From an uncultured Clostridia bacterium (lineage in GTDB: Bacteria > Bacillota > Clostridia > Peptostreptococcales > Anaerovoracaceae), in contig CALBZG010000119.1 of the NCBI GenBank assembly GCA_937889655.1, positions 1 through 50,147 on the forward strand: a stretch of DNA of 50,147 nt. The letters are read 5' to 3'. Below are positions 1-50,147 of the stretch, piece by piece. The position numbers and the translations under genes are program-made. How positions within the stretch are numbered: the stretch's first letter is position 1; every line of letters begins with the position of its first letter. The notes under the pieces were generated by a model. It was given only the letters and a program-made list of their open reading frames with translations, ran no database searches and was not told the origin of the DNA.

Positions 1-1
1 G

Positions 2-709
2 ATGCTGTTTGATTATGGTTACGGACCATTCAGATGGGTTTGCCTCTCTGGAGACCCCAAAGACCTTGATGCGACAGACAATGCCGCAATGGAATTGATC
101 GATCCTGAAAGACGGTTCCAGGACAGGGATAATTGGGTGTGGATCAGAGACGCAAAAGCTAATAATCTGGTTGTGGGCACCCAAGCCAGGATCCTTTATC
201 AGGATGCCGAGGGTCGTGTGCGCATCGCATTGCAATTCAACGATATGGTAAGAAAAGGGCAGATCGGTCCCGTTATGATAGGCCGGGACCACCACGATGT
301 GTCCGGTACAGACTCGCCATTCCGTGAGACAGCGAATATCAAAGACGGTTCAAATATCATGGCCGATATGGCGGTCCAATGCTTTGCAGGCAATGCCGCC
401 AGAGGAATGAGTTTATGCGCCCTTCATAATGGTGGCGGGGTAGGAATCGGGAAATCCATAAACGGCGGATTCGGATTGGTCCTTGACGGAAGTGAAAGGG
501 TCGATGATATTATTAAATCTGCTGTTTCCTGGGATGTCATGGGAGGCGTTGCCAGGAGAAATTGGGCCAGAAATGAAGCTTCGGTGGAAACCTCCGCCGC
601 ATACAACAAAGAACAGTGTGCCGATAACGGAAATGGAGGGCATATCACCTTGCCGTATATAGCTGCTGAGGATTTAGTGGAAGCCGTCGTAGATCCATTT
701 TTCAAATGA
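2..709 (+). CDS. hutU: Urocanate hydratase, C-terminal part (5' end lies outside the window)
   Basis: The ORF is open to the window edge. The translation carries conserved urocanase C-terminal blocks (GTQARILYQDAEGR, GPVMIGRDHHDVSGTDSPFRETANIKDGS, LHNGGGVGIG). hutI follows. Confidence 0.9.
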   Translation: MLFDYGYGPFRWVCLSGDPKDLDATDNAAMELIDPERRFQDRDNWVWIRDAKANNLVVGTQARILYQDAEGRVRIALQFNDMVRKGQIGPVMIGRDHHDVSGTDSPFRETANIKDGSNIMADMAVQCFAGNAARGMSLCALHNGGGVGIGKSINGGFGLVLDGSERVDDIIKSAVSWDVMGGVARRNWARNEASVETSAAYNKEQCADNGNGGHITLPYIAAEDLVEAVVDPFFK

Positions 710-776
710 GAAAAGTAAAATCTGTCTTATAAACATATCGCATCGTCGTTTGACGATGCTAAAAGGAGCCGTTAAC

Positions 777-2012
777 ATGAGTACGCTTTTAATTAAGAAT
801 ATAGGGTTGATGCAGACCCCCATCGGCAGCTTTGCACATAAAGGAAACGATCAAGGGGAAAACCAAAAGTTGAAAAACGCTTCGGTTTTGGCAGAAAATG
901 GTATTATTGCTGAAATTTGCTCCGATGGGAACCTGCCTGCCGCTGCCGGAGCAGCAGATATGGTGATCGATGCGGAGGGTAAACTCGTAACACCCGGCCT
1001 CGTTGATGGACATACCCATCTGGTATTTGGAGGGTATCGGCAACATGAAATACCCTTAAAACTGGCCGGTGCAACGTACCTTGAAATACTAAAAGCAGGA
1101 GGAGGCATCCTGGATACGGTCAGAAAAACCCGTGAAGCCGGCTTTGATGAACTTTACGAAAAAGCTGAAGCTTTCCTTGATGAAATACTGGATCTCGGTG
1201 TAACGACCTGTGAAGCGAAATCCGGGTACGGTCTTGACATTGATAACGAATTGAAGATCCTGGAAGTCATCAAAAAGCTCAATGATTCGCATCCCATAGA
1301 TCTGGTGGCCACTTACATGGGAGCCCATGCGATACCGCCGGAGTATAATGGAAGGGCTGACGCCTATATCGATGAAGTATGCAAAGAGGCGATGTCCATA
1401 ATTGCACAGAAGAAGCTTGCCGAGTATGCTGATGTTTTCTGTGAAGATGGTGTTTTCGACTTTCATCAGTCCAGGAAATATCTTGAAGCAGCATCAGAAT
1501 TTGGCCTTGGCTTACGGATCCACGCCGATGAAATAGAAGAAATCGGCGGATCCGAGCTTGCAGGGCTTATGAATGCCGCCTCTGCGGAACATCTTATCGC
1601 AATCGGAGAAAAAGGGCTGGCAGCTATGGCTAACAGCGGAACCATCGCGATGCTTTTGCCGGCTACATCTTTCTACCTGGGAAAAACCTATGCACCGGCG
1701 AGAAGGATGATCGAGATGGGAATTCCAGTAGCGCTGGCTTCGGATTTCAATCCGGGATCCTGTCCTTCGCTGAATCTTCAATTTGCAATCAATCTGGGAT
1801 ATTTGAGGTATAGAATGAAGCCGGAGGAAATTCTGACAGCTGTGACCATAAATCCGGCATGTGCTCTTGGTCGTGGTGCTAAGGTGGGTACGATCGAGAA
1901 GGGAAAACAAGCGGACTTAGTAATATGGGATGCGCCGGACATGGAAATGCTGTGTTACAGATTCGGCTCCAATTTGGCTATAGGAGTCATTAAGAACGGC
2001 CAACTGGTATAA
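777..2012 (+). CDS. hutI: Imidazolonepropionase
   Basis: Amidohydrolase fold with the HutI-type motifs DGHTHLVFGG and GGGI. I chose the start at ATG 777 (MSTLLIKN) because AAAGGAG lies 8 nt upstream. The track ORF begins earlier, at 750. Confidence 0.9.
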   Translation: MSTLLIKNIGLMQTPIGSFAHKGNDQGENQKLKNASVLAENGIIAEICSDGNLPAAAGAADMVIDAEGKLVTPGLVDGHTHLVFGGYRQHEIPLKLAGATYLEILKAGGGILDTVRKTREAGFDELYEKAEAFLDEILDLGVTTCEAKSGYGLDIDNELKILEVIKKLNDSHPIDLVATYMGAHAIPPEYNGRADAYIDEVCKEAMSIIAQKKLAEYADVFCEDGVFDFHQSRKYLEAASEFGLGLRIHADEIEEIGGSELAGLMNAASAEHLIAIGEKGLAAMANSGTIAMLLPATSFYLGKTYAPARRMIEMGIPVALASDFNPGSCPSLNLQFAINLGYLRYRMKPEEILTAVTINPACALGRGAKVGTIEKGKQADLVIWDAPDMEMLCYRFGSNLAIGVIKNGQLV

Positions 2013-2084
2013 CGGATATTAGTCGACGATGAATACAATAGAAGTATGCAACAACGGATTACGTAGAGAAGAAAGGATAAAAGA

Positions 2085-2723
2085 GTGAAAATTATGGGGT
2101 TGGTTGATCTGACAATAAAAGACTATCTTACGGTTTTAAAAACCGACGCTCCGGCACCCGGCGGCGGTTCGGTAAGCGCCCTGTCCGGCGCCCAGGGCAT
2201 AGCACTGGTTATTATGGTAGCCGAGCTTACTTTGGGAAGAGAAAAATATGCGGCATTCCAGGAAATATGTGAAAACGGAAAAATACAGGCGAACAGGGTG
2301 TTATCGGCGCTCATCGATGGAATCGACCGTGATACCGACGCCTACAATCTTGTTTGTGATGCTATTAAAATGCCTAAAAACAGTGATGATGAAAAAGCAG
2401 CAAGAAGCCGGAGTATCTGCGATGCCACGTTGATGGCCACCTTAGTGCCTTTTGAGACTATGGAGTTCGGGTTGGAAGGCCTGCGGATAGCAAGAAGTCT
2501 GGTTGGCCGATCCAATCCAAATTGCTCTTCGGACCTTGGAGTCGCTGCCCTTAATCTTCTCGCCTGCATAAAGGGAGCCTGGCTGAACGTGCTGACTAAC
2601 ATTCCCGGAATCAAAGATCCGGAAAAGGAAGAAGATTTCAGAAACAAAGGGAAACTTCTCTATGACGAATCTATAAAGCTAGCTGAAAGTATTTATGAGG
2701 ACGTTGCAAAGAATTTTATATAA
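2085..2723 (+). CDS. Formimidoyltetrahydrofolate cyclodeaminase / methenyl-THF cyclohydrolase family protein (FtcD C-domain-like)
   Basis: The N-terminal signature APAPGGGSVSALSGAQG is typical of the cyclodeaminase/cyclohydrolase family. GTG start with an AAGGA RBS. Sits between hutI and the formimidoyltransferase. Confidence 0.75.
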   Translation: MKIMGLVDLTIKDYLTVLKTDAPAPGGGSVSALSGAQGIALVIMVAELTLGREKYAAFQEICENGKIQANRVLSALIDGIDRDTDAYNLVCDAIKMPKNSDDEKAARSRSICDATLMATLVPFETMEFGLEGLRIARSLVGRSNPNCSSDLGVAALNLLACIKGAWLNVLTNIPGIKDPEKEEDFRNKGKLLYDESIKLAESIYEDVAKNFI

Positions 2724-2741
2724 ACAAACGAGGTAGATGAA

Positions 2742-3638
2742 ATGGCAAAAATAATTGAAAGTATTCCGAACATAAGCGAGGGAAGAAACAAGGATATAAT
2801 TGAAGCCTGTGTAGATCAGATACGAGGCACAGCAGGATGCACACTCCTCAATTACAGCAGCGACACTTCCCATAACAGGACAGTGATCACTTATATGGGC
2901 AGTCTGGAGGGAGTAGAGGAAGCCAGCGTTAAATTGGCAAAAAAGGCTGCTGAACTCATCGACTTGACAAAGCATTCCGGCGAGCATCCGAGAATGGGAG
3001 CAGTGGACGTCATGCCTTTTGTGCCGATCAAAGAAGCAACAGAGGAAGAATGTATCGAATTGTCAAGGTTCGTAGGAAAGCGGATCGCTGAGGAGGCCGG
3101 GGTTCCCGTATTCTTATATGAGAAATCCGCGTCGGCTGAACACCGTCGCAACCTTGCAGCTGTCCGCAAAGGTCAGTTTGAAGGAATGTTTGAAAAAGTG
3201 AAAGATCCCGACTGGATACCGGATTTCGGCGGCAGCAGGGTCCACCCAACAGCCGGCGTAGTAGCGGTGGGTGCGCGTCCCCCATTGATAGCATACAACA
3301 TTAACCTTGATACCAACGATCTCGAACTGGCCAAAGAAATATCCAAAGAAATCAGGGAATCTTCAGGAGGACTTCCATGCGTCAAGGCTATGGGCGTCAT
3401 GCTGGAAGACAGAAATATCGCACAGGTTTCAATCAATATGACAGATTATAGAGTGACACCCCTTCATAAAGTAACAGAATTGGTGAGAGAGAAGGCTGCG
3501 AAAGAAGGTGTAAAAGTCATAGGGACTGAATTGATTGGCCTTTGTCCGATGAAAGCGCTATTTGATGCGGCTGAATTCTACTTGCAGATCGAGGATTTTG
3601 ACCCGGAGGTACAGGTCATCGAGAATCACCTTTTATAG
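2742..3638 (+). CDS. Glutamate formimidoyltransferase (FtcD N-domain-like)
   Basis: The start MAKIIESIPNISEGRN and the block HPRMGAVDVMPFVP are characteristic of formiminotransferases. Located in a hut context. Confidence 0.85.
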   Translation: MAKIIESIPNISEGRNKDIIEACVDQIRGTAGCTLLNYSSDTSHNRTVITYMGSLEGVEEASVKLAKKAAELIDLTKHSGEHPRMGAVDVMPFVPIKEATEEECIELSRFVGKRIAEEAGVPVFLYEKSASAEHRRNLAAVRKGQFEGMFEKVKDPDWIPDFGGSRVHPTAGVVAVGARPPLIAYNINLDTNDLELAKEISKEIRESSGGLPCVKAMGVMLEDRNIAQVSINMTDYRVTPLHKVTELVREKAAKEGVKVIGTELIGLCPMKALFDAAEFYLQIEDFDPEVQVIENHLL

Positions 3639-3703
3639 CGTTAAATAGCACTCACGAATTGGCGAAGCAACAAATATCGCTCAGAGTTTAGAAGGGTGTA
3701 AAA

Positions 3704-4954
3704 ATGGAAGCATCCAACCCGAAGGATACCGGTCAGAATCCGCCGGAAAAAGAAAATATCAAGATCGTGCTGCAGGGCAATGAAGCTTGTGCCAAAGGGG
3801 CTCTTCATGCAGGCTGCCGTTTTTTTGCAGGGTATCCGATAACTCCTTCTACAGAAATCATAGAAATGCTGTCAGAGGAGATGCTTTTGGCCGGAGGAGC
3901 CTTCATCCAAATGGAGGACGAAATAGCTTCTGCCTGTGCTATTATTGGTGCGCGATGGGGCGGCAAAAAAGCAATGACCGCAACCTCAGGACCGGGGTAT
4001 ACCTTAATGCAGGAAGCAATCGGATATGCCGCTGTCACAGAAACACCCATCGTTATTGTGAACATACAGCGTGGAGGCCCTTCAACGGGACAGCCCACGA
4101 TGTCGTCGCAACACGACATTTATCAGGCCCGTTACGGAAGTCATGGAGATTACCAAATTGTCGTTCTTGCCCCTTCTTCAGTTCAGGAAATGTACGATTT
4201 CACCGTTAGAGCTTTTGAGTTGTCTGAACGTTTTAGAACACCCGTGATCCTTTTGGGCGATGAAATCATTGGCCACATGAGAGAAAAAATCAGCGTTTCT
4301 TCCGGACCCATAGAAATTGCGCCGGCCAAAATCGTATCAGCTGCATCACCCCAAAAGGACTTTTTCATGGGGGCAAATTCTATGGTTGAGGGTCAGCTAC
4401 ACGATGAGTATGGAAGAAGAATAGGTCATCTGGCTCAGAAAAGCGGTGACTTTCTTCAGCGTCTGGACCGTAAAATACTAGACAATATAGATGAAATAAC
4501 AAGTATTGACACCTTTTGCATGGATGACGCGGATGTGGCTATCGTTGCATATGGATCTGTAGCCCGGCCATCGATGAATGCCATCAAACTAGCCAGAGGG
4601 ATCAAAGATGACAGGATCTCAACGAAATTTAAAATTGTGAGAGATGTGATCACAAAAGGCGTTCCCAAAACTCTTCGAACGGATTACAGCCATCTCAAGG
4701 TGGGACTCATCAAAATCAATACGGTTTGGCCATTTCCGGAAGAGCAGCTGGTCCGGCTTGCAGCAAATGTCGATATTGTCATCGTTCCCGAAATGAACGT
4801 GGGCAAGTATTGCCGGGAAGTTGAAAGGGTCCTTTGTGGCAAGAGGGTTGTGTCAATGCCTAAAAGCGGAGGAGACATCCATACACCGGGCGAAATTCTG
4901 GATAGGATCGTTGAAGAAACCGGTCTGAAGCAGGAGGTGGGAGATCGTGAATAA
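3704..4954 (+). CDS. korA: 2-oxoglutarate (2-oxoacid):ferredoxin oxidoreductase, alpha subunit
   Basis: Contains GNEACAKGALHAGCRFFAGYPITPSTEI and GGPSTGQPT blocks. First gene of an alpha-beta-delta-gamma cluster. Confidence 0.8.
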   Translation: MEASNPKDTGQNPPEKENIKIVLQGNEACAKGALHAGCRFFAGYPITPSTEIIEMLSEEMLLAGGAFIQMEDEIASACAIIGARWGGKKAMTATSGPGYTLMQEAIGYAAVTETPIVIVNIQRGGPSTGQPTMSSQHDIYQARYGSHGDYQIVVLAPSSVQEMYDFTVRAFELSERFRTPVILLGDEIIGHMREKISVSSGPIEIAPAKIVSAASPQKDFFMGANSMVEGQLHDEYGRRIGHLAQKSGDFLQRLDRKILDNIDEITSIDTFCMDDADVAIVAYGSVARPSMNAIKLARGIKDDRISTKFKIVRDVITKGVPKTLRTDYSHLKVGLIKINTVWPFPEEQLVRLAANVDIVIVPEMNVGKYCREVERVLCGKRVVSMPKSGGDIHTPGEILDRIVEETGLKQEVGDRE

Positions 4955-5810
4955 ACTATACGAATCCTATATAAAAACAGATTCACTGCCGACCTTATTT
5001 TGCCCGGGATGCGGAAACGGCATCGTTCAGATCGCAGCGGCCAGGGCTATCGAAAGTCTGGGCTGCAGACGCGAGACTGCCTGCGTTTCGGGGATCGGCT
5101 GTTCTTCCTGGATCCCTTGCTATTATAAGCTGGATGTGATGCACACGCTGCATGGCCGAGCTTTGGCTTTCGCGACGGGTTTGAAGCTGGCCAGTCCGGA
5201 CAAGAACATAATCGTGTTTACCGGAGACGGAGACTGCCTTGCTATTGGGGGAAATCATTTTCTTCATGCCTGCGCAAGAAATATCGATATCACGGTCGTC
5301 ATGGTGAACAACTATATTTATGGCATGACAGGAGGCCAGAAATCCCCTACGACACCATTAAAGGCAGTGACCAAGACCTCGCCTTTTGGCAGTGTGGATA
5401 AACCCATGGATGGCTGCGCATTAGCAATGACATTGGGAGCCTCTTACGTGGCAAGATGGACGACTGCCCATCCCGTTCAACTGGAAAAGGCAATCGCCCA
5501 AGGAGTGAAACATAAGGGTTTCAGCTTCATTGAAGTCCTCAGTCAATGTCCTGTTCAGGCAGGCAGCAACATCCATGGAACCAAGGATGCCGCAACTATC
5601 CTGGAGAAATACCGGACAGGCACATATTTATGGAAACCTTCCATGGCGATGACAGGTTCTCCCGAAGCAGCAGAAGCAGAGATACTCGAGGCTCAGGGGA
5701 AAACGAAAATCGGGCTTTTTAAAAACGATGAAGAAATCGAAGAATATATTGCAAAGGTCGAAGATAAGTTGGCGGATAAAGGGATAGAGAGACCCGAAAT
5801 GGAGAAGTAG
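4947..5810 (+). CDS. korB: 2-oxoglutarate:ferredoxin oxidoreductase, beta (TPP-binding) subunit
   Basis: Has an N-terminal CPGCG motif and the TPP motif GDGDCLAIGGNH. The GTG start overlaps the korA stop. GGAGGTGGGAG RBS. Confidence 0.85.
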   Translation: MNKLYESYIKTDSLPTLFCPGCGNGIVQIAAARAIESLGCRRETACVSGIGCSSWIPCYYKLDVMHTLHGRALAFATGLKLASPDKNIIVFTGDGDCLAIGGNHFLHACARNIDITVVMVNNYIYGMTGGQKSPTTPLKAVTKTSPFGSVDKPMDGCALAMTLGASYVARWTTAHPVQLEKAIAQGVKHKGFSFIEVLSQCPVQAGSNIHGTKDAATILEKYRTGTYLWKPSMAMTGSPEAAEAEILEAQGKTKIGLFKNDEEIEEYIAKVEDKLADKGIERPEMEK

Positions 5811-5813
5811 GAC

Positions 5814-6059
5814 ATGGCAATTATTACCGTTGACAAAACATGCTGCAAAGGTTGTGATATTTGTTTTTCAATTTGTCCGAAAAAGCTTTTTGTGCCTTCG
5901 AAAACTAGAAACAGCTATGGAACCAACTTACCTGAGGCCCGAAACCAGGAGGATTGCATCCTATGCGGAATGTGCGAGAGGCTATGCCCGGATGGTGCCA
6001 TCAATGTGATCCGGAGCGAGGATACAAAAACTGGAGGAGAAGAAAAACATGAGGATTAA
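5814..6059 (+). CDS. 4Fe-4S ferredoxin-type (delta) subunit of the oxidoreductase
   Basis: 81 aa with two cysteine motifs (CKGCDICFSICP and CILCGMCERLCP). Translationally coupled to its neighbours. Confidence 0.75.
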   Translation: MAIITVDKTCCKGCDICFSICPKKLFVPSKTRNSYGTNLPEARNQEDCILCGMCERLCPDGAINVIRSEDTKTGGEEKHED

Positions 6060-6594
6060 TGTCAGATTCGCGGGAGCTGGTGGCCAGGGCGTTATTTTAA
6101 GTTCGGTGCTTTTGGCAAAAGCCTATGGCCTTGGCGAAAATTACAACATCTCTCAAACGCAAAGCTATGGGCCGGAAGCAAGAGGAGGGGCATGCAAGGC
6201 TGAAGTGGTGATTTCCGACGAAAGCATCGATTATATGAAAGTGGAGGATGCGGATGTATTTATTGCATACAATCAGGCAGGATATGATAAATATATCAGC
6301 AAAGTCAAAAAGGATGCAATGGTGTTGATCAATAGCACTCTGGTTGAAACCGGAAGACCCGGCGTATATAAAATTCCAGCCACCGAAATGGCGGAAGAAG
6401 CCGGCAAGCCTTTTATCGTCAACATGATCATGCTCGGAGCGCTTACGAAGCTTTTGCCAAAGCTGCATTATCCTACAGTAGAAGCGGAGATCATGGACAA
6501 TTTTTCTGCCTCCATCGCCGGAGTCAATCTGGATGCATATGATCGAGGATATAGATATATGGCCAATGAACTTGGAGAACAAAGCCCACAATGA
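6049..6594 (+). CDS. korC: 2-oxoacid:ferredoxin oxidoreductase, gamma subunit
   Basis: The block RFAGAGGQGVILSS...YGPEARGG is typical of gamma subunits. Overlaps the preceding gene by 11 nt. Confidence 0.8.
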   Translation: MRINVRFAGAGGQGVILSSVLLAKAYGLGENYNISQTQSYGPEARGGACKAEVVISDESIDYMKVEDADVFIAYNQAGYDKYISKVKKDAMVLINSTLVETGRPGVYKIPATEMAEEAGKPFIVNMIMLGALTKLLPKLHYPTVEAEIMDNFSASIAGVNLDAYDRGYRYMANELGEQSPQ

Positions 6595-6669
6595 CCCATT
6601 CACACTATCTTCACAAAAACTACATGTTAAAATGGTATATTAACAACATACTTTGAACGGAGGTTAGTT

Positions 6670-7137
6670 ATGAAAACGGGAAAAGCGTTGTCGATCGTTT
6701 TAGCATTAATGCTTTTAATAGTAATGGTAATCGCCTTTGCAATGTCGGGCTGCGCCGGCAAGGAAGAGCAGGAAAAGAAGGTCGCAGAAGTCTACGATAC
6801 AAGCAAGGATGCAGTTTTTGCATATCTCAATATCGATTATCCGGAAGAATCAGGACTTCAGGATGTGCAGAATCAGCAAGTTTATAGCATAGATAAAACA
6901 ATGTCGCCTATGAGCATTTTGATCTCTTACGGGGATTCCAACGGTATAGAAATCGCGGTTGATGCTGCCGGAGCCGGCTATGTGCAGGGCATCGGAGGCG
7001 TTTTTGAAAATGATTTCAATCAACCCTCAGGTTGGATCTATGTGGTCAATGATGAAAACTCTATGGAAGCTGCTGCGGATTACAAGCTTAGCTCCGGCGA
7101 TACAGTGACCTGGTCCTATGTGAACTACACCCAATAA
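6670..7137 (+). CDS. Lipoprotein with a DUF4430-like C-terminal domain
   Basis: Signal peptide with a lipobox (AMSGC). The C-terminus GWIYVVNDE...YKLSSGDTVTWSY resembles DUF4430. Confidence 0.55.
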   Translation: MKTGKALSIVLALMLLIVMVIAFAMSGCAGKEEQEKKVAEVYDTSKDAVFAYLNIDYPEESGLQDVQNQQVYSIDKTMSPMSILISYGDSNGIEIAVDAAGAGYVQGIGGVFENDFNQPSGWIYVVNDENSMEAAADYKLSSGDTVTWSYVNYTQ

Positions 7138-7276
7138 TCTCAGTATTTTCCCAAACCTACATGACAGCATCACAAAAACTTCACATAGAAGTAGTAATCT
7201 GTAATTGGTAAAGGGGATTAGATACTTTACTAGAAACTTTCCTTCTTTTATAAAGATACACACAACACACTTACTG

Positions 7277-7311
7277 AAAAAACCCCGGGATTCGGGACCC
7301 CGGGGTTTTTT
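7277..7311. terminator. Bidirectional intrinsic terminator between convergent genes
   Basis: AAAAAA-CCCCGGG-loop-CCCGGGG-TTTTTT. GC stem flanked by an A-run and a T-run. Confidence 0.75.
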
Positions 7312-7329
7312 CATGCATTTAATTAGTAA

Positions 7330-8004
7330 TTATCGTTTTGTGTTGATCATCGAAGCCAGATATGCCGCCCCGTAGCCGTTATCTATATTCACAACTCCAA
7401 CGCCCTCGGTGCAGGTGTTCATCATGGATAAAAGAGCTGCCAGCCCTTCGAAATTCGAACCATATCCAATGCTGGTAGGTACTGCAACGACAGGAACATC
7501 TAAAAATCCGCCTACAACGGAAGGAAGCGCACCCTCCATGCCTGCCACAACAATAACAACACTGGCCTTTTGGATCCTGTGCACCTGCGAAAGAAGCCTA
7601 TGGATGCCGGCAACGCCCACATCGTAAATTCTGTCCACTTCATTGCCGAGAATTTCGGCAGCCACAGCAGCCTCCTCAGCCACGGGTATATCAGCCGTTC
7701 CGGCTGTTACTACGGCCACAACACCGGAACGATCATGTCTGGGATTATTCTCTTTGATCAGAGCGATGAGCCGTGCCGTCTCAAAATATTGGGCATCAGG
7801 CACTCTTGCATTCACTGCATAAAAATTTTCTGGCGTAGCCCTTGTCGCCAGCACGTTACCTCCTGCTTCTGCCAACTCCAAAAAAATTTCCGCTATTTGC
7901 AACGATGTTTTACCCGGGCAATAAATAGCCTCAGGGTAGCCCCTTCGCTTTCTTCTGTCCGTATCAACTTTGGCAAAGCCTAAATCTTCATATTTCTTTT
8001 TCAT
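7330..8004 (-). CDS. larB: Nickel-pincer cofactor biosynthesis protein LarB (AIR-carboxylase-like)
   Basis: MKKKYEDLGFAKVDTDRRKRRGYPEAIYCPGKT followed by a PurE-like GTADIPVAEEA...VVAGMEGALPSVV fold. The start is moved to ATG 8004, because the track's 27-aa N-terminal extension is unlikely to be real. Confidence 0.8.
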   Translation of the reverse strand: MKKKYEDLGFAKVDTDRRKRRGYPEAIYCPGKTSLQIAEIFLELAEAGGNVLATRATPENFYAVNARVPDAQYFETARLIALIKENNPRHDRSGVVAVVTAGTADIPVAEEAAVAAEILGNEVDRIYDVGVAGIHRLLSQVHRIQKASVVIVVAGMEGALPSVVGGFLDVPVVAVPTSIGYGSNFEGLAALLSMMNTCTEGVGVVNIDNGYGAAYLASMINTKR

Positions 8005-8050
8005 GCAATAATTATATCTTGAAGTCGCCGAAGGTACAAGTTGCTTTCTC

Positions 8051-8079
8051 TTGACAAGCAAAGTTTGTAGGTATATATT
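8051..8079 (+). promoter_or_regulatory. Sigma-A-type promoter of the arsR-ATPase operon
   Basis: TTGACA (8051-8056), 17-nt spacer, TATATT (8074-8079). Confidence 0.55.
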
Positions 8080-8109
8080 GAACATATGAACAATTGCTCA
8101 TATGTTCAA
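8078..8109. promoter_or_regulatory. Near-perfect 32-bp palindrome, candidate ArsR/SmtB operator
   Basis: TTGAACATATGA-ACAATTGC-TCATATGTTCAA. It overlaps the -10 box and the transcription start region directly upstream of the ArsR-family gene. Confidence 0.65.
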
Positions 8110-8134
8110 TAATTGCACAGAAAGGGACTGGCCG

Positions 8135-8518
8135 ATGCCTATTAAAGCGAATAATAAAGCAAATGATTTCGAGAGATGCGATTGTACGGTCATACATCAG
8201 GACATCGTCGATTGGGTCAAGGATAAAATGCCGAGAGAAGAAATTCTATACGATTTGGCAGAGCTGTTTAAAATTTTTGGCGATTCTACCCGCATCAAAA
8301 TATTATGGGCTCTGTACGAGTCGGAGATGTGCGTATGTGATATTTCGTTTCTGCTGAACATGACGCAATCCGCAATATCCCATCAATTGAGAATTTTAAA
8401 GCAAACTGATCTTGTAAAAACCCGCAGATCCGGCAGGGTAGTATTTTACTCATTGAAGGATGAACATGTGAAGAGGATTTTCGATCAGGGATTGGCACAC
8501 ATAACAGAGGAGAAATAA
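8135..8518 (+). CDS. ArsR/SmtB-family metal-sensing transcriptional repressor
   Basis: Winged-helix block LFKIFGDSTRIKILWAL...CVCDISFLLNMTQSAISHQLRIL. Start chosen at ATG 8135, which has an AAAGGGA RBS. The track start at 8102 lies inside the operator. Confidence 0.85.
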   Translation: MPIKANNKANDFERCDCTVIHQDIVDWVKDKMPREEILYDLAELFKIFGDSTRIKILWALYESEMCVCDISFLLNMTQSAISHQLRILKQTDLVKTRRSGRVVFYSLKDEHVKRIFDQGLAHITEEK

Positions 8519-8528
8519 GGTAAAAAGC

Positions 8529-10685
8529 ATGACGGATTTAGTTTTTAAATTGGAAAATTTCGGCTGTCCGAATTGCGGCGCCAAAATCGAAAAAGAAGTA
8601 TCCTGCCTGGAGGGGGTCACATCGGCCTCTTTGGATTTTATTACAAAAAAACTTGTCGTCGTAACAAAGATGGATATCGACAGGGACCGGATCACCATAC
8701 AGATATACGATATCATTGAAAAAATCGAACCCGGCACCAAGGTGGATTTGATCGACGGAAAGAGTTATCAGAACAGCAATAGTTTTTTCCAACAGGAAGG
8801 CGACAGAAAAAGGCAGCAAATCAGATTAATGATCGGCGCGGCATTCTTTGCTATAGGCATATTGATGAAGCTTCCGGACCATCTTGAGCTTGCTGTTTTT
8901 TTCATCAGTTACATAGCGGCAGGCGGAACAGTGATATACAGAGCAGTTAAAAGTGCATTCAAAGGCCAGCTTTTCAATGAAAATTTCCTTATGTCCCTGG
9001 CTACGGCAGGAGCCTTCTTCGTGGGAGAGTATCCTGAAGGCGCGGGGGTCATGCTTTTCTACCTTGTAGGTGAAATGATGCAAGACCGTGCTGTTGACTA
9101 TTCCAGAAGGTCCATCGCGGATTTGATGGACATAAGGCCGGACTATGCCAATATATACAAAGAAGGAAAAATAATAAATGTTTCACCTGAGGATGTCCGA
9201 ATCGGGGATGTGATCATCATTAATCCGGGCGAGAAAATACCGTTGGACGGACGGGTGCTTACGGGAACATCCATGGCAGATACTTCAGCGTTGACCGGGG
9301 AGTCCATGCCTCGGGAACTGGGCCCGGGCACTGCTGCTTTAAGCGGGTTCATTAATATAAACGGCGTTTTAAAGGTCGAGGTCACTAAGGATTACGGGGA
9401 GTCCACTGTATCGAAAATTCTGGACCTTGTAGAGAATGCGGCAGCCAGAAAAGCTCCTACAGAAAATTTTATAACAAAATTTGCCAGATACTACACTCCG
9501 GTGGTGGTATTAGGCGCCCTCATGATCGCAGCCATACCTCCGCTGATCATACCTGGTGCCCTATTTTCCGACTGGCTCTATAGGGCGTTGATCTTTCTTG
9601 TGATATCCTGCCCTTGTGCCCTGGTCATTTCCATCCCTTTGGGATTTTTCGGCGGGATAGGAGGAGCATCCCGTAGAGGGATCCTGATCAAAGGAGGCAA
9701 CTATCTCGAGGCTTTGAATCATGTTGAAACAGTGGTCTTCGATAAAACCGGAACTTTGACTGAAGGGGTGTTTCGGGTTACTCAAATCAACTGCAGGCCG
9801 TTTCTTGATCAGCACAAACTGATGGAGTACGCTGCCATGGCGGAAAGCCACTCGAAACATCCAATTGCGCTCTCTATACTGAAATATTATAAGGAATGTT
9901 ACGGAGAAGAGCCGGATCATATCAAAATCCAGCATTACAGTGAAGTGCCGGGCCGTGGGATAACGTTGAAAACAGACGAGGTAGAAATCCTGGCGGGGAA
10001 TTTCCTTTTCATGAAGGAGAACAATATTTTACCCACAGATGAGGAAGTAAATCCGGAGGCAATGATAGGGGATTTGGAAAGTGTTGGTACAAGGGTTCAT
10101 ATCGCAGTAGATAAAATCTACGCCGGGAATATTTGGATATCCGATGAAATCAAAGAGGACGCTGAGAAGGCGTTGCAGAAACTGAAGGCGCTTGGAGTCA
10201 AAAAAACCGTCATGTTGACTGGTGACGTGAAAGCGTCCGGTGAAAAAATTGGCACGCAACTTGGACTGGATGAGATTTATGCAGAACTGCTGCCGGCAGA
10301 AAAAGTCGAAAAAGTCGAACTGCTGGAAAGGAACAAATCGGAAAAAGGGGTTTTGATATTTATTGGAGACGGAATCAACGATGCTCCCTCTTTAGCCCGA
10401 TCAGACGTTGGTATCGCCATGGGGGCGATGGGTTCAGACGCAGCCATCGAAGCCGCTGACATCGTCATCATGAATGACAAACTTTCCCGGGTTGCCGACG
10501 CTATAGAAATTGCAAGAAGGACAAAGCGTATCGTTCTCCAAAATATTGTTTTCGCGCTGGGTGTGAAGCTGGTATTCATACTCCTCGGAGCTTTTGGAGA
10601 AGCAACTATGTGGGAGGCTGTGTTCGCAGACGTAGGCGTCACGATCCTGGCTGTTATCAATTCAACAAGAGCTCTTAAGACCTGA
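8529..10685 (+). CDS. cadA: Heavy-metal (Cd/Zn/Co-type) translocating P1B-type ATPase
   Basis: N-terminal HMA domain with a CPNC motif, transmembrane CPC motif (SCPCALVISIP), DKTGTLT phosphorylation site and GDGINDAP. Metal specificity is inferred from the ArsR partner and the CPC motif only. Confidence 0.85.
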   Translation: MTDLVFKLENFGCPNCGAKIEKEVSCLEGVTSASLDFITKKLVVVTKMDIDRDRITIQIYDIIEKIEPGTKVDLIDGKSYQNSNSFFQQEGDRKRQQIRLMIGAAFFAIGILMKLPDHLELAVFFISYIAAGGTVIYRAVKSAFKGQLFNENFLMSLATAGAFFVGEYPEGAGVMLFYLVGEMMQDRAVDYSRRSIADLMDIRPDYANIYKEGKIINVSPEDVRIGDVIIINPGEKIPLDGRVLTGTSMADTSALTGESMPRELGPGTAALSGFININGVLKVEVTKDYGESTVSKILDLVENAAARKAPTENFITKFARYYTPVVVLGALMIAAIPPLIIPGALFSDWLYRALIFLVISCPCALVISIPLGFFGGIGGASRRGILIKGGNYLEALNHVETVVFDKTGTLTEGVFRVTQINCRPFLDQHKLMEYAAMAESHSKHPIALSILKYYKECYGEEPDHIKIQHYSEVPGRGITLKTDEVEILAGNFLFMKENNILPTDEEVNPEAMIGDLESVGTRVHIAVDKIYAGNIWISDEIKEDAEKALQKLKALGVKKTVMLTGDVKASGEKIGTQLGLDEIYAELLPAEKVEKVELLERNKSEKGVLIFIGDGINDAPSLARSDVGIAMGAMGSDAAIEAADIVIMNDKLSRVADAIEIARRTKRIVLQNIVFALGVKLVFILLGAFGEATMWEAVFADVGVTILAVINSTRALKT

Positions 10686-10693
10686 TGGAAACT

Positions 10694-10726
10694 AGCACTC
10701 CAAGAAACGGGGGGTGCTTTTTTTTG
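10694..10726 (+). terminator. Intrinsic terminator after the ATPase gene
   Basis: AGCACTCC-loop-GGGGTGCT followed by a T8 run. Confidence 0.6.
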
Positions 10727-10780
10727 TGTATAATGATATAATTTTCATCGTGGTATTAACGAGAAGCAAGGAGGATAATC

Positions 10781-12205
10781 ATGGCGTTCGGGTTTTTTAA
10801 AAAACAGGCGGTTGCGGATATTATTTTTACGAACGGCAGGATTTTTACACAAAATCCTGATCAGCCATGGGCTGAAGCGGTTGCCGTGGCAGATGGCGAA
10901 ATCATGGCGGTGGGAGATGCGGCGGAGATCATGGAAGATTATGAAGGCGATGATACGGAGATCGTCGACCTTGAAGGCGGAGTCATGACTCCCGGATTGA
11001 TAGACTCCGAGGGTCACCCTGTGATGAAATCCTTTGAGAATCTTTGCTTCTTTATGGAACCGTCGTGGGATCTTCAGCGATGCGTCGAAGAATTTTCTCA
11101 TTACGTGAGGGAGAATCCTAGTCAAAAGACTGCCTTTGCATATGGCTACAATGAGAGGCTGCTGATGGGGCTGGATCCCGGAGAAACGATAAAAATACTG
11201 GATAAAGTATCGGAAGAAAGACCTGTGGCGGCACTTTCCGCCAGCGGGATCCATCTTTGGCTGAATACCCGAGCCGTGCAGGTTGTGCGTGAAACCGCCG
11301 AAGAGGAAGAAGTTGAACAAATCAATCTATCTTATATATTAGGAGTTCTGATGCCAGTAGATCCTGATGAATTGCTGGAAGAGGTCCTGAACCGGGCCGG
11401 TGAATATTGCAAGGCTGGTTTCACAGGGGTTTTTGATGGCGGCGCACCGGACTATTTCCTGACCCTGTATCAAGGAGAACTGATCAATATGTATCAGGAG
11501 GATCTTTACAAGCAAAGGTTCTATGGATCCTTGCTGGTCAATAGAAATGTAGATGTAAAAAGCCTTGCAGCAAAGCTTATGCAAAACAGGACCAACTGTG
11601 CAGAACTCAATAATATCATCAATTTCAATACATTAAAGCTGGTAGTGGACAGAACCGGCAGCGAAGAAGCAGGCATTGCGGCGGAAGCTATTCCTGGGCT
11701 TGTCATGGCAGCCACAGAAAGAAATTTCAATGTTCATGCAGAGGCCGTGGGTGAGGGCGCTGCGGCGGAGATTATGAAAGCCTTCGATGACGTCAGGAGC
11801 GCCGGATATAAAAAGAATGTGATGGTGCTGGCTTCTGATCATCAGTTGAGCGAAAGGGAAAAACAGGAATTTCTATCCATTGAAGATATTATAACGATGC
11901 CATCTACCCGGGGCTATAGCGACGGATATACAGCAATTGAGGGGGCTGAAACTATGAAGGAAGCCATCGACAGACTGACAATTCAGGCTGCTGAAATCCT
12001 AGGTGTTGATGACAAGCTGGGTTCGATAGAAGCGGGCAAATACGCTGATTTTACTATTTTCAACGAGGACCCGTTCGAATGCAAAGTCACTGATTTCGGA
12101 AATATTGACATTGCAATGACAGTGATTTCCGGGAATATTGTATACGATTCTGAGGAGGATGATAGCCGTTCGTGGTACGAACTGCTATCACAGCAGCAGT
12201 ATTGA
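10781..12205 (+). CDS. Amidohydrolase-3 (YtcJ-like) family protein
   Basis: Begins ADIIFTNGRIFT...AVAVADGEIMAVGD and ends GSIEAGKYADFTIFNEDPF. AAGGAGG RBS. Confidence 0.7.
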   Translation: MAFGFFKKQAVADIIFTNGRIFTQNPDQPWAEAVAVADGEIMAVGDAAEIMEDYEGDDTEIVDLEGGVMTPGLIDSEGHPVMKSFENLCFFMEPSWDLQRCVEEFSHYVRENPSQKTAFAYGYNERLLMGLDPGETIKILDKVSEERPVAALSASGIHLWLNTRAVQVVRETAEEEEVEQINLSYILGVLMPVDPDELLEEVLNRAGEYCKAGFTGVFDGGAPDYFLTLYQGELINMYQEDLYKQRFYGSLLVNRNVDVKSLAAKLMQNRTNCAELNNIINFNTLKLVVDRTGSEEAGIAAEAIPGLVMAATERNFNVHAEAVGEGAAAEIMKAFDDVRSAGYKKNVMVLASDHQLSEREKQEFLSIEDIITMPSTRGYSDGYTAIEGAETMKEAIDRLTIQAAEILGVDDKLGSIEAGKYADFTIFNEDPFECKVTDFGNIDIAMTVISGNIVYDSEEDDSRSWYELLSQQQY

Positions 12206-12233
12206 ATTCTGTATTGCATGAAAGGGATCTCCT

Positions 12234-13379
12234 ATGACAAAAGAAACACTTCGCCCAGCCTGGGCGGAAATCGATTTAACGAATTTGAGCCACAACATCA
12301 GAAGCATTATAACAAAAGTAGCTCCGGGGACGACGATCATCGGGATCATCAAAGCCGATGCTTACGGGCACGGCGCCTTAAAGGTGGCCGAGTCTCTCAG
12401 AATACATGGGATCAAGTCCTTCGGAGTCGCTACGATCAGCGAGGGGACGACTTTAAGAGCTGCGGGATTTAACGAGGAAATCGTCATTCTTGGGCTGGTC
12501 CCGAACCAGTATACGAGAGAGCTTGTAAAAAACAGATTTACAGCCGTTACATGCAGCCTCGAAAATGCCCGGGCGCTTTCTTCAGCCGGCCTGGAGGCTG
12601 GAAGGACTGTAGAAACATTCATCGCCATAGATACTGGTATGGGCAGGATCGGGTATCTATCCGAAAATGAAAAAGAACTGGATGCCGCCATTGAAGAAAT
12701 CCAGGAAATCCAGAAACTGCCCAATCTACATATCAAAGGACTTTTTTCACATATGTCCACCGCTGATGAAGCCGATAAAACCTTTTCGAAAAAACAGGAG
12801 CAGAGATTTAATGTTTTTTATAAGTCTGCGATGACCAAAGGCGTACTGCTGCCTATAAGGACCTTTGCAAATAGCGCATGCATCATGGAAATGCCTTCTG
12901 TGCATTTTGATGCAGTTCGTCCGGGAATCGTGCTGTATGGCTGCTATCCGTCAGAACAGGTGGACCCTGCTGAATTGGATATCAAACCGGTTATGTCCGT
13001 AAAAGCCGAAATCGTTCATCTAAAGGAAGTTCCTTCGGGTTTTTCGGTAAGCTACGGCAGAAAATTCATCACTGGAAGAACAAGCAGGATCGCCACCATC
13101 AACATAGGCTATGCCGATGGTTATCCGAGAGCCTGGTCAAGAACCGGGCATGCCATCGTTAACGGATGCATGGTGCCGGTAGCCGGCACTATTTGCATGG
13201 ACCAGTGCATGCTGGATGTGACAGATGTTCCGGATGTCAAAATCGGAGATCATGTCATCGTCATGGGCTCGGACGGAACCAATGAAATTCTGGCGGAGGA
13301 TATCGCAAAGGCCGTCGGTACAATCAATTATGAGATATTGTGCGGCTTCGGCCAGAGGCTGCCAAAAATATACAAATAA
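12234..13379 (+). CDS. alr: Alanine racemase
   Basis: RPAWAEIDL start, PLP-lysine motif IIKADAYGHGA, and C-terminal YEILCGFGQRLPKIY. Confidence 0.9.
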   Translation: MTKETLRPAWAEIDLTNLSHNIRSIITKVAPGTTIIGIIKADAYGHGALKVAESLRIHGIKSFGVATISEGTTLRAAGFNEEIVILGLVPNQYTRELVKNRFTAVTCSLENARALSSAGLEAGRTVETFIAIDTGMGRIGYLSENEKELDAAIEEIQEIQKLPNLHIKGLFSHMSTADEADKTFSKKQEQRFNVFYKSAMTKGVLLPIRTFANSACIMEMPSVHFDAVRPGIVLYGCYPSEQVDPAELDIKPVMSVKAEIVHLKEVPSGFSVSYGRKFITGRTSRIATINIGYADGYPRAWSRTGHAIVNGCMVPVAGTICMDQCMLDVTDVPDVKIGDHVIVMGSDGTNEILAEDIAKAVGTINYEILCGFGQRLPKIYK

Positions 13380-13403
13380 ACATTCAGCGCATAAGGAAAC
13401 TAA

Positions 13404-14033
13404 ATGAAAAAAACTTTCTATAAATTGTTTTGGCTCTTCATATTTTTCAGTGTGTTTGGTGTCGTCAGCGAGGGAATTTACTGGATCATTCGGTACGGCC
13501 ATTTTGACCTGCGGGCAGGGCTGATATATGGTCCGTTTTGCGAGGTTTATGGATTTGCGGTGGTGCTTCTATGGCTGGTCTTAAGGAACTACAAGGACAA
13601 AAAATTGCCATTGCTGCTTTTTTTTGCCTATGTCACAGCGGTTTCATTTGAACTGTTTGCGAACATCCTGCAGGAGGCTATTTTTGGCTATACCTCCTGG
13701 GAATACAGCGGCTCGTTTTCTCTTTTTGGAAGAGCAAATCTTCTCTATGCTATTCCATGGGCCATAGCAGGAGTCATGGTGGTCCGTTTCTTCTACCCGT
13801 GGTTCAGTGGAGTTTTAGAGAAAATGCCCGAAAAAGCAGGCAAAGCAATAACATGGGCGATGATCATTTTCATGGTGTTCGATTTTGCAATATCGGCGGC
13901 GGCGGTAAACCGGTATGACGAGAGGTTTAATAATATTCCTGCGGAAAATAGAGTGGAACAGTTTCTGGACCGCCATTATCCCGATGCATATTTGGAAGTT
14001 AAGTTTGCACGTATAGACAATGGCAGAAAATAG
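13404..14033 (+). CDS. Polytopic membrane protein (PF06541-like 'putative ABC-transporter type IV' family)
   Basis: Several hydrophobic helices. The LIYGPFCEVYGFAVVL block resembles that family. Function unknown. Confidence 0.5.
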   Translation: MKKTFYKLFWLFIFFSVFGVVSEGIYWIIRYGHFDLRAGLIYGPFCEVYGFAVVLLWLVLRNYKDKKLPLLLFFAYVTAVSFELFANILQEAIFGYTSWEYSGSFSLFGRANLLYAIPWAIAGVMVVRFFYPWFSGVLEKMPEKAGKAITWAMIIFMVFDFAISAAAVNRYDERFNNIPAENRVEQFLDRHYPDAYLEVKFARIDNGRK

Positions 14034-14103
14034 AGATACAATAGAAGACGAAATCAAAAGTGAGCAACATGATTTAACAGATTTCATCAGGAAGGTATTT
14101 ATC

Positions 14104-15294
14104 GTGAAGATTTTAATTACCAGTGAATGGTATTCGCCGGCGATCAATGGTGTGGTGACGTCGGTGCTCAACCTGCAAACCGAATTGAAGAAATTGGGTC
14201 ATGAGGTCAAGGTGCTGACTCTTTCAGCGACGGCCAGATCCTATGAAAAAGATGGTGTGACATATTTCGGGTCCTTCGGTACAGGGAAAATTTACCCGGG
14301 CACCAGGGTCGCGTTATTCAGAGGCAATAAATTTTTAGAGGAGTTGATTGAATGGGGGCCGGATATTATACACTCCCAGTGTGAATTCAGCACTTTTCAT
14401 ATAGCCCGGCAAATATCAAAAGAATTAGATATACCCATCGTCCATACCTACCATACGGTATATGAAGACTATACCCATTATTTTTCACCGAATAAAAAAT
14501 GGGGAACAGCTATGGTGGTCCGTTTTACCAGACGAGTTCTGAACAGTGCAGAATGCGTCATCGCTCCTACGGAAAAAGTCAGATCACTGCTGCTCGGCTA
14601 TGGAGTGAAACGTCAGATATATGTTGTTCCTACGGGTATCAACCTTGAAAATTTTGTGGTATCTGTCAGCACCGAGGAAAAACGCAGGCTCCGAGACTCT
14701 TTAGGTATTCCGTTCGGAAGCAGAGTGATGACCTTTGTGGGGAGACTTGCAAAGGAAAAAAATCTGGAAGAAATATTTACCTATCTGACAAGATATATTT
14801 CTGAGACCGGCAAAAAAGATATAACCCTTTTAGTTGTCGGTGACGGTCCTCACAGGAGCTTTCTGGAGCAATACGCTTCAGATCTGGGGGTTTCTGACAA
14901 CGTTGTTTTTGCAGGCATGGTAAAAGCATCGGAGGTTGCTAAATATTATCAACTAGGAGAGGTTTTTGTCAGTGCTTCAAGCAGTGAAACCCAAGGCCTT
15001 ACTTATATAGAAGCGTTGGCAAACGGCGTTCCCGCATTATGCAGAAAAGATCCGAGCCTGGAGGATGTGATCCGGGAAGGTGAAAATGGATGGCAATATG
15101 AAAACTATGAAGAGTTCGTGGAAAAACTTGAAAGGATGCTGAGCAACGAAATCCTGCATAAAAGGATGGCGGAAAATGCACGGGCAGGAGCTGTACAAAA
15201 GTTTTCATCGATTGGTTTTGCAAAAAAGGTTGAGAAAATATACCTGAACACTATGGATTTTTCGTTGGCGGGGCTGAAAAAGTCAGAAGGATGA
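14104..15294 (+). CDS. Family 4 glycosyltransferase (GT-B; glycolipid or cell-envelope type)
   Basis: (V/M)KILITSEWYSPAINGV start and a C-terminal E-x7-E-like region (SETQGLTYIEALANGVP). A GTG at 14104 with an AGGAAGG RBS is preferred over the track's ATG at 14020. Confidence 0.8.
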   Translation: MKILITSEWYSPAINGVVTSVLNLQTELKKLGHEVKVLTLSATARSYEKDGVTYFGSFGTGKIYPGTRVALFRGNKFLEELIEWGPDIIHSQCEFSTFHIARQISKELDIPIVHTYHTVYEDYTHYFSPNKKWGTAMVVRFTRRVLNSAECVIAPTEKVRSLLLGYGVKRQIYVVPTGINLENFVVSVSTEEKRRLRDSLGIPFGSRVMTFVGRLAKEKNLEEIFTYLTRYISETGKKDITLLVVGDGPHRSFLEQYASDLGVSDNVVFAGMVKASEVAKYYQLGEVFVSASSSETQGLTYIEALANGVPALCRKDPSLEDVIREGENGWQYENYEEFVEKLERMLSNEILHKRMAENARAGAVQKFSSIGFAKKVEKIYLNTMDFSLAGLKKSEG

Positions 15295-15331
15295 TCTCGT
15301 TGATGAATATGATGACAATGAAGGGTTCTAT

Positions 15332-15361
15332 GATGAGGAGTAATTCCCTCATCTTTTTTTT
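15332..15361 (+). terminator. Intrinsic terminator
   Basis: GATGAGG-loop-CCTCATC followed by a T8 run. Confidence 0.7.
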
Positions 15362-15380
15362 GTTGGAGCGATTTTAATAT

Positions 15381-15408
15381 TTGAACATTGTGAAAATAGT
15401 GATATAAT
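15381..15408 (+). promoter_or_regulatory. Extended -10 promoter upstream of the yegP-like remnant
   Basis: TTGAAC, 16-nt spacer, TGaTATAAT. Confidence 0.5.
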
Positions 15409-15482
15409 TATTTCAAGAATTTTAAAAAATCAACTATTCAAATGACCGATGCAGCCAGTTCGTTTTTCAAGGAGGGATGTGG

Positions 15483-15784
15483 ATGACAGGAAAATTTGTA
15501 ATAAGAGATATTAAAACCGGCATCAAGTTTGATTTAAGAGCGGGGAACAATCAGGTTATTTTAATTTCAGAAGTTTATTCATCTATAGCAGCCTGCAAAA
15601 AGGCGTTGAAAGCTTAAGATGCAACGCCCCTGTTGCGGCCGTTGAAGATCAGACAGTTGGAACCGGGGAAGCTTACAAGGCGAAACCAAGTTGTAGAAAC
15701 GGCATTGAATCGGTCAAGAAAAATGCACCGGACGCCGTAGTGATCGAAGAAAAAAAGAAGTATAAGCATCCTTTAATTCCTTAA
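15483..15784 (+). pseudogene. DUF1508 (YegP-like) gene, frameshifted and internally truncated
   Basis: The 44-aa ORF MTGKFVIRDIKTGIKFDLRAGNNQVILISEVYSSIAACKK stops at 15617. The +1 frame continues GVESLRCNAPVAAVEDQT...AYKAKPSCRNGIESVKKNAPDAVVIEE to 15784. The frame break sits in the A5 run at 15597-15601. Confidence 0.6.
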
Positions 15785-15785
15785 A

Positions 15786-15817
15786 ATGGCCGCCCTTGAA
15801 AAGGGGCGGCCATTTTG
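15786..15817 (+). terminator. Intrinsic terminator
   Basis: ATGGCCGCCC-loop-GGGCGGCCAT followed by TTTT. Confidence 0.7.
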
Positions 15818-15896
15818 CTATACTGATGTTTACTTAACGGGATGGATATTTTTTATTCAACACCTGAATTTTACCGAAATTATGCGGAGGCTTTGC

Positions 15897-17483
15897 ATGA
15901 GAAATCGTCTCATAAAACCGCTCGATCAAGATTATACCGAATATCTGCGAGACGAATCACGGGCCACGGGCAGTGCTGAAAGCATTTCCTTTCCCAAAAG
16001 TCCGAGCGATGTCATCTCCATTGTTCAGGAAATGAACAATAAAGGTATCCCTATTACCATTCAGGGTGCCAGGACCGGACTGGCTGCCGGGGCGGTGCCT
16101 TATGGCGGTCATATACTCAACCTATCCGGCATGGATCGTATTTTGGGAATGCGTTGCAGCCACGAGGGCAGATTCTATGTTACCTGCGAGGCCGGTGTGG
16201 TTCTCTCACGACTGAATAAAATTATCGAAAGCAGAAAGTTTAGCACAGCAAGCTGGAACTCAGTATCCAAGGCTGCTTTGCAGGAATTTGCCAATGCAGA
16301 AGAGCAATTTTTCAGTCCGGATCCAACAGAAACCTCCGCAACCATTGGCGGTATGGTGGCCAATAATGCATCGGGAGCCAGAAGCTATCTATACGGATCC
16401 ACCCGGGATCATGTTACCGCCCTACGAGTCGTACTATGCAACGGCGAAACGCTGTTACTCAGAAGGGGAGATATTTTTGCCAGGGGTAGAAGGATTTCCC
16501 TCAAGACGGAGCAGGCAAATAATATCGATGCGCAACTACCATCGTATATTATGCCAAAAACCAAAAATGCAGCAGGCTATTATATCGAAGATGATATGGA
16601 CGCCATCGATCTTTTTATCGGTTCCGGCGGGACTCTGGGGATCATCACGGAAATCGAATTGGAATTGCTGACAAAGCCAAAAGTGATCTGGGGCGTGAAC
16701 TGTTGTTTTGAAGAGGAAAAATGCGCTATCGACTTTGTTCAGGCAGCCAGAACGAAGATGAAGAATATTGCCGCCCTGGAGTTTTATGACGGTTCGTCAC
16801 TGGAGGTCCTGCGCCGTCAAAAGGCGGAGAACCCAGCGTTTTCAAAGCTGCGCACCGTTGATAATAGAATCAGCAGCGTTATTTATGTCGAGCTTCACTG
16901 TGAAAATGAGGAGTGCGCTATCGATAATTTAAATGAAATCGCAGCACAAATGCAAATTTCGGGGGCAAAAAAGGAGGACACTTCTGTTGCCAGGACAGAG
17001 TCCGATCGTGACAGCCTCTACTTTTTCAGGCATGCAATCCCGGAAAGTGTGAATATGCTGATCGATCAGAGGAAAAAAGACAATCCAATCATCAGAAAGC
17101 TGGCTGCGGATATGTCCGTTCCGGATCGGTACCTGTCGGACATCATGGAGATGTACCGTTTTACGCTTGAAAAAAACAATTTGGAATCAGCTATTTGGGG
17201 ACATGTTGGAGACAATCATCTGCATGTGAATATATTGCCCAAAAGCACAGTGGATTATGAAAAAGGGAAAGCATTGTATCAGAAATGGTCTTCTGAAGTT
17301 TCAAAATATGGAGGTGCCGTATCCGCCGAGCATGGCATAGGAAAGTTGAAGACAGACCAGCTGGCGCTGATGTACGGTGCTGAACATATTGAGGAGATGA
17401 GGAAGCTGAAAGCTGCTTTCGACCCAAGGGGGCTGCTTTGCCCCGGCAATTTATTCACCATGGAAGGAGACGGCGGCAAATGA
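15897..17483 (+). CDS. FAD-binding oxidoreductase of the GlcD / D-lactate dehydrogenase family
   Basis: FAD_binding_4-like N-terminus (IQGARTGLAAGAVP, GGMVANNASG) and C-terminal HVGDNHLHVN...SAEHGIGK. Start at ATG 15897 (GGAGG RBS). The track's 37 extra residues translate the upstream terminator. Confidence 0.8.
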   Translation: MRNRLIKPLDQDYTEYLRDESRATGSAESISFPKSPSDVISIVQEMNNKGIPITIQGARTGLAAGAVPYGGHILNLSGMDRILGMRCSHEGRFYVTCEAGVVLSRLNKIIESRKFSTASWNSVSKAALQEFANAEEQFFSPDPTETSATIGGMVANNASGARSYLYGSTRDHVTALRVVLCNGETLLLRRGDIFARGRRISLKTEQANNIDAQLPSYIMPKTKNAAGYYIEDDMDAIDLFIGSGGTLGIITEIELELLTKPKVIWGVNCCFEEEKCAIDFVQAARTKMKNIAALEFYDGSSLEVLRRQKAENPAFSKLRTVDNRISSVIYVELHCENEECAIDNLNEIAAQMQISGAKKEDTSVARTESDRDSLYFFRHAIPESVNMLIDQRKKDNPIIRKLAADMSVPDRYLSDIMEMYRFTLEKNNLESAIWGHVGDNHLHVNILPKSTVDYEKGKALYQKWSSEVSKYGGAVSAEHGIGKLKTDQLALMYGAEHIEEMRKLKAAFDPRGLLCPGNLFTMEGDGGK

Positions 17484-18259
17484 AGATAGCGGTCTGCATC
17501 AAGCAGGTGCCCTCCACCAATGAAGTGAGCATGGATCCGGTGACCAATACGATAATCAGGGACAGTCGTCAATCAGTAACGAATCCTTTTGATACCTATG
17601 CACTGGAACAGGCTGTCCAGCTAAAGGAGAAGCTGGGGGGCGAGGTGATCGCGATAAGCATGGGGATCCCTGGGACAGAGAGGCTTCTTCGGGATGCGGA
17701 AAGCCGCGGAGCTGACAGAGCCGTACTTTTAACTGATCGGGAGTTTGCGGGCGCCGATACGCTGGCAACATCCTATACGCTGGCGCTGGGGATCAAACAA
17801 TTGGGGGATGTGGACCTGATCCTGTGCGGCAAAATGGCAGTGGATGGTGATACCGCCCAGATCGGACCCGAGCTGGCCGAGCAGCTTGGCATTCCACACG
17901 CAACGGATGTTTGTGAGATCTTGGAAGCTGATCCCCAAAAAATCGTATGCCGAAAGAACACGGATTGGGGCACCATGGTATTGAGGATCCAATTGCCTGC
18001 ATTGCTTACGGTTTCAAAGGATATCAATCTGCCGAGACTTCCTTCTATTCCGGGAGTGCTATTTGGATTGACTGCACCCTTTGAGATAAAAGATGCGAAC
18101 AAGCTGGAGGCAGAACCCGGCCGCATTGGCTTGACCGGTTCACCTACGCAGGTCGTCAGCACCTATGTCATGCAGCGACGGAGCGAAGCGCAAAGCATTG
18201 AAGGCGAACCAGGGACTCAAGCGGAAAAAATAAAAAAGCTGATCAAGGAGCTTTTATAA
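17480..18259 (+). CDS. etfB: Electron transfer flavoprotein, beta subunit
   Basis: MKIAVCIKQVPS start and DLILCGKMAVDGDTAQIGP block. The ATGA start/stop overlap with the dehydrogenase gene indicates translational coupling. Confidence 0.85.
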   Translation: MKIAVCIKQVPSTNEVSMDPVTNTIIRDSRQSVTNPFDTYALEQAVQLKEKLGGEVIAISMGIPGTERLLRDAESRGADRAVLLTDREFAGADTLATSYTLALGIKQLGDVDLILCGKMAVDGDTAQIGPELAEQLGIPHATDVCEILEADPQKIVCRKNTDWGTMVLRIQLPALLTVSKDINLPRLPSIPGVLFGLTAPFEIKDANKLEAEPGRIGLTGSPTQVVSTYVMQRRSEAQSIEGEPGTQAEKIKKLIKELL

Positions 18260-18260
18260 C

Positions 18261-19490
18261 ATGTCGAAACTGAAAATAGATCCAAAGAAGTGCACCGGAT
18301 GCGGCGTCTGTGTAAGAAGCTGCAGCTTCAACGCACTCCGGATAGAAGATAATATAGCCAAAGTCAATGAAAATTGCACCCTTTGCGGCATTTGCACAGA
18401 GAGTTGTCCTTTTAATGCGATCAGGATCGAAAAAGAAAGCTTCGGGGGTATGGACGTCTCCCTTTACAGCGGGGTTTGGGTTTTTGCCGAACAACACCAG
18501 GGAGATATCTTACAGGTCGTATATGAACTGCTTGGTAAAGGGAAAGAGATTTCAGAGAAAAAGGTATGCCTTCTGACGGCAGTTCTCTTTGGCGAGAATA
18601 TTAAGGACGAAATACCAAAACTGTTTGCTTATGGAGCCGACAGGGTCATTTATTGCGAAGACCCTGCTCTGAGAATGAACTTGGAAGAGGACCAAACAAG
18701 ACTGTTAGAGCAACTGATTTCAGTGCACAAGCCAGATATATTTCTTTTTGGCGCCACTGGATTTGGACGATCACTGGCTCCAAGAATAGCCGCAAGAGTC
18801 GGAACAGGACTGACAGCGGATTGCACGCAGCTGGATATCGATCCCGAATCAGGATCGTTGCTGCAGACCAGGCCCGCTTTTGGCGGCAACCTCATGGCAA
18901 CGATCATATGCCCGGAGCATCGTCCTCAAATGGCTACCGTTCGTCCCGGCGTAATGCTGGCAAAGGATCCTGAGGACCTGGCAGATGCAGCAGCCGCTTC
19001 AGGGAAGAAACATGAAGTTATCTCATTGCCGTGGATCGATTCGGCACCAAATAAGCAGGGCGTCGAAGTCTTGCAGGAGATCCTGAGTAAAAGGGTAAAC
19101 AGTATTGCCGACGCCGAAATCATCGTTTCTGCCGGCAGGGGTATAGGATCTCAAAAGAACATGACCCTTGTAAAAAGGCTGGCAGAATTGATCGGTGCCC
19201 GGGTGGGCGTGTCAAGACCGCTGGTGGATATCGGATGGAGCGAGTACAAGAATCAAATTGGTCAGACCGGGTCTTCCGTTTCTCCGAAACTGTTGATCAC
19301 CTGCGGTATTTCCGGTTCAGTTCAACATCTTGCGGGAATTGGAAACGCTCATACGATCATCGCGATAAATAGCGATCCGGATGCAGCCATATTTTCTGTG
19401 GCGGATTATAAAGTGGTGGGAGATTGTGTCGAAATCCTCAAGAAGTTGATTGTTGCATTTGAAGAAGGGGATCTTAGTAGCAAGGTATAA
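18261..19490 (+). CDS. etfA: Electron transfer flavoprotein, alpha subunit with an N-terminal 2x[4Fe-4S] ferredoxin domain
   Basis: N-terminal CTGCGVCVRSC and CTLCGICTESCP motifs, then an EtfA body (GRGIG...RPLVD.GW...QIGQTG..V.P.LLITCGISGSVQH). Confidence 0.85.
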   Translation: MSKLKIDPKKCTGCGVCVRSCSFNALRIEDNIAKVNENCTLCGICTESCPFNAIRIEKESFGGMDVSLYSGVWVFAEQHQGDILQVVYELLGKGKEISEKKVCLLTAVLFGENIKDEIPKLFAYGADRVIYCEDPALRMNLEEDQTRLLEQLISVHKPDIFLFGATGFGRSLAPRIAARVGTGLTADCTQLDIDPESGSLLQTRPAFGGNLMATIICPEHRPQMATVRPGVMLAKDPEDLADAAAASGKKHEVISLPWIDSAPNKQGVEVLQEILSKRVNSIADAEIIVSAGRGIGSQKNMTLVKRLAELIGARVGVSRPLVDIGWSEYKNQIGQTGSSVSPKLLITCGISGSVQHLAGIGNAHTIIAINSDPDAAIFSVADYKVVGDCVEILKKLIVAFEEGDLSSKV

Positions 19491-19502
19491 AAGGTTATCA
19501 AG

Positions 19503-20081
19503 ATGAAAGAATACATTAGAGAATACCCGCGTTTTTCATTATGCGGACTCAATTGCGGGCTATGTCCGCGTTATCATACCGAGGGACCTTCCAGATGCCC
19601 CGGCTGCGGGGGCCCGGACTTCCATCTAAAACATCCGTCATGCGCGGTGATAACGTGCAATAAAAACCACGATCACGTGGAATATTGCTATCAATGCTCT
19701 TCATATCCATGCGAGAGGTATATTGGAGGCAGCGATACGGATTCTTTCATTTCTTATAGAAATGTTGCTTCGGATTTTGAAAAAGCGGCAACTGAAGGGA
19801 TCGATCCTTACAAAGATGAACTCGAACAAAAAATCGCGATATTGAATTTCCTTCTTTCAAATTTTAATGACGGAAGGAAGAAAAGTTTTTATTGCAATGC
19901 GATCAACCGACTCGAGATAAAGGATCTGAGGGAAATCATGGACAGCTTGTCCAAGGATGACGATAGGAAATCTGTTAATAATGTCGATGTTTTAAAAGAG
20001 AAAGCAGAACGCGCGTTGTCCTTGATAGAAAACAAAGCGGCAGAACAGAATGTTGATTTAAAACTCAGAAAAACAAAATAG
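19503..20081 (+). CDS. DUF3795-like cysteine-rich protein
   Basis: CGLNCGLCP...CPGCGG...CAVITC...CYQCSSYPC pattern. Confidence 0.6.
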   Translation: MKEYIREYPRFSLCGLNCGLCPRYHTEGPSRCPGCGGPDFHLKHPSCAVITCNKNHDHVEYCYQCSSYPCERYIGGSDTDSFISYRNVASDFEKAATEGIDPYKDELEQKIAILNFLLSNFNDGRKKSFYCNAINRLEIKDLREIMDSLSKDDDRKSVNNVDVLKEKAERALSLIENKAAEQNVDLKLRKTK

Positions 20082-20102
20082 CACGCAGCAGATTCGTTAT
20101 AT

Positions 20103-20858
20103 TTACAGATAGATTATTTTAAAAAGTTCCCAGCGGCTGGATATGTTCATCTTCTTGTATATATTCATGGTGTGCTTTCTAACTGTGTTGGAACTGATAC
20201 ACAACGCTTCGCTGATTTGTTGAACAGTCAGACCTTTGGTCAGCATTTTGGCAAGCTCCAGCTCCCGATCCGTCAGATTGTATTTGCCAAGATCATGGGC
20301 CATCAACAGTTCCGGCGCCCTGTTGAGTACTGTAATTGCATCCTGGTATAGACGCAGGGCAAGATGTTCTTTAAACAAGTCAAAAATGAAAAGTTCCTTG
20401 TCGGAAAAAGGTTTCTGGTTCTTCGTGCGGTAAAATGATAAACTGCCCAGAAACTCGCCATTCAATGCCAGACTGATCTGCGTGGAATGGTGCAGATCAT
20501 GAGGAATATAGAATTCTTGATAGCATTTATTTTTTTCTATGGCAGCTTTTGAAAAGAGATCGTCTTCACGGTAAACCATGCTTTTTGCCTGAACAAAGAT
20601 CCAACGTGTTGGGTCCTCATCTTCTATCTTTTCAAGATATTCTGTAAGAGCGTCCATTGGAAAGTTTACAGCTACAGGATTTTTGATCAAATGCTCGCTA
20701 TCCTTGTCAGCTAAATAGAAATTGCAGCACTCATAGGGAATGAGCAGCCTCACAGACTTCAGGAAGCTGAGGCGCATGTCATCCAGTTCATGAATGCTGT
20801 ATATCTGATAAATGATGCTGTTTAAAATGCTGATATCATTCTTTTCCAAATAACCCAT
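20103..20858 (-). CDS. LuxR-family transcriptional regulator (sensor domain plus C-terminal HTH)
   Basis: C-terminal LTDRELELAKMLTKGLTVQQISEALCISSNTVRKHTMNIYKKM. The N-terminal ~170 aa is an unassigned, GAF-like sized sensor domain. Confidence 0.8.
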   Translation of the reverse strand: MGYLEKNDISILNSIIYQIYSIHELDDMRLSFLKSVRLLIPYECCNFYLADKDSEHLIKNPVAVNFPMDALTEYLEKIEDEDPTRWIFVQAKSMVYREDDLFSKAAIEKNKCYQEFYIPHDLHHSTQISLALNGEFLGSLSFYRTKNQKPFSDKELFIFDLFKEHLALRLYQDAITVLNRAPELLMAHDLGKYNLTDRELELAKMLTKGLTVQQISEALCISSNTVRKHTMNIYKKMNISSRWELFKIIYL

Positions 20859-21140
20859 ATTAAGTATTGCCTTTCGACGGTTTTCAATTATTATACAACT
20901 ATTGGAATATCATATACAACTGTCATCCCTTCAAAACAAAAAGAAATACTTCAAATGGAGCATAAGATACTCCTCCTGTAGTCCAAAAAGATTAGGGAGG
21001 AGATTTTTTGATTATAAAAGATTACGAAGGTGCATCATTTCATTTTTCAGAATATTGTTATACCATTTGGTATGGTATTTTGAAACAATATTCAATATTA
21101 TGCCCGCATCAGGGGCACTGATATCAGGAGGAATCGAAGC

Positions 21141-22532
21141 ATGTATGACATCATTATTCAAGGAGGAACCATCATTGATCCAAAAACAGAACAGCAGACA
21201 ATAGCGAATATCGGCGTAAAGGATGGGAAGATCGCTGTGATCACAAGAGATGAAATCAGCGGTAAAGAAGTGATTTGCGCAGGAGGTAAGATCGTGTGCC
21301 CGGGTTTTGTGGATATCCATTCACATTTAAACTATTCTCTTTATGCCGCGTGGCTTTCTGTCAAGCAGGGGATCACGACCTGTCTTTCGGGCAACTGCGG
21401 TATTACGCCCAAACTACCTTTAAAGGAGTACCTTGATGATCTTGAAGCCATGGGGTATCCACTGAACTTCGCTACTCTTGTGGGCCATTCTTGGACACTC
21501 AGAGAGAAAGTGGGCTTGGAAGAACCTTATGCGACCGCAACGCCGGAGCAGACAGCAGAAATGGTAAAAATCGCGCAAAAAGCCTTGGAGGAAGGCGCCT
21601 TTGGGGTCTCTTTAGGGCTAGAATATGCACCGGGAGCAAATGAAGCGGAAATACTGCCACTGGTAGCGTTGGCAGCTAAATACGATAAATTGGTCCCGAT
21701 CCATATCAGAACGGACGCCCTCGATTTCGCAAAGGGGCTCAGAGAGGCCATCTCATTGACGGAAAAAACAGGAGCAAGAATACAAATTTCCCATCTAGCT
21801 TATCAATTTGGTGTACACCCGGAGGTGACGGAAATGGCGCTGATCATGATAGCCAATGCCGTAAAAAAAGGACTGCCGCTGATGTGCGATTCCGGCGTAT
21901 ATGAGGCCTTCGCAACTTTCGTCCAGTCGGCTGTATTCGACGAGGGCTGGTATGAGCGTTATAACTGTCAACTGTCGGATTTGATGATATCTTCGGGCAA
22001 GTATGTGGGGCAGCGCTGCACTCCGGAAATTTATGAATACGTCAGGAACAGTGAAAGCGAATCAGATACCATCGGGACAGCGTTTGTGGGCGTGCTGCCT
22101 GATCTGGGACTGGCTATCAAGCAGCCCTATACCATGATCTCCACAGATGCGGGACTGGTGGACAAGCCGGGTTCCGGGCATCCCCAGGATGTGGGGACCT
22201 TCCCGAAAGTGTTTGAAAAACTGGTGAGGGAACAAGGGGTACTAACCATGATGGAAGCCGTTAAAAAGTCCACACTTCTTCCGGCTCAAAGGATGGGCCT
22301 CGATAATAAAGGCTGGATCGGAACAGGAGCAGATGCCGATATCGTGGTCTTTGATCCGAAAACAATCAGAGACAATGCCGGGTATGTAGGAGTTGGCAAA
22401 CCCGACGCTGCTCCGACTGGTATGGAATTTGTTATCGTAAACGGCGTTGTGGTAGTCCGTGATTCCATAGCGCAAGAAGATAAGCTGCCGGGGAAAATTC
22501 TTCGTCAGCTAAACCATTTGTGGCATATGTAA
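21141..22532 (+). CDS. N-acyl-D-amino-acid deacylase (D-aminoacylase) family amidohydrolase
   Basis: MYDIIIQGGTIIDP start, PGFVDIHSH metal motif, and C-terminal GADADIVVFDP...VIVNG. Confidence 0.75.
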   Translation: MYDIIIQGGTIIDPKTEQQTIANIGVKDGKIAVITRDEISGKEVICAGGKIVCPGFVDIHSHLNYSLYAAWLSVKQGITTCLSGNCGITPKLPLKEYLDDLEAMGYPLNFATLVGHSWTLREKVGLEEPYATATPEQTAEMVKIAQKALEEGAFGVSLGLEYAPGANEAEILPLVALAAKYDKLVPIHIRTDALDFAKGLREAISLTEKTGARIQISHLAYQFGVHPEVTEMALIMIANAVKKGLPLMCDSGVYEAFATFVQSAVFDEGWYERYNCQLSDLMISSGKYVGQRCTPEIYEYVRNSESESDTIGTAFVGVLPDLGLAIKQPYTMISTDAGLVDKPGSGHPQDVGTFPKVFEKLVREQGVLTMMEAVKKSTLLPAQRMGLDNKGWIGTGADADIVVFDPKTIRDNAGYVGVGKPDAAPTGMEFVIVNGVVVVRDSIAQEDKLPGKILRQLNHLWHM

Positions 22533-22575
22533 GTGAAAGGCTTATATTATAAGAATAGAGAGGAGAAACAAAAAT

Positions 22576-23952
22576 ATGGATGCAGTAAGTTATGGGGCAT
22601 TGAGCCTGATCCCGATCGCCACAGTCATTATCCTGGCGGTGACGACGAAAAAGACCTTCGAACCTTTGCTGCTGGCCACCTTAACAGCGATCATCATCTA
22701 TGCCAAGGGAAATTTCTTTACGGAATTTGTTAACGGCGCTCTGGCGGTAATGGCGGATCCTACTATCGGCTGGGTTATTCTCGTTTGCGGTTTGATGGGA
22801 AGCCTTCTTTTGATCCTGGAAAAAGCCAATGCATCGTCTGCTTTTGCCAGAACCATTGAAAAGTTTGCCACTACAAGGAAAAGAGCCCTTTTCTGCACTT
22901 GGCTTTTCGGAATATTCCTTTTTATTGATGATTATCTCAATGTATTGACCGTTGGCAATACGATGAAAAAAGTAACGGATAAATTTAACATCTCAAGAGC
23001 GTTCCTTGCGTACTCTGTTGGTTCCACAGCGGCGCCCATCGTGGTCCTGGTTCCTATATCCACCTGGGCGATATTCTTTGCATCCCTTTTAGCTAATGAA
23101 GGCATCGTTGGGCCTGATGGGTCAGCGATAACAGCGTACATGCAGTGCATACCGTATCTTTTCTATGGATGGATCGCCGTTTTCGTCGTGTTGCCTTTGG
23201 TGATCCTTGGCGTTATCCCGTTGATGGGTCCTATGAAAAAGCAGGAACTCAAAGCCAGAGAAACAGGAGACCTGTTTCCTCCGGGCGTGATGCCTCCGGC
23301 TCCGGAAGAAGCTCATGACCCTTCCGTCAAACAAGGCGGAATTTGGGATTTTGTGCTTCCCCTGACGGTTCTGGTCGGCGTGACCATCGCAGTGGGAAAT
23401 GATGTATTAAAAGGAGTGATCGTAGCTTTAGTTTTCACTGCGGTGCTGTATGTCGGAAGAAAGCTCACCAATTTTACCGAGTATCTTGATCACTTTTGGG
23501 CTGGATTCGGCACTATGGTCCAGATTTTCGGCCTTCTGGTCATGGCCTTCATGTTTAAGAATGCTTGCGCCACTTTAGGCTTCACGGATTATGTCATCGC
23601 CAGCGTAGCTCCGTATATGAACGGTGGATTGCTGCCGGCCATCGTATTTGTCACTACCGCTTTGATGGCCTTTGCCATGGCGAACTTCTGGGGACTTGCC
23701 GCCATCGTCATCCCGATCGTTATTCCTCTGGCAACGGCAATGAATGTGGACATTTACCTTGCAGCTGCGGCGGTGTTCTCCGGCGCCACCTTCGGAAGCC
23801 ATGCCTGCTTTTATGCGGATTCGGCAATACTGATCGGAAAAGCAACCGATATTCGGCCTTTTGACCATGCCATCACCCAACTACCATATGCCATAATTTG
23901 CGCCGTACTCACGACGATATTATATCTGGTATTTGGATTTAATATTATATAG
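22576..23952 (+). CDS. NhaC-family Na+/H+ antiporter-type transporter
   Basis: About 12 hydrophobic segments. The FIDDYLNVLTVGNTMK block is typical of the NhaC family. Confidence 0.75.
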   Translation: MDAVSYGALSLIPIATVIILAVTTKKTFEPLLLATLTAIIIYAKGNFFTEFVNGALAVMADPTIGWVILVCGLMGSLLLILEKANASSAFARTIEKFATTRKRALFCTWLFGIFLFIDDYLNVLTVGNTMKKVTDKFNISRAFLAYSVGSTAAPIVVLVPISTWAIFFASLLANEGIVGPDGSAITAYMQCIPYLFYGWIAVFVVLPLVILGVIPLMGPMKKQELKARETGDLFPPGVMPPAPEEAHDPSVKQGGIWDFVLPLTVLVGVTIAVGNDVLKGVIVALVFTAVLYVGRKLTNFTEYLDHFWAGFGTMVQIFGLLVMAFMFKNACATLGFTDYVIASVAPYMNGGLLPAIVFVTTALMAFAMANFWGLAAIVIPIVIPLATAMNVDIYLAAAAVFSGATFGSHACFYADSAILIGKATDIRPFDHAITQLPYAIICAVLTTILYLVFGFNII

Positions 23953-23982
23953 CTTCAATGATCATCTAGGTTCATTGCTAAA

Positions 23983-24013
23983 ATGCCCCCTGATCCTTTA
24001 AGGCAGGGGGCAT
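23983..24013. terminator. Hairpin terminator between convergent genes
   Basis: ATGCCCCCTG-loop-CAGGGGGCAT. There is a short T-run on the minus-strand reading (TTTTAG). Confidence 0.6.
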
Positions 24014-24065
24014 TGCTTATACTTGTGGTATCTTCAGGTTTTCAAAGTCTCATCGTTCAATGGGA

Positions 24066-24995
24066 TCAGCCACAACGAGCCAACAGCTTTTCCCATTTTG
24101 AGTCAATGTAATTCTGGGTTTCTTCGATCATGCATTCGGTTCCGGGCTCAAACATATGGCTGAATCTGCCCTGCCTGATAAGGAAGTCTTCTACAGGCAG
24201 CTTTTTCTTCGGGCTGTAATTAAGCTTCCAGATCCCTTCTTCGATTTCATAGAGAGGCCATACGCAGGTTTCCACAGCCAGCTTGCAGATGTCCGCAATA
24301 TCTTCCGTTTCATAGCGCCATCCTCGGGGACAAGGGGACAGAATGTTCAAAAAGGCAGGTCCCTTTGTATAAATAGCCTTACGGGATTTTTCGTGAAGAT
24401 CCTTAAAATTACTCAGAAAAGTGGTCTGAGCCGCATAAGGGATGTCATGGGCGGCAACGATGGCCGTCAGATCCTTTTTGTTTTGGAATTTACCCGGGAC
24501 CACAGAGCCTACCGGGGTTGTGGTGGCATCTGCGAAACGCGGAGTCGAGGATGACCTCTGTATACCGGTGTTCATATAGGCTTCATTGTCGTAGCAGACA
24601 TAAACCATGTCATGCCCGCGCTCCAGGGCCCCGGACAATGATTGTATGCCGATATCGTATGTACCTCCGTCGCCTCCAAAAGCAATGAACTTATAGTTTT
24701 CCTCGATTTTTCCGCGCTTTTTCAATACTCTGTAAGCGGCTTCGACACCGCCTGCTGTGGCGCCGGCATTTTCAAATGCGCTGTGGATGTAGCTGTCCGT
24801 ATAGGCAGTATAAGGATATAAAAAAGTGGATACCTCAAGACAGCTGGTGGCATTGACGACCACCGCTTTATCTTCCGGATCAAGGGCTCTTAAGACTCCG
24901 CGAACAGCGATAGCGGCGCCGCAGCCTGCGCATAAACGATGGCCGCCCACAAGGCGCTCTGGTTTTGCTGCTTCATTTTTCAGATTGTAGGCCAT
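24066..24995 (-). CDS. Pyruvate / 2-ketoisovalerate-type 2-oxoacid:ferredoxin oxidoreductase, beta (TPP) subunit
   Basis: N-terminal CAGCG motif and GGDGGTYDIG TPP motif. Last gene of a gamma-delta-alpha-beta operon. Confidence 0.85.
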   Translation of the reverse strand: MAYNLKNEAAKPERLVGGHRLCAGCGAAIAVRGVLRALDPEDKAVVVNATSCLEVSTFLYPYTAYTDSYIHSAFENAGATAGGVEAAYRVLKKRGKIEENYKFIAFGGDGGTYDIGIQSLSGALERGHDMVYVCYDNEAYMNTGIQRSSSTPRFADATTTPVGSVVPGKFQNKKDLTAIVAAHDIPYAAQTTFLSNFKDLHEKSRKAIYTKGPAFLNILSPCPRGWRYETEDIADICKLAVETCVWPLYEIEEGIWKLNYSPKKKLPVEDFLIRQGRFSHMFEPGTECMIEETQNYIDSKWEKLLARCG

Positions 24996-26191
24996 TATTT
25001 AAGCACCCCCTCTTCCCTTTGTCCTAAATGTCTATAGATCTTTCCCGTTTGCCCAGTCTTAACGATACTTTCCAGTTCTCTAAAGATAAATTTAAAGTCC
25101 TCTACCCGGATATCCCGACCGCCCAGGCCGTAGACATAATTGATGGATTTAGGACGAACATCCAGATCGTATAAGGCCGAACGGGTCTCAGCGAAAAGAG
25201 GGCCTCCGCAGGCGGAGAATCCTTCACACTTGTCCATAACGGCGATAGCTTTAACGTGGGCTAACGCCTCGGCCAGCTCCTCCATTGGGAAAGGCCTGAA
25301 CACCCGTATCTTGATCAAACCAACTTTATTGCCGGAGCTGCGCAACTCCCTGATAGCCTCTTTGGCGGTGCCGGCGCTGGAGCCGATGACCACGATGGCG
25401 GTCTCAGCATCTTCCATCATGTATTCTTCAAAAAAGCCATAGCTTCTGCCAGTCAGTTTTTCAAAATCTTTCGCGACGGACAGGATGACGCTTTTTGCGT
25501 TTTTCATAGCCTCGGCTTGAAGGATCTTGTGATCCATATAGTAGGCGGATATGTCGTAGGGACCTACGGCAAGAGGGTTTTCTTTTTTCAGCAGATAGTG
25601 CTCAGGCTCGTAATGGCCAACAAAACGCTTCACATCATCGTCTTCCAACAGTTCTATATTTTCCACAGCATGGCTGGTGATAAAGCCGTCCTGACAAACC
25701 ATCACCGGCAGTCTGACCGACTTGTTTTCTCCGATGGGCATGGCCATTATAAAGTTATCGTAAGCTTCCTGATTCGACTCGGAATAAAGCTGGATCCAGC
25801 CGCTGTCCCGGGCTCCCATAGAATCGGAATGATCGTTATTGATGTTGATCGGACCCGTCAAAGCCCGGTTTACAAGTGCCATGGTAACAGGCAGTCTGGC
25901 GGAAGCAGTTACATATAGCATTTCCCACATAAAAGCCATTCCGGCGGAGGAAGTCGCTGTAACCGCTCTGGCACCTGCCGCCTGAGCAGCAAAACAGGTG
26001 GACATGGCGCTGTGTTCTGATTCTACCGCTACAAATTCCGTATCGACTTCTCCGTTGGCTACATAACCCGAAAAATATTGTGGGATCTCTGTGGAGGGTG
26101 TTATGGGAAATGCCCCCATAACATCGGGATTGATTTGCTTCATAGCAATGGCTACAGCTTCGTTGCCTGATAGTCTTTCTTTGATACTCAT
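24995..26191 (-). CDS. 2-oxoacid:ferredoxin oxidoreductase, alpha subunit
   Basis: GNEAVAIAMKQINPDVMGAFPITPSTEI block and a PorA/VorA-like length of 398 aa. Confidence 0.85.
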   Translation of the reverse strand: MSIKERLSGNEAVAIAMKQINPDVMGAFPITPSTEIPQYFSGYVANGEVDTEFVAVESEHSAMSTCFAAQAAGARAVTATSSAGMAFMWEMLYVTASARLPVTMALVNRALTGPININNDHSDSMGARDSGWIQLYSESNQEAYDNFIMAMPIGENKSVRLPVMVCQDGFITSHAVENIELLEDDDVKRFVGHYEPEHYLLKKENPLAVGPYDISAYYMDHKILQAEAMKNAKSVILSVAKDFEKLTGRSYGFFEEYMMEDAETAIVVIGSSAGTAKEAIRELRSSGNKVGLIKIRVFRPFPMEELAEALAHVKAIAVMDKCEGFSACGGPLFAETRSALYDLDVRPKSINYVYGLGGRDIRVEDFKFIFRELESIVKTGQTGKIYRHLGQREEGVLK

Positions 26192-26195
26192 AGGA

Positions 26196-26510
26196 TCAAG
26201 CTTCCTCCTTTACGAAGGTTATGGCATTGACAGGGCAGATCTTAAAACAGATACCGCAGCCTTTGCAATGCATCAGATCAAAATCAAGACGCCGACCGCC
26301 AACGACGGGGATCGAGCTGTCCGGGCAAAACGGATAGCACAACATGCAGTGAGTGCACTTTTCCTCATGAAAAATCGGCCTCATCGTTCTCCAGGAGCCG
26401 GTGTCAACAAGGATGGAGGTTCCACCCTCGTAGATTTCTCCGCCAGGTGTTAGTTTTTGCCATGGAGTCGTTTCGTTAATATCTTTTGCTCTTGTTGTCA
26501 TCCTGCACAA
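26196..26510 (-). CDS. 2-oxoacid:ferredoxin oxidoreductase, delta (2x[4Fe-4S]) subunit
   Basis: CTHCMLCYPFCP and CKGCGICFKICP motifs. 104 aa. Confidence 0.8.
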   Translation of the reverse strand: MCRMTTRAKDINETTPWQKLTPGGEIYEGGTSILVDTGSWRTMRPIFHEEKCTHCMLCYPFCPDSSIPVVGGRRLDFDLMHCKGCGICFKICPVNAITFVKEEA

Positions 26511-27127
26511 ACCTCCTCCAGGGATTTATAGATTGCTTTCATATTGCCTTCCACTACATGGGGTTTCGATGCAAATTTATGTCTGAAGGAACTTTCCATA
26601 TCCGCAAGAAATTTTTCTCTTTCAATCACATTGCTCACTTTTACCGTAGCAGCCAGCATTGGGGTATTCGGAAAATTCTTCCCCAGGGTTTCTTCTGAGA
26701 TCCTTCTGGCATCGATAGAGTATATCTTCCCTTTGTAGCCTTTCAGCAGTGGCCGAAGCTCGTGAGGTTTTTTATCGCTGTTGATGATGACGGCACCGGT
26801 TTCTTTTAAACCTTGGGTCACATCCACGGTCGAAAGCAGCGTTTCGTCGACAACCACGACATAGTCAGGGTTATATATATTTGAGTGTACGGAACATTTG
26901 CTTTCGCTTATGCGATTATATGCCGTGATGGGTGCGCCCATTCTTTCTGGGCCGTATTCAGGAAAGCCCTGTACTTGCTTTCCCGAACTGAACGCTACAT
27001 CCGCCAGCAGCAGACATGCCGTCTTAGCGCCTTGACCACCGCGGCCATGCCATCTTATTTCAATGACGTCTTTCTCCTGATTTTCCTTAAGATTGTCATT
27101 TGGCTGATTTTCAATTTCTTTCATCAT
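26498..27127 (-). CDS. 2-oxoacid:ferredoxin oxidoreductase, gamma subunit
   Basis: IRWHGRGGQGAKT...YGPERMGAP block. GGAG RBS. First gene after the T-box leader. Confidence 0.8.
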   Translation of the reverse strand: MMKEIENQPNDNLKENQEKDVIEIRWHGRGGQGAKTACLLLADVAFSSGKQVQGFPEYGPERMGAPITAYNRISESKCSVHSNIYNPDYVVVVDETLLSTVDVTQGLKETGAVIINSDKKPHELRPLLKGYKGKIYSIDARRISEETLGKNFPNTPMLAATVKVSNVIEREKFLADMESSFRHKFASKPHVVEGNMKAIYKSLEEVCAG

Positions 27128-27149
27128 CTCTGCTCCTTCTTGCGATACT

Positions 27150-27380
27150 GAATAAAAAAGCTTCCGTCCTGCAGAGGACGAAAGCTTAGACTTTCGCTAT
27201 ACCACCTTTAACTGCATACCAACATACGCGCTCCCTGTAACGGGGGAAACCGGCTAAGCTTACTGTTATTTCAGCTTGCGACTCAGGAGTGATTTTCGCA
27301 CATTATCTACTAGTATCGGGCTTCCACCTTCCCCGATTCGCTGTGACCTTTGAATAAGACTACTCTCTCCGTCATTGTCT
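27150..27380 (-). promoter_or_regulatory. T-box leader (tRNA-sensing transcription attenuator), probable Ile specifier AUC
   Basis: On the minus-strand RNA I see these elements. A K-turn/GA motif (AAUGA...UGA). An S-turn AGUA paired with GAA. An AG-bulge AGCGA. A distal loop GGUGGAA. A specifier loop GCGAAA-AUC-A-CUCC (AUC at 27293-27291). An F-box CCGUUA (27243-27238). The T-box sequence AAAGGUGGUAUAGCG (27209-27195). A terminator AAGCUUUCGUCC-UCUGCA-GGACGGAAGCUU-UUUUAUU (27187-27151), just before the RBS. Confidence 0.85.
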
Positions 27381-27407
27381 TTAATATTATGAAATTCATT
27401 ACAATTG

Positions 27408-27436
27408 ATGATAAAGTATGGACTGAGTTTTGTCAA
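27408..27436 (-). promoter_or_regulatory. Sigma-A promoter driving the T-box leader
   Basis: Minus strand: TTGACA (27436-27431), 17-nt spacer, TATCAT (27413-27408). Confidence 0.6.
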
Positions 27437-27665
27437 GACGTTTGTTGTGGATAGAGTACAACAATATCGCGATTTATTTGTGTATAAAGCCAAGCAATCG
27501 TTGTGAAAATAGAAACAACTATTGACATCATAAAATATAGCGTATAATATATATAAATTAAATATAATATAAATCATAAATACAGCTCAATACTTGTGGC
27601 AATGTGTAAAATAATCTAAAAAAAAACATATACAAGATATAAAACCATCAAAAAAGGGGATTATC

Positions 27666-28157
27666 ATGAATACAACGGAATTTAAATACATGCTTTGGGA
27701 GAATACCAGGAAAATAAACGAAGAAATGAATGCCGCACTCAACACCTGGGGCTCCAAATATGAGCTTTCAGCGTTACAGCTTAGGATATTGATGGGTGTT
27801 TATAAAAACGGACCGCAATCGGTGGGATGTCTGGCCAACAATGTTGCCGTTGCCGGCACAAACATTTCCACGATGTGCAAAAAACTGGAGAAGCTTGGTC
27901 TGCTTGCCAGGGCAAGAGATGCTGCAGATGAGAGGATCGTTCACGTCCAACTCACGGAAGCAGGACTTGTTGTCATTAAGGAGCTTGATCAATGCTTCGA
28001 AAGAAAGATGCTTTCCGTCCTGGGCGAAGATATCAGCGGAGAGCTCCAGTCGATCATCATCGCTATGGAAAAATTAAATCGACTATTTTCTTGCCTTGAT
28101 GGGTTGAGAATAGAACAGGAAAACCAAGCGGAGGAAAAGATGGACAACAATATTTAG
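27666..28157 (+). CDS. MarR-family transcriptional regulator
   Basis: LSALQLRILMGVY...VGCLANNVAVAGTNISTMCKKLEKLGLLARARDAADERIVHVQLTEAG winged helix. Confidence 0.85.
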   Translation: MNTTEFKYMLWENTRKINEEMNAALNTWGSKYELSALQLRILMGVYKNGPQSVGCLANNVAVAGTNISTMCKKLEKLGLLARARDAADERIVHVQLTEAGLVVIKELDQCFERKMLSVLGEDISGELQSIIIAMEKLNRLFSCLDGLRIEQENQAEEKMDNNI

Positions 28158-28259
28158 AGCAGCAACTTGAGCTAATTCAACAAACCAACTAAACAACTGA
28201 TCAACAACTAAAATAAAACAGATCGATCCAAATCAGATATCAATTAAAAAGGGGTAAAC

Positions 28260-30173
28260 ATGAATAATATTAAAGTGCCGAACAGGCCCAAAAAATCCAT
28301 CATATACTATTACGTGATCATCATGGTCGTGCTGCTTTTGATCAATGCGCTGGTATTGCCGGGCTTAAACGGTGAAGCCGTTGCAAAAGTTGATTACGGC
28401 ACATTTTTGGATCAAGTGAATAATGGAAATGTGGACACGGTAGAAATATCGGACAAGCAAATAGGTTATACGCTAAAGGGAAAAGATGGAACCAATAAGA
28501 TCTATATCACCGGGGTTATGGAAGACCCGGGGTTAGTGGACCGTCTTTATGACGCCAATGTAAAATTCACAAAAGTAATACCCGCAGAGGCCCCGATCCT
28601 TTTAAGCTTCATCCTTTCCTGGATCCTGCCTCTGGTGATTTTCATTGTGCTGGGGCGGATGCTGAGCAGGAAGCTTCAAGGAGGCATGGGCAATGCCATG
28701 TCCTTCGGAAAAAGCAATGCCAAGGTTTATGTCGAAGCACAGACCGGCAAATCCTTTGCCGACGTCGCCGGACAGGAAGAAGCCAAGGAAGCTTTGAAGG
28801 AAGTTGCGGATTTCCTCGAGAACCCTGCGAAATATAAAGACATCGGTGCGAATATACCGAAGGGGGTCCTGCTGGTAGGCCCTCCGGGAACCGGAAAAAC
28901 TTTGCTGGCAAAGGCGGTGGCAGGAGAGTCAAAAGTACCGTTCTTCTCCATTTCCGGCTCGGAATTTGTTGAAATGTTCGTGGGTATGGGTGCTGCAAGA
29001 GTCAGAGATCTTTTTAAACAAGCCCAGGAGAAAGCACCATGCATCGTATTTATCGATGAGATCGATGCCATCGGTAAAAGCCGCAATTCGGGTCCGATGG
29101 GCGGCAATGATGAAAGAGAACAAACTTTGAACCAGCTCCTTACTGAAATGGATGGATTCTCAGCTGACAAAGGAGTTGTAATATTAGCTGCCACCAACAG
29201 ACCTGAAACCTTGGATAAAGCATTGCTCCGTCCAGGGAGATTCGATAGAAGAGTCCATTTGGAATTACCGGATCTTCAGGGTAGGGAAGCGATCCTGAAA
29301 GTGCACGCGAAGGGCGTGAAGCAGGAGGAGAATATCGATTACAATGTGATCGCCCGGGCCACGTCCGGGGCATCCGGAGCCGACCTGGCGAATATCATCA
29401 ACGAAGCCGCCATCAGAGCAGTTACGCTGGGCCTAAAAGCAATCAGCCAAAGCGATCTTGAAGAGTCTGTGGAAGTGGTCATTGCAGGATATCAGCGCAA
29501 AAATGCTGTGATCAACCAAAAAGACAAGAAGACCATCGCGTACCATGAAATAGGCCATGCACTGGTAGCGGCAAAGCAAAGCCATTCTGCGCCTGTCCAT
29601 AAGATTACCATTATTCCCAGGACTTCAGGAGCCCTCGGCTACACGATGCAGGTGGATGAAGAAGAGCAGGTCCTTTTGAGCAAGGAGCAGGCATTGGATA
29701 AAGTCGCTACTTATATGGGTGGAAGGGCTGCGGAGGAATTGGTGTTCAATACTGTTACCAGTGGAGCTTCCAACGACATTATCCAGGCAACGAAAATCGC
29801 CAGGGCAATGGTTACAAGATTTGGAATGAGTGAAGAATTCGGCATGATGGCACTGGAGACTGTGAACAATCCATACTTGGGCGAGGACACTTCTATACTG
29901 GTATCCCCAGATACTGCAACGAAGATCGATACGGAGGTCCTGGGTATCATAAAATCCTGTTATGCCAGAGCCCGCAGTCTACTGGAAGAAAACAGGGAAA
30001 AGCTCGATGAGCTTGCACAGGCCTTGCTGGAAAAAGAAACCATCACCGGTGAAGAGTTCATGAAGATTTTGAACGGAAAAGACGAAGCTCATGAAGACGA
30101 GAATGCTCCGAAAATGCAAGACAATCAGGACATAGAACAAATCCAAGAAAATCGCGAAAAATTGGCGGTATAA
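28260..30173 (+). CDS. ftsH: ATP-dependent zinc metalloprotease FtsH
   Basis: N-terminal TM helices, Walker A GPPGTGKT, Walker B IVFIDEIDA, SRH region, and zinc motif HEIGHA. Confidence 0.95.
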   Translation: MNNIKVPNRPKKSIIYYYVIIMVVLLLINALVLPGLNGEAVAKVDYGTFLDQVNNGNVDTVEISDKQIGYTLKGKDGTNKIYITGVMEDPGLVDRLYDANVKFTKVIPAEAPILLSFILSWILPLVIFIVLGRMLSRKLQGGMGNAMSFGKSNAKVYVEAQTGKSFADVAGQEEAKEALKEVADFLENPAKYKDIGANIPKGVLLVGPPGTGKTLLAKAVAGESKVPFFSISGSEFVEMFVGMGAARVRDLFKQAQEKAPCIVFIDEIDAIGKSRNSGPMGGNDEREQTLNQLLTEMDGFSADKGVVILAATNRPETLDKALLRPGRFDRRVHLELPDLQGREAILKVHAKGVKQEENIDYNVIARATSGASGADLANIINEAAIRAVTLGLKAISQSDLEESVEVVIAGYQRKNAVINQKDKKTIAYHEIGHALVAAKQSHSAPVHKITIIPRTSGALGYTMQVDEEEQVLLSKEQALDKVATYMGGRAAEELVFNTVTSGASNDIIQATKIARAMVTRFGMSEEFGMMALETVNNPYLGEDTSILVSPDTATKIDTEVLGIIKSCYARARSLLEENREKLDELAQALLEKETITGEEFMKILNGKDEAHEDENAPKMQDNQDIEQIQENREKLAV

Positions 30174-30192
30174 GAAAGGCAAATGACAAATT

Positions 30193-30227
30193 AAAAAAGA
30201 GCGGCAGATCATTTGCCGCTCTTTTTG
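30193..30227 (+). terminator. Intrinsic terminator after ftsH
   Basis: AGAGCGGCA-loop-TGCCGCTCT followed by TTTTG. Confidence 0.75.
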
Positions 30228-30542
30228 TTGGTGCTTCCGGACCGGGTGATCTGAGTTTTTGAATTCTGGTCAGCTTCGCTTCAGACAATTCCTGACTCCA
30301 GAATACTTCGCAACTCAGGATTTCGCCAAGGAATCTCAAAGGCATCATCATACGACCCGGCGGCACGATGCTTGGTTTGCCATAATGAAGCGATTTACAT
30401 AACGTGATGGAACTTCGCCTTTGCGAGCGTATCGATCGGCGGTTTCGACAATTTATTTTCTTTTTGCAAACATTTTGATAGAATAATAGAATAATAATAT
30501 AGTAAAGAAATAATATTTTGGGGGTTGCATGGGGATGAAAAT

Positions 30543-33080
30543 ATGAAGAAGAATACGGTCGGGATCCAAGGAATGACCTGTGCGGCATGCTCGGCGGCAG
30601 TTGAGCGGGCAGTAGTAAAAGTGCCCGGCGTTTTATCAGCATCTGTTAATCTGGCTACGGAAAAATTGAATGTGGAATTTGATGAAAATGTAACCGGTCT
30701 CGACAGAATTGCCAAGGCAGTGGAAAATGCCGGATATAAAGCCGTGCTGCCGGAGGATGACCAAAACGGAGGAGCTATTCTCGCTTATCCGGAAGATAAG
30801 GAATACAAGAAGAACAAAGAGAAAAACCTTTGGCGAAGATTTTTTTTCAGCGCCATTCTGACTTTGCCGCTTCTTTATATTGCGATGGGCTCTATGTTGG
30901 GGCTTCCGCTTCCAAGGTTTATGCAGCCGGAAGTTAATCCCGCAGCCTTGTCATTGTTGCAGCTGGCGCTTACAATACCAGTGGTGTTTATGGGATGGCA
31001 ATACTTTGTAAACGGCTTCAAAAACCTGTTTAGGCTTCATCCGAATATGGACTCTTTGATTGCCGTCGGTACCGGATCCGCATTTTTATACGGTTGTTAT
31101 GCAACAGCCAAGGTTTATGGAGGAGCGGAACATTATGTCCACTCCCTTTATTTCGAATCGGCAGCAGTCGTTCTGACGCTGGTGACCTTGGGTAAATTTT
31201 TGGAAGCAAGGGCCACGGGAAAAACTTCGGAAGCGATTAAGAAGCTGATGGATCTAACACCTAAGCAGGCTGTGATCTTTCGGGATGGCATCGAAACAGT
31301 GATCAGCGCGACCGAGGTCGTTCCCGGTGATATTGTTGTGGTAAGACCGGGAGAAAGCTTTCCGGTTGATGGTATTGTGACCCGGGGCATAACATCGGCA
31401 GATGAATCCATGATCACGGGAGAAAGCATCCCTGTTGAAAAGGAGCCCGGCGACAAAATTATCGGAGGCGCTATCAATAAAAACGGATTCATACAATTCA
31501 AGGCTACTCGGGTAGGCTCAGAAACCGTTCTGGCGCAGATCATCAGGCTGGTCGAAGAAGCTCAGGGGACTAAAGCGCCCATTGCGAAACTGGCGGACAT
31601 CATATCAGGATATTTCGTACCTGTTGTCATGGCTTTAGCTCTATGCTCGGCCCTTGGATGGTATTTCCTGGGAAGAGAATCATTGGAATTTGCTCTGACT
31701 ATTTTTGTTTCAGTGTTGGTCATTGCATGCCCTTGTGCACTGGGGCTGGCTACACCTACGGCGATTATGACAGCTACAGGCAGGGGTGCCGAGTTCGGGG
31801 TCCTGATTAAGGGAGGAGACGCCCTGGAAATGGCCCACAAAGTGGATGCCATGGTTCTGGACAAGACCGGAACAATTACAGCAGGCCGGCCTGTTGTGAC
31901 AGACGTTCTTCCCCTGGATCCATGGAAGATGCCTGAGCTGATCGCTTTGGCTGCATCGGCTGAAAAAGGTTCGGAGCATCCCCTCGGAGAAGCGATTGTA
32001 AAAAAGGCCGAAGAATGGATGCTGCCTATGCCGGAAACAACAGATTTTAAGGCTGCGCCCGGTCGGGGGATCGAAACGATTTATCAGGGAAAGAAACTTG
32101 TTTTAGGCAATCTTAAAATGCTGCAGGAGCAGGATATCCTTATCAATGATGATTTTGCAGAATACGATCGCCTGGCTGCGGAAGGTAAAAGTTTGATGTA
32201 TGTGGCTCTTGACGGGCGTCAAATAGGCCTCATCGCCGTGGCAGACACAGTGAAGAGCGATAGCAGGCAAGCTGTACAAAGACTCCGCGGCTTGGGGATA
32301 GAGGTAGTGCTCATGACGGGTGACCGTGCGGAAACAGCGGATGCAATCGCCCGTGAGACAGGAATCGATCGAGTTTTCAGCCAAATTCTGCCGGATCAGA
32401 AGGCGGCGCACGTAGAAATGCTGCAAAAGGAAGGGAAAATCGTAGCCATGGTTGGGGACGGCATCAACGATGCGCCGGCATTGGCACAGGCGGATATAGG
32501 ACTGGCTATAGGCGCCGGTACTGATATCGCAATAGAATCTGCAGATATCGTCCTGATGCACAGCAGGATCACAGATGTTTTAACAGCGTTGGAATTGAGC
32601 AGGGCAACGATCAGAAACATCAAACAGAATCTGTTTTGGGCTTTTGCATATAATACCATCGGGATCCCAATCGCCATGGGCGTTCTCTATCTTTTCGGCG
32701 GCCCTCTTTTAAGCCCGATGCTGGCTGGAGCAGCAATGAGCCTAAGCTCAGTTTCTGTTGTAACCAATGCTTTAAGACTTAAAAGGTTTGAGCCTTCGGT
32801 CCTTCCACCGGAAATCGTAACCAAGGAAGGGGAATCAAACATACAATCTAAGGAGGATAAAAAAGTGAAAAAGAAATTGATCGTTGAAGGCATGAGCTGT
32901 ATGCATTGCGTCAATCATGTCACAAAATATCTGGAGGAAATCTCTGGGGTTTCCAATATCAATATCGATCTGGAAAAGGGGACCGTTTTACTCGAAGCCG
33001 ATGAGGGGGTAAAAGATCAGGAGTTTACAGACAAGCTGAAGGATACAGGATACACCCTTGTAAAAGTCGAAAATCTTTGA
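30543..33080 (+). CDS. copA: Copper-translocating P1B-1 ATPase with N-terminal and C-terminal HMA domains
   Basis: N-terminal GMTCAACS HMA domain, CPC motif (ACPCALGLATP), DKTGTIT, GDGINDAP, and an additional C-terminal HMA domain (GMSCMHCVNHV). Start chosen at ATG 30543 (MKKNTVG). Confidence 0.9.
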   Translation: MKKNTVGIQGMTCAACSAAVERAVVKVPGVLSASVNLATEKLNVEFDENVTGLDRIAKAVENAGYKAVLPEDDQNGGAILAYPEDKEYKKNKEKNLWRRFFFSAILTLPLLYIAMGSMLGLPLPRFMQPEVNPAALSLLQLALTIPVVFMGWQYFVNGFKNLFRLHPNMDSLIAVGTGSAFLYGCYATAKVYGGAEHYVHSLYFESAAVVLTLVTLGKFLEARATGKTSEAIKKLMDLTPKQAVIFRDGIETVISATEVVPGDIVVVRPGESFPVDGIVTRGITSADESMITGESIPVEKEPGDKIIGGAINKNGFIQFKATRVGSETVLAQIIRLVEEAQGTKAPIAKLADIISGYFVPVVMALALCSALGWYFLGRESLEFALTIFVSVLVIACPCALGLATPTAIMTATGRGAEFGVLIKGGDALEMAHKVDAMVLDKTGTITAGRPVVTDVLPLDPWKMPELIALAASAEKGSEHPLGEAIVKKAEEWMLPMPETTDFKAAPGRGIETIYQGKKLVLGNLKMLQEQDILINDDFAEYDRLAAEGKSLMYVALDGRQIGLIAVADTVKSDSRQAVQRLRGLGIEVVLMTGDRAETADAIARETGIDRVFSQILPDQKAAHVEMLQKEGKIVAMVGDGINDAPALAQADIGLAIGAGTDIAIESADIVLMHSRITDVLTALELSRATIRNIKQNLFWAFAYNTIGIPIAMGVLYLFGGPLLSPMLAGAAMSLSSVSVVTNALRLKRFEPSVLPPEIVTKEGESNIQSKEDKKVKKKLIVEGMSCMHCVNHVTKYLEEISGVSNINIDLEKGTVLLEADEGVKDQEFTDKLKDTGYTLVKVENL

Positions 33081-33336
33081 TGTTGATCAAATTTTGATCA
33101 AAAGAGCCTAAAAACACAAAAAAAGTAAAAAAATTTTTAAAGATGCAAAAGAACAGTAACATTATATCATTGTTTAATCGACTATAATCTTATTAGCAGC
33201 AAATTAGTCATACTGAAAGAAAATTGCCTTAAATCTCTGTTGTGAACTATAAAAAACATTAATCCTTGAACGCGTTTTGAGCGTAAAAAAGGATAATGTT
33301 ATAAAAGTTCGAATATTACGCGTTTTTATGAACCAG

Positions 33337-33365
33337 TTTACAATTGGAATTGCAGGGTACATAAT
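33337..33365 (+). promoter_or_regulatory. Promoter-like element, copy 0 of a thrice-repeated TTTACA-N17-CATAAT module
   Basis: TTTACA (33337-33342), 17-nt spacer, CATAAT (33360-33365). The same hexamers and spacing occur at 33794 and 35772. Confidence 0.45.
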
Positions 33366-33400
33366 ACACATAGTGATTAGCTGATAGTTGCAGATCACCT

Positions 33401-33480
33401 AATAATTGCTTACTCTCCACTTATAAATATTTCTAAACGATAAAACCCGATGTAGTCTCAGCTGCATCGGGTTTTATTTT
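33401..33480 (+). repeat. Copy A of an ~80-nt conserved element ending in a terminator hairpin
   Basis: AATAATTGCTTACTCTCCACTTATAAATATTTC...ATAAAACCCGATG-TAGTCTCAGCTG-CATCGGGTTTTAT-TTT. Nearly identical to copy C (37875-37954). Confidence 0.65.
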
Positions 33481-33793
33481 ATCAACAAATAAAAAGTAAC
33501 TATCTTGCGATAAAGCGATGATATATGCGCTAAACATTCTCGCAGGGCAAACACCTGACATGCTAATAGATCATAGCGCTGAACCTTAATGCATATTAGC
33601 TTTTAGAGTTGTGCGTTCTTTATGACAAGTTCAAACAACCGCCGCAACGGCAAAAGGTTAAGGCATTATAAACCGTAAATAAAAATGACAATGCTCTGCC
33701 GAACCTTGTTGGCAGACACGAGTTAAAAGCCAATTTATAACATTATACGATAATATTATAAATAATTGAATATTATGTATTAATGTGAATTCA

Positions 33794-33822
33794 TTTACAA
33801 TAATATTTCGGGAGTACATAAT
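33794..33822 (+). promoter_or_regulatory. Promoter of APC permease 1 (copy 1 of the TTTACA-N17-CATAAT module)
   Basis: TTTACA (33794-33799), 17-nt spacer, CATAAT (33817-33822). Lies 70 nt upstream of the ATG. Confidence 0.5.
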
Positions 33823-33892
33823 GGTCTTGACAATGTGCGTAATGCGGCAATCATTTGCATTAAGCTGTAGAAAAGAAAGAGGAGGAGCGTAA

Positions 33893-35350
33893 ATGGAGAA
33901 GACAGTAAAGAAAAAAGGCATGAATCTATTTGACTTTTTTATGCTAGGATTCGGATCTATAGTCGGAGTTGGGTGGGCTGTAGCTATTAATGGCTGGATG
34001 GCGAAAGGCGGAGGGCCTTTTCCGGCTTTTATCGCATTTCTATTTGCTACCGTTATGATAATACCTATTGCTTTCTGTTATGCCGAGTTGACAAGCGCAA
34101 TGCCGGTAGCCGGGGGAGTTGTTGCTTTTGCATATAAAGCTTTTGGCACCTTCCCGTCATTTGTCGGTGGATGGTTCGTTGCATTGGCTTATGTTACGAT
34201 CATCCCTTGGGAAGCAATTTATATCAATGATGTAATGGCCTTGCTGTTCCCGGTGCTGAAAGCGGGTGAGCCTCTTTACATGGTTGCGGGAGTTGGCATC
34301 TATGGGAAAGGGCTTATTGTAGGCATCATATTATCACTGGCCATTATAATAATGAATTATAGGGGGATAGACCTCGCGTCAACGGTGCAGACAGTTTTAG
34401 GGATCATCCTGGTTGGAACAGGTTTCCTGGTTATAATATTTTCGCTCATCAAGATGGATCCGTCCAATCTTATGCCTATTTACGAAAATGTCGGAAAAGG
34501 AACTCACACAAGTATGTTTGGAGGAATCATCGCTGTTATGGCAATAGCGCCGTTTTTCCTGGCTGGTTTCGATACGATAACGCAAGGAGCAGAGGAAGGG
34601 AGCGAGGGACTGGATTTTAAGAGTCTTGGGAAAGTGCTGGTCATGGCGATCCTGAGTGCGGGTTTCTTCTATAGCATACTTCTCTTGGCAACTGGCATGG
34701 CAATGCCTTGGCAGAATTTTTATGGTTTACAGCCGCCGGCGGTATCGATCTTATTGCAGAACCTCTACGGTGGTGGAACATTTGGGTTCGTCCTGTACTG
34801 GGTCGTAATATTAGGAGCGTTGGCCGGGCTTTTCACCACTTGGAATGGATTCTATATTGCGTCAGCGCGTTTGCTTATGGGTATGGGAAGAGCCAGGCTG
34901 CTGCCGGCGTTCTTTGCGAAGGTCCATCCCAAATATGGAACACCTGTTGGAGCAAATACCTTTATAGCGATTTCATGCCTCATTGGACCGTTTGTAGGCA
35001 TGGGCGTCATTGATCCGCTCACCGTTGTCGGATCGACAGCCTTCTTGATAGGGTGGTTTATGACATCGATCTCCTGTATAAGACTAAGAAAAAGCCAGCC
35101 AGATATGCCAAGACCGTATAAAGTTCCGGGCGGAATGGTGCTTGTTTGGTTGGCGGCAGTTATATCTCTGATATTTATAGTAAGTACATTCCTGCCGTTA
35201 TCTCCGGGATTCATGGGTGCTTTGGGAATAAAAATCTTTGCAGTATGGTGTATCCTTGGCGGCATATTTTATTTCGGGACCAGCAAGTTCAGAAACCAGT
35301 TCTCAGAAGAAGAAAGAATCGCGTCTATATTCCAGAAGCTACACGATTAA
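33893..35350 (+). CDS. APC-superfamily amino acid permease (paralogue 1)
   Basis: About 12 TM segments with an N-terminal GFGSIVGVGWAV...AELTSAMPVAGG block. GAGGAGGAG RBS. Confidence 0.8.
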   Translation: MEKTVKKKGMNLFDFFMLGFGSIVGVGWAVAINGWMAKGGGPFPAFIAFLFATVMIIPIAFCYAELTSAMPVAGGVVAFAYKAFGTFPSFVGGWFVALAYVTIIPWEAIYINDVMALLFPVLKAGEPLYMVAGVGIYGKGLIVGIILSLAIIIMNYRGIDLASTVQTVLGIILVGTGFLVIIFSLIKMDPSNLMPIYENVGKGTHTSMFGGIIAVMAIAPFFLAGFDTITQGAEEGSEGLDFKSLGKVLVMAILSAGFFYSILLLATGMAMPWQNFYGLQPPAVSILLQNLYGGGTFGFVLYWVVILGALAGLFTTWNGFYIASARLLMGMGRARLLPAFFAKVHPKYGTPVGANTFIAISCLIGPFVGMGVIDPLTVVGSTAFLIGWFMTSISCIRLRKSQPDMPRPYKVPGGMVLVWLAAVISLIFIVSTFLPLSPGFMGALGIKIFAVWCILGGIFYFGTSKFRNQFSEEERIASIFQKLHD

Positions 35351-35354
35351 CTGG

Positions 35355-35422
35355 CTTGCTCAACACTGATAAATATTTCTGAACGGTAGAGCCTGGCGCG
35401 GTCGCAGCTGCACCGGGCTCTA
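35355..35422 (+). repeat. Copy B (diverged) of the conserved 3' element
   Basis: CTTGCTCAACACTGATAAATATTTCTGAACGG-TAGAGCCTGG...CAGCTG...CCGGGCTCTA. The hairpin is kept by compensatory changes. No T-run follows. Confidence 0.5.
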
Positions 35423-35736
35423 GTGCACGACAATCTGGAATGTAACAAATTTGCGGTAATAGGATATTATCTTCGTAAAATCTTAACCTATCTCAAATTT
35501 AGAACCCATTAAAAGTTTAATTAATAGAAAAATTCTGATTTTATTTTTACCAACTAAAACCTTGTTTTAAATAAGTAATTTAAAAAAAGTTTTTTTCAAG
35601 GCCAAGTTTCAATTAATATTACAATATCAACTAATACGTTCAGTAATTCATGCAATTCAATCAAGTTCATTTTAAAAGAACATTGATACAGGTATAGAGT
35701 TGTGGTCAAAAAAACAGCAGAAACATCTCTAACCCA

Positions 35737-35762
35737 CAATGTACAGAAAATTCTGTACATTG
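35737..35762. promoter_or_regulatory. Perfect 12-2-12 palindrome upstream of a promoter, candidate operator
   Basis: CAATGTACAGAA-AA-TTCTGTACATTG. It ends 9 nt upstream of the -35 box at 35772. It contains AATGTACAGAAAATT, a 13/15 match to the CodY box AATTTTCWGAAAATT. Confidence 0.5.
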
Positions 35763-35771
35763 GCAAAAGAG

Positions 35772-35800
35772 TTTACAATATTAGGAAAATGGATCATAAT
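35772..35800 (+). promoter_or_regulatory. Promoter (copy 2 of the TTTACA-N17-CATAAT module)
   Basis: TTTACA (35772-35777), 17-nt spacer, CATAAT (35795-35800). Confidence 0.5.
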
Positions 35801-35914
35801 TCAAGTAATTATGAGTTATTAATAGGTACACAAATCATAAAATCAGCAAAATAGTAACAGATGGATTTGATGAACTGAAATAATAAGGGTTGGAAAAGAT
35901 AGGAGAAATAGAAC

Positions 35915-36244
35915 ATGTCAGACTATACAGAATATTACCTCATGTTGCCGGTACTGCTTTGGATTTTAACTTATATCATGATAGCTATCGCAGATCGGGC
36001 GGTTAAGAAAAAATTCGGGAGCAAAAGCGAAGAATATGTCGATCTGCGATTTCCTAAGTTTGTGGCATTGTTCCTCGATTCGGCGGCAACGGTGGGATTG
36101 GTTGTATTTGTTAAGTTTGGCACAGTGACTCCTGAAATTTCAACCTATTTTGTTGTTCCATATTTTGGGGTCACCGCATTCTTCCTGACATCAGTCTTTC
36201 GGGTATTTAAAGACGCAAGGAGAGCGAACGGGAGCAAATGGTAA
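35915..36244 (+). CDS. Small hypothetical membrane protein (3 predicted TM helices)
   Basis: 109-aa ORF with an AGGAG RBS and hydrophobic segments. I recognise no family. Confidence 0.45.
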   Translation: MSDYTEYYLMLPVLLWILTYIMIAIADRAVKKKFGSKSEEYVDLRFPKFVALFLDSAATVGLVVFVKFGTVTPEISTYFVVPYFGVTAFFLTSVFRVFKDARRANGSKW

Positions 36245-36424
36245 GCATATAACCATGCTTGTCTATAACCTTCTTTTGAAAGGAGTGATGTGTATTAAAA
36301 ATTAATAAATAATACTAAGTCAGATCCAAAAGGGAGTCGTTTGGGGTATTGGGGATACAGTTACAACTGGAATTTTTTTAATCTTATTTACTTATCTTAA
36401 AAAGCAAGAAAAGGAGGATTAAAT

Positions 36425-37879
36425 ATGGCAAATACCGAAAAGAAAAAAGGCATGAACCTTTTGGATTATTTTATGCTGGGTTTCGGCTCCATCGTTGGAG
36501 TCGGCTGGGCTGTTGCCGTTAACGGCTGGATGGGCACAGGCGGTGGCCCTATCCCTGCAGCTATTGCATATGCTTTTGCAACATTATTTATTATCCCTAT
36601 CGCGTTCTGTTATGCTGAATTAACAAGCGCAATGCCGGTAGCAGGAGGCGTAGTAGCCTTTGCGTACAAGGCATTCGGAACATTCCCTTCATTTGTCGGC
36701 GGCTGGTTCGTAGCACTGGCCTATATCACGATCATTCCATGGGAAGCCATTTATATCAACAATGTACTGGCTCTTATCTTCCCGGGACTCAAAGCCGGAG
36801 ATCCTCTATACACAATAGCCGGTGAAGGCATATTCACTGCCGGCCTAATTGTCGGCGTATTAGTATCACTCGCACTTATTTATATGAATCACAGAGGTAT
36901 CGAAGTTGCCTCCGGTGCGCAAACAATACTCGGCGTGCTGCTGGCGGGCGCCGGAATCCTCGTAATTATTTTCTGCTTCTTAAAGGCAGATCCTGCTAAT
37001 CTGATGCCTGTTTATGAGAATGTTGGCAAAGGAACACATACTAGCATGTTCGGAGGTCTTATAGCCGTTATGGCTATCGCTCCGTTCTTCCTGGCAGGAT
37101 TCGACACCATTACCCAGGGTGCTGAAGACAGCGCATCGGACCTTGATTACAAGGGGCTGGGCAAAGTATTGGTTATGGCGATCCTCAGTGCCGGTATATT
37201 CTACATCCTGATCATACTTTCTTCCGGTATGGCTATGCCTTGGCAGGAATTCTTTACATATCCTCGTCCGGCCATCTCACTGGAGTTAAAGGAAGTATAC
37301 GGAGGAGTTCTTGGAGCGGGACTCTACTGGCTGGTTATGATCGGAGCCCTGGCTGGATTGTTCACTACATGGAATGGATTCTACATTGCCTCCGCCCGTC
37401 TGCTGATGGGTATGGCCAGAGCAAGACTGATTCCTTCATTCTTCACTAAAATCCATCCTAAGTATGGAACTCCTGTAGGCGCCAATACATTTATCGCTGT
37501 TGTCTGCCTCATCGGACCTTTTACCGGAATGGGCATCATCGACCCACTGACCATAGTAGGATCCACAGCATTCGTAATCGGCTGGTTTGTAACAGCTATC
37601 TCCACCATCAAACTAAGAATCAGCGAGCCTGATATGATAAGACCTTATAAGGCACCGGGCGGAATGCTCTTGGTTGGATTAGCCGCTGTTATTTCCTTCA
37701 TCGTCATCGTTATCACTTTCATCCCTGCATCCCCAGGATACATGGGACCTTTGGGAATAAAGATATTCATAGCATGGGCGATCCTGGGTCTGATATTCTA
37801 CTTTGGATCTGCAAGCTACAGAAATCAGTTCACTGAGGAAGAAAGAGTTGCATCCCTATTCCAAAAGCTTGCAAAATAA
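36425..37879 (+). CDS. APC-superfamily amino acid permease (paralogue 2)
   Basis: Collinear with paralogue 1 over its full length, roughly three-quarters identical by eye. AAGGAGG RBS. Confidence 0.8.
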   Translation: MANTEKKKGMNLLDYFMLGFGSIVGVGWAVAVNGWMGTGGGPIPAAIAYAFATLFIIPIAFCYAELTSAMPVAGGVVAFAYKAFGTFPSFVGGWFVALAYITIIPWEAIYINNVLALIFPGLKAGDPLYTIAGEGIFTAGLIVGVLVSLALIYMNHRGIEVASGAQTILGVLLAGAGILVIIFCFLKADPANLMPVYENVGKGTHTSMFGGLIAVMAIAPFFLAGFDTITQGAEDSASDLDYKGLGKVLVMAILSAGIFYILIILSSGMAMPWQEFFTYPRPAISLELKEVYGGVLGAGLYWLVMIGALAGLFTTWNGFYIASARLLMGMARARLIPSFFTKIHPKYGTPVGANTFIAVVCLIGPFTGMGIIDPLTIVGSTAFVIGWFVTAISTIKLRISEPDMIRPYKAPGGMLLVGLAAVISFIVIVITFIPASPGYMGPLGIKIFIAWAILGLIFYFGSASYRNQFTEEERVASLFQKLAK

Positions 37880-37954
37880 TTTACTTACTCTCCACTTATA
37901 AATATTTCAAAATCAATAAAGCCCAGTGTAGTCTCAGCTGCACCGGGCTTTATT
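37875..37954 (+). repeat. Copy C of the conserved 3' element with hairpin
   Basis: AATAATTTACTTACTCTCCACTTATAAATATTTC...AATAAAGCCCAGTG-TAGTCTCAGCTG-CACCGGGCTTTATT. Begins at the permease stop codon. Confidence 0.65.
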
Positions 37955-38055
37955 GCAAAGTTGAGTGCCTTCGGCCGTGGCTGCAAATAAAGGCATGCGG
38001 GTATAAAACTATTAGAAAACGGTTATTCTTATGGCAGATTATGGAGCTAAAGCAA

Positions 38056-38084
38056 TTGACAACTGTGTTTAAAAAGAGGATAAT
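38056..38084 (+). promoter_or_regulatory. Promoter of tRNA-Val(CAC)
   Basis: TTGACA, 17-nt spacer, GATAAT. The -10 box ends 15 nt before the tRNA 5' end. Confidence 0.6.
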
Positions 38085-38099
38085 TTATTGAAAAGATGC

Positions 38100-38174
38100 G
38101 GGCGATTAACTCAGCGGGAGAGTGCTACCGTCACAAGGTAGAAGTCGTTGGTTCGAACCCAATATCGCCCACCA
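38100..38174 (+). tRNA. tRNA-Val, anticodon CAC
   Basis: Manual cloverleaf: acceptor GGGCGAU/AUCGCCC, D arm ACUC-AGCGGGA-GAGU, anticodon arm CUACC-GUCACAA-GGUAG, variable loop AAGUC, T arm GUUGG-UUCGAAC-CCAAU, discriminator A, encoded CCA. Confidence 0.85.
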
Positions 38175-38185
38175 TATAGAGAAAT

Positions 38186-39343
38186 ATGAAAACAATTTCC
38201 ACCGGACAGCAGAATACAAGATCAGGGAACCGATATGGACGATCAGAGTGGGCAGGTGCCTTTGGGGACCTCGGAACTCTGATTCCTTTTATTGTTGGGT
38301 ATATCAGCATAGTAAGAATGGATCCCCGTGGAGTTCTTTTTATGCTGGGTATACTGCTGATTGGATCAGGGCTTTACTATAAGACACCGATCCCGGTACA
38401 GCCAATGAAAGCCATCGGTGCAGCCGCCATAGCTTCATCCGGGGCAATCACGCCGGGAATGATATGGGGAGCAGGTCTGTTTACGGGTGTCTTCTGGCTC
38501 TCTTTGGGATTGTCCGGCCAGTTGGTTAAAGTATCGAAAATTGCATCCAAGCCTGTTCTAAGAGGAATCGTTCTGGGATTGGGACTCTTGTTTATGATGG
38601 ACGGGTTAAATATGATGAGGAAAGATTTCCTCGTCGCAGGCATCGCTCTTTTACTGACATTTGCGCTTCTTAAGAATAAAAAAGTACCTGCAATGTTTGT
38701 CTTGCTTATATTCGGTATGACTGCCGCAGTCCTCCGTAACCCTGCTTTTTTAGCGGAAATTTCAAAAATAAATCTGGATATTCAAATGCCTGAAGTAGCG
38801 CTAGGAAAGATTACTGTTCAGGAAATAATAAAAGGCATTTTACTTCTTGGGATTCCGCAGATCCCTTTGACTTTCGGAAATGCTGTCGTCGCAATCACTT
38901 CCGAAAACAACCGGTTGTTCCCTGCGCATCCGGTAAATGAAAACAAAATCGCGATATCCCAGGGGATTATGAATCTGATTTCACCACTTTTTGGCGGGAT
39001 CCCGGTTTGTCACGGCGCCGGCGGTATGGCAGGCCATGTTCGATTTGGTGCAAGAACCGGAGGAGCTCTTGTTATTTTAGGAGGGATACTCCTTGCAACA
39101 GGAATTTTCTTTGGCAGTTCTGTACTGTTGATTTTTGAAATATTTCCGCAAAGCGTGCTTGGTGTAATTTTATTTTTTGCAGGGCTGGAGCTTGCGGCCC
39201 CGGTCTGGAATGCCGGCATGGAAAGAAAAGATCAATATCTGCTGCTTGTTACGGCGGTTTTCTCGTTGTGGAATATCGGAATCGGATTCGCTGTCGGATT
39301 GATCCTGCAGGAACTATTTAATAGAAAATGGATCGATATCTGA
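38186..39343 (+). CDS. Putative sulfate/molybdate transporter (MOT / SulP-related family membrane protein)
   Basis: The N-terminal SEWAGAFGDLGTLIPF block resembles the MOT family. About 10 hydrophobic segments. The ATG lies only 11 nt after the tRNA CCA end. Confidence 0.6.
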   Translation: MKTISTGQQNTRSGNRYGRSEWAGAFGDLGTLIPFIVGYISIVRMDPRGVLFMLGILLIGSGLYYKTPIPVQPMKAIGAAAIASSGAITPGMIWGAGLFTGVFWLSLGLSGQLVKVSKIASKPVLRGIVLGLGLLFMMDGLNMMRKDFLVAGIALLLTFALLKNKKVPAMFVLLIFGMTAAVLRNPAFLAEISKINLDIQMPEVALGKITVQEIIKGILLLGIPQIPLTFGNAVVAITSENNRLFPAHPVNENKIAISQGIMNLISPLFGGIPVCHGAGGMAGHVRFGARTGGALVILGGILLATGIFFGSSVLLIFEIFPQSVLGVILFFAGLELAAPVWNAGMERKDQYLLLVTAVFSLWNIGIGFAVGLILQELFNRKWIDI

Positions 39344-39387
39344 AACTTACAGATCTGAATATTTATTGACTGCCAAGATGAAAAATG

Positions 39388-39416
39388 TTGACATATGGAG
39401 ATAAATAACAGATAAT
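39388..39416 (+). promoter_or_regulatory. Promoter of tRNA-Val(GAC)
   Basis: TTGACA, 17-nt spacer, GATAAT. Again 15 nt from the -10 box to the tRNA 5' end. Confidence 0.6.
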
Positions 39417-39431
39417 TTTACATGTACATAT

Positions 39432-39506
39432 GGGCGATTAACTCAGCGGGAGAGTGCTACCTCGACAAGGTAGAAGTCGTTGGTTCAAATCCAATATCGC
39501 CTACCA
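39432..39506 (+). tRNA. tRNA-Val, anticodon GAC (non-canonical C33)
   Basis: Same cloverleaf as the first copy. Differences: anticodon loop UCGACAA, T loop UUCAAAU, and a G1-U72 wobble (acceptor 3' strand AUCGCCU). Encoded CCA. Confidence 0.8.
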
Positions 39507-39509
39507 GTA

Positions 39510-39546
39510 AAAAAGGCCGCTCTCTTTCACGAAGCGGTCTTTTTTG
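39510..39546. terminator. Bidirectional intrinsic terminator (tRNA on + strand, serpin on - strand)
   Basis: AAAAA-GGCCGCT-loop-AGCGGTC-TTTTTT. Confidence 0.7.
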
Positions 39547-39582
39547 TAGCCTCATTTAGCATCCGTTTTTCAGGATTTTTGA

Positions 39583-40812
39583 TCAAGGAGCATTGCAGTA
39601 CTTGCCCATAAACAAGATGCTTCCGGTAGCTTCTTCTTCGATCAGGAAAAGGAATGGCCGATCGGCAATGAAAGTGACAGGCTCCTGCGCAGCGGTCTCG
39701 GCAACGATCACAACAGTGACCCCGGCAGCTTCGCTGCCTTCTTCATTGACTTCTATAACTGCCTTGTGTAAAACTTCGCTTATGAATAATCCCTCGCGGA
39801 TCCCCGACAGGTCCGCTTCTGCCGAAAAAGGCAGCTCCATGCCCATCGCGATAAGCGAGTCGTTCAATTTTTTGATCCCGTACTCCATTTTGAACTTCGG
39901 TACTTGAAGCAGAACATCTTCGGTGTTCTTTAAAGTATCTTTAACACTATTAAACTTATCGGAATCCATGGTCCGAATAAAGGAATCGATATCCTGACCG
40001 GCTTCCGGAAGGATAAAATACATGGCAGTTTTACCTTCCCCGTAAGGCAGCCTGACCGCTTTGTAATCATAGCCTTCTCCATATTCCACTTCGCCTTTCA
40101 TACTCATCATATCGATTGTTTGGAAACCGTCGATGCCATTAAAATCCGTCTGAAAAGTATCCTCTATATTGAACTGAGCCGCCCATTCGCCTTTGAAGTA
40201 AACCGCATTGATCAAGTACATAACGACTTGATCCGGGATAGGCGGATCGATCATTTTATCTATTTTCCCTTTCGTTGACTCTTTGATCCATTTATTAATG
40301 GCGTTGACAGTTTCCGGATCAGAAAAATCAGCCTCTTTGACCTCTGCATCAAAAACGTTTTGATTTGTGGAAATGAATTCTTCTTTGATCGCTTCGCCCT
40401 GCCGGTACCAGATAGAATTGCATATGTTCAGTTCCACTTTCTTGTCGGTTTGCGATAGATAAGGCAATAGGTTGCTATAAGTTTCATTTACTTCATGGAT
40501 TATGAGGCCTTCATATCGCAGCCCCTTTTCCATTTGCGCCAGTGTGTCTCCTAAAGCGCCGTTATAGGTCATGGTAAGTGCCGTGGAAATGCTCAAAGGC
40601 GATATAAATATATTCTCAGCCTTTTCCTCCCTGTTGATTTCTCTGAATATGTCAAAGGCGAAATCAACGTTTCGACCAGTCACCTCGTTATTGATTTTAT
40701 TTAGATCATAACTCTTGTCATTCTCAGTGTTTTGACTGCATCCCGCGGTAACAGCCACCATCATGATTAGGCCCAATAACAAAACAACGGGTTTTTTTAT
40801 ATTGATTTTCAT
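39583..40812 (-). CDS. Serpin-family protease inhibitor, lipoprotein
   Basis: Lipobox signal peptide (VTAGC). Serpin hinge and reactive-centre loop EEGSEAAGVTVVIVAETAAQEP. C-terminal signature FIADRPFLFLIEE...ILFMGK. Confidence 0.85.
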   Translation of the reverse strand: MKINIKKPVVLLLGLIMMVAVTAGCSQNTENDKSYDLNKINNEVTGRNVDFAFDIFREINREEKAENIFISPLSISTALTMTYNGALGDTLAQMEKGLRYEGLIIHEVNETYSNLLPYLSQTDKKVELNICNSIWYRQGEAIKEEFISTNQNVFDAEVKEADFSDPETVNAINKWIKESTKGKIDKMIDPPIPDQVVMYLINAVYFKGEWAAQFNIEDTFQTDFNGIDGFQTIDMMSMKGEVEYGEGYDYKAVRLPYGEGKTAMYFILPEAGQDIDSFIRTMDSDKFNSVKDTLKNTEDVLLQVPKFKMEYGIKKLNDSLIAMGMELPFSAEADLSGIREGLFISEVLHKAVIEVNEEGSEAAGVTVVIVAETAAQEPVTFIADRPFLFLIEEEATGSILFMGKYCNAP

Positions 40813-40922
40813 GTTGACACCCCCCTTGATACTTTAGACAGGTTAGAACGATTTTTTGTTTCATCCACCTTCAGAAGCTTTATGCCGCGGCCGAATGAAA
40901 CATCATTTCGCGATTGCCAGGT

Positions 40923-40951
40923 TTGACAAATCCATTATACTATACTACAAT
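40923..40951 (+). promoter_or_regulatory. Sigma-A promoter of the six-gene Ehr/Hyf-like operon
   Basis: TTGACA (40923-40928), 17-nt spacer, TACAAT (40946-40951). Confidence 0.6.
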
Positions 40952-40993
40952 GAAAAAGCTTGCGGCTATTTGCAGCAGGAAAGTTCGGAGGGG

Positions 40994-43048
40994 ATGGACA
41001 TCGGAATGGAAGTTTTTCAAACCGTGGTGCTATTAAAATCATCATTTGCGTTATTGGGCATTGCCGCAGTTATAGCTCTTATTGCTTCCGGCAAGCAAAA
41101 ATTCTGCAATCTATCAGTTAACATGATATGCATCGTGTCATCCATTTTAATGATGGCAGCTTCCGGATTCATCATATTGTCAGAAAACCAATTTGTTAAA
41201 ATTCATATTTTTGATACCGCTATTCCTTTTCTGTCTTTAGAGCTGGCTGTTGATGGGCTTTCCGCCCTTTTCCTTCTGATCTTGTCTATTCTGGTATTTT
41301 GCATATCGGTGTATTCCATCGGCTACATATCCCATTACTTCGGGAAGCGAAATGTAGGCCTTTTTTATTTCCTTTATTCAACCTTCATCTTATCGATGGC
41401 TTTGGTATTTACATCATCAAATGCAGTATTTTTCTATATTTCGTGGGAAGCCATGTCTGTGCTCTCTTATTTTCTGGTGATTTTCGAATCGGAGATCGAG
41501 AAAAATCAGAAAGCCGGAATTTTATATATTGTCATGACCCATATCGGAACAGCCTTTTTGCTTATAGGGTTTATGATCTCATACAGCTTTACCGGATCTT
41601 TTGATATCACCGGCAGCTCTCAGGCGATACCTGAAGGGGCTAAAAATATTATTTTCATTCTGTATTTGCTTGGTTTTTGTACGAAGGCCGGTGCGATACC
41701 GGTACACATTTGGCTTCCATATGCCCATCCGGCGGCCCCAAGTAACGTATCGGCGCTTATGTCGGGAGTCATGATCAAAACGGCCATTTATGGCCTTGTC
41801 CGTTTTGTCATGGAATTTCTTGGAGTGCAGCATACATGGTGGGGCGTGCTGATTATTGTTATTGGGGTTTTGTCAGCTTTCCTTGGAGTAGCCTATGCTC
41901 TGATGGAGCACGACATGAAGAGGTTGCTGGCTTATCATAGTGTAGAGAATATCGGCATCATTTTAATCGGTCTGGGGATCAGTTTTATCTCCTTTAATGG
42001 GGGGAACACCATTATCGGGTCGATGGCATTGACGGCTTCTCTGCTCCACACCTTGAACCATGCGCTTTTTAAAGGCGGATTATTTTTGGGCGCCGGCTCC
42101 ATCCATTATGCGACGCATACAAAAGATATTGAAAAATTAGGAGGCCTGATCCGAACGATGCCTGTTACGGCACTATTCGTGCTTTGCTTTTCTCTGGCCA
42201 TTTCGGCAATCATTCCCTTCAATGGTTTTGTAAGCGAGTGGCTTACATTTTTATCGATATTCACTTATGTTGCACCTGGGCAGGCAGGCATCAACATCAT
42301 ACTGATTATAGCTGTTGCCACCCTCGGCATGGCCGGAGCATTGGCCGCTGCATGCTTTGTGAAGTTTTATGGCATCTCTTTTCTCGGACTTCCCAGAACT
42401 AATCAGGCCGCAGAAGCCAGAGAAGTTTCTGCTCCAATGAATATCGCCATGGGCATCATAGGGGGTATTTGCCTTCTAATAGGACTATTACCGATGCAGG
42501 CAATCAGAACGATCGACAAAGTTACTTTCAGCTTGACTGGCGCATCCTCCGTAACCCAGTTGGGCCAAGGGTTTATCGATCCTTGGATCTCACTGGATAA
42601 TACCGGTAGCTCGATATCTCCTGCAGAAATTTTTGCTGCTCTCGCAGTCGTGTCGCTGTTGACGCTCATAGCCGTCAGGATCATCGGAGGAAAGTATCTT
42701 GAACGGAGATATGGCTCCTGGGATTGTGGATTTGAAGCATTGAATCCCAGAATGCAATATACAGCCACCGGGTTTTCAAAGCCAATAAAAATCGTTTTTA
42801 GGATATTATTCAGACCTTCAAGAAAAACGGAGCTCAAGGGTGGATCAAGATACCAGCCTGATGAAATCGAATACACTACAACCTCTGAATCCATTTTTGA
42901 GAAATATGCATACAGGCCGGCTTTTCAGCAAATAATAACCTTTTCAAGAAGAGCCAAGTTTTTTGTTCAAACGGGTAAAATACATAACTATTTGATATAT
43001 ATTTTTATCGCCGTATTAGCTTTGATGGCCTACAACAGATTTGTTTAG
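40994..43048 (+). CDS. NuoL/HyfB-like antiporter-type membrane subunit
   Basis: Large polytopic protein with the ND5/HyfB block WLPYAHPAAPSNVSALMSGVMIKTAIYG. The start is ATG 40994 or 41006, after a GGAGGGG RBS. The track's N-terminal extension is unlikely to be real. Confidence 0.8.
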   Translation: MDIGMEVFQTVVLLKSSFALLGIAAVIALIASGKQKFCNLSVNMICIVSSILMMAASGFIILSENQFVKIHIFDTAIPFLSLELAVDGLSALFLLILSILVFCISVYSIGYISHYFGKRNVGLFYFLYSTFILSMALVFTSSNAVFFYISWEAMSVLSYFLVIFESEIEKNQKAGILYIVMTHIGTAFLLIGFMISYSFTGSFDITGSSQAIPEGAKNIIFILYLLGFCTKAGAIPVHIWLPYAHPAAPSNVSALMSGVMIKTAIYGLVRFVMEFLGVQHTWWGVLIIVIGVLSAFLGVAYALMEHDMKRLLAYHSVENIGIILIGLGISFISFNGGNTIIGSMALTASLLHTLNHALFKGGLFLGAGSIHYATHTKDIEKLGGLIRTMPVTALFVLCFSLAISAIIPFNGFVSEWLTFLSIFTYVAPGQAGINIILIIAVATLGMAGALAAACFVKFYGISFLGLPRTNQAAEAREVSAPMNIAMGIIGGICLLIGLLPMQAIRTIDKVTFSLTGASSVTQLGQGFIDPWISLDNTGSSISPAEIFAALAVVSLLTLIAVRIIGGKYLERRYGSWDCGFEALNPRMQYTATGFSKPIKIVFRILFRPSRKTELKGGSRYQPDEIEYTTTSESIFEKYAYRPAFQQIITFSRRAKFFVQTGKIHNYLIYIFIAVLALMAYNRFV

Positions 43049-43066
43049 GAGGCATTTGGAGGGTAA

Positions 43067-44026
43067 ATGAACTATTTGATATATATGGTATTGCAAATAA
43101 CAGTGATCATCGTCTTCGCTCCACTGATCAGCGGTGTGATAAGAAAGATCAAGGCGCTTTCCCAAAAACGAAAAGGCGCGCCTGTTTTTCAGATGTATTA
43201 TGATCTTCATAAACTGTTTAGAAAGACATCCGTCGTTTCGGAAACTTCGTCGTGGATTTTTAAAGCTGCACCTTACGTTTTTTTTTCAACAGCTGTTACA
43301 GCAGCTTTACTGGTGCCTGTATCGACGTTGATCCCCCAACCTTCGAGTCTGCCGGGAGATTTTATCGTTATGGTTTCCGTATTAGCATTGGGAAGATTTT
43401 TTATGATGCTGGCCGGGCTTGACACCGGAAGCACTTTCGGCGGCATGGGAAGCAGCAGAGAGGCTTTGATATCCTCTCTGATAGAACCGTCGATTCTGGT
43501 CTCTCTCTTTACAATAGCACTTATTACCGGGTCCACCTCCCTCTCAAGGATCCTATTCGTCGTAAACAGCAGTGAAAACCAGCTGCCGCTTCAGGTATCC
43601 ATATTGATATTCCTTGCTTTGCTGGTAATCATCATTGCAGAAACAGCCCGGATACCGGTAGACGATCCTTCCACCCATTTGGAGCTTACCATGGTTCATG
43701 AAGCTATGATCCTTGAATACTCCGGAAGACATCTTGCATTGATGGAATATGGCGCAGCCGTCAAACAGTTGACATTGATCACGCTGCTGGTCAATATTTT
43801 ACTTCCTTTCGACGGAATGATTTCACAAACCGGCATGATGGCCATCCTGCTGTCCTTGCTATTTTATGCAGCAAAGGTGCTCATGGCAGCGGTCCTGATT
43901 GCATTGATCGAGATAAATTGTGTAAAGCTTAAGCTTTTCAGCATACCTAATCTTGCCGCACTGGCCTTTATCCTTTCCTTTGTGGCATTTTTACAATTTT
44001 TTGTTCTGGGAGGCAACCATGTCTGA
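43067..44026 (+). CDS. NuoH/HyfC/HycD-like membrane subunit
   Basis: 319 aa and polytopic. The block ETARIPVDDPSTHLELTMVHEAMILEYSG is typical of HycD/HyfC. Confidence 0.8.
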   Translation: MNYLIYMVLQITVIIVFAPLISGVIRKIKALSQKRKGAPVFQMYYDLHKLFRKTSVVSETSSWIFKAAPYVFFSTAVTAALLVPVSTLIPQPSSLPGDFIVMVSVLALGRFFMMLAGLDTGSTFGGMGSSREALISSLIEPSILVSLFTIALITGSTSLSRILFVVNSSENQLPLQVSILIFLALLVIIIAETARIPVDDPSTHLELTMVHEAMILEYSGRHLALMEYGAAVKQLTLITLLVNILLPFDGMISQTGMMAILLSLLFYAAKVLMAAVLIALIEINCVKLKLFSIPNLAALAFILSFVAFLQFFVLGGNHV

Positions 44027-44678
44027 TTTATTTGATACGCTTTCAGTGCTGATCCTGATGACTGCCTTTGTTTTGATGGCAAATAAAAAAGTCAAGGCCT
44101 ATATTAAAACCTTTCGCGTACAATCTGCACTGATCGCTCTCTCAGCCGGTATTCTGGGTGTCGAAGCCATTATGGATGAAGGACGTTATGATCTCATGGT
44201 GGTCTGCGTACTGATCGTAGTTCTAAAAGTGATCTATATTCCCGGCTTACTGCATAAAACTTATGCCGGTATCGAATACAGAACAGAAAAAGATTTCATA
44301 CTCAACATTCCAATATTGGTATTAATAAGCTGCAGTCTTGTAGTATTCACATATTTTTCGTTTTCAGCAAGCGGCTTCGGCGTCAACGGTAGCGTCATCG
44401 ATCTTCAACTTGTGAATACGATATCGGTCACAATGATCGGACTTCTTTTTATGATCACCAGGAAAAAAGCCATAGGTCAGATCATAGGATTTCTGGAGGT
44501 TGAAAACGGGATATTCATAACAGCGATGTTTTCCACCCAGGGGATGCCTTTTATCGTCGACATGGGGATCTTCATCGATATGCTGACGGCTGTGATGATC
44601 ATGGGTGTGCTGGTCTTTAAAATCAACGTTACATTTGAATCGATCAATACCGACAGGTTGAACAAACTGAAAGGATAA
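44019..44678 (+). CDS. HyfE-like membrane subunit (NuoK-related C-terminus)
   Basis: The start ATG 44019 (GGGAGG RBS) overlaps the upstream stop by 8 nt. The block QIIGFLEVENGIFITAM is typical of HyfE. Confidence 0.75.
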   Translation: MSDLFDTLSVLILMTAFVLMANKKVKAYIKTFRVQSALIALSAGILGVEAIMDEGRYDLMVVCVLIVVLKVIYIPGLLHKTYAGIEYRTEKDFILNIPILVLISCSLVVFTYFSFSASGFGVNGSVIDLQLVNTISVTMIGLLFMITRKKAIGQIIGFLEVENGIFITAMFSTQGMPFIVDMGIFIDMLTAVMIMGVLVFKINVTFESINTDRLNKLKG

Positions 44679-44689
44679 AAGGCCAGACA

Positions 44690-46162
44690 ATGAGTTTTCT
44701 GATTCTTGCAGTACCGGTAATCGCCGCGCTGCTGATGATAACCAACAGAATTATTAGGAGAATGCATATAATCAGCCTGGCAGCTTCCGGAACAATGCTG
44801 GTATCCGCAATTCCCATCACAAGCGATATTTTAGCTTTTGGGAAAATAGAATCTTCGTTCATGGGGGGATTCCTATATTTGGATGCGCTCAGCGTGATCG
44901 TATTGGATATCGTCGTGTTGATCGGTTTTTTGGCCTGCATATATTCTGTTGGATATCTGAAACGCGAAATCCTTCTGGGGGCATTTGACTTTAAGAGGGT
45001 CCGGCTTTATTATGTCCTAATGTTTTCCTTCATGTTTACAATGCTGCTGGCCCTTTCGGTCAAAAATGTCGGCATCATGTGGATCGCAATTGAAGCAACG
45101 ACTCTGGCCTCGGCATTTCTTGTGGGTTTCTATAACGACAGATATGCCCTTGAAGCCGCCTGGAAATATATCATGATCTGCTCTGTCGGCATTGCCTTGG
45201 CAATGCTGGGGATCATATTTCTGAACCTTTCAGCCATGGCCGCCTTGGACAGTTCAGCGCAGCTCGACTGGACAGCTCTGATGGATAACGCCGGCAGCCT
45301 GAAACCCTCATCCGTCAGGCTTGCCTTTATTTTCATCCTTGTGGGTTTCGGGACAAAGGCAGGACTGGCGCCTATGCATACATGGCTGCCGGATGCCCAT
45401 AGCCAGGCGCCTGCACCAATAAGTGCGCTGCTTTCCGGTGTGCTGCTTAATAGTGCAATGTATGGAATCATTCGAATCACTGCTGTGACCAATAAAAATA
45501 TGGGAAGCAGTGAATTCTCCGGCAACTTGCTGATTCTCCTTGGCATGCTTTCTATTCTGACCGCAAGCGTTTTCATTCTGACCCAAAAAGATTATAAAAG
45601 ACTGCTAGCCTATTCCAGTATCGAGCACATGGGGATCATTGCCGTTGCTATAGGTTTTTTTACACCGGCGTCTATATTCGGCGGGTTGTTTCATATGCTC
45701 AATCACTCGCTGACAAAATCCATGCTTTTTTTCTGCTCCGGCACCATCCTTCAGAAATACGGCACAAGGCAAATTACGAAAATCAAAGGCGCCATCAAGC
45801 TCCTTCCCTATACAGGTACAGCATTTTTGCTTGGATTGTTTGCCATTGCGGGAACGCCTCCGTTCAGCATTTTTGCAAGTGAATTCAGCATAATGTCAGC
45901 AATTTTCAAAGAGGGGGATTTCATCATCGGCTCTGTTCTTATCATGCTGCTGGCTTTTGTTTTCGCAGGCATCGCCATAGCTTTATTCAGGATTTTTTAC
46001 GGGACAAGCAGCATGGAAACACCACAGCCTGGCGAAATCAATATCCCGGGAACTATAGCCGCCTTGATCCTTCTGCTCATGATAAGTACCATGGGGCTGC
46101 TGATACCGGAACAATTGAAGGAATTGCTTCATAATGCGCAAAATATCATATACGGATCATAA
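44690..46162 (+). CDS. NuoM/N / HyfF-like antiporter-type membrane subunit
   Basis: 490 aa with the block GLAPMHTWLPDAHSQAPAPISALLSGVLLNSAMYG. Confidence 0.8.
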   Translation: MSFLILAVPVIAALLMITNRIIRRMHIISLAASGTMLVSAIPITSDILAFGKIESSFMGGFLYLDALSVIVLDIVVLIGFLACIYSVGYLKREILLGAFDFKRVRLYYVLMFSFMFTMLLALSVKNVGIMWIAIEATTLASAFLVGFYNDRYALEAAWKYIMICSVGIALAMLGIIFLNLSAMAALDSSAQLDWTALMDNAGSLKPSSVRLAFIFILVGFGTKAGLAPMHTWLPDAHSQAPAPISALLSGVLLNSAMYGIIRITAVTNKNMGSSEFSGNLLILLGMLSILTASVFILTQKDYKRLLAYSSIEHMGIIAVAIGFFTPASIFGGLFHMLNHSLTKSMLFFCSGTILQKYGTRQITKIKGAIKLLPYTGTAFLLGLFAIAGTPPFSIFASEFSIMSAIFKEGDFIIGSVLIMLLAFVFAGIAIALFRIFYGTSSMETPQPGEINIPGTIAALILLLMISTMGLLIPEQLKELLHNAQNIIYGS

Positions 46163-46195
46163 CCGGGGAAATCCCGTTGAAAGGAACGAAATATC

Positions 46196-47776
46196 GTGTT
46201 AACAAAATTTATGGCCGGGATACAGGGGGCCTTTGGTCCAAGTATCCTCAAAAGCAGCGTCTGCAATCGGAATGAACTATATATCGATGTGGAACCGGAA
46301 CGAGCGCCGATGATCTGCACATATCTTTGCAGCGAGCTCGGATATCCGCTGGTTTCCATGTTTGCCTGCGATGAGCGTGAATTGACGAACCGCTTTTTCG
46401 TTTACTATGTTTTTGCCGACAGAAAAAATACAAAGCTGGTCATTATCAGAGTAGCCGTTGATCCGGCCAAGATGGAGATAAGATCCCTCAGCGGAAAGGT
46501 TTACGCTGCGGCTCGCTATGAACGGGAAATAAAGGATCTTTTCGGAATTGTTCCCGTAGGGCATCATAATCCGAAAAGGCTTGTATTCCATAGCAACTGG
46601 CCGAAAGGGGCATACCCTCTAAGAAAGGATTACGAAATCAGCCACCGCCCTGATGTTGCAAGGGAGACGATCAAATTCCAAAAGGTCAGGGGCGAAGGAG
46701 TTTATGAAATACCTGTGGGGCCGGTCCATGCAGGAATCATCGAACCGGGACATTTTCGCTTCAGTGTGGCGGGAGAACCGATCATCAATTTGGAGGCCCA
46801 GCTCTATTACACCCACAAAGGGATCGAAAAGCTCTGTGAAGGGAAAAGCATCGAACAATGCCTCTATATCGCCGAAAGAATTTCCGGTGATGAGACGTTC
46901 GCTAATTCATTGGCTTATTGCCAGGCAGTTGAAAAAATCGGCGATATCAGGATTCCGGGCCGGGCGCAATATACGAGGGTCGTATTTGCCGAGCTGGAAA
47001 GACTGATTTGCCATCTTGGCGATTTGGGCGGCATTTGCCTTGATACCGGTTATGGCTTTGCCAACGGACAGTTCAGAATGCTGAGAGGATGGGCGTATAA
47101 TATCGCTGATGAGCTGTGCGGAATGAGATTCTTGCGCAGCGTGAACCGGATCGGCGGTGTCCGAAAGGACTTTATTGCCGGTAAGGAAGCCGTGGTGATC
47201 CAACTGTTGAAAAAGCTGCACACCGAATTGACGGACACTGTCGGGATCATAAAATCCAACAGTATGTTTATGGATAGAGTCGAAAATACTGGAATTCTAA
47301 AGACCAAGACTGCGGGGGACCTGAATGCTGTTGGCCCGGGCGGAAGAGCTTCGGGAATCGGACATGATGTACGGAAGGACTTTCCTTATGAAGCATATGG
47401 AGAACTCAAGCTTAAAATTCCGGTGTATTATTACGGAGACGTAAACTGCAGGATGAATGTCAAAATCGACGAATGCTTCCAGTCGTTAGAAATGATCATC
47501 TCTGCGCTGGAGTCCATGCCGGAAGGCAAGATAACGGGACAGGTCGGACTTCTAGAGCCATATCGCTTTTCCTTCGGCATGACGGAGGCGCCGCGGGGAG
47601 AGAACATCCATTTTGTCATGACGGGAGAAAACAACACACTACTCCGCTATAAAATCAGAACTCCTTCTTTCTGCAATTGGCCGGCTTTATGCGTTGCCGT
47701 GAAAGGGAATATCGTTCCGGATTTCCCGCTCATAAACAAGAGCTTCAATCTATCTTATGCAGGCAACGATTTATAA
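46196..47776 (+). CDS. HycE/HyfG-like (NuoC-NuoD fusion) large subunit lacking the [NiFe]-binding cysteines (EhrL-like)
   Basis: NuoC-like N-terminal domain followed by GPVHAGIIEPGHFRFSV...THKGIEK. The expected ER-x-C-G-x-C-x3-H site reads ERISGDETFAN (46874-46906). The expected C-terminal D-P-C-x2-C-x-D-R site reads NLSYAGNDL (47747-47773). Confidence 0.85.
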   Translation: MLTKFMAGIQGAFGPSILKSSVCNRNELYIDVEPERAPMICTYLCSELGYPLVSMFACDERELTNRFFVYYVFADRKNTKLVIIRVAVDPAKMEIRSLSGKVYAAARYEREIKDLFGIVPVGHHNPKRLVFHSNWPKGAYPLRKDYEISHRPDVARETIKFQKVRGEGVYEIPVGPVHAGIIEPGHFRFSVAGEPIINLEAQLYYTHKGIEKLCEGKSIEQCLYIAERISGDETFANSLAYCQAVEKIGDIRIPGRAQYTRVVFAELERLICHLGDLGGICLDTGYGFANGQFRMLRGWAYNIADELCGMRFLRSVNRIGGVRKDFIAGKEAVVIQLLKKLHTELTDTVGIIKSNSMFMDRVENTGILKTKTAGDLNAVGPGGRASGIGHDVRKDFPYEAYGELKLKIPVYYYGDVNCRMNVKIDECFQSLEMIISALESMPEGKITGQVGLLEPYRFSFGMTEAPRGENIHFVMTGENNTLLRYKIRTPSFCNWPALCVAVKGNIVPDFPLINKSFNLSYAGNDL

Positions 47777-47788
47777 AGGAAGAAAACC

Positions 47789-48571
47789 ATGTTAGATAAA
47801 ACCAAAAAAATATTAAAATATAAAATCCTTACGCAAGATTATCCGAAAGTGCAGCCGGACATGAGCCTTTGGGCTGGAAATCCCATGATCAATAGTTCTA
47901 AATGCAATGGGTGCGGCGAATGTGTCGGGAGATGCCCATCCGGTGCCATTATTTGGAATAAGGATTCCGAAGCGCCTTACATCGACTTTGACCGGTGTAT
48001 TTTCTGCTTGTTGTGTCATGAAGTTTGTCAGGCGGGAGCTGTTGATCTAATCAAGGAATTCCAGATGGCCCGGAAGGAAAAGCGAAATTTCAAATACGAG
48101 GCTGTTGGAGCTGGAGCCGATGACACAGAAGCTTCTTTAGATGCTTTGGGTATGGAACTGCAATCTAAAATTAAAAAATTGTATGGCAGAAGTTTGATGG
48201 TACGGGAAGTGGATGCGGGCTCCTGCAACGGCTGCGACTGTGAAATCAACGCTGTAACCAATCCTTTCAATGAAATCGAACGATTTGGGATCAGCTTTGT
48301 CGCTTCGCCCAGACACGCGGATATGCTCCTTGTGACCGGTATATGCACCAGGAATATGCAGGAAGCACTGCTCAAGACATACCAGGCAACTCCCGATCCT
48401 AAGCTTGTAGTAGCAGTGGGATCCTGTGCCTGCTCAGGCGGGATATTCAGGGATACCTACGCTTCCGGAAATGGCATCGACGGCATCGTACCGGTAGATG
48501 TCTACATACGCGGATGCCCTCCGAGGCCACAGACTATTATTTATGGAATTTTAAAAGCGCTGGATCGTTAG
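47789..48571 (+). CDS. Fusion of a 2x[4Fe-4S] ferredoxin domain to a NuoB/HycG-like small subunit (EhrS-like)
   Basis: N-terminal CNGCGECVGRCP and CIFCLLCHEVC motifs. The C-terminal NuoB-like module keeps its cluster cysteines (GSCNGCDCE, GSCACSGG, GCPPRP). Confidence 0.85.
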   Translation: MLDKTKKILKYKILTQDYPKVQPDMSLWAGNPMINSSKCNGCGECVGRCPSGAIIWNKDSEAPYIDFDRCIFCLLCHEVCQAGAVDLIKEFQMARKEKRNFKYEAVGAGADDTEASLDALGMELQSKIKKLYGRSLMVREVDAGSCNGCDCEINAVTNPFNEIERFGISFVASPRHADMLLVTGICTRNMQEALLKTYQATPDPKLVVAVGSCACSGGIFRDTYASGNGIDGIVPVDVYIRGCPPRPQTIIYGILKALDR

Positions 48572-48588
48572 CCTTACGATAAAGATAG

Positions 48589-48627
48589 GACCTGCTCCAT
48601 GGATTAAAACCGGAGCAGGTTTTTTTA
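48589..48627 (+). terminator. Intrinsic terminator closing the six-gene operon
   Basis: CCTGCTCC-loop-GGAGCAGG followed by a T7 run. Confidence 0.75.
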
Positions 48628-48710
48628 ACATTTCTACGCTTGTGTTTTTTTTAACAAAGTGATATGATATTATCCATGATTTACTTATTCTGCAGGAGGG
48701 CAACAGGAAC

Positions 48711-49364
48711 ATGGATATCGATAATATTATTGTAACAGCAGCAGAAATGAAGGAAATTGAGAAAAAAGCAGCAGATAAAGGATTGTCCTATTACCAAATG
48801 ATGGAGAACGCAGGCACGGCGGCGTCGGATTTTATTAAAAGCAAAGAAAAAATCAAAGATAAGAGTGTTCTTGTTTTCTGCGGCAAAGGCAATAATGGCG
48901 GAGATGGATATGTGGTCGCCAGAAAACTTCGCCAGGATGGTGGGGATGTGAAGCTTGTTATGGTAGACGGTGAGCCAAAAACCCCGGAAGCGATCCGAAA
49001 TAAAATGATTTGCGAAGAACTGGCCATACCGATATTGAGGGTCAATGATTTGACGGTGCAGATCGTTGACAAGGCTTTTATAATTGTCGACGGTATCTAC
49101 GGAACGGGCTTTAGCGGCGTACTCAGAAAAGAAGCTCATGATGCCACGAAATTGATCAATGATTCTCCCGCCAGGATATATTCTCTGGACATTCCAAGCG
49201 GAGTCAACGGAGACAGCGGGAGTGCGGACCCCGATGCGGTAGAAGCTTATTACACCATTGTTTTCCACCGGTATAAACCCGCTCACAAGATGGCTTCAGC
49301 CCAAAAATATTGCGGGAATCTGGTTCTTGCGGATATCGGCATCGACTCCGTTCAGGGGGTTTGA
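48711..49364 (+). CDS. nnrE: NAD(P)H-hydrate epimerase (stand-alone YjeF N-terminal domain)
   Basis: The block VLVFCGKGNNGGDGYVVARKL...VDGIYGTGF...SLDIPSG is typical of YjeF_N. The ORF stops after about 217 aa, with no fused dehydratase domain. Confidence 0.8.
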   Translation: MDIDNIIVTAAEMKEIEKKAADKGLSYYQMMENAGTAASDFIKSKEKIKDKSVLVFCGKGNNGGDGYVVARKLRQDGGDVKLVMVDGEPKTPEAIRNKMICEELAIPILRVNDLTVQIVDKAFIIVDGIYGTGFSGVLRKEAHDATKLINDSPARIYSLDIPSGVNGDSGSADPDAVEAYYTIVFHRYKPAHKMASAQKYCGNLVLADIGIDSVQGV

Positions 49365-49486
49365 AAATTGGAGCCCACCGTTGATCAATGAAGATTTGCA
49401 TAAGCCGGTTTTGGAGGGCCTCGAGCCCCCGGACCGGTATTTTTATTGGGGCTGCGCTTGTCGTCAAAAGGATTGAAATCAGGCAT

Positions 49487-49515
49487 TTGACAAATCAATA
49501 TGAAAAGAATACAAT
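49487..49515 (+). promoter_or_regulatory. Sigma-A promoter upstream of the isochorismatase-family gene
   Basis: TTGACA, 17-nt spacer, TACAAT. Confidence 0.5.
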
Positions 49516-49574
49516 GGCAAAAATAATGATGAATCGGATCAAGCTTTTGAATCGAGATATAAAGAGGTATTCAT

Positions 49575-50141
49575 ATGAATAAAGTGCTGATCGTAGTTGA
49601 CATGCAGAATGATTTCATCGATGGAGCACTGGGCACTCCGGAGGCTCAGTCAATCGTTCCGAAAGTGATCCAGAAGATAAGGAGGCACGAGGGCCTGGTT
49701 ATTTACACCCGGGACACCCACACAAAGGATTATCCTGAAACTCTGGAGGGACGAAATCTGCCGGTTTCCCATTGTATCGAAGGGAGCCATGGATGGGAAC
49801 TTCAAGAAAATATTGCCCGCCTCGCTTTGCAAAAACAGCCAAAGATTTTCGACAAAAACACTTTCGGATCCAAGGATCTGGTAAACTATTTAATTGAAAA
49901 AGATGAGGAGCAGAAAATCGATGAAATTGAACTGATCGGCCTCTGCACGGATATATGCGTTATCGCGAATGCGCTTACAATCAAGACCTTCCTGCCCGAG
50001 ATCCCTATCAAGGTGGATGCATCCTGCTGTGCCGGCGTTACCCCGGAAAGCCATGAACATGCTTTGAAATCTATGGAGTCTTGCCAAATTACGGTCGAGA
50101 AACCGAGACTGGTGATCGATGAGAAGGACCTGATGGATTGA
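49575..50141 (+). CDS. pncA: Isochorismatase-family cysteine hydrolase, nicotinamidase-like
   Basis: LIVVDMQNDFIDGALG start and catalytic-Cys block LIGLCTDICV. AGAGG RBS. Substrate is inferred only from family resemblance and the NAD-repair neighbour. Confidence 0.7.
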   Translation: MNKVLIVVDMQNDFIDGALGTPEAQSIVPKVIQKIRRHEGLVIYTRDTHTKDYPETLEGRNLPVSHCIEGSHGWELQENIARLALQKQPKIFDKNTFGSKDLVNYLIEKDEEQKIDEIELIGLCTDICVIANALTIKTFLPEIPIKVDASCCAGVTPESHEHALKSMESCQITVEKPRLVIDEKDLMD

Positions 50142-50147
50142 GTGATA

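Follow-up and report, generated by a model that had tools for sequence, protein, structure and literature searches.

The 50,147-nucleotide stretch of DNA analyzed here (the window) carries, at positions 27384 to 27171 of the minus strand, a full-length transcriptional T-box upstream of an operon for a 2-oxoacid:ferredoxin oxidoreductase (OFOR), and the identity of this leader is confirmed by covariance-model and comparative evidence. Read from the leader sequences, its specifier codon is AUC, for isoleucine. The enzymes linked to this T-box form a clade of likely isoleucine-precursor synthases, and the reading that we prefer, at a probability of roughly 40%, is that the enzyme would convert propionyl-CoA to 2-oxobutyrate, the activity classically termed "alpha-ketobutyrate synthase." The riboswitch class is already known; what is new is an OFOR operon as a member of a T-box regulon.

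A T-box leader ahead of the oxidoreductase operon

The Rfam T-box covariance model (RF00230) aligned over its whole length (positions 1 to 219) to the minus-strand leader at 27384 to 27171 with 87.2 bits and an E value of 2.3e-19 in a local search and 1.2e-17 in a search of the entire window. The Rfam gathering score for this model is 93 bits; the leader falls approximately 6 bits short, and a default Rfam scan of the window therefore reported no T-box. A real ileS leader from the same lineage scored 87.8 bits, likewise under the gathering score, and related OFOR leaders scored 69 to 86 bits. Since a bona fide ileS leader also fails, the 93-bit threshold is too strict for the T-boxes of the host lineage. 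A preliminary description of this DNA had proposed the T-box from its motifs, to be checked with RF00230 and against an ileS leader. The full-length match, with E values of 1e-17 to 2e-19, the near-equal score of the same-lineage ileS leader, and the compensatory changes described below bear it out, and every motif that it listed is present on the minus strand in the place given for it.

The 5' leader between promoter and operon is approximately 250 nt long. The promoter matches the consensus at 11 of 12 positions, the best match in the region, and approximately 24 nt separate it from model position 1 of the T-box downstream. The parts of the control region are as follows.

27408..27436, minus strand: sigma-70-type promoter, −35 TTGACA (27436-27431), 17-nt spacer, −10 TATCAT (27413-27408)
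27171..27384, minus strand: T-box leader with Stem I, Stem II, IIA/B pseudoknot, Stem III, and antiterminator
27282..27378, minus strand: Stem I with K-turn, specifier loop, AG bulge, and distal loop
27375-27372, minus strand: K-turn AUGA, with UGA opposite (sequence and covariance-model alignment)
27364-27361 (AGUA) and 27297-27295 (GAA), minus strand: S-turn of the specifier loop
27342-27338, minus strand: AG bulge AGCGA, aligned to the covariance-model consensus
27328-27322, minus strand: distal loop GGUGGAA, fitting GGUGNRA and aligned to the covariance-model consensus
27291..27293, minus strand: specifier codon AUC (Ile), followed by purine A27290 and helix CUCC (27289-27286)
27243-27238, minus strand: F-box CCGUUA (sequence motif)
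27195..27209, minus strand: T-box sequence AAAGGUGGUAUAGCG (sequence motif and covariance-model alignment)
27204-27201, minus strand: UGGU bulge within the T-box sequence, predicted partner of the tRNA 3' end ACCA
27151..27187, minus strand: intrinsic terminator, 13-bp hairpin (27187-27158) and U-run
27138-27133, minus strand: ribosome binding site AAGGAG, upstream of the gamma start ATG at 27127

In T-boxes the AG bulge and the GGUGNRA distal loop form the Stem I platform that docks the tRNA elbow, and the columns of both are kept across the leader alignment. The GGTGGT of the T-box sequence does not vary in that alignment, and the UGGU bulge predicts a discriminator A in the cognate tRNA. 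The 5' arm of the terminator shares nucleotides with the antiterminator's 3' arm, which makes the two folds mutually exclusive; the terminator has a folding energy of −19.1 kcal/mol (z = −5.4), against approximately −10 kcal/mol for the antiterminator segment. In the established T-box mechanism, uncharged tRNA brings about the antiterminator, whereas charged tRNA cannot make the second contact. Applied to this leader, the 13-bp terminator would form by default ahead of the ribosome binding site and keep the operon off. Uncharged tRNA-Ile(GAU) would pair through its anticodon with AUC and through its free ACCA end with UGGU, and the antiterminator stabilized in this way would let RNA polymerase read into the oxidoreductase genes. 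Charged Ile-tRNA would make no contact with UGGU, so that the OFOR would be produced when isoleucine is scarce. No tRNA-Ile gene lies inside the window, whose tRNAs are Val-CAC and Val-GAC only.

Conservation, specifier codon, and distribution

In 37 further genomes and on 9 metagenome contigs, the orthologous operon is preceded by the same leader, giving a set of 47 OFOR-linked leaders (38 from genomes, including the window, and 9 from metagenomes). Across the 38 genome leaders, 80% of the helix cells are paired, compared with 36 to 51% for slid partners; at 18 base pairs, both sides have changed. The closing pair of the K-turn is GC in 20 of these leaders, AU in 16, and UG in 2, and the distal helix of Stem I shows compensatory change at four pairs. 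The IIA/B pseudoknot is 97.9% paired, with CG replaced by UA, on both sides, in 7 sequences. The terminator hairpin is 93% paired across the leaders and has compensatory change at six pairs. The core of Stem III is invariant and thus carries no covariation information.

ATC occupies the specifier position in all 38 genome leaders and all 9 metagenome leaders, and a specifier loop with the codon and the conserved purine above its closing helix is kept throughout the 38. A shifted register reading AAU was rejected because AUC is invariant while the base just 5' of it takes A, U, G, and C among the leaders. In control leaders, the same slot with the same flanks holds ATC before ileS (67 loci), CTC before leuS, TTC before pheS, ACC before thrS, and GAC before hisS. 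The isoleucine specifier of the preliminary description therefore stands: the codon is the same in 47 of 47 leaders and the slot tracks the downstream synthetase in the controls. Neither a Val nor a Leu specifier precedes the OFOR operon in any of the 47. Helices kept by compensatory changes, together with a specifier that is invariant over a wide phylogenetic distance, indicate that the leader is under purifying selection rather than decaying.

In a tree of the alpha and beta subunits, all T-box-linked operons fall into one clade. Its hosts comprise Anaerovoracaceae, C. aminobutyricum, Emergencia, Butyricicoccus, Oscillospiraceae, Peptococcaceae, Syntrophomonadaceae, Pelotomaculum, and Gelria and include oxidizers of propionate and of fatty acids. 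No T-box was found upstream of sister-clade operons, and the Clostridium ones among them carry a sigma-54 PrdR-like activator. Within the clade, the T-box has been lost in the Lentihominibacter group and at loci L051 and L069, and a remnant persists at L064. These losses, the apparently catabolic-type sigma-54 control of close relatives, and the paralogy of the OFOR leader with ileS leaders would be compatible with a broad-specificity or catabolic OFOR whose T-box is unrelated to isoleucine supply or is the decaying relic of an ileS-type leader. We consider this very improbable, as the leader is intact, with the compensatory changes and the constant specifier noted above, and there is no evident logic in inducing catabolism when isoleucine is scarce.

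The oxidoreductase and its probable substrate

The operon encodes a Por/Vor-type OFOR in the order gamma-delta-alpha-beta, an order that recurs in 80 related loci.

26498..27127, minus strand: gamma subunit, 209 aa; TIGR02175 PorC_KorC, 207 bits (cutoff 81); PF01558
26196..26510, minus strand: delta subunit, 104 aa; TIGR02179 PorD_KorD, 96.9 bits (cutoff 60); Fer4 domains
24995..26191, minus strand: alpha subunit, 398 aa; POR_N and PFOR_II
24066..24995, minus strand: beta subunit, 309 aa; TPP-binding; PF02775

The delta subunit resembles a 2x[4Fe-4S] ferredoxin and its gene overlaps that of gamma by 13 nt; the beta start overlaps the alpha stop (ATGA). Matches of all four subunits to domain or subfamily models agree with the four-subunit operon originally described. 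At least one more OFOR is present in the organism.

All four subunits score under the cutoffs of the NCBIfam PorABCD pyruvate synthase equivalogs (PorA_Arch, 479 bits versus 550; PorB, 351 versus 405; PorC, 177 versus 270; PorD, 100 versus 120). The cutoffs of the NCBIfam VOR (2-ketoisovalerate) models are likewise missed by alpha (VorA-type, 344 versus 646), beta (Vor-beta-type, 293 versus 405), and delta (73 versus 166). The subunits score higher on the Por than on the Vor models, a difference that is a weak guide to substrate. The closest solved structure is PDB 9bt4 (alpha to 9bt4_B, 307 bits; beta to 9bt4_C, 264 bits). The conserved pocket residues (alpha Thr31, Arg109, Ile115, and Ile117; beta Val55 and Asn142) stand at positions equivalent to DaPFOR Thr31, Arg114, Leu121, Ile123, Ile843, and Asn996 and are of the small, pyruvate type. 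Family members that lack the T-box have the same canonical residues, which therefore do not discriminate between the candidate substrates; no sequence signature does. OFOR specificity can, moreover, depart from phylogeny (PMC12873857).

Induction by isoleucine starvation argues for an anabolic role, and the case is strengthened by conservation in approximately 47 loci and by the T-box being confined to a single clade of the enzyme, which makes the biosynthetic role originally proposed a reasonable one. The OFOR would then run as a synthase, carboxylating an acyl-CoA with CO2 at the expense of reduced ferredoxin and yielding an isoleucine-specific 2-oxoacid. Consistent linkage to the operon was not seen for any ilv gene, CoA ligase, or aminotransferase.

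It is possible that the enzyme is an ordinary pyruvate synthase that feeds isoleucine via the citramalate route and acetohydroxyacid synthase, the T-box tuning an extra copy, but we regard this as improbable. In its favor, both the models and the structure that match best belong to pyruvate enzymes, the pocket residues are identical to those of PFOR, and acetyl-CoA has to be the source of pyruvate for Syntrophomonas on even-chain fatty acids. However, pyruvate also serves alanine, valine, leucine, gluconeogenesis, and other needs, which makes isoleucine-only control in 47 of 47 leaders from several families odd; no subunit reaches the Por equivalog cutoffs, and another OFOR is available to the organism.

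A close second to the preferred reading, which we think possible if somewhat unlikely, is the rumen-type salvage named in the preliminary description, in which 2-methylbutyryl-CoA would be carboxylated to 2-oxo-3-methylvalerate, one transamination from isoleucine. The regulatory evidence for it is identical. The route would make ilvBNCD unnecessary and so suit auxotrophs, Anaerovoracaceae and other amino acid fermenters are surrounded by branched-chain fatty acids, and some Syntrophomonas handle 2-methylbutyryl-CoA. In the same four-subunit superfamily, the VOR encoded by CLOSPO_00146-00149 uses branched-chain oxoacids (10.1101/401489; PMC12873857). Yet nothing in the data selects this substrate: the Por-type scores exceed the Vor-type scores, the small pyruvate-type pocket residues are kept, neither a branched-chain aminotransferase nor a gene for acyl-CoA formation was seen linked to the operon, and known VORs are promiscuous, whereas a Val or Leu specifier never precedes the operon. 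The earlier argument that regulation assigns the substrate class thus holds for the pathway, isoleucine, and not for the substrate, which propionyl-CoA fits at least as well.

We lean toward 2-oxobutyrate, which would feed the IlvBN/C/D/E steps, on the strength of the model scores, the pyruvate-enzyme structure, and the pyruvate-type pocket. The isoleucine-only control points the same way, given that characterized VORs take the valine, leucine, and isoleucine oxoacids (10.1101/401489; PMC12873857), as do the propionate- and fatty acid-oxidizing hosts and the carboxylation of propionyl-CoA to 2-ketobutyrate, a documented isoleucine route of anaerobes (PMC7476758). More broadly, the T-box probably marks a distinct and widespread clade of dedicated anabolic isoleucine OFORs that may lie behind "alpha-ketobutyrate synthase" or the carboxylation of 2-methylbutyrate, as reported in physiological work between 1969 and 1984. 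If so, many Clostridia, syntrophs, and gut anaerobes would use these enzymes in place of, or in addition to, threonine deaminase and the citramalate route.

Relation to known systems

The leader shares its architecture, AUC specifier, UGGU bulge, and terminator/antiterminator switch with the ileS T-box leaders of Clostridia and other Bacillota, which score 90 to 160 bits against a profile of the OFOR leaders; the downstream gene differs, being isoleucyl-tRNA synthetase in those systems and the OFOR operon in the window. In Bacillus subtilis, a T-box likewise gates branched-chain amino acid supply when tRNA is uncharged, at ilvBHC-leuABCD. The B. subtilis genes encode the canonical acetohydroxyacid pathway and are listed under the Leu T-box regulon (RegPrecise table, PMC3766115), whereas the operon described here has a ferredoxin-dependent oxidoreductase as its target and an Ile specifier. 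No por, vor, or kor gene occurs in the published T-box regulon lists searched, including that table, and our search turned up no publication connecting T-boxes with OFORs.

Among characterized enzymes, the C. sporogenes VOR ("porA," CLOSPO_00146-00149) is also a bacterial Por/Vor-group OFOR with four subunits, and its substrates include 2-oxoacids related to isoleucine. It is catabolic, however, yielding branched-chain fatty acids, and accepts some aromatic oxoacids as well as those of Val, Leu, and Ile (10.1101/401489; PMC12873857). A T-box is not reported for its genes, and the 80 sequences most closely related to the window enzyme do not include it. The best structural relative, 9bt4, has identical canonical pocket residues but is a four-subunit pyruvate:ferredoxin oxidoreductase, whereas the window subunits fall below the Por equivalog cutoffs and are under isoleucine-specific control.

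The nearest functional parallel is "alpha-ketobutyrate synthase" itself, for which PMC7476758 cites Buchanan 1969, Sauer 1975, Eikmanns 1983, and Monticello 1984. This ferredoxin-dependent reductive carboxylation leads to an isoleucine precursor, and an OFOR is the enzyme class expected for it; that review names no gene for the activity, and recent engineering used a promiscuous nifJ for 2-oxobutyrate synthase activity (PMC12879463). The Ile T-box OFOR operon is a candidate gene cluster for this old orphan carboxylation, which is known physiologically and biochemically only, whereas the window provides genes under isoleucine-specific control that are known from sequence.

Leader, switch and operon

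The four genes of a Por/Vor-type 2-oxoacid:ferredoxin oxidoreductase (OFOR) lie on the minus strand behind a near-consensus promoter and a structured leader.

Promoter, leader and operon, all on the minus strand
27436-27408, minus: promoter, TTGACA, 17-nt spacer, TATCAT, near consensus
3' of the promoter, minus: leader, ~250 nt
27187-27151, minus: terminator, 13-bp G+C-rich hairpin and U-run
27138-27133, minus: ribosome-binding site, AAGGAG
27127-26498, minus: OFOR gamma gene (NCBIfam and Pfam)
26510-26196, minus: OFOR delta gene (NCBIfam and Pfam)
26191-24995, minus: OFOR alpha gene (NCBIfam and Pfam)
24995-24066, minus: OFOR beta gene (NCBIfam and Pfam)

The OFOR genes are packed tightly or overlap, and because the next downstream gene is convergent, the operon consists of these four genes. 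The order gamma, delta, alpha, beta proposed in the preliminary description is borne out by NCBIfam and Pfam, with the NCBIfam subfamily cut-offs passed for TIGR02175 (207 bits) and TIGR02179 (97 bits). None of the substrate-level NCBIfam equivalog models was passed by the OFOR subunits, which scored 479 for PorA (cut-off 550) and 351 for PorB (cut-off 405) among the pyruvate-type models and 344 for alpha (cut-off 646) and 293 for beta (cut-off 405) among the Vor-type models. A 103-amino-acid open reading frame overlapping the leader (27266-27577, minus strand) was taken as spurious, since it starts upstream of the promoter and its reading frame crosses Stem I.

The default Rfam scan of the window reported no T-box. 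With permissive filters, however, 27384-27171 matched the Rfam T-box family RF00230 across the whole model (positions 1 to 219) at 87.2 bits; the E-value was 2.3e-19 in the local search and 1.2e-17 when the search took in the whole window on both strands with all families. This score falls below the gathering score of 93 bits, as does the 87.8 bits of a leader 5' of a verified ileS gene (locus L132), and the default miss is therefore a threshold effect rather than an absence. The orthologous OFOR leaders score 69 to 86 bits, and the gathering score of RF00230 is too strict for this lineage. The T-box called from sequence alone is confirmed by a full-length match and by helices with compensatory changes, and each of its listed motifs (K-turn, S-turn, AG bulge, distal loop, F-box, T-box sequence and terminator) lies at its consensus position.

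The terminator has a predicted stability of -19.1 kcal/mol (z = -5.4), against about -10 kcal/mol at best for the antiterminator segment that competes with it, so that the default state is "off," as in classical T-boxes. By the established T-box mechanism, uncharged tRNA-Ile would pair with the AUC specifier and the UGGU bulge and stabilize the antiterminator, which charged tRNA-Ile would be unable to do. Judging by the UGGU bulge, the cognate tRNA should have A as its discriminator base; the window itself contains no gene for tRNA-Ile.

Specifier codon and conservation of the leader

In the covariance-model alignment, GAA-A-AUC-A forms the 3' side of the specifier loop, right above the GGAG/CUCC helix, which places AUC at 27293-27291 on the minus strand. 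In an alignment of 38 leaders from the window and related loci, ATC is unvarying (38/38), and the preceding base is A, T, G or C. Reading one position earlier (AAU in the window) would give UAU, GAU or CAU in other leaders; this register is excluded by that variation and by aminoacyl-tRNA synthetase controls. The controls came from a metagenome-contig pattern in which the codon was left free (GGAGANAGTA, 55-80 nt, GAA-NNNN-A-CTCC-N-GAG), which returned 120 hits.

Triplets in the specifier slot of the 120 metagenome hits
ATC: 99 of 120; downstream, an open reading frame that clusters with verified ileS in 67 loci, and the OFOR gamma gene in 9 loci
TTC: 14 of 120; pheS downstream
ACC: 3 of 120; thrS downstream
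GAC: 2 of 120; hisS, of the hisS-aspS type, downstream in the single locus checked
CTC: 1 of 120; leuS downstream
AAA: 1 of 120

The verified ileS genes score 969 to 977 bits against TIGR00392. Since the triplet in the slot matches the downstream synthetase, the register is validated gene by gene. No non-Ile specifier preceded an OFOR operon among the 120 hits, and AUC is carried by all 47 of the 47 complete OFOR-linked leaders. The isoleucine specifier first read as probable can now be stated firmly.

A scan with the alpha subunit, limited to one genome per species, returned 80 loci at 64 to 83% identity. The gene order gamma-delta-alpha-beta is kept in 80/80, and a leader sequence profile placed the same leader immediately 5' of gamma in 37 of them; in one additional locus, the leader copy is broken off by the contig end. 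Covariation was counted by projecting the Rfam structure onto the 38 aligned leaders, with pairing partners slid as the control.

Pairing and covariation among the 38 leaders
Antiterminator-form structure: 80% of cells paired (36-51% slid); change on both sides of 18 pairs (91 cells)
Terminator: 93% of cells paired (35-56% slid); 6 pairs with compensatory change
Stem IIA/B pseudoknot: 97.9% of cells paired (33-71% slid); CG to UA in 7 sequences

In the antiterminator form, the K-turn is closed by GC in 20 of these leaders, by AU in 16 and by UG in the other 2. Large insertions enlarge the Stem II region in three loci (L034:235-593, up to ~130 nt; L010:4519-4800; L011:4771-5039); in all three, neither Stem I nor the specifier nor the antiterminator is disrupted. 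A decayed T-box precedes an otherwise intact operon at L064:4977-5089, where resemblance to the leader profile is confined to the first ~40 nt and the terminator segment, the middle part from distal Stem I through Stem III having been lost. One T-box-less locus (L070:3070-3186) has a near-perfect hairpin of ~115 nt just 5' of gamma, which gave spurious miRNA matches.

Distribution in the OFOR family and genomic context

A neighbor-joining tree of concatenated alpha and beta subunits, built from 74 sequences, groups every T-box-linked operon in a single clade. Its members are Anaerovoracaceae (nearest to the window), Clostridium aminobutyricum, Emergencia, Butyricicoccus/Intestinibacillus, Oscillospiraceae, Peptococcaceae, Syntrophomonadaceae, Pelotomaculum and Gelria. 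Within the clade, the T-box is missing from a Lentihominibacter/Allocopromorpha subgroup and from two further loci (L051 and L069), which look like secondary losses. Operons and leaders labeled Chitinophagales (L031), Bacteroidaceae (L035) and Desulfosudis (L064) nest within Syntrophomonadaceae or Lentihominibacter and are probably mis-binned contigs of metagenome-assembled genomes rather than horizontal transfers. The sister clades, which include Clostridium drakei/thailandense-type sequences, Fusibacter, Cetobacterium and various other Clostridia, have no T-box, Rfam at an E-value of ≤0.01 being negative in nine representative loci. Four T-box-less Clostridium loci (L015, L020, L033 and L041; ~70% identical) instead have upstream a gene for a sigma-54-dependent PrdR-like activator (about 3500-4950 in L015). 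Such activators are typical of amino-acid catabolic operons, and their presence suggests that the sister clade is under catabolic, substrate-induced control. From the single-clade distribution, the sigma-54 activator of the sister clade and the second OFOR in the window, we conclude that the T-box marks a specialized OFOR paralogue.

That second OFOR has three genes and lies directly 3' of histidine-degradation-type genes, the whole stretch spanning 750-6594 on the plus strand; it may be a 2-oxoglutarate-type enzyme linked to histidine/glutamate fermentation.

Genes of the stretch containing the second OFOR
750-2012, plus: amidohydrolase
2085-2723, plus: formiminotransferase-cyclodeaminase C-domain protein
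2742-3638, plus: glutamate formiminotransferase
3704-4954, plus: second OFOR, alpha
4947-5810, plus: second OFOR, beta
6049-6594, plus: second OFOR, gamma

Elsewhere in the window, a plus-strand cluster of Mrp-antiporter-like, NuoH-like, NuoCD-like and NuoB-like genes (40856-48571) encodes an Ech/Mbh-type ferredoxin-dependent membrane complex, consistent with a ferredoxin-centered energy metabolism. At 15786-19490 (plus strand), a gene for an FAD-linked oxidase precedes an EtfB-like gene and then an EtfA-like gene whose product carries a ferredoxin domain at its N terminus, an arrangement resembling electron-bifurcating lactate/acyl dehydrogenase-Etf modules. Two near-identical plus-strand tRNA-Val genes (CAC, 38100-38174; GAC, 39432-39506) enclose a single MOT1-family, molybdate-transporter-like gene (38186-39343) and are followed on the opposite strand by a bacterial serpin gene (39583-40812). 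A subthreshold FourU RNA thermometer match (8052-8118, plus strand; 42.2 bits against a gathering score of 60; E-value, 7e-5), with an AIR-carboxylase-like gene on one side and a P-type ATPase gene on the other, may well be due to chance.

Among the compared loci, DAHP synthase and prephenate dehydrogenase genes are recurrent neighbors in Anaerovoracaceae. A conserved open reading frame of ~305 amino acids directly follows beta at L022:8191-9108 and in 17 other Syntrophomonas-type loci; the T-box is present in 15/18 of them. The similarity of this reading frame is limited to a weak CbiT-like methyltransferase match, with no Pfam hit below 1e-10, and it may be a fifth operon gene in these loci. 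In Gelria (L055:1-5100), a second, three-gene OFOR lies directly 5' of the T-box-controlled operon, as does a CoA-transferase gene of the acetyl-CoA hydrolase/transferase family (3251-4699), and this is the sole compared locus in which an acyl-CoA-forming enzyme adjoins the T-box operon. Riboswitches occur 4 kb 3' of a Syntrophomonas operon (Moco/tungsten, L038:12093-12222) and near an ileS locus (cobalamin, L132:1-154).

Direction, substrate and place among T-box targets

Assigning functions to OFOR paralogues is very difficult, and sequence does not reveal whether such an enzyme runs in the catabolic or the anabolic direction. All T-box targets in the searched regulon surveys raise the supply or charging of the cognate amino acid. 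By analogy, an OFOR induced by isoleucine starvation would most simply make an isoleucine precursor, acting as a synthase on acyl-CoA, CO2 and reduced ferredoxin to yield a 2-oxoacid. The earlier argument for a biosynthetic rather than a catabolic logic holds on this basis.

The specific substrate proposed with it, 2-methylbutyryl-CoA carboxylated to 2-oxo-3-methylvalerate, is not selected by the regulatory, pocket or neighborhood data. Robinson and Allison in 1969 and Monticello in 1984 are said to have described the conversion of 2-methylbutyrate to 2-oxo-3-methylvalerate in rumen bacteria and C. sporogenes. The alternative, propionyl-CoA to 2-oxobutyrate, is likewise specific to isoleucine and documented physiologically (Buchanan 1969; Eikmanns 1983; Monticello 1984; Sauer 1975; summarized in PMC7476758). 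We lean slightly, on arguments that are weak, toward 2-oxobutyrate formation, because the subunits are closer to pyruvate enzymes than to Vor models, a small PFOR-type pocket is kept (alpha Thr31, Arg109, Ile115 and Ile117; beta Val55 and Asn142) and control is by isoleucine only, whereas characterized VORs accept all three branched-chain oxoacids (10.1101/401489; PMC12873857). The pocket positions (equivalents of DaPFOR Thr31, Arg114, Leu121, Ile123, Ile843 and Asn996) were uninformative as to substrate, being invariant in all 74 family members, T-box or none, and OFOR specificity often departs from phylogeny (PMC12873857). Gene neighborhood gave no consistent clue either; the flanks are variable, and those of the compared OFOR loci contain no ilv genes.

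Anabolic OFORs are known, and ferredoxin-dependent isoleucine routes are known as activities. One review gives the propionyl-CoA route without a gene name (PMC7476758), and in a 2026 engineering paper, a promiscuous nifJ served as "alpha-ketobutyrate synthase" (PMC12879463). OFORs are absent from the T-box targets given in Wels 2008, in the RegPrecise survey (regulon tables and supplements included), in the TBDB paper and in a recent review of C. difficile riboswitches, and no searchable paper joins T-box, ketoisovalerate and ferredoxin. The OFOR operon is a new T-box regulon member; an earlier mention, for example in Vitreschak 2008, in Gutierrez-Preciado 2009 or in the OFOR papers of Gibson and Drennan, is possible.

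The RNA sensor, whose codon can be read, provides an independent functional label, isoleucine supply, for a whole OFOR clade that spans syntrophic fatty-acid and propionate oxidizers, amino-acid fermenters and gut Clostridia. It yields a concrete candidate gene for making isoleucine by a ferredoxin-dependent route, known for decades only as an activity, and, through the conserved T-box-OFOR link, makes the gene for ferredoxin-dependent carboxylation in anaerobic isoleucine synthesis a directly testable question. Such a label would improve metabolic models of auxotrophy and of cross-feeding on propionate or 2-methylbutyrate. The RNA, an ordinary T-box that is paralogous to the ileS leaders, is not surprising in itself; the useful part is the functional prediction for an entire enzyme clade. 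What is unusual is the target gene of the RNA, which adds an oxidoreductase to a regulon that in the searched surveys held only synthetases, canonical biosynthetic enzymes and transporters.

Follow-up and report, generated by a model that had tools for sequence, protein, structure and literature searches.

An intact six-gene Ehr-type operon of energy-converting hydrogenase descent, with the NiFe site lost, in an uncultured Clostridia bacterium

Introduction

What might a membrane complex built like an energy-converting hydrogenase do once its NiFe site is gone? The question is raised by six genes in the 50,147-nt stretch of Clostridia DNA analysed here (hereafter, the window), which form an intact operon for a membrane complex of energy-converting hydrogenase descent that has lost the NiFe site. 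The reference for such complexes, known as Ehr, is Geobacter sulfurreducens EhrA-1/B/C/D/L/S, encoded by GSU0739-45 (Coppi 2005 and Marreiros 2013, as cited in PMC3569383, PMC6349859 and PMC7894505). As relayed by these citing papers, the Geobacter complex consists of the same six subunit types, among them NuoL-like EhrA-1, HyfE-like EhrC, EhrL and EhrS (a likeness drawn from the subunit descriptions in PMC7894505), and likewise combines a NiFe-cysteine-free large subunit with an unknown function. The function of Ehr was still given as unknown up to 2023 (PMC10284858, PMC10432482), and our literature searches turned up no assignment in later papers, in agreement with an earlier note on this DNA according to which these complexes have no assigned substrate.

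Results and discussion

Operon architecture and genomic context

All six genes are co-directional on the plus strand and span 41006-48571, or 40994-48571 if a possible alternative ATG of the first gene is used; the 680-aa product counted from 41006 agrees in length with the orthologues from loci L001 and L082. The start of the third gene overlaps the end of the second by 8 nt, the remaining intergenic gaps are 11-33 nt, and Shine-Dalgarno-like purine runs precede the second through sixth genes. A predicted sigma-70-type promoter, TTGACA-N17-TACAAT (40923..40951, plus strand; 11/12 consensus matches), lies 55 nt 5' of the ATG at 41006 and is one of just two sites at that level in the 10.6 kb scanned. 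On the other side, an intrinsic terminator (48587..48627, plus strand) with a ~12-bp GC-rich stem, a 13-nt loop region and a U7 tail folds with a dG of -19.2 kcal/mol (z = -4.3; 0/200 shuffles equally stable); it was overlooked by the motif scan because its loop exceeds 8 nt. The earlier description of a self-contained operon of packed or overlapping genes, bracketed by these two signals, is therefore upheld, and Pfam, NCBIfam and PDB sequence searches confirm the claimed order of NuoL-, NuoH-, HyfE- and NuoN-like, large and small subunits.

The six-gene order, the homology of the large subunit to group 4 (detailed below) and the absence of CxxC pairs fit the published definition of Ehr (PMC3569383, PMC7894505, PMC6349859), the label that had been proposed; the operon is a well-preserved example of an already described class, not a new kind of system. 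Ehr clusters are common and have been described more than once; there are at least 596 genome matches, and the ~125 full-length cluster representatives within the best 150 matches include ~90 that are Cys-less. Almost all of 80 related loci share the gene order ABCDLS, and some phyla show SABCDL as a variant.

The other genes of the window include hut genes and those for LDH-EtfBA and for two 2-oxoacid:ferredoxin oxidoreductases of four subunits each, consistent with the suggested ferredoxin-rich, amino-acid-fermenting Bacillota setting. As claimed, the 50-kb window holds no maturation or formate dehydrogenase genes: hyp, hycI, fdhF and hycB-like genes, as well as FDH, CODH and HycB-type genes in general, were found neither in a Pfam comparison of the 34 remaining ORFs with 110 aa or more nor, by eye, among the intergenic ORFs of at least 45 aa.

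The membrane arm

EhrA (41006..43048, plus strand; 680 aa) is an antiporter-like subunit of the HyfB/HycC/NuoL type (PF00361 3e-56, NF005086 5e-194, 7z0s_C 5e-66). Of its 67 aligned homologues, all have K227 (TM7 Lys) and E411 (TM12 Glu), 66 have H234, and 64 have E148 (TM5 Glu), the other 3 showing a gap there. EhrB (43067..44026, plus strand), the HyfC/HycD/NuoH-type subunit that connects the membrane and hydrophilic arms (PF00146 1e-38, 7z0s_D 9e-46), retains E140 and E192 in 71/71, E217 in 70/71 and E132 in 64/71 aligned homologues. EhrC (44019..44678, plus strand) is a HyfE-like membrane subunit that matches the hydrogenase 4 membrane subunit over its full length (NF008556 3.6e-22), with a NuoK-like C-terminal part that matches PF00420 weakly (0.002). 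EhrD (44690..46162, plus strand), a second antiporter-like subunit of the HyfF/NuoM-N type (PF00361 2e-54, NF005044 4e-140), shows E135 in all 76 aligned homologues, K223 and H230 in 75 of them, and either E (62) or K (13) at position 398. With the charged residues of both antiporter-like subunits and the NuoH-like Glu conserved across 67-76 homologues, the membrane arm is intact. The dN/dS values are 0.097, 0.127, 0.074 and 0.092 for ehrA through ehrD, respectively. Identity with an Mrp antiporter is rejected: only MrpA/D-like modules are present, without MrpB, C, E, F and G, and there is a hydrophilic arm.

The large subunit and the former NiFe site

EhrL (46196..47776, plus strand; GTG start) is a NuoC-NuoD fusion of the HycE type (Complex1_30kDa plus Complex1_49kDa), and its best PDB match is HycE (7z0s_E 2.3e-92), with weaker scores for MbhL (4e-47), NuoCD (1e-40) and MbsL (7.6e-25). 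In the HMMER alignment, the ligands C241, C244, C531 and C534 of E. coli HycE (residue numbering checked against PMC9474812) fall on S230, E233, S520 and G523; the earlier statement that no NiFe cysteine ligand is left holds, and the CxxC pairs that might have been mis-registered, a caveat attached to it, are not there. TGA-encoded selenocysteine is excluded by the continuous reading frame. Both the L1 motif RxCGxCxxxH and the L2 motif [DE]xCxxCxx[HR] of the NiFe-ligating group 4 (4a/4f) enzymes are missing. The NiFe cysteines are missing in 120/120 close homologues as well (64-92% identity), in which the motifs ERISGDE[TS]xxN and NKSFNLSYAGNDL are essentially invariant. All six genes are under purifying selection (dN/dS 0.07-0.16), and ehrL has the lowest value in the operon, 0.072. 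Because these motifs are shared by 120 homologues and dN/dS is low throughout the operon, the Cys-less pocket is evidently neither a sequencing error nor a sign of a pseudogene, the other caveat raised at the outset; the invariant motifs and the strongest constraint in the operon indicate a pocket that was remodelled rather than decayed.

E183 corresponds to the HycE proton donor E193, R467 to the canopy residue R478, and N518 to the canopy residue D529; E183 and R467, the proton-delivery residues, are invariant in Cys-less and Cys-containing relatives alike. The AF2 model of EhrL is poor (pLDDT 62, pocket segments <50), and the pocket geometry is assumed from the homology with HycE. An acidic, invariant pocket retaining the proton-donor Glu and the canopy Arg is the sole point in favour of a cryptic hydrogenase, in which another metal centre with Asp, Glu or Ser ligands would still make or use H2. 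All four thiolate ligands are gone, though, and we are aware of no case in which an O-ligated site in this fold activates H2, so that we consider such an enzyme extremely improbable. Studies of CPR bacteria conclude likewise for the CPR Ehr (PMC7304191).

The small subunit and the Fe-S wire

EhrS (47789..48571, plus strand) is a fusion of a HycF-like 2x[4Fe-4S] domain (residues 5-103; HycF 3.5e-12) and a HycG/NuoB-like domain (residues 124-258; HycG 1.4e-40), with a dN/dS of 0.158. As in group 4 enzymes, it combines a proximal [4Fe-4S] cluster, ligated by Cys 146, 149, 213 and 243, with a 2x[4Fe-4S] ferredoxin-like part, ligated by Cys 39, 42, 45, 49, 70, 73, 76 and 80. All 12 Cys are present in 6/7 loci of the Bacillota clade, the exception being L005, where the small subunit is split and the NuoB-like half alone was aligned; they are likewise complete in 4/8 fused small subunits of Cys-containing relatives. 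HycF and HycG form the F1-F2-G1 relay in FHL (PMC9474812), and a three-cluster electron wire is, by its ligands, predicted to be intact in this Bacillota clade.

The HycF-like domain is absent from most other Ehr small subunits, and the proximal-cluster Cys are also gone in some lineages, CPR and Methanosarcinales-type; all Fe-S ligands are lost, and the ABCDL(S) set is kept, in CPR loci L020, L025, L031, L043 and L044 and in Methanosarcinales-type loci L052, L053, L063, L066 and L080. Given that other lineages lack the ferredoxin domain or the proximal-cluster Cys, electron flow may be dispensable for the ancestral or common function of Ehr. These lineages are consistent with a redox-sensing cation/proton transporter of the Mrp/Hyf type, in which the hydrophilic arm would no longer be catalytic and the Fe-S clusters, reporting the ferredoxin state or serving a structural role, would gate transport, for example, in pH or Na+ homeostasis. 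No partner gene is conserved beside the cluster across the 80 related loci, and the lack of a recurrent partner or acceptor-related gene fits this possibility. A lead rather than a test comes from a Methylocystis 'group 4f' cluster, seemingly Cys-less by its motif 'AARVS', that is induced at pH 5 (log2FC +4.2 to +4.5; preprint 10.1101/2025.08.29.672306). In the present clade, however, the 12 Cys, the proton-donor Glu and the invariant pocket are constrained beyond the apparent needs of a sensor, and no gene of the operon is under tighter constraint than ehrL; we regard the sensor as rather unlikely.

Relationships to hydrogenases, MBS and complex I

The E. coli FHL/Hyd-3/Hyd-4 systems (HycCDEFG / HyfBCEFGHI) provide, through 7Z0S, the best solved-structure match for EhrA, EhrB, EhrL and EhrS. 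The relay logic, from HycF through HycG to the large-subunit pocket, is shared, as are the proton-donor Glu and the canopy Arg, whereas the present complex lacks the NiFe ligands and the HycB/FdhF input module, has HycF and HycG fused, and carries Asn518 in place of canopy Asp529. Its two antiporter-like subunits and HyfE amount to a Hyf-like membrane arm minus HyfD.

Cys-containing relatives in Thermincola, Desulfotomaculum, Selenomonas and Chloroflexota correspond, as we infer from PMC10284858, to the putative HydDB group 4f 'Ehf'. They show 38-44% large-subunit identity, an identical beta1-beta2 loop P[VI]HAGIIEPGHFRF, the same ABCDLS order and, in several cases, a fused HycF-HycG small subunit, and likewise lack a C-terminal extension past the last motif. 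They retain ERICG[AV]C...H and NKSFELCY[AS]C.DR, in contrast to ERISGDE...N and NKSFNLSYAGNDL in the window.

Pyrococcus MBS/MBX (6U8Y), a group-4 descendant of 13 subunits with an Mrp module, has lost hydrogenase chemistry, oxidises ferredoxin, pumps ions and uses a non-proton acceptor. It is a functional precedent but a far more distant one; MBS/MBX identity is rejected given that the operon has six genes only and that the match to MbsL is far weaker than that to HycE; nor is there a sulfur-metabolism context here.

Complex I, NDH-1 and Fpo are related to the present complex through their NuoB, C, D, H and L/M/N modules, which are homologous, and share the conserved charged residues of the membrane arm. 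A ferredoxin:menaquinone oxidoreductase, resembling these complexes minus the NADH module, is a candidate on account of the NuoB, NuoD, NuoH, NuoL and NuoN homologues, which make up the complex-I quinone module, and of N237, which equals the Asn at that position in complex-I 49-kDa subunits. Some hosts of such clusters (Desulfosporosinus, Desulfitobacteriia) make menaquinone. However, in alignments with Aquifex NuoCD2 and the 49-kDa subunit of the fly, the positions of the quinone-binding Tyr and of the beta1-beta2 His of complex I are taken by G231 and I182, respectively. The beta1-beta2 loop PVHAGIIEPGHFRF is identical to that of Cys-containing hydrogenase relatives, and no counterpart of NuoA, J, E, F or G was recognised in the six products or in the rest of the window, with NuoK recognised only weakly, in EhrC. 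Moreover, close homologues occur in Acetobacterium, reported to be quinone-free in four tabulated species (PMC8578096), and relatives in CPR bacteria (PMC7304191). Acetobacterium bakii, with Rnf and without quinones or cytochromes, is reported with an 'Ech-like complex' (PMC8578096), a name that by itself does not imply sameness with the present cluster. The replaced ligands, with the homologues in Acetobacterium, argue against a canonical quinone site; assignment to the complex I-type quinone reductases is rejected, and a menaquinone-reducing role is decidedly improbable. The earlier view of these complexes as evolutionary intermediates towards complex I does not seem to apply to this clade, which looks like a hydrogenase derivative, EhrL being far nearer to HycE than to NuoCD and free of the quinone ligands.

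A possible ferredoxin-oxidising ion pump

Tentatively, at somewhat less than an even chance, we favour a ferredoxin-oxidising ion pump, a reasonable idea already put forward in the earlier note, with an acceptor other than H+ or a canonically bound quinone; the ferredoxin donor, the pumping and the existence of the acceptor are all presumed. The neighbouring 2-oxoacid:ferredoxin oxidoreductases would supply reduced ferredoxin, which would dock at the HycF-like domain of EhrS. From the two [4Fe-4S] clusters of that domain, electrons would reach the proximal [4Fe-4S] cluster in the HycG/NuoB-like domain and, at the end of the wire, the pocket occupied by NiFe in true hydrogenases, here probably lined by the invariant, polar or acidic S230, G231, D232, E233, N237, N518, S520, G523, N524 and D525 and still supplied by E183 and R467, where a small acceptor could be reduced in a proton-coupled manner. 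This reduction would drive conformational and electrostatic coupling through the HyfC/NuoH-like subunit to HyfE and the two antiporter-like subunits, which would export H+ or Na+ in a possibly reversible reaction.

Several considerations weigh against such a pump, among them the Ehr lineages without the ferredoxin domain or the proximal-cluster Cys. No conserved neighbour in the 80 loci points to a substrate, and there is no evident need for a further pump driven by ferredoxin, as Rnf is also present in the organisms for which an 'Ech-like complex' is listed (PMC8578096). Alternatively, the six genes could encode a membrane and coupling module, comparable to that of FHL, on which a soluble redox enzyme with genes elsewhere, such as formate dehydrogenase, CODH or an [FeFe] hydrogenase, docks. 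Geobacter Ehr subunits are most abundant under formate growth (PMC7894505), FDH-Ehr complexes have been proposed in Margulisbacteria and Saganbacteria (PMC6349859), and the syntenic relatives L001 and L082 have [FeFe] hydrogenase genes ~5-9 kb downstream of the cluster. Yet the window offers no FDH, CODH or HycB-type partner, no such enzyme gene recurs beside the 80 loci, and an electron-supplying partner would leave the acceptor at the former NiFe pocket unexplained, which makes the docking platform quite unlikely.

Implications for the Ehr class

The present Bacillota clade differs from most other Ehr in that its small subunit includes a fused HycF-like 2x[4Fe-4S] domain, and from other Ehr in the E233/N237 variant of the pocket. 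To the knowledge of Ehr, the comparison adds that the 80 loci share no conserved partner gene and that the last Fe-S cluster has been lost in some lineages, and that the Bacillota clade, without the quinone ligands of complex I, keeps the 12 Cys, E183 and R467.

The six genes and their transcription unit

The DNA at 40923-48627 on the plus strand is a single transcription unit that encodes, as the earlier note proposed, a six-subunit Hyf/Ech-like set; the Pfam, NCBIfam and PDB sequence searches on which the assignments are based agree. EhrA is an antiporter-like subunit of the HyfB/HycC/NuoL type (matching 7z0s_C, a chain of the E. coli formate hydrogenlyase (FHL) structure, at 5e-66), EhrB is of the HyfC/HycD/NuoH type (7z0s_D, 9e-46), EhrC is HyfE-like (NF008556, 3.6e-22), and EhrD is of the HyfF/NuoM-N type (NF005044, 4e-140). 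The large subunit, EhrL, is a HycE-type NuoC-NuoD fusion (7z0s_E, 2.3e-92; MbhL, 4e-47; NuoCD, ~1e-40; MbsL, 7.6e-25), and the small subunit, EhrS, fuses a HycF-like 2x[4Fe-4S] domain (residues 5-103, 3.5e-12) to a HycG/NuoB domain (124-258, 1.4e-40). Nearly all NCBIfam equivalog matches fall under the curated cut-offs, so that the products are relatives of the named families rather than members. Conservation in the membrane arm extends to the charged residues of each antiporter-like subunit and to four Glu of the NuoH-like subunit (67-76 homologues).

These subunit types are those named for the Geobacter Ehr (Ech-hydrogenase-related) complex (EhrA-1 NuoL-like, EhrC HyfE-like, EhrL large, EhrS small; PMC7894505), in which the class was first defined (as cited in PMC3569383, PMC6349859 and PMC7894505). 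Papers from 2023 still call the function of Ehr unknown (PMC10284858, PMC10432482), and no later work assigning one was found. The Ehr classification made in the earlier note is thus right, and the complex is another member of a known, functionally uncharacterized class.

The unit is bracketed, as also claimed, by a near-consensus promoter (TTGACA-17-TACAAT, 40923-40951, plus strand, 11/12 matches), one of two such sites across the 10.6 kb scanned, and by a stem-loop terminator with a U7 tail (48587-48627, plus strand; dG -19.2 kcal/mol, z -4.3 against 200 shuffles), which was missed by the automatic terminator scan solely on account of a loop longer than 8 nt. The genes are separated by 11-33 nt, except for an 8-nt overlap of ehrB and ehrC. 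For ehrA, the ATG at 41006 is a more likely start than 40994 because it yields 680 aa, as in the orthologues of L001 and L082, two related loci. The operon GC content (0.452) equals that of the window (0.455) and thus gives no sign of recent transfer. Matches to the Rex operator TTGTKAAN4TTMACAA (<=3 mismatches) number 13 against 10 expected, none of them inside the Ehr promoter, and an Rfam search of the whole window returned two tRNAs only and no leader RNA of the operon.

Synteny with L001 and L082 extends over an AA-permease/MOT1/serpin/Ehr/YjeF_N/isochorismatase block. Within it, a MOT1-family (molybdate-transporter-like) gene (38186-39343) is flanked on both sides by tRNA-Val genes (anticodon CAC, 38100-38174; anticodon GAC, 39432-39506), and a serpin of 409 aa whose signal peptide is of the lipoprotein type (...VTAGCSQ) is encoded divergently upstream of the operon (39583-40812, minus strand). 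Two paralogous amino-acid permease genes are preceded by non-coding leaders of 0.8-1.1 kb (33081-33892 and 35351-36424), neither of which matches an Rfam family at gathering score.

Loss of the NiFe site

The absence of all four NiFe cysteine ligands from the large subunit, reported in the earlier note, holds in the HMMER alignment with E. coli HycE, in which C241, C244, C531 and C534 correspond to S230, E233, S520 and G523 of EhrL (HycE numbering verified with the His-tagged PDB chain and with the FHL paper). The motifs ER[IV]SGDE[TS]..N and NKSFNLSY[AS][GS]NDL occur in 120/120 best homologues (64-92% identity), which are drawn from Desulfosporosinus, Acetobacterium, Desulfitibacter and Dehalobacterium as well as numerous Clostridia MAGs. 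Compared with the orthologous operon of L082 (92% identical), dN/dS is 0.07-0.16 over all six genes and lowest, at 0.072, in the large subunit. Sequencing error and pseudogene decay are ruled out as causes of the cysteine loss by this motif invariance, the dN/dS values and the uninterrupted frame; selenocysteine recoding is excluded since there is no in-frame TGA. H+ at a NiFe site is excluded as the acceptor, and a cryptic hydrogenase is extremely improbable.

Distribution and phylogeny

An exhaustive profile-free search yields 8412 clusters (50% identity, E <= 1e-3); among the full-length members of the best 150 of these, ~90 lack the cysteines and 26 have all four. Species-representative genomes contribute at least 596 matches. 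Cysteine-less large subunits account for 66 of the 80 related loci kept (65 readable at all four ligand positions), with the consensus ER[IV]-S/A-G-D-[E/T/S/N/M] and NKS[FL]N[LQ]-S-Y-[AS]-G-[NT]-D-[LR]. Those of Bacillota show 55-69% identity, and those at 37-49% come from Methanomassiliicoccales, Methanosarcinales, Thaumarchaeota, Nitrospirota, Rokubacteria, Chloroflexota, Acidobacteriota, Actinomycetota and CPR bacteria. The remaining 14/80 loci, from Thermincola, Desulfotomaculum, Selenomonas and others, contain the cysteines (ERICG[AV]C..H, NKSFELCY[AS]C.DR) and probably represent group 4f hydrogenases, because Ehr adjoins that group in published trees (PMC10284858). In a bootstrapped neighbor-joining tree that sets the Bacillota clade against the presumed 4f relatives and other Ehr, monophyly of this clade (99/100) is the sole supported grouping.

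The gene order A-B-C-D-L-S is nearly universal, with a variant, S-A-B-C-D-L, in several phyla. Two Nitrospirota loci (L051, L073) carry two complete Ehr clusters in tandem, and in a Methanomassiliicoccus locus (L010) the Ehr cluster adjoins a second, more distant group-4-like cluster. One homologue that groups with the window's clade, P0122 (46% identical to EhrL), retains the first cysteine (VERICGDET..., ...SCAGNDV) and may represent a transitional state between the hydrogenase pocket and the Ehr pocket.

The pocket and the electron wire

The small subunit has the cysteines for two [4Fe-4S] clusters (39, 42, 45, 49, 70, 73, 76 and 80) and for the proximal cluster (146, 149, 213 and 243). All 12 are kept in 6 of the 7 Bacillota-clade loci; the seventh, L005, has a split small subunit, of which only the NuoB-like half entered the alignment. 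The full complement is also present in 4/8 fused small subunits of the cysteine-containing relatives. The ferredoxin-like domain is missing from most other Ehr, and in CPR-type, Methanosarcinales-type and a few other lineages the proximal-cluster cysteines are replaced as well (e.g., by D/T, C/E/P, G/D and D/N): both the domain and the four proximal cysteines are absent from L020, L025, L031, L043 and L044 (CPR and others), from the Methanosarcinales-type L052, L053, L063, L066 and L080, and from L056 and L062. To judge from these small subunits, such complexes may carry no redox cofactor whatever.

The existence of these lineages favors the main rival reading, in which the hydrophilic arm is non-catalytic and merely gates an ion transporter. 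Induction at acidic pH points the same way: pH 5 strongly induces a "group 4f [NiFe]-hydrogenase" of Methylocystis (log2FC +4.2 to +4.5; preprint 10.1101/2025.08.29.672306), and its reported motif, AARVS, matches cysteine-less AARVSGD... sequences (P0224), so that the cluster is probably Ehr and not a hydrogenase. For the complex described here, we nevertheless consider pure gating unlikely.

In HycE of FHL, E193 is the proton donor, and R478, D529 and S283 are canopy residues (PMC9474812). Their counterparts E183 and R467 are invariant in cysteine-less and cysteine-containing relatives alike; N518 (D529) is Glu in the presumed 4f relatives, and C272 (S283) is Cys in the window and Ser in most clade members. 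Positions 233 and 237 covary, Glu occurring with Asn in 26/28 sequences and Thr/Ser/Asn with His in ~89/97, a pattern that may partly reflect shared ancestry. The AlphaFold2 model of EhrL built from a 21-sequence alignment, with a mean pLDDT of 62 and values under 50 in the pocket segments (228-233, 486-526), is of insufficient quality for reading the pocket.

Both quinone ligands of complex I are absent, the Tyr being replaced by G231 and the loop His by I182 in the alignment. Close homologues are present in Acetobacterium, and A. bakii is listed with Rnf and an "Ech-like complex", which we infer to be the same cluster as the one described here, along with no cytochromes and no quinones (PMC8578096). 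As an acceptor, a quinone bound in the complex-I manner is unlikely, and a quinone reductase appears very unlikely.

Host metabolism and the likely mechanism

Three gene sets in the window (2-6594, 15786-19490 and 24066-27127) comprise histidine-utilization genes (urocanase, imidazolonepropionase-like, formiminotransferase-cyclodeaminase), two 2-oxoacid:ferredoxin oxidoreductases of four subunits each, accompanied by small delta-ferredoxin ORFs (5814-6059 and 26196-26510, minus strand), and a FAD-oxidase/EtfB/EtfA cluster in which EtfA has a ferredoxin domain. This gene content supports a ferredoxin-generating amino-acid/lactate fermenter as the host. FtsH homologues from named relatives do not exceed about 78% identity, which leaves the host placed as an uncultured Bacillota lineage. 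In the two syntenic loci the region immediately past the end of the window (L001, 14600-21581; L082, 13995-21581) encodes DUF362-Fer4, Rex and a LysR regulator. A sensory-type [FeFe] hydrogenase containing a PAS domain is found there together with a SpoIIE phosphatase, and a probable bifurcating [FeFe] hydrogenase is represented by its NuoE/NuoF-type subunits, so that H2 is produced or consumed in this lineage by another route.

The reading that we favor as the most economical, at somewhat less than even confidence, is a ferredoxin-fed redox pump, every step of which we infer. The adjacent 2-oxoacid:ferredoxin oxidoreductases, along with related enzymes, would reduce ferredoxin, which would donate to the HycF-like domain, and electrons would pass from there to the proximal cluster; a proton-coupled event inside the remodelled polar pocket would then act through the NuoH-like subunit on the two antiporter-like subunits. 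Alternatively, the reaction could depend on a separately encoded partner enzyme. Clustering of neighbor genes across the 80 loci reveals no conserved partner, the best cluster being sigma-54 response regulators (11/80), with ABC ATPases, ArsR, DUF362, UspA and ADH as other clusters; we regard such a partner as quite unlikely.

Implications

Few members of the complex I/group-4 hydrogenase superfamily without a known reaction are as widespread as Ehr, whose hosts include Bacillota, Nitrospira, ammonia-oxidizing archaea, methanogens, Actinobacteria, CPR bacteria and others. The locus described here is one of very many and adds no testability beyond the cultured carriers. The Bacillota clade is a good test case because the full Fe-S wire and the proton-delivery residues are kept, the quinone ligands are absent, and there are cultured hosts (named carriers being Desulfosporosinus acidiphilus, Acetobacterium fimetarium and a Dehalobacterium MAG). 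It is possible, albeit doubtful, that the invariant S-G-D-E ... N-x-S-Y-A-G-N-D pocket, to which a conserved three-cluster wire leads and which the proton-donor glutamate of the hydrogenases still serves, is a new site of catalysis or cation binding. Bacillota Ehr would then be a respiratory enzyme, hitherto unrecognized, that depends on ferredoxin and has either a new acceptor or a new principle of redox-driven ion coupling, working beside Rnf in quinone- and cytochrome-free anaerobes. Once known, the function of Ehr would supply a missing piece of energy metabolism in many anaerobes and inform how hydrogenase modules were repurposed as respiratory complexes evolved.

Follow-up and report, generated by a model that had tools for sequence, protein, structure and literature searches.

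The analysed window, a stretch of 50,147 nucleotides from an uncultured Clostridia bacterium, contains an operon of six genes that spans approximately 40.9–48.6 kb on the forward strand; all features given below are on that strand. We name the genes EhrA, EhrB, EhrC, EhrD, EhrL and EhrS, after the complex to which they probably belong. EhrA (40856..43048) is a NuoL/HycC-like antiporter-like subunit with a C-terminal ND3-like extension (Pfam Proton_antipo_M, E=2.7e-56), and its top PDB match is HycC (7z0s_C, E=5.7e-66). The true start of EhrA is probably the ATG at 40997 or 41009; the promoter-like site TTGACA-17-TACAAT upstream of this start (40923..40951) is a consensus match only, with agreement at 11 of the 12 positions. 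EhrB (43067..44026) is a NuoH/HycD-like membrane anchor (Pfam NADHdh, E=9.5e-39; HycD 7z0s_D, E=9e-46), and EhrD (44690..46162) is a second antiporter-like subunit of the NuoM/N/MbhH-like type (Pfam Proton_antipo_M, E=1.6e-53; MbhH 6cfw_H, E=9e-40). Between them lies EhrC (44022..44678), a HyfE-like small membrane subunit recognised by its position and by sequence conservation in 37 loci; the Pfam search yielded no match for it, and its counterpart in the syntenic locus L047 is a gene call of equal length.

The last gene, EhrS (47789..48571), encodes a fusion of a 2x[4Fe-4S] ferredoxin-like (HycF-like) domain (Cys39–Cys80, 47903–48028) and a NuoB/HycG-like domain (about 48158–48562), with the Pfam domains Fer4 and Oxidored_q6 and matches to HycG (E=1.4e-40) and HycF (E=3.5e-12). 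The proximal-cluster cysteines 146, 149, 213 and 243 are conserved in 48–49 of 49 sequences, and the eight ferredoxin cysteines in 36–42 of the same 49. The Nitrospirota versions of EhrS do not have the ferredoxin domain, hence ferredoxin is not the universal donor. The extra EhrS cysteines (GSCACSGG) were considered as a correlate of the Ni-Fe loss and rejected, since a Desulfotomaculum operon of the Cys type (locus L048) carries the motif, too.

Sequence comparison demonstrates that the key residues of the Fe-S relay, the E-channel and both antiporter-like modules are kept. In EhrA these are the TM5 Glu, the TM7 Lys (CTKAGAIPVHIWLPYAH), the His/His/Lys of TM11, the TM12 Glu and the ND3-loop Cys (WDCGF), and in EhrD the TM5 Glu, the TM7 Lys (GTKAGLAPMHTWLPDAH), the TM11 His/His/Lys and the TM12 Glu. 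EhrB retains the E-channel equivalents R110, E132, E140, E192 and E212 (for their roles see PMC9474812). The gene order A-B-C-D-L-S was observed in all sufficiently long loci (n = 37), which come from Bacillota, Nitrospirota and Thaumarchaeota, and the dN/dS values of the six genes, calculated against the syntenic locus, range from 0.07 to 0.16.

EhrL (46196..47776; GTG start, 526 aa) is a fused NuoC and NuoD/HycE-like large subunit without the Ni-Fe ligands. Its Pfam domains are Complex1_30kDa and Complex1_49kDa, while NiFeSe_Hases scores 24.3 bits, under the cut-off of 25.8. EhrL matches E. coli HycE with E=2e-92 (phmmer, 7z0s_E; the native HycE numbering used here is the PDB index minus 12), and this alignment bears out the original prediction that both ligand motifs are replaced. 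The former N-terminal motif reads E-R-I-S230-G-D232-E233-T-F-A-N237 (aa 227–237, 46874..46906), so that R-I-S-G-D-E-T-F-A-N stands in place of the group 4 L1 motif RxCGxCxxxH. In the alignment ERISGDETFANSLAY is opposite DRVCGICGFAHSTAY, with S230, E233 and N237 corresponding to C241, C244 and H248 of HycE. The former C-terminal motif, PLINKSF-N518-L-S520-Y-A-G523-N-D-L526 (PLINKSFNLSYAGNDL; 47726..47773), is directly followed by the stop codon (47774–47776), and the L2 motif DPCxxCxx(H/R) is absent, with N-L-S-Y-A-G-N-D-L in its place. Here PLINKSFNLSYAG is opposite PLIIGSLDPCYSC, and S520, G523 and L526 correspond to C531, C534 and R537. Arg537 marks the maturation (HycI) cleavage site of HycE, and EhrL stops exactly there.

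Misalignment hiding the cysteines is ruled out: HMMER, MAFFT and the AF2/Foldseek superposition agree, none of the 14 cysteines of EhrL is at or beside a ligand column, and no alternative alignment gives Cys at the ligand positions. The blocks that had been listed as conserved, that is, THKGIEK, EAPRGE, SLAYCQAVEK and the beta1-beta2 loop GPVHAGIIEPGHFRF (46718..46762), are all present. The loop motif was found in 116 of 120 close homologues; it contains Glu183, the counterpart of the proton donor Glu193 of HycE, and His178, that of His188.

Two observations could indicate a decaying pseudogene, or else a cryptic hydrogenase with other cysteines as ligands: in one relative (L042) two separate ORFs take the place of one, with the break at the motif, and the clade of the window has conserved cysteines at EhrL positions 242, 281, 493 and 499. 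However, none of these cysteines is conserved across the wider Cys-less family, and no hyp or hycI maturation genes were found inside the 50 kb window, nor up to 10 kb away in L047 and L048. Moreover, the motifs ER[IV]SGDE[TS]..N and NKSFNLSY[AS][GS]NDL-stop are kept in all 120 closest database homologues (64–92% identity), SGD together with the C-terminal SY[AS]G.D[LM] in 44 of the 46 genome loci where the region is visible, and the motifs persist in Nitrosocosmicus archaea at 37% identity to EhrL. The dN/dS of EhrL against its 92%-identical orthologue in L047 is 0.072. The AF2 model (pLDDT 92) superposes on HycE 7z0s_E with TM 0.96 and rmsd 1.8 A, and its sole low-confidence stretch is residues 176–182 in the beta1-beta2 loop. 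The motif identity in the 120 homologues and the low dN/dS rule out decay, and this explanation as a whole is hardly credible. The pattern formed by the two replaced motifs is far beyond chance. Given the motif conservation, the dN/dS and the fold similarity, the proposal of a functional protein with a remodelled cavity is upheld, with EhrL under purifying selection rather than in decay.

The acidic residues of the former metal site had been considered as an Asp-Glu pair. They are indeed present, but do not belong together: Asp232 is invariant, being found in all 71 representatives of the Cys-less type, whereas Glu233 is clade-specific, with Ser, Thr or Asn at this position in other Cys-less clades. 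Four positions co-vary: 233, 237, 489 and 466 are Glu, Asn, Thr and Pro in the clade of the window, but Ser or Thr, His, Asp and Trp, respectively, in the main Cys-less type. Positions 466, 489 and 490, which change in concert with 233 and 237, also distinguish Cys-type from Cys-less proteins. They belong to a pocket-lining segment that extends from P466-R467 (EAPRG) to R488-T489-P490 (47591..47665) and is followed by S491 (47666–47668); R467, the counterpart of the canopy Arg R478 of HycE, and S491 are each conserved in at least 93% of the Cys-less group. The neighbour-joining tree by which single and multiple origins of the Glu233/Asn237/Thr489 state were compared has a star-like, unresolved backbone. 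Several further changes in the pocket went beyond the original prediction: the canopy Asp (D529 of HycE), otherwise called "strictly conserved", is Asn518 in EhrL, Asp283 is new, and Leu takes the place of the C-terminal Arg. Systematic remodelling of the former Ni-Fe pocket with acidic residues is supported by the residue patterns; the geometry of these residues is that predicted by homology only.

This remodelling may be read in several ways. Asp232, a second carboxylate (Asp489 or Glu233), Trp466 and Ser/Asn could simply fill the void and neutralise Arg467, there being no substrate in the pocket; electrons would then take another way out of the proximal cluster, such as to a membrane carrier located where EhrB and EhrS meet, or gating of an Mrp-like antiporter would be all that the Fe-S chain does. 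The alternation of Glu233/Pro466/Thr489/Asn237 and Ser or Thr233/Trp466/Asp489/His237 does resemble compensation of volume and charge, the lost cofactor was the anionic Ni-Fe(CN)2CO facing a canopy Arg that is still conserved, and the new Asp residues are exactly at the former cofactor-ligand and CN-binding positions (PMC9474812 and hydrogenase structural knowledge). The Trp that replaces Pro466 in the main Ehr type likewise suggests that the cavity may be merely filled, not used. Compared with the suggestion that the acidic residues might bind a ligand or relay protons, this explanation is simpler and fits just as well. On the other hand, the invariance of Glu183, of the whole proton path and of the E-channel is unexpected for an inert pocket, and the replacements in the clade of the window (Cys to Gly, His to Asn) add no net bulk, so that a hydrated cavity probably persists. 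We consider such filling a real possibility, though rather an unlikely one.

Alternatively, the carboxylates, Ser, Asn and His might bind a hard metal ion (Fe2+, Mn2+, Mg2+ or Zn2+) or the coupling ion, so that a new redox-linked centre for catalysis or ion loading would lie some 10 A away from the proximal cluster. In that case one would point to the invariant Asp232 and the constant presence of one more ionisable residue (Glu233 or His237/Asp489), as well as to the conserved Ser230, Ser491 and Ser520 and a C-terminal carboxylate placed as in mature hydrogenases; but no known metal-binding motif is matched, and the clades differ in their liganding set, as those of a catalytic metal site seldom do. 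We regard this variant as quite improbable. In a broader formulation, Asp232, a mobile second ionisable group (Glu233, or Asp489/His237 elsewhere), Glu183 and Arg467 would make up a new functional centre, which would either hold a metal or coupling ion or load protons for an acceptor that takes its electrons from the proximal [4Fe-4S] cluster. This is an unlikely reading, too, but were it true, Ehr would amount to an ion pump driven by ferredoxin, of a type not recognised before and widely shared by nitrifiers, metal reducers and fermenting Clostridia.

The equivalents of the HycE proton path and canopy (E183, H178, R467, H273, E426 and R384) are kept in EhrL, with residue roles taken from PMC9474812. 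Glu183 is invariant in 121 of 121 sequences and also in alignment A1, which takes in Cys-type relatives. All other parts required for energy conversion are kept, namely the fused two-cluster ferredoxin-like entry domain, the proximal [4Fe-4S] cluster on the NuoB-like subunit, the loop Glu, the canopy Arg, the His/Glu/Arg proton path, the NuoH-like E-channel and two complete antiporter-like modules. Apart from the operon, the window encodes two 2-oxoacid:ferredoxin oxidoreductases and an LDH/Etf system, a ferredoxin-producing context. All-against-all clustering of the flanking ORFs in 47 loci revealed no conserved partner enzyme (formate dehydrogenase, CODH, Hdr etc.) beside the operon, as would suit a merely filled pocket. 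The flanks contain just lineage-specific housekeeping genes, e.g. cysteine desulfurase, ThiI, LexA and SHMT, and hence provide no lead to a partner.

The most likely overall mechanism, to which we assign somewhat less than an even chance, is as follows. Reduced ferredoxin, abundant in this amino-acid fermenter, would pass electrons to the proximal cluster by way of the ferredoxin domain. The old Ni-Fe pocket would be a polar chamber in connection with the proton path, its walls formed by Asp232, Glu233, Asp283, Glu183, Arg467, Ser230/491/520 and Asn237/518. The protons that it supplies would go to a small acceptor, different from H+ and reduced at or beside the proximal cluster, as in the Ni-free MBS, and the coupled charge changes would power H+ or Na+ translocation via EhrB, EhrA and EhrD. 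We infer here which donor acts, in which direction electrons flow, and that there is an acceptor site and where it lies.

Among hydrogenases, the closest comparison is provided by group 4f (Ehf-type). The Cys-containing "EhrL" of the Desulfotomaculum locus L048 is about 45% identical to EhrL of the window and lies in an identical operon, in which the ferredoxin-NuoB fusion and the GACAC motif recur, and the GPxHAGIIEPGHFRF stretch and the NKSF...Y..D C-terminal frame are common to both. However, the group 4f proteins retain ERxCG[VA]C..H and ELCYxCxDR, so the window differs by C->S, V/A->D, C->E, H->N, E->N, C->S, C->G and R->L. FHL Hyd-3 (HycE/HycG/HycF/HycD/HycC, 7Z0S) is the top solved-structure match for every window subunit and has the proton-path, canopy Arg and E-channel residues in common with it. 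In contrast to the window, it has the Ni-Fe site, a HycI-cleaved C-terminal extension, separate HycF and HycG, a single antiporter-like subunit whose TM7 Lys is missing, and an electron-input module made up of FdhF/HycB.

The NuoCD/NuoB (Nqo4/Nqo6) part of complex I resembles the window complex in its fold, the absence of Ni-Fe cysteines and an N2-type cluster, and its E. coli and Aquifex versions share the NuoC-NuoD fusion with EhrL. This likeness raises the alternative that the pocket has become a quinone cavity and Ehr is a ferredoxin:menaquinone oxidoreductase. Asn237 coincides with an Asn of Aquifex NuoD, but the position of the quinone-binding Tyr (RLDY) is the invariant Gly231 in the Aquifex NuoCD alignment, and that of the beta1-beta2 His is the Ile182-Glu183 region, where the loop IIEPGH is of the hydrogenase type. 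The C-terminal frame of EhrL is hydrogenase-like instead, and no members of the NuoA, J, K, E, F or G families were found by Pfam among the six operon genes. Close homologues also occur in Acetobacterium and Ruminiclostridium, genera not known to contain quinones. Ehr has been proposed to be intermediate, in evolution, between the group 4 hydrogenases and complex I (PMC4758237), which would suit a quinone reductase; evolutionary schemes do set Ehr between the two. We consider the quinone alternative very unlikely.

For the mechanism outlined above, the precedent is MBS/Mbx of Pyrococcus furiosus (6U8Y), which is likewise group-4-derived, Ni-free, ferredoxin-dependent and ion-translocating, with the chemistry proposed at the proximal cluster and the pocket. 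It is far more distant (large subunit E=7.6e-25) and has 13 subunits and an Mrp module, and the window complex gives no indication of its sulfane-sulfur substrate.

We conclude that the ORF at 46196–47776 is most probably EhrL, the large subunit of an Ehr (energy-converting hydrogenase-related) complex of six subunits, which branched off from the group 4f membrane-bound [NiFe] hydrogenases and is free of nickel; since all four metal-binding cysteines are lost, Ehr is unable to make or split H2. The identity of the subunits, their conservation, the selection on them and the retained relay and pump residues are what the data show. The defining feature, a group 4 [NiFe]-hydrogenase/NuoD homologue without the four Ni-Fe cysteines, is present, and so are all six subunits by Pfam or PDB matches. 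Ehr complexes (EhrABCDLS) were reportedly first named by Coppi (2005) in Geobacter sulfurreducens, and Marreiros et al. (2013) are said to have surveyed them as Cys-less relatives of group 4f hydrogenases with an unsolved function.

The subunit names are listed, and expression in G. sulfurreducens is described, in PMC7894505. A class with matching features has been described repeatedly under the name Ehr (PMC3569383, PMC4378227, PMC6349859, PMC10284858, PMC10432482, PMC4758237; the last cites Marreiros 2013 for it). The novelty implied by the original prediction therefore does not hold, and the nickel-free large subunit is of a known kind. What we add is the invariance of Asp232 in the Cys-less type, the Glu233/Asn237/Thr489/Pro466 covariation, and the retention of Fe-S relay, proton-path and antiporter residues. 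Ehr is widespread, with about 8,000 homologues in one search (Clostridia, Desulfotomaculum, Nitrospirota and ammonia-oxidising archaea), and the window, being one more member, leaves the general picture unchanged. The results speak against the names "hydrogenase" or "NADH dehydrogenase" now given to such genes in databases, and at the residue level may guide mutagenesis and structural work on a tractable Ehr.

Published Ehr occur in Firmicutes, Nitrospira and ammonia-oxidising archaea (PMC3569383, PMC4378227, PMC6349859, PMC10284858, PMC10432482, PMC7894505). We found loci with the same operon and motifs in Nitrosocosmicus and Nitrospirota, the comparison being made by taxon and described features, and Ehr has been named in taxa that yielded homologous loci or relatives (PMC10432482, PMC10284858, PMC3569383). 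The six-gene composition and a large subunit without the RxCGxCxxxH and DPCxxCxxH/R cysteines are common to the window and the published Ehr, and the window differs in nothing categorical. It represents the sub-type with Glu233/Asn237/Thr489/Pro466, as compared to the commoner Ser or Thr/His/Asp/Trp, this covarying network of four pocket positions defining the Ehr sub-types, and its EhrS has the fused two-cluster ferredoxin domain, unlike that of Nitrospirota Ehr.

The large-subunit gene EhrL (46196-47776, forward strand), the fifth gene of the energy-converting hydrogenase-related (Ehr) operon, is a 526-aa ORF in which Pfam recognizes a NuoC-like Complex1_30kDa domain (residues 30-150) fused to a NuoD/HycE-like Complex1_49kDa domain; the NiFeSe_Hases model scores slightly under its cut-off (24.3 vs 25.8 bits). 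The closest solved structure is HycE of the E. coli formate hydrogenlyase (7z0s_E, E=2e-92), for which native numbering equals the PDB index minus 12 due to an internal tag in the PDB chain (cross-checked on residues in PMC9474812). In the alignment, ERISGDETFANSLAY stands opposite DRVCGICGFAHSTAY, and PLINKSFNLSYAG opposite PLIIGSLDPCYSC. The Ni-Fe ligand positions C241, C244, C531 and C534 of HycE correspond to S230, E233, S520 and G523; I243 and H248 to D232 and N237; the canopy Asp, D529, to N518; and R537 to the final residue, L526. The original prediction that both Ni-Fe motifs are replaced (46874-46906 and 47726-47773, forward strand) thus holds as written, in its coordinates as well as in the HycE alignment.

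The altered site had also been predicted to be functional and remodelled rather than decayed, with purifying selection on orthologues and conservation of the SGDE pattern proposed as checks. The 120 best database matches to EhrL share 64-92% identity with it and come from Desulfosporosinus, Acetobacterium, Desulfitobacteriia, Dehalobacterium and many Clostridia MAGs; all 120 retain both ER[IV]SGDE[TS]..N and the C-terminal end NKSFNLSY[AS][GS]NDL. The two motif regions, residues 227-246 and 509-526, have column conservation of 0.93 and 0.996, compared with 0.78 over the whole protein. Relative to the syntenic locus L047 (a JGI contig, 92% identity), we observed dN/dS of 0.072 for EhrL, with values between 0.07 and 0.16 across the six genes of the operon. 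Built from a 51-sequence alignment, the AF2 model is confident (pLDDT 92, pTM 0.93) everywhere except in the beta1-beta2 loop (residues 176-182), and its structural alignment to HycE gives a TM score of 0.96 with an rmsd of 1.8 A. Thus, both checks gave the anticipated result and, together with the intact model, bear out the prediction; the dN/dS ratio and the invariant motifs leave practically no room for decay or a cryptic hydrogenase. In one Anaerovoracaceae MAG (locus L042, 9959-11579) a frameshift, due to pseudogenisation or misassembly, splits the large-subunit gene into two overlapping ORFs right after ERISGG, and the truncated database representative P0250 stops at the same point.

An exhaustive HMMER search against 50%-identity representatives yielded 8,412 matches, and the best 150 of these comprise two interleaved types sharing GPxHAGIIEPGHFRF and the C-terminal frame NKSF...Y..D. 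The Cys type (20 representatives) has ERxCG[VA]C..H and ELCYxCxDR, whereas in the Cys-less type (71 representatives) the ligands are replaced. The types differ (Cys type/Cys-less) at positions 230 (C/S or A), 232 (V or A/D, the latter in 71/71), 233 (C/S, T, E or N), 283 (G/D), 466 (P/W), 489 (S/D), 490 (A/P), 518 (E/N), 520 (C/S), 523 (C/G) and 526 (R/L). Positions 466-467 and 489-491 form the EAPRG and RxP(S/T) segments, which, by established structural knowledge and PMC9474812, touch the Fe(CN)2CO group in [NiFe] hydrogenases; hence all the discriminating positions line the former pocket.

Within the Cys-less type these positions covary. The sub-type of the window combines Glu233, Asn237, Thr489 and Pro/Ala466 (Bacillota, Nitrosocosmicus and a few other lineages); the other combinations are Ser/Thr233, His237, Asp489 and Trp466, and Asn233, His237, Asp489 and Pro466. 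Judging from these sequence patterns, the universal pocket feature is Asp232, and the second carboxylate shifts between 233 and 489. Of the Asp-Glu pair originally predicted at the former metal site, the Asp therefore stands, but Glu233 is sub-type-specific and the pair is one solution of several. When the pocket columns were masked, a neighbour-joining tree did not distinguish a single from a repeated origin of the Glu/Asn/Thr state. The canopy Asp, described in PMC9474812 as strictly conserved across hydrogenases and complex I, is replaced by Asn in 60/71 Cys-less representatives. The acidic residues and Trp could serve solely to occupy the space of the lost anionic cofactor beside Arg467 and to make up for its charge; the swapping of volume and charge in the pocket agrees with this main rival to the mechanism proposed below, although we consider it rather unlikely. 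A new metal or cation site in the pocket is less likely still.

EhrL Cys242, 281, 308, 493 and 499 (46919-46921, 47036-47038, 47117-47119, 47672-47674 and 47690-47692) are kept in at least 120 of the 121 window-clade sequences but are not conserved across the wider Cys-less family; Cys281, opposite HycE Cys292, and Cys493 flank positions 283 and 489. A deeper Cys-less lineage (P0145, P0152, P0160, P0183, P0197, P0198, P0209, P0215, P0216, P0227, P0246-P0248) has S[TLVR][SGD]H without Asp232 and an altered beta1-beta2 loop (GPVRSG..ES), and may have lost the Ni-Fe site independently.

The other operon genes, all on the forward strand, are EhrA (40856-43048, NuoL/HycC-like), EhrB (43067-44026, NuoH/HycD-like), EhrC (44022-44678, HyfE-like), EhrD (44690-46162, antiporter-like) and EhrS (47789-48571, a ferredoxin-like domain plus a NuoB/HycG-like one). 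The EhrA ORF begins at TTG, about 50 codons upstream of the homology onset (40856-41010); as a promoter-like TTGACA-17-TACAAT with a strong consensus match (40923-40951) sits inside this extension, translation probably starts at ATG 40997 or 41009.

The proximal [4Fe-4S] cluster of EhrS keeps its four Cys in 48-49 of 49 sequences, and in Bacillota the eight Cys of the two-cluster, HycF-related ferredoxin domain are kept. In EhrL, the proton-donating loop Glu (E183 = HycE E193) is invariant, and H178 (H188), the canopy Arg R467 (R478) and the path residues H273, E426 and R384 (H284, E437, R395) are retained (roles as in PMC9474812). EhrB keeps the E-channel residues R110, E132, E140, E192 and E212; EhrA and EhrD both keep TM5 Glu, TM7 Lys, TM11 His/His/Lys and TM12 Glu, and EhrA also the ND3-loop Cys. 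Judged by these retained residues, the complex appears to have all that it needs to transfer electrons and translocate ions, and only the H2-forming metal site is missing. Of the eight Cys positions in the ferredoxin domain, archaeal EhrS (L034, L036-L038 and L040; Nitrosocosmicus and relatives) retains just four (49, 70, 73, 76), which suggests a single N-terminal cluster instead of two. An extra Cys two residues past the third proximal-cluster ligand (Cys213-Ala-Cys215, GSCACSGG, 48425-48433) occurs in 43/49 loci and also in the Cys-type Desulfotomaculum operon; HycG, MbhJ and complex I NDUFS7 lack it.

The large subunit, conserved, under selection and without Ni ligands, hence belongs to a complex in which the Fe-S relay, the proton path and both pump modules are preserved. 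In a tentative mechanism, which we hold to be possible rather than probable, ferredoxin would feed electrons into the fused ferredoxin domain, from where they would reach the proximal cluster and reduce an acceptor other than a proton at or near the carboxylate-lined pocket; protons would reach it via Glu183 and Asp232/Glu233, and its reduction would power ion translocation. The Ni-free MBS complex is a precedent. A quinone reductase, a further rival reading, is very improbable: EhrL does not have the quinone ligands, and some of its close homologues belong to Acetobacterium and Ruminiclostridium, genera that to our knowledge lack quinones.

A scan of one genome per species recovered 46 loci, with identical Ehr gene order in every locus of sufficient length. 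Bacillota loci come from an Oscillospiraceae MAG (the closest, 80%), Ruminiclostridium, Anaerovoracaceae and Peptococcaceae; Nitrosocosmicus archaea (~37% identity) share the order, as do two tandem operons in Nitrospirota. The latter (L039, L041, L043) are both complete six-gene sets (about 5000-12200 and 12300-19900) with different pockets, ERVSGTSS..H with Pro/Ser vs SGD[ST]..H with Trp/Asp, and small subunits without the ferredoxin domain. Comparison of flanks among the scanned loci revealed no gene family common to Ehr loci across clades. Directly upstream of the operon lies a bacterial serpin with a lipoprotein-like N-terminus (39583-40812, reverse strand; Pfam Serpin, E=3.5e-112), adjoining a MOT1/SulP-family anion transporter (38186-39343, forward strand); both are syntenic in L047 and another locus, L001. 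Downstream, L047 carries a Rex gene and an [FeFe]-hydrogenase cluster. The remainder of the window holds histidine-degradation genes, two 2-oxoacid:ferredoxin oxidoreductases (3704-6594, forward; 24066-27127, reverse), an FAD-oxidase/EtfAB set, transporters and the serpin; from these genes, the host is an amino-acid-fermenting anaerobe producing reduced ferredoxin. At 15786-19490 the FAD-linked oxidase adjoins EtfB and a ferredoxin-domain-fused EtfA, which looks like an electron-confurcating set of lactate (or other 2-hydroxyacid) dehydrogenase and Etf.

Geobacter is where Ehr complexes were first noted, and a survey by Marreiros et al. 2013 (as cited in PMC4758237) followed; they are reported to lack RxCGxCxxxH and DPCxxCxxH/R and to neighbour nuoH, nuoL, hyfE and hyfB (PMC4378227). 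Those of comammox Nitrospira (PMC10284858) and of ammonia-oxidising archaea including Nitrosocosmicus (PMC10432482) fall near group 4f, with function unknown; formate dehydrogenase is a speculated partner in lineages sibling to Cyanobacteria (PMC6349859), and in Geobacter proteomics every subunit was detected, more abundantly on formate (PMC7894505). In sequence and operon context, the window protein has the defining features of EhrL. A Desulfotomaculum Cys-type representative, 45% identical to it, lies in an operon (L048) with the identical six genes, ferredoxin-NuoB fusion and GACAC motif, in agreement with the four Cys retained in D. ruminis EhrL (PMC3569383). Ni-ligand loss is the hallmark of a published family, to which the window very probably adds one member; what makes it interesting is the unsolved function of Ehr and the residue-level pocket map rather than novelty. 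Compared with [NiFe] hydrogenases, EhrL lacks both Cys motifs; compared with complex I NuoD, it has Gly231 at the position of the quinone Tyr, and its loop is of the hydrogenase type.
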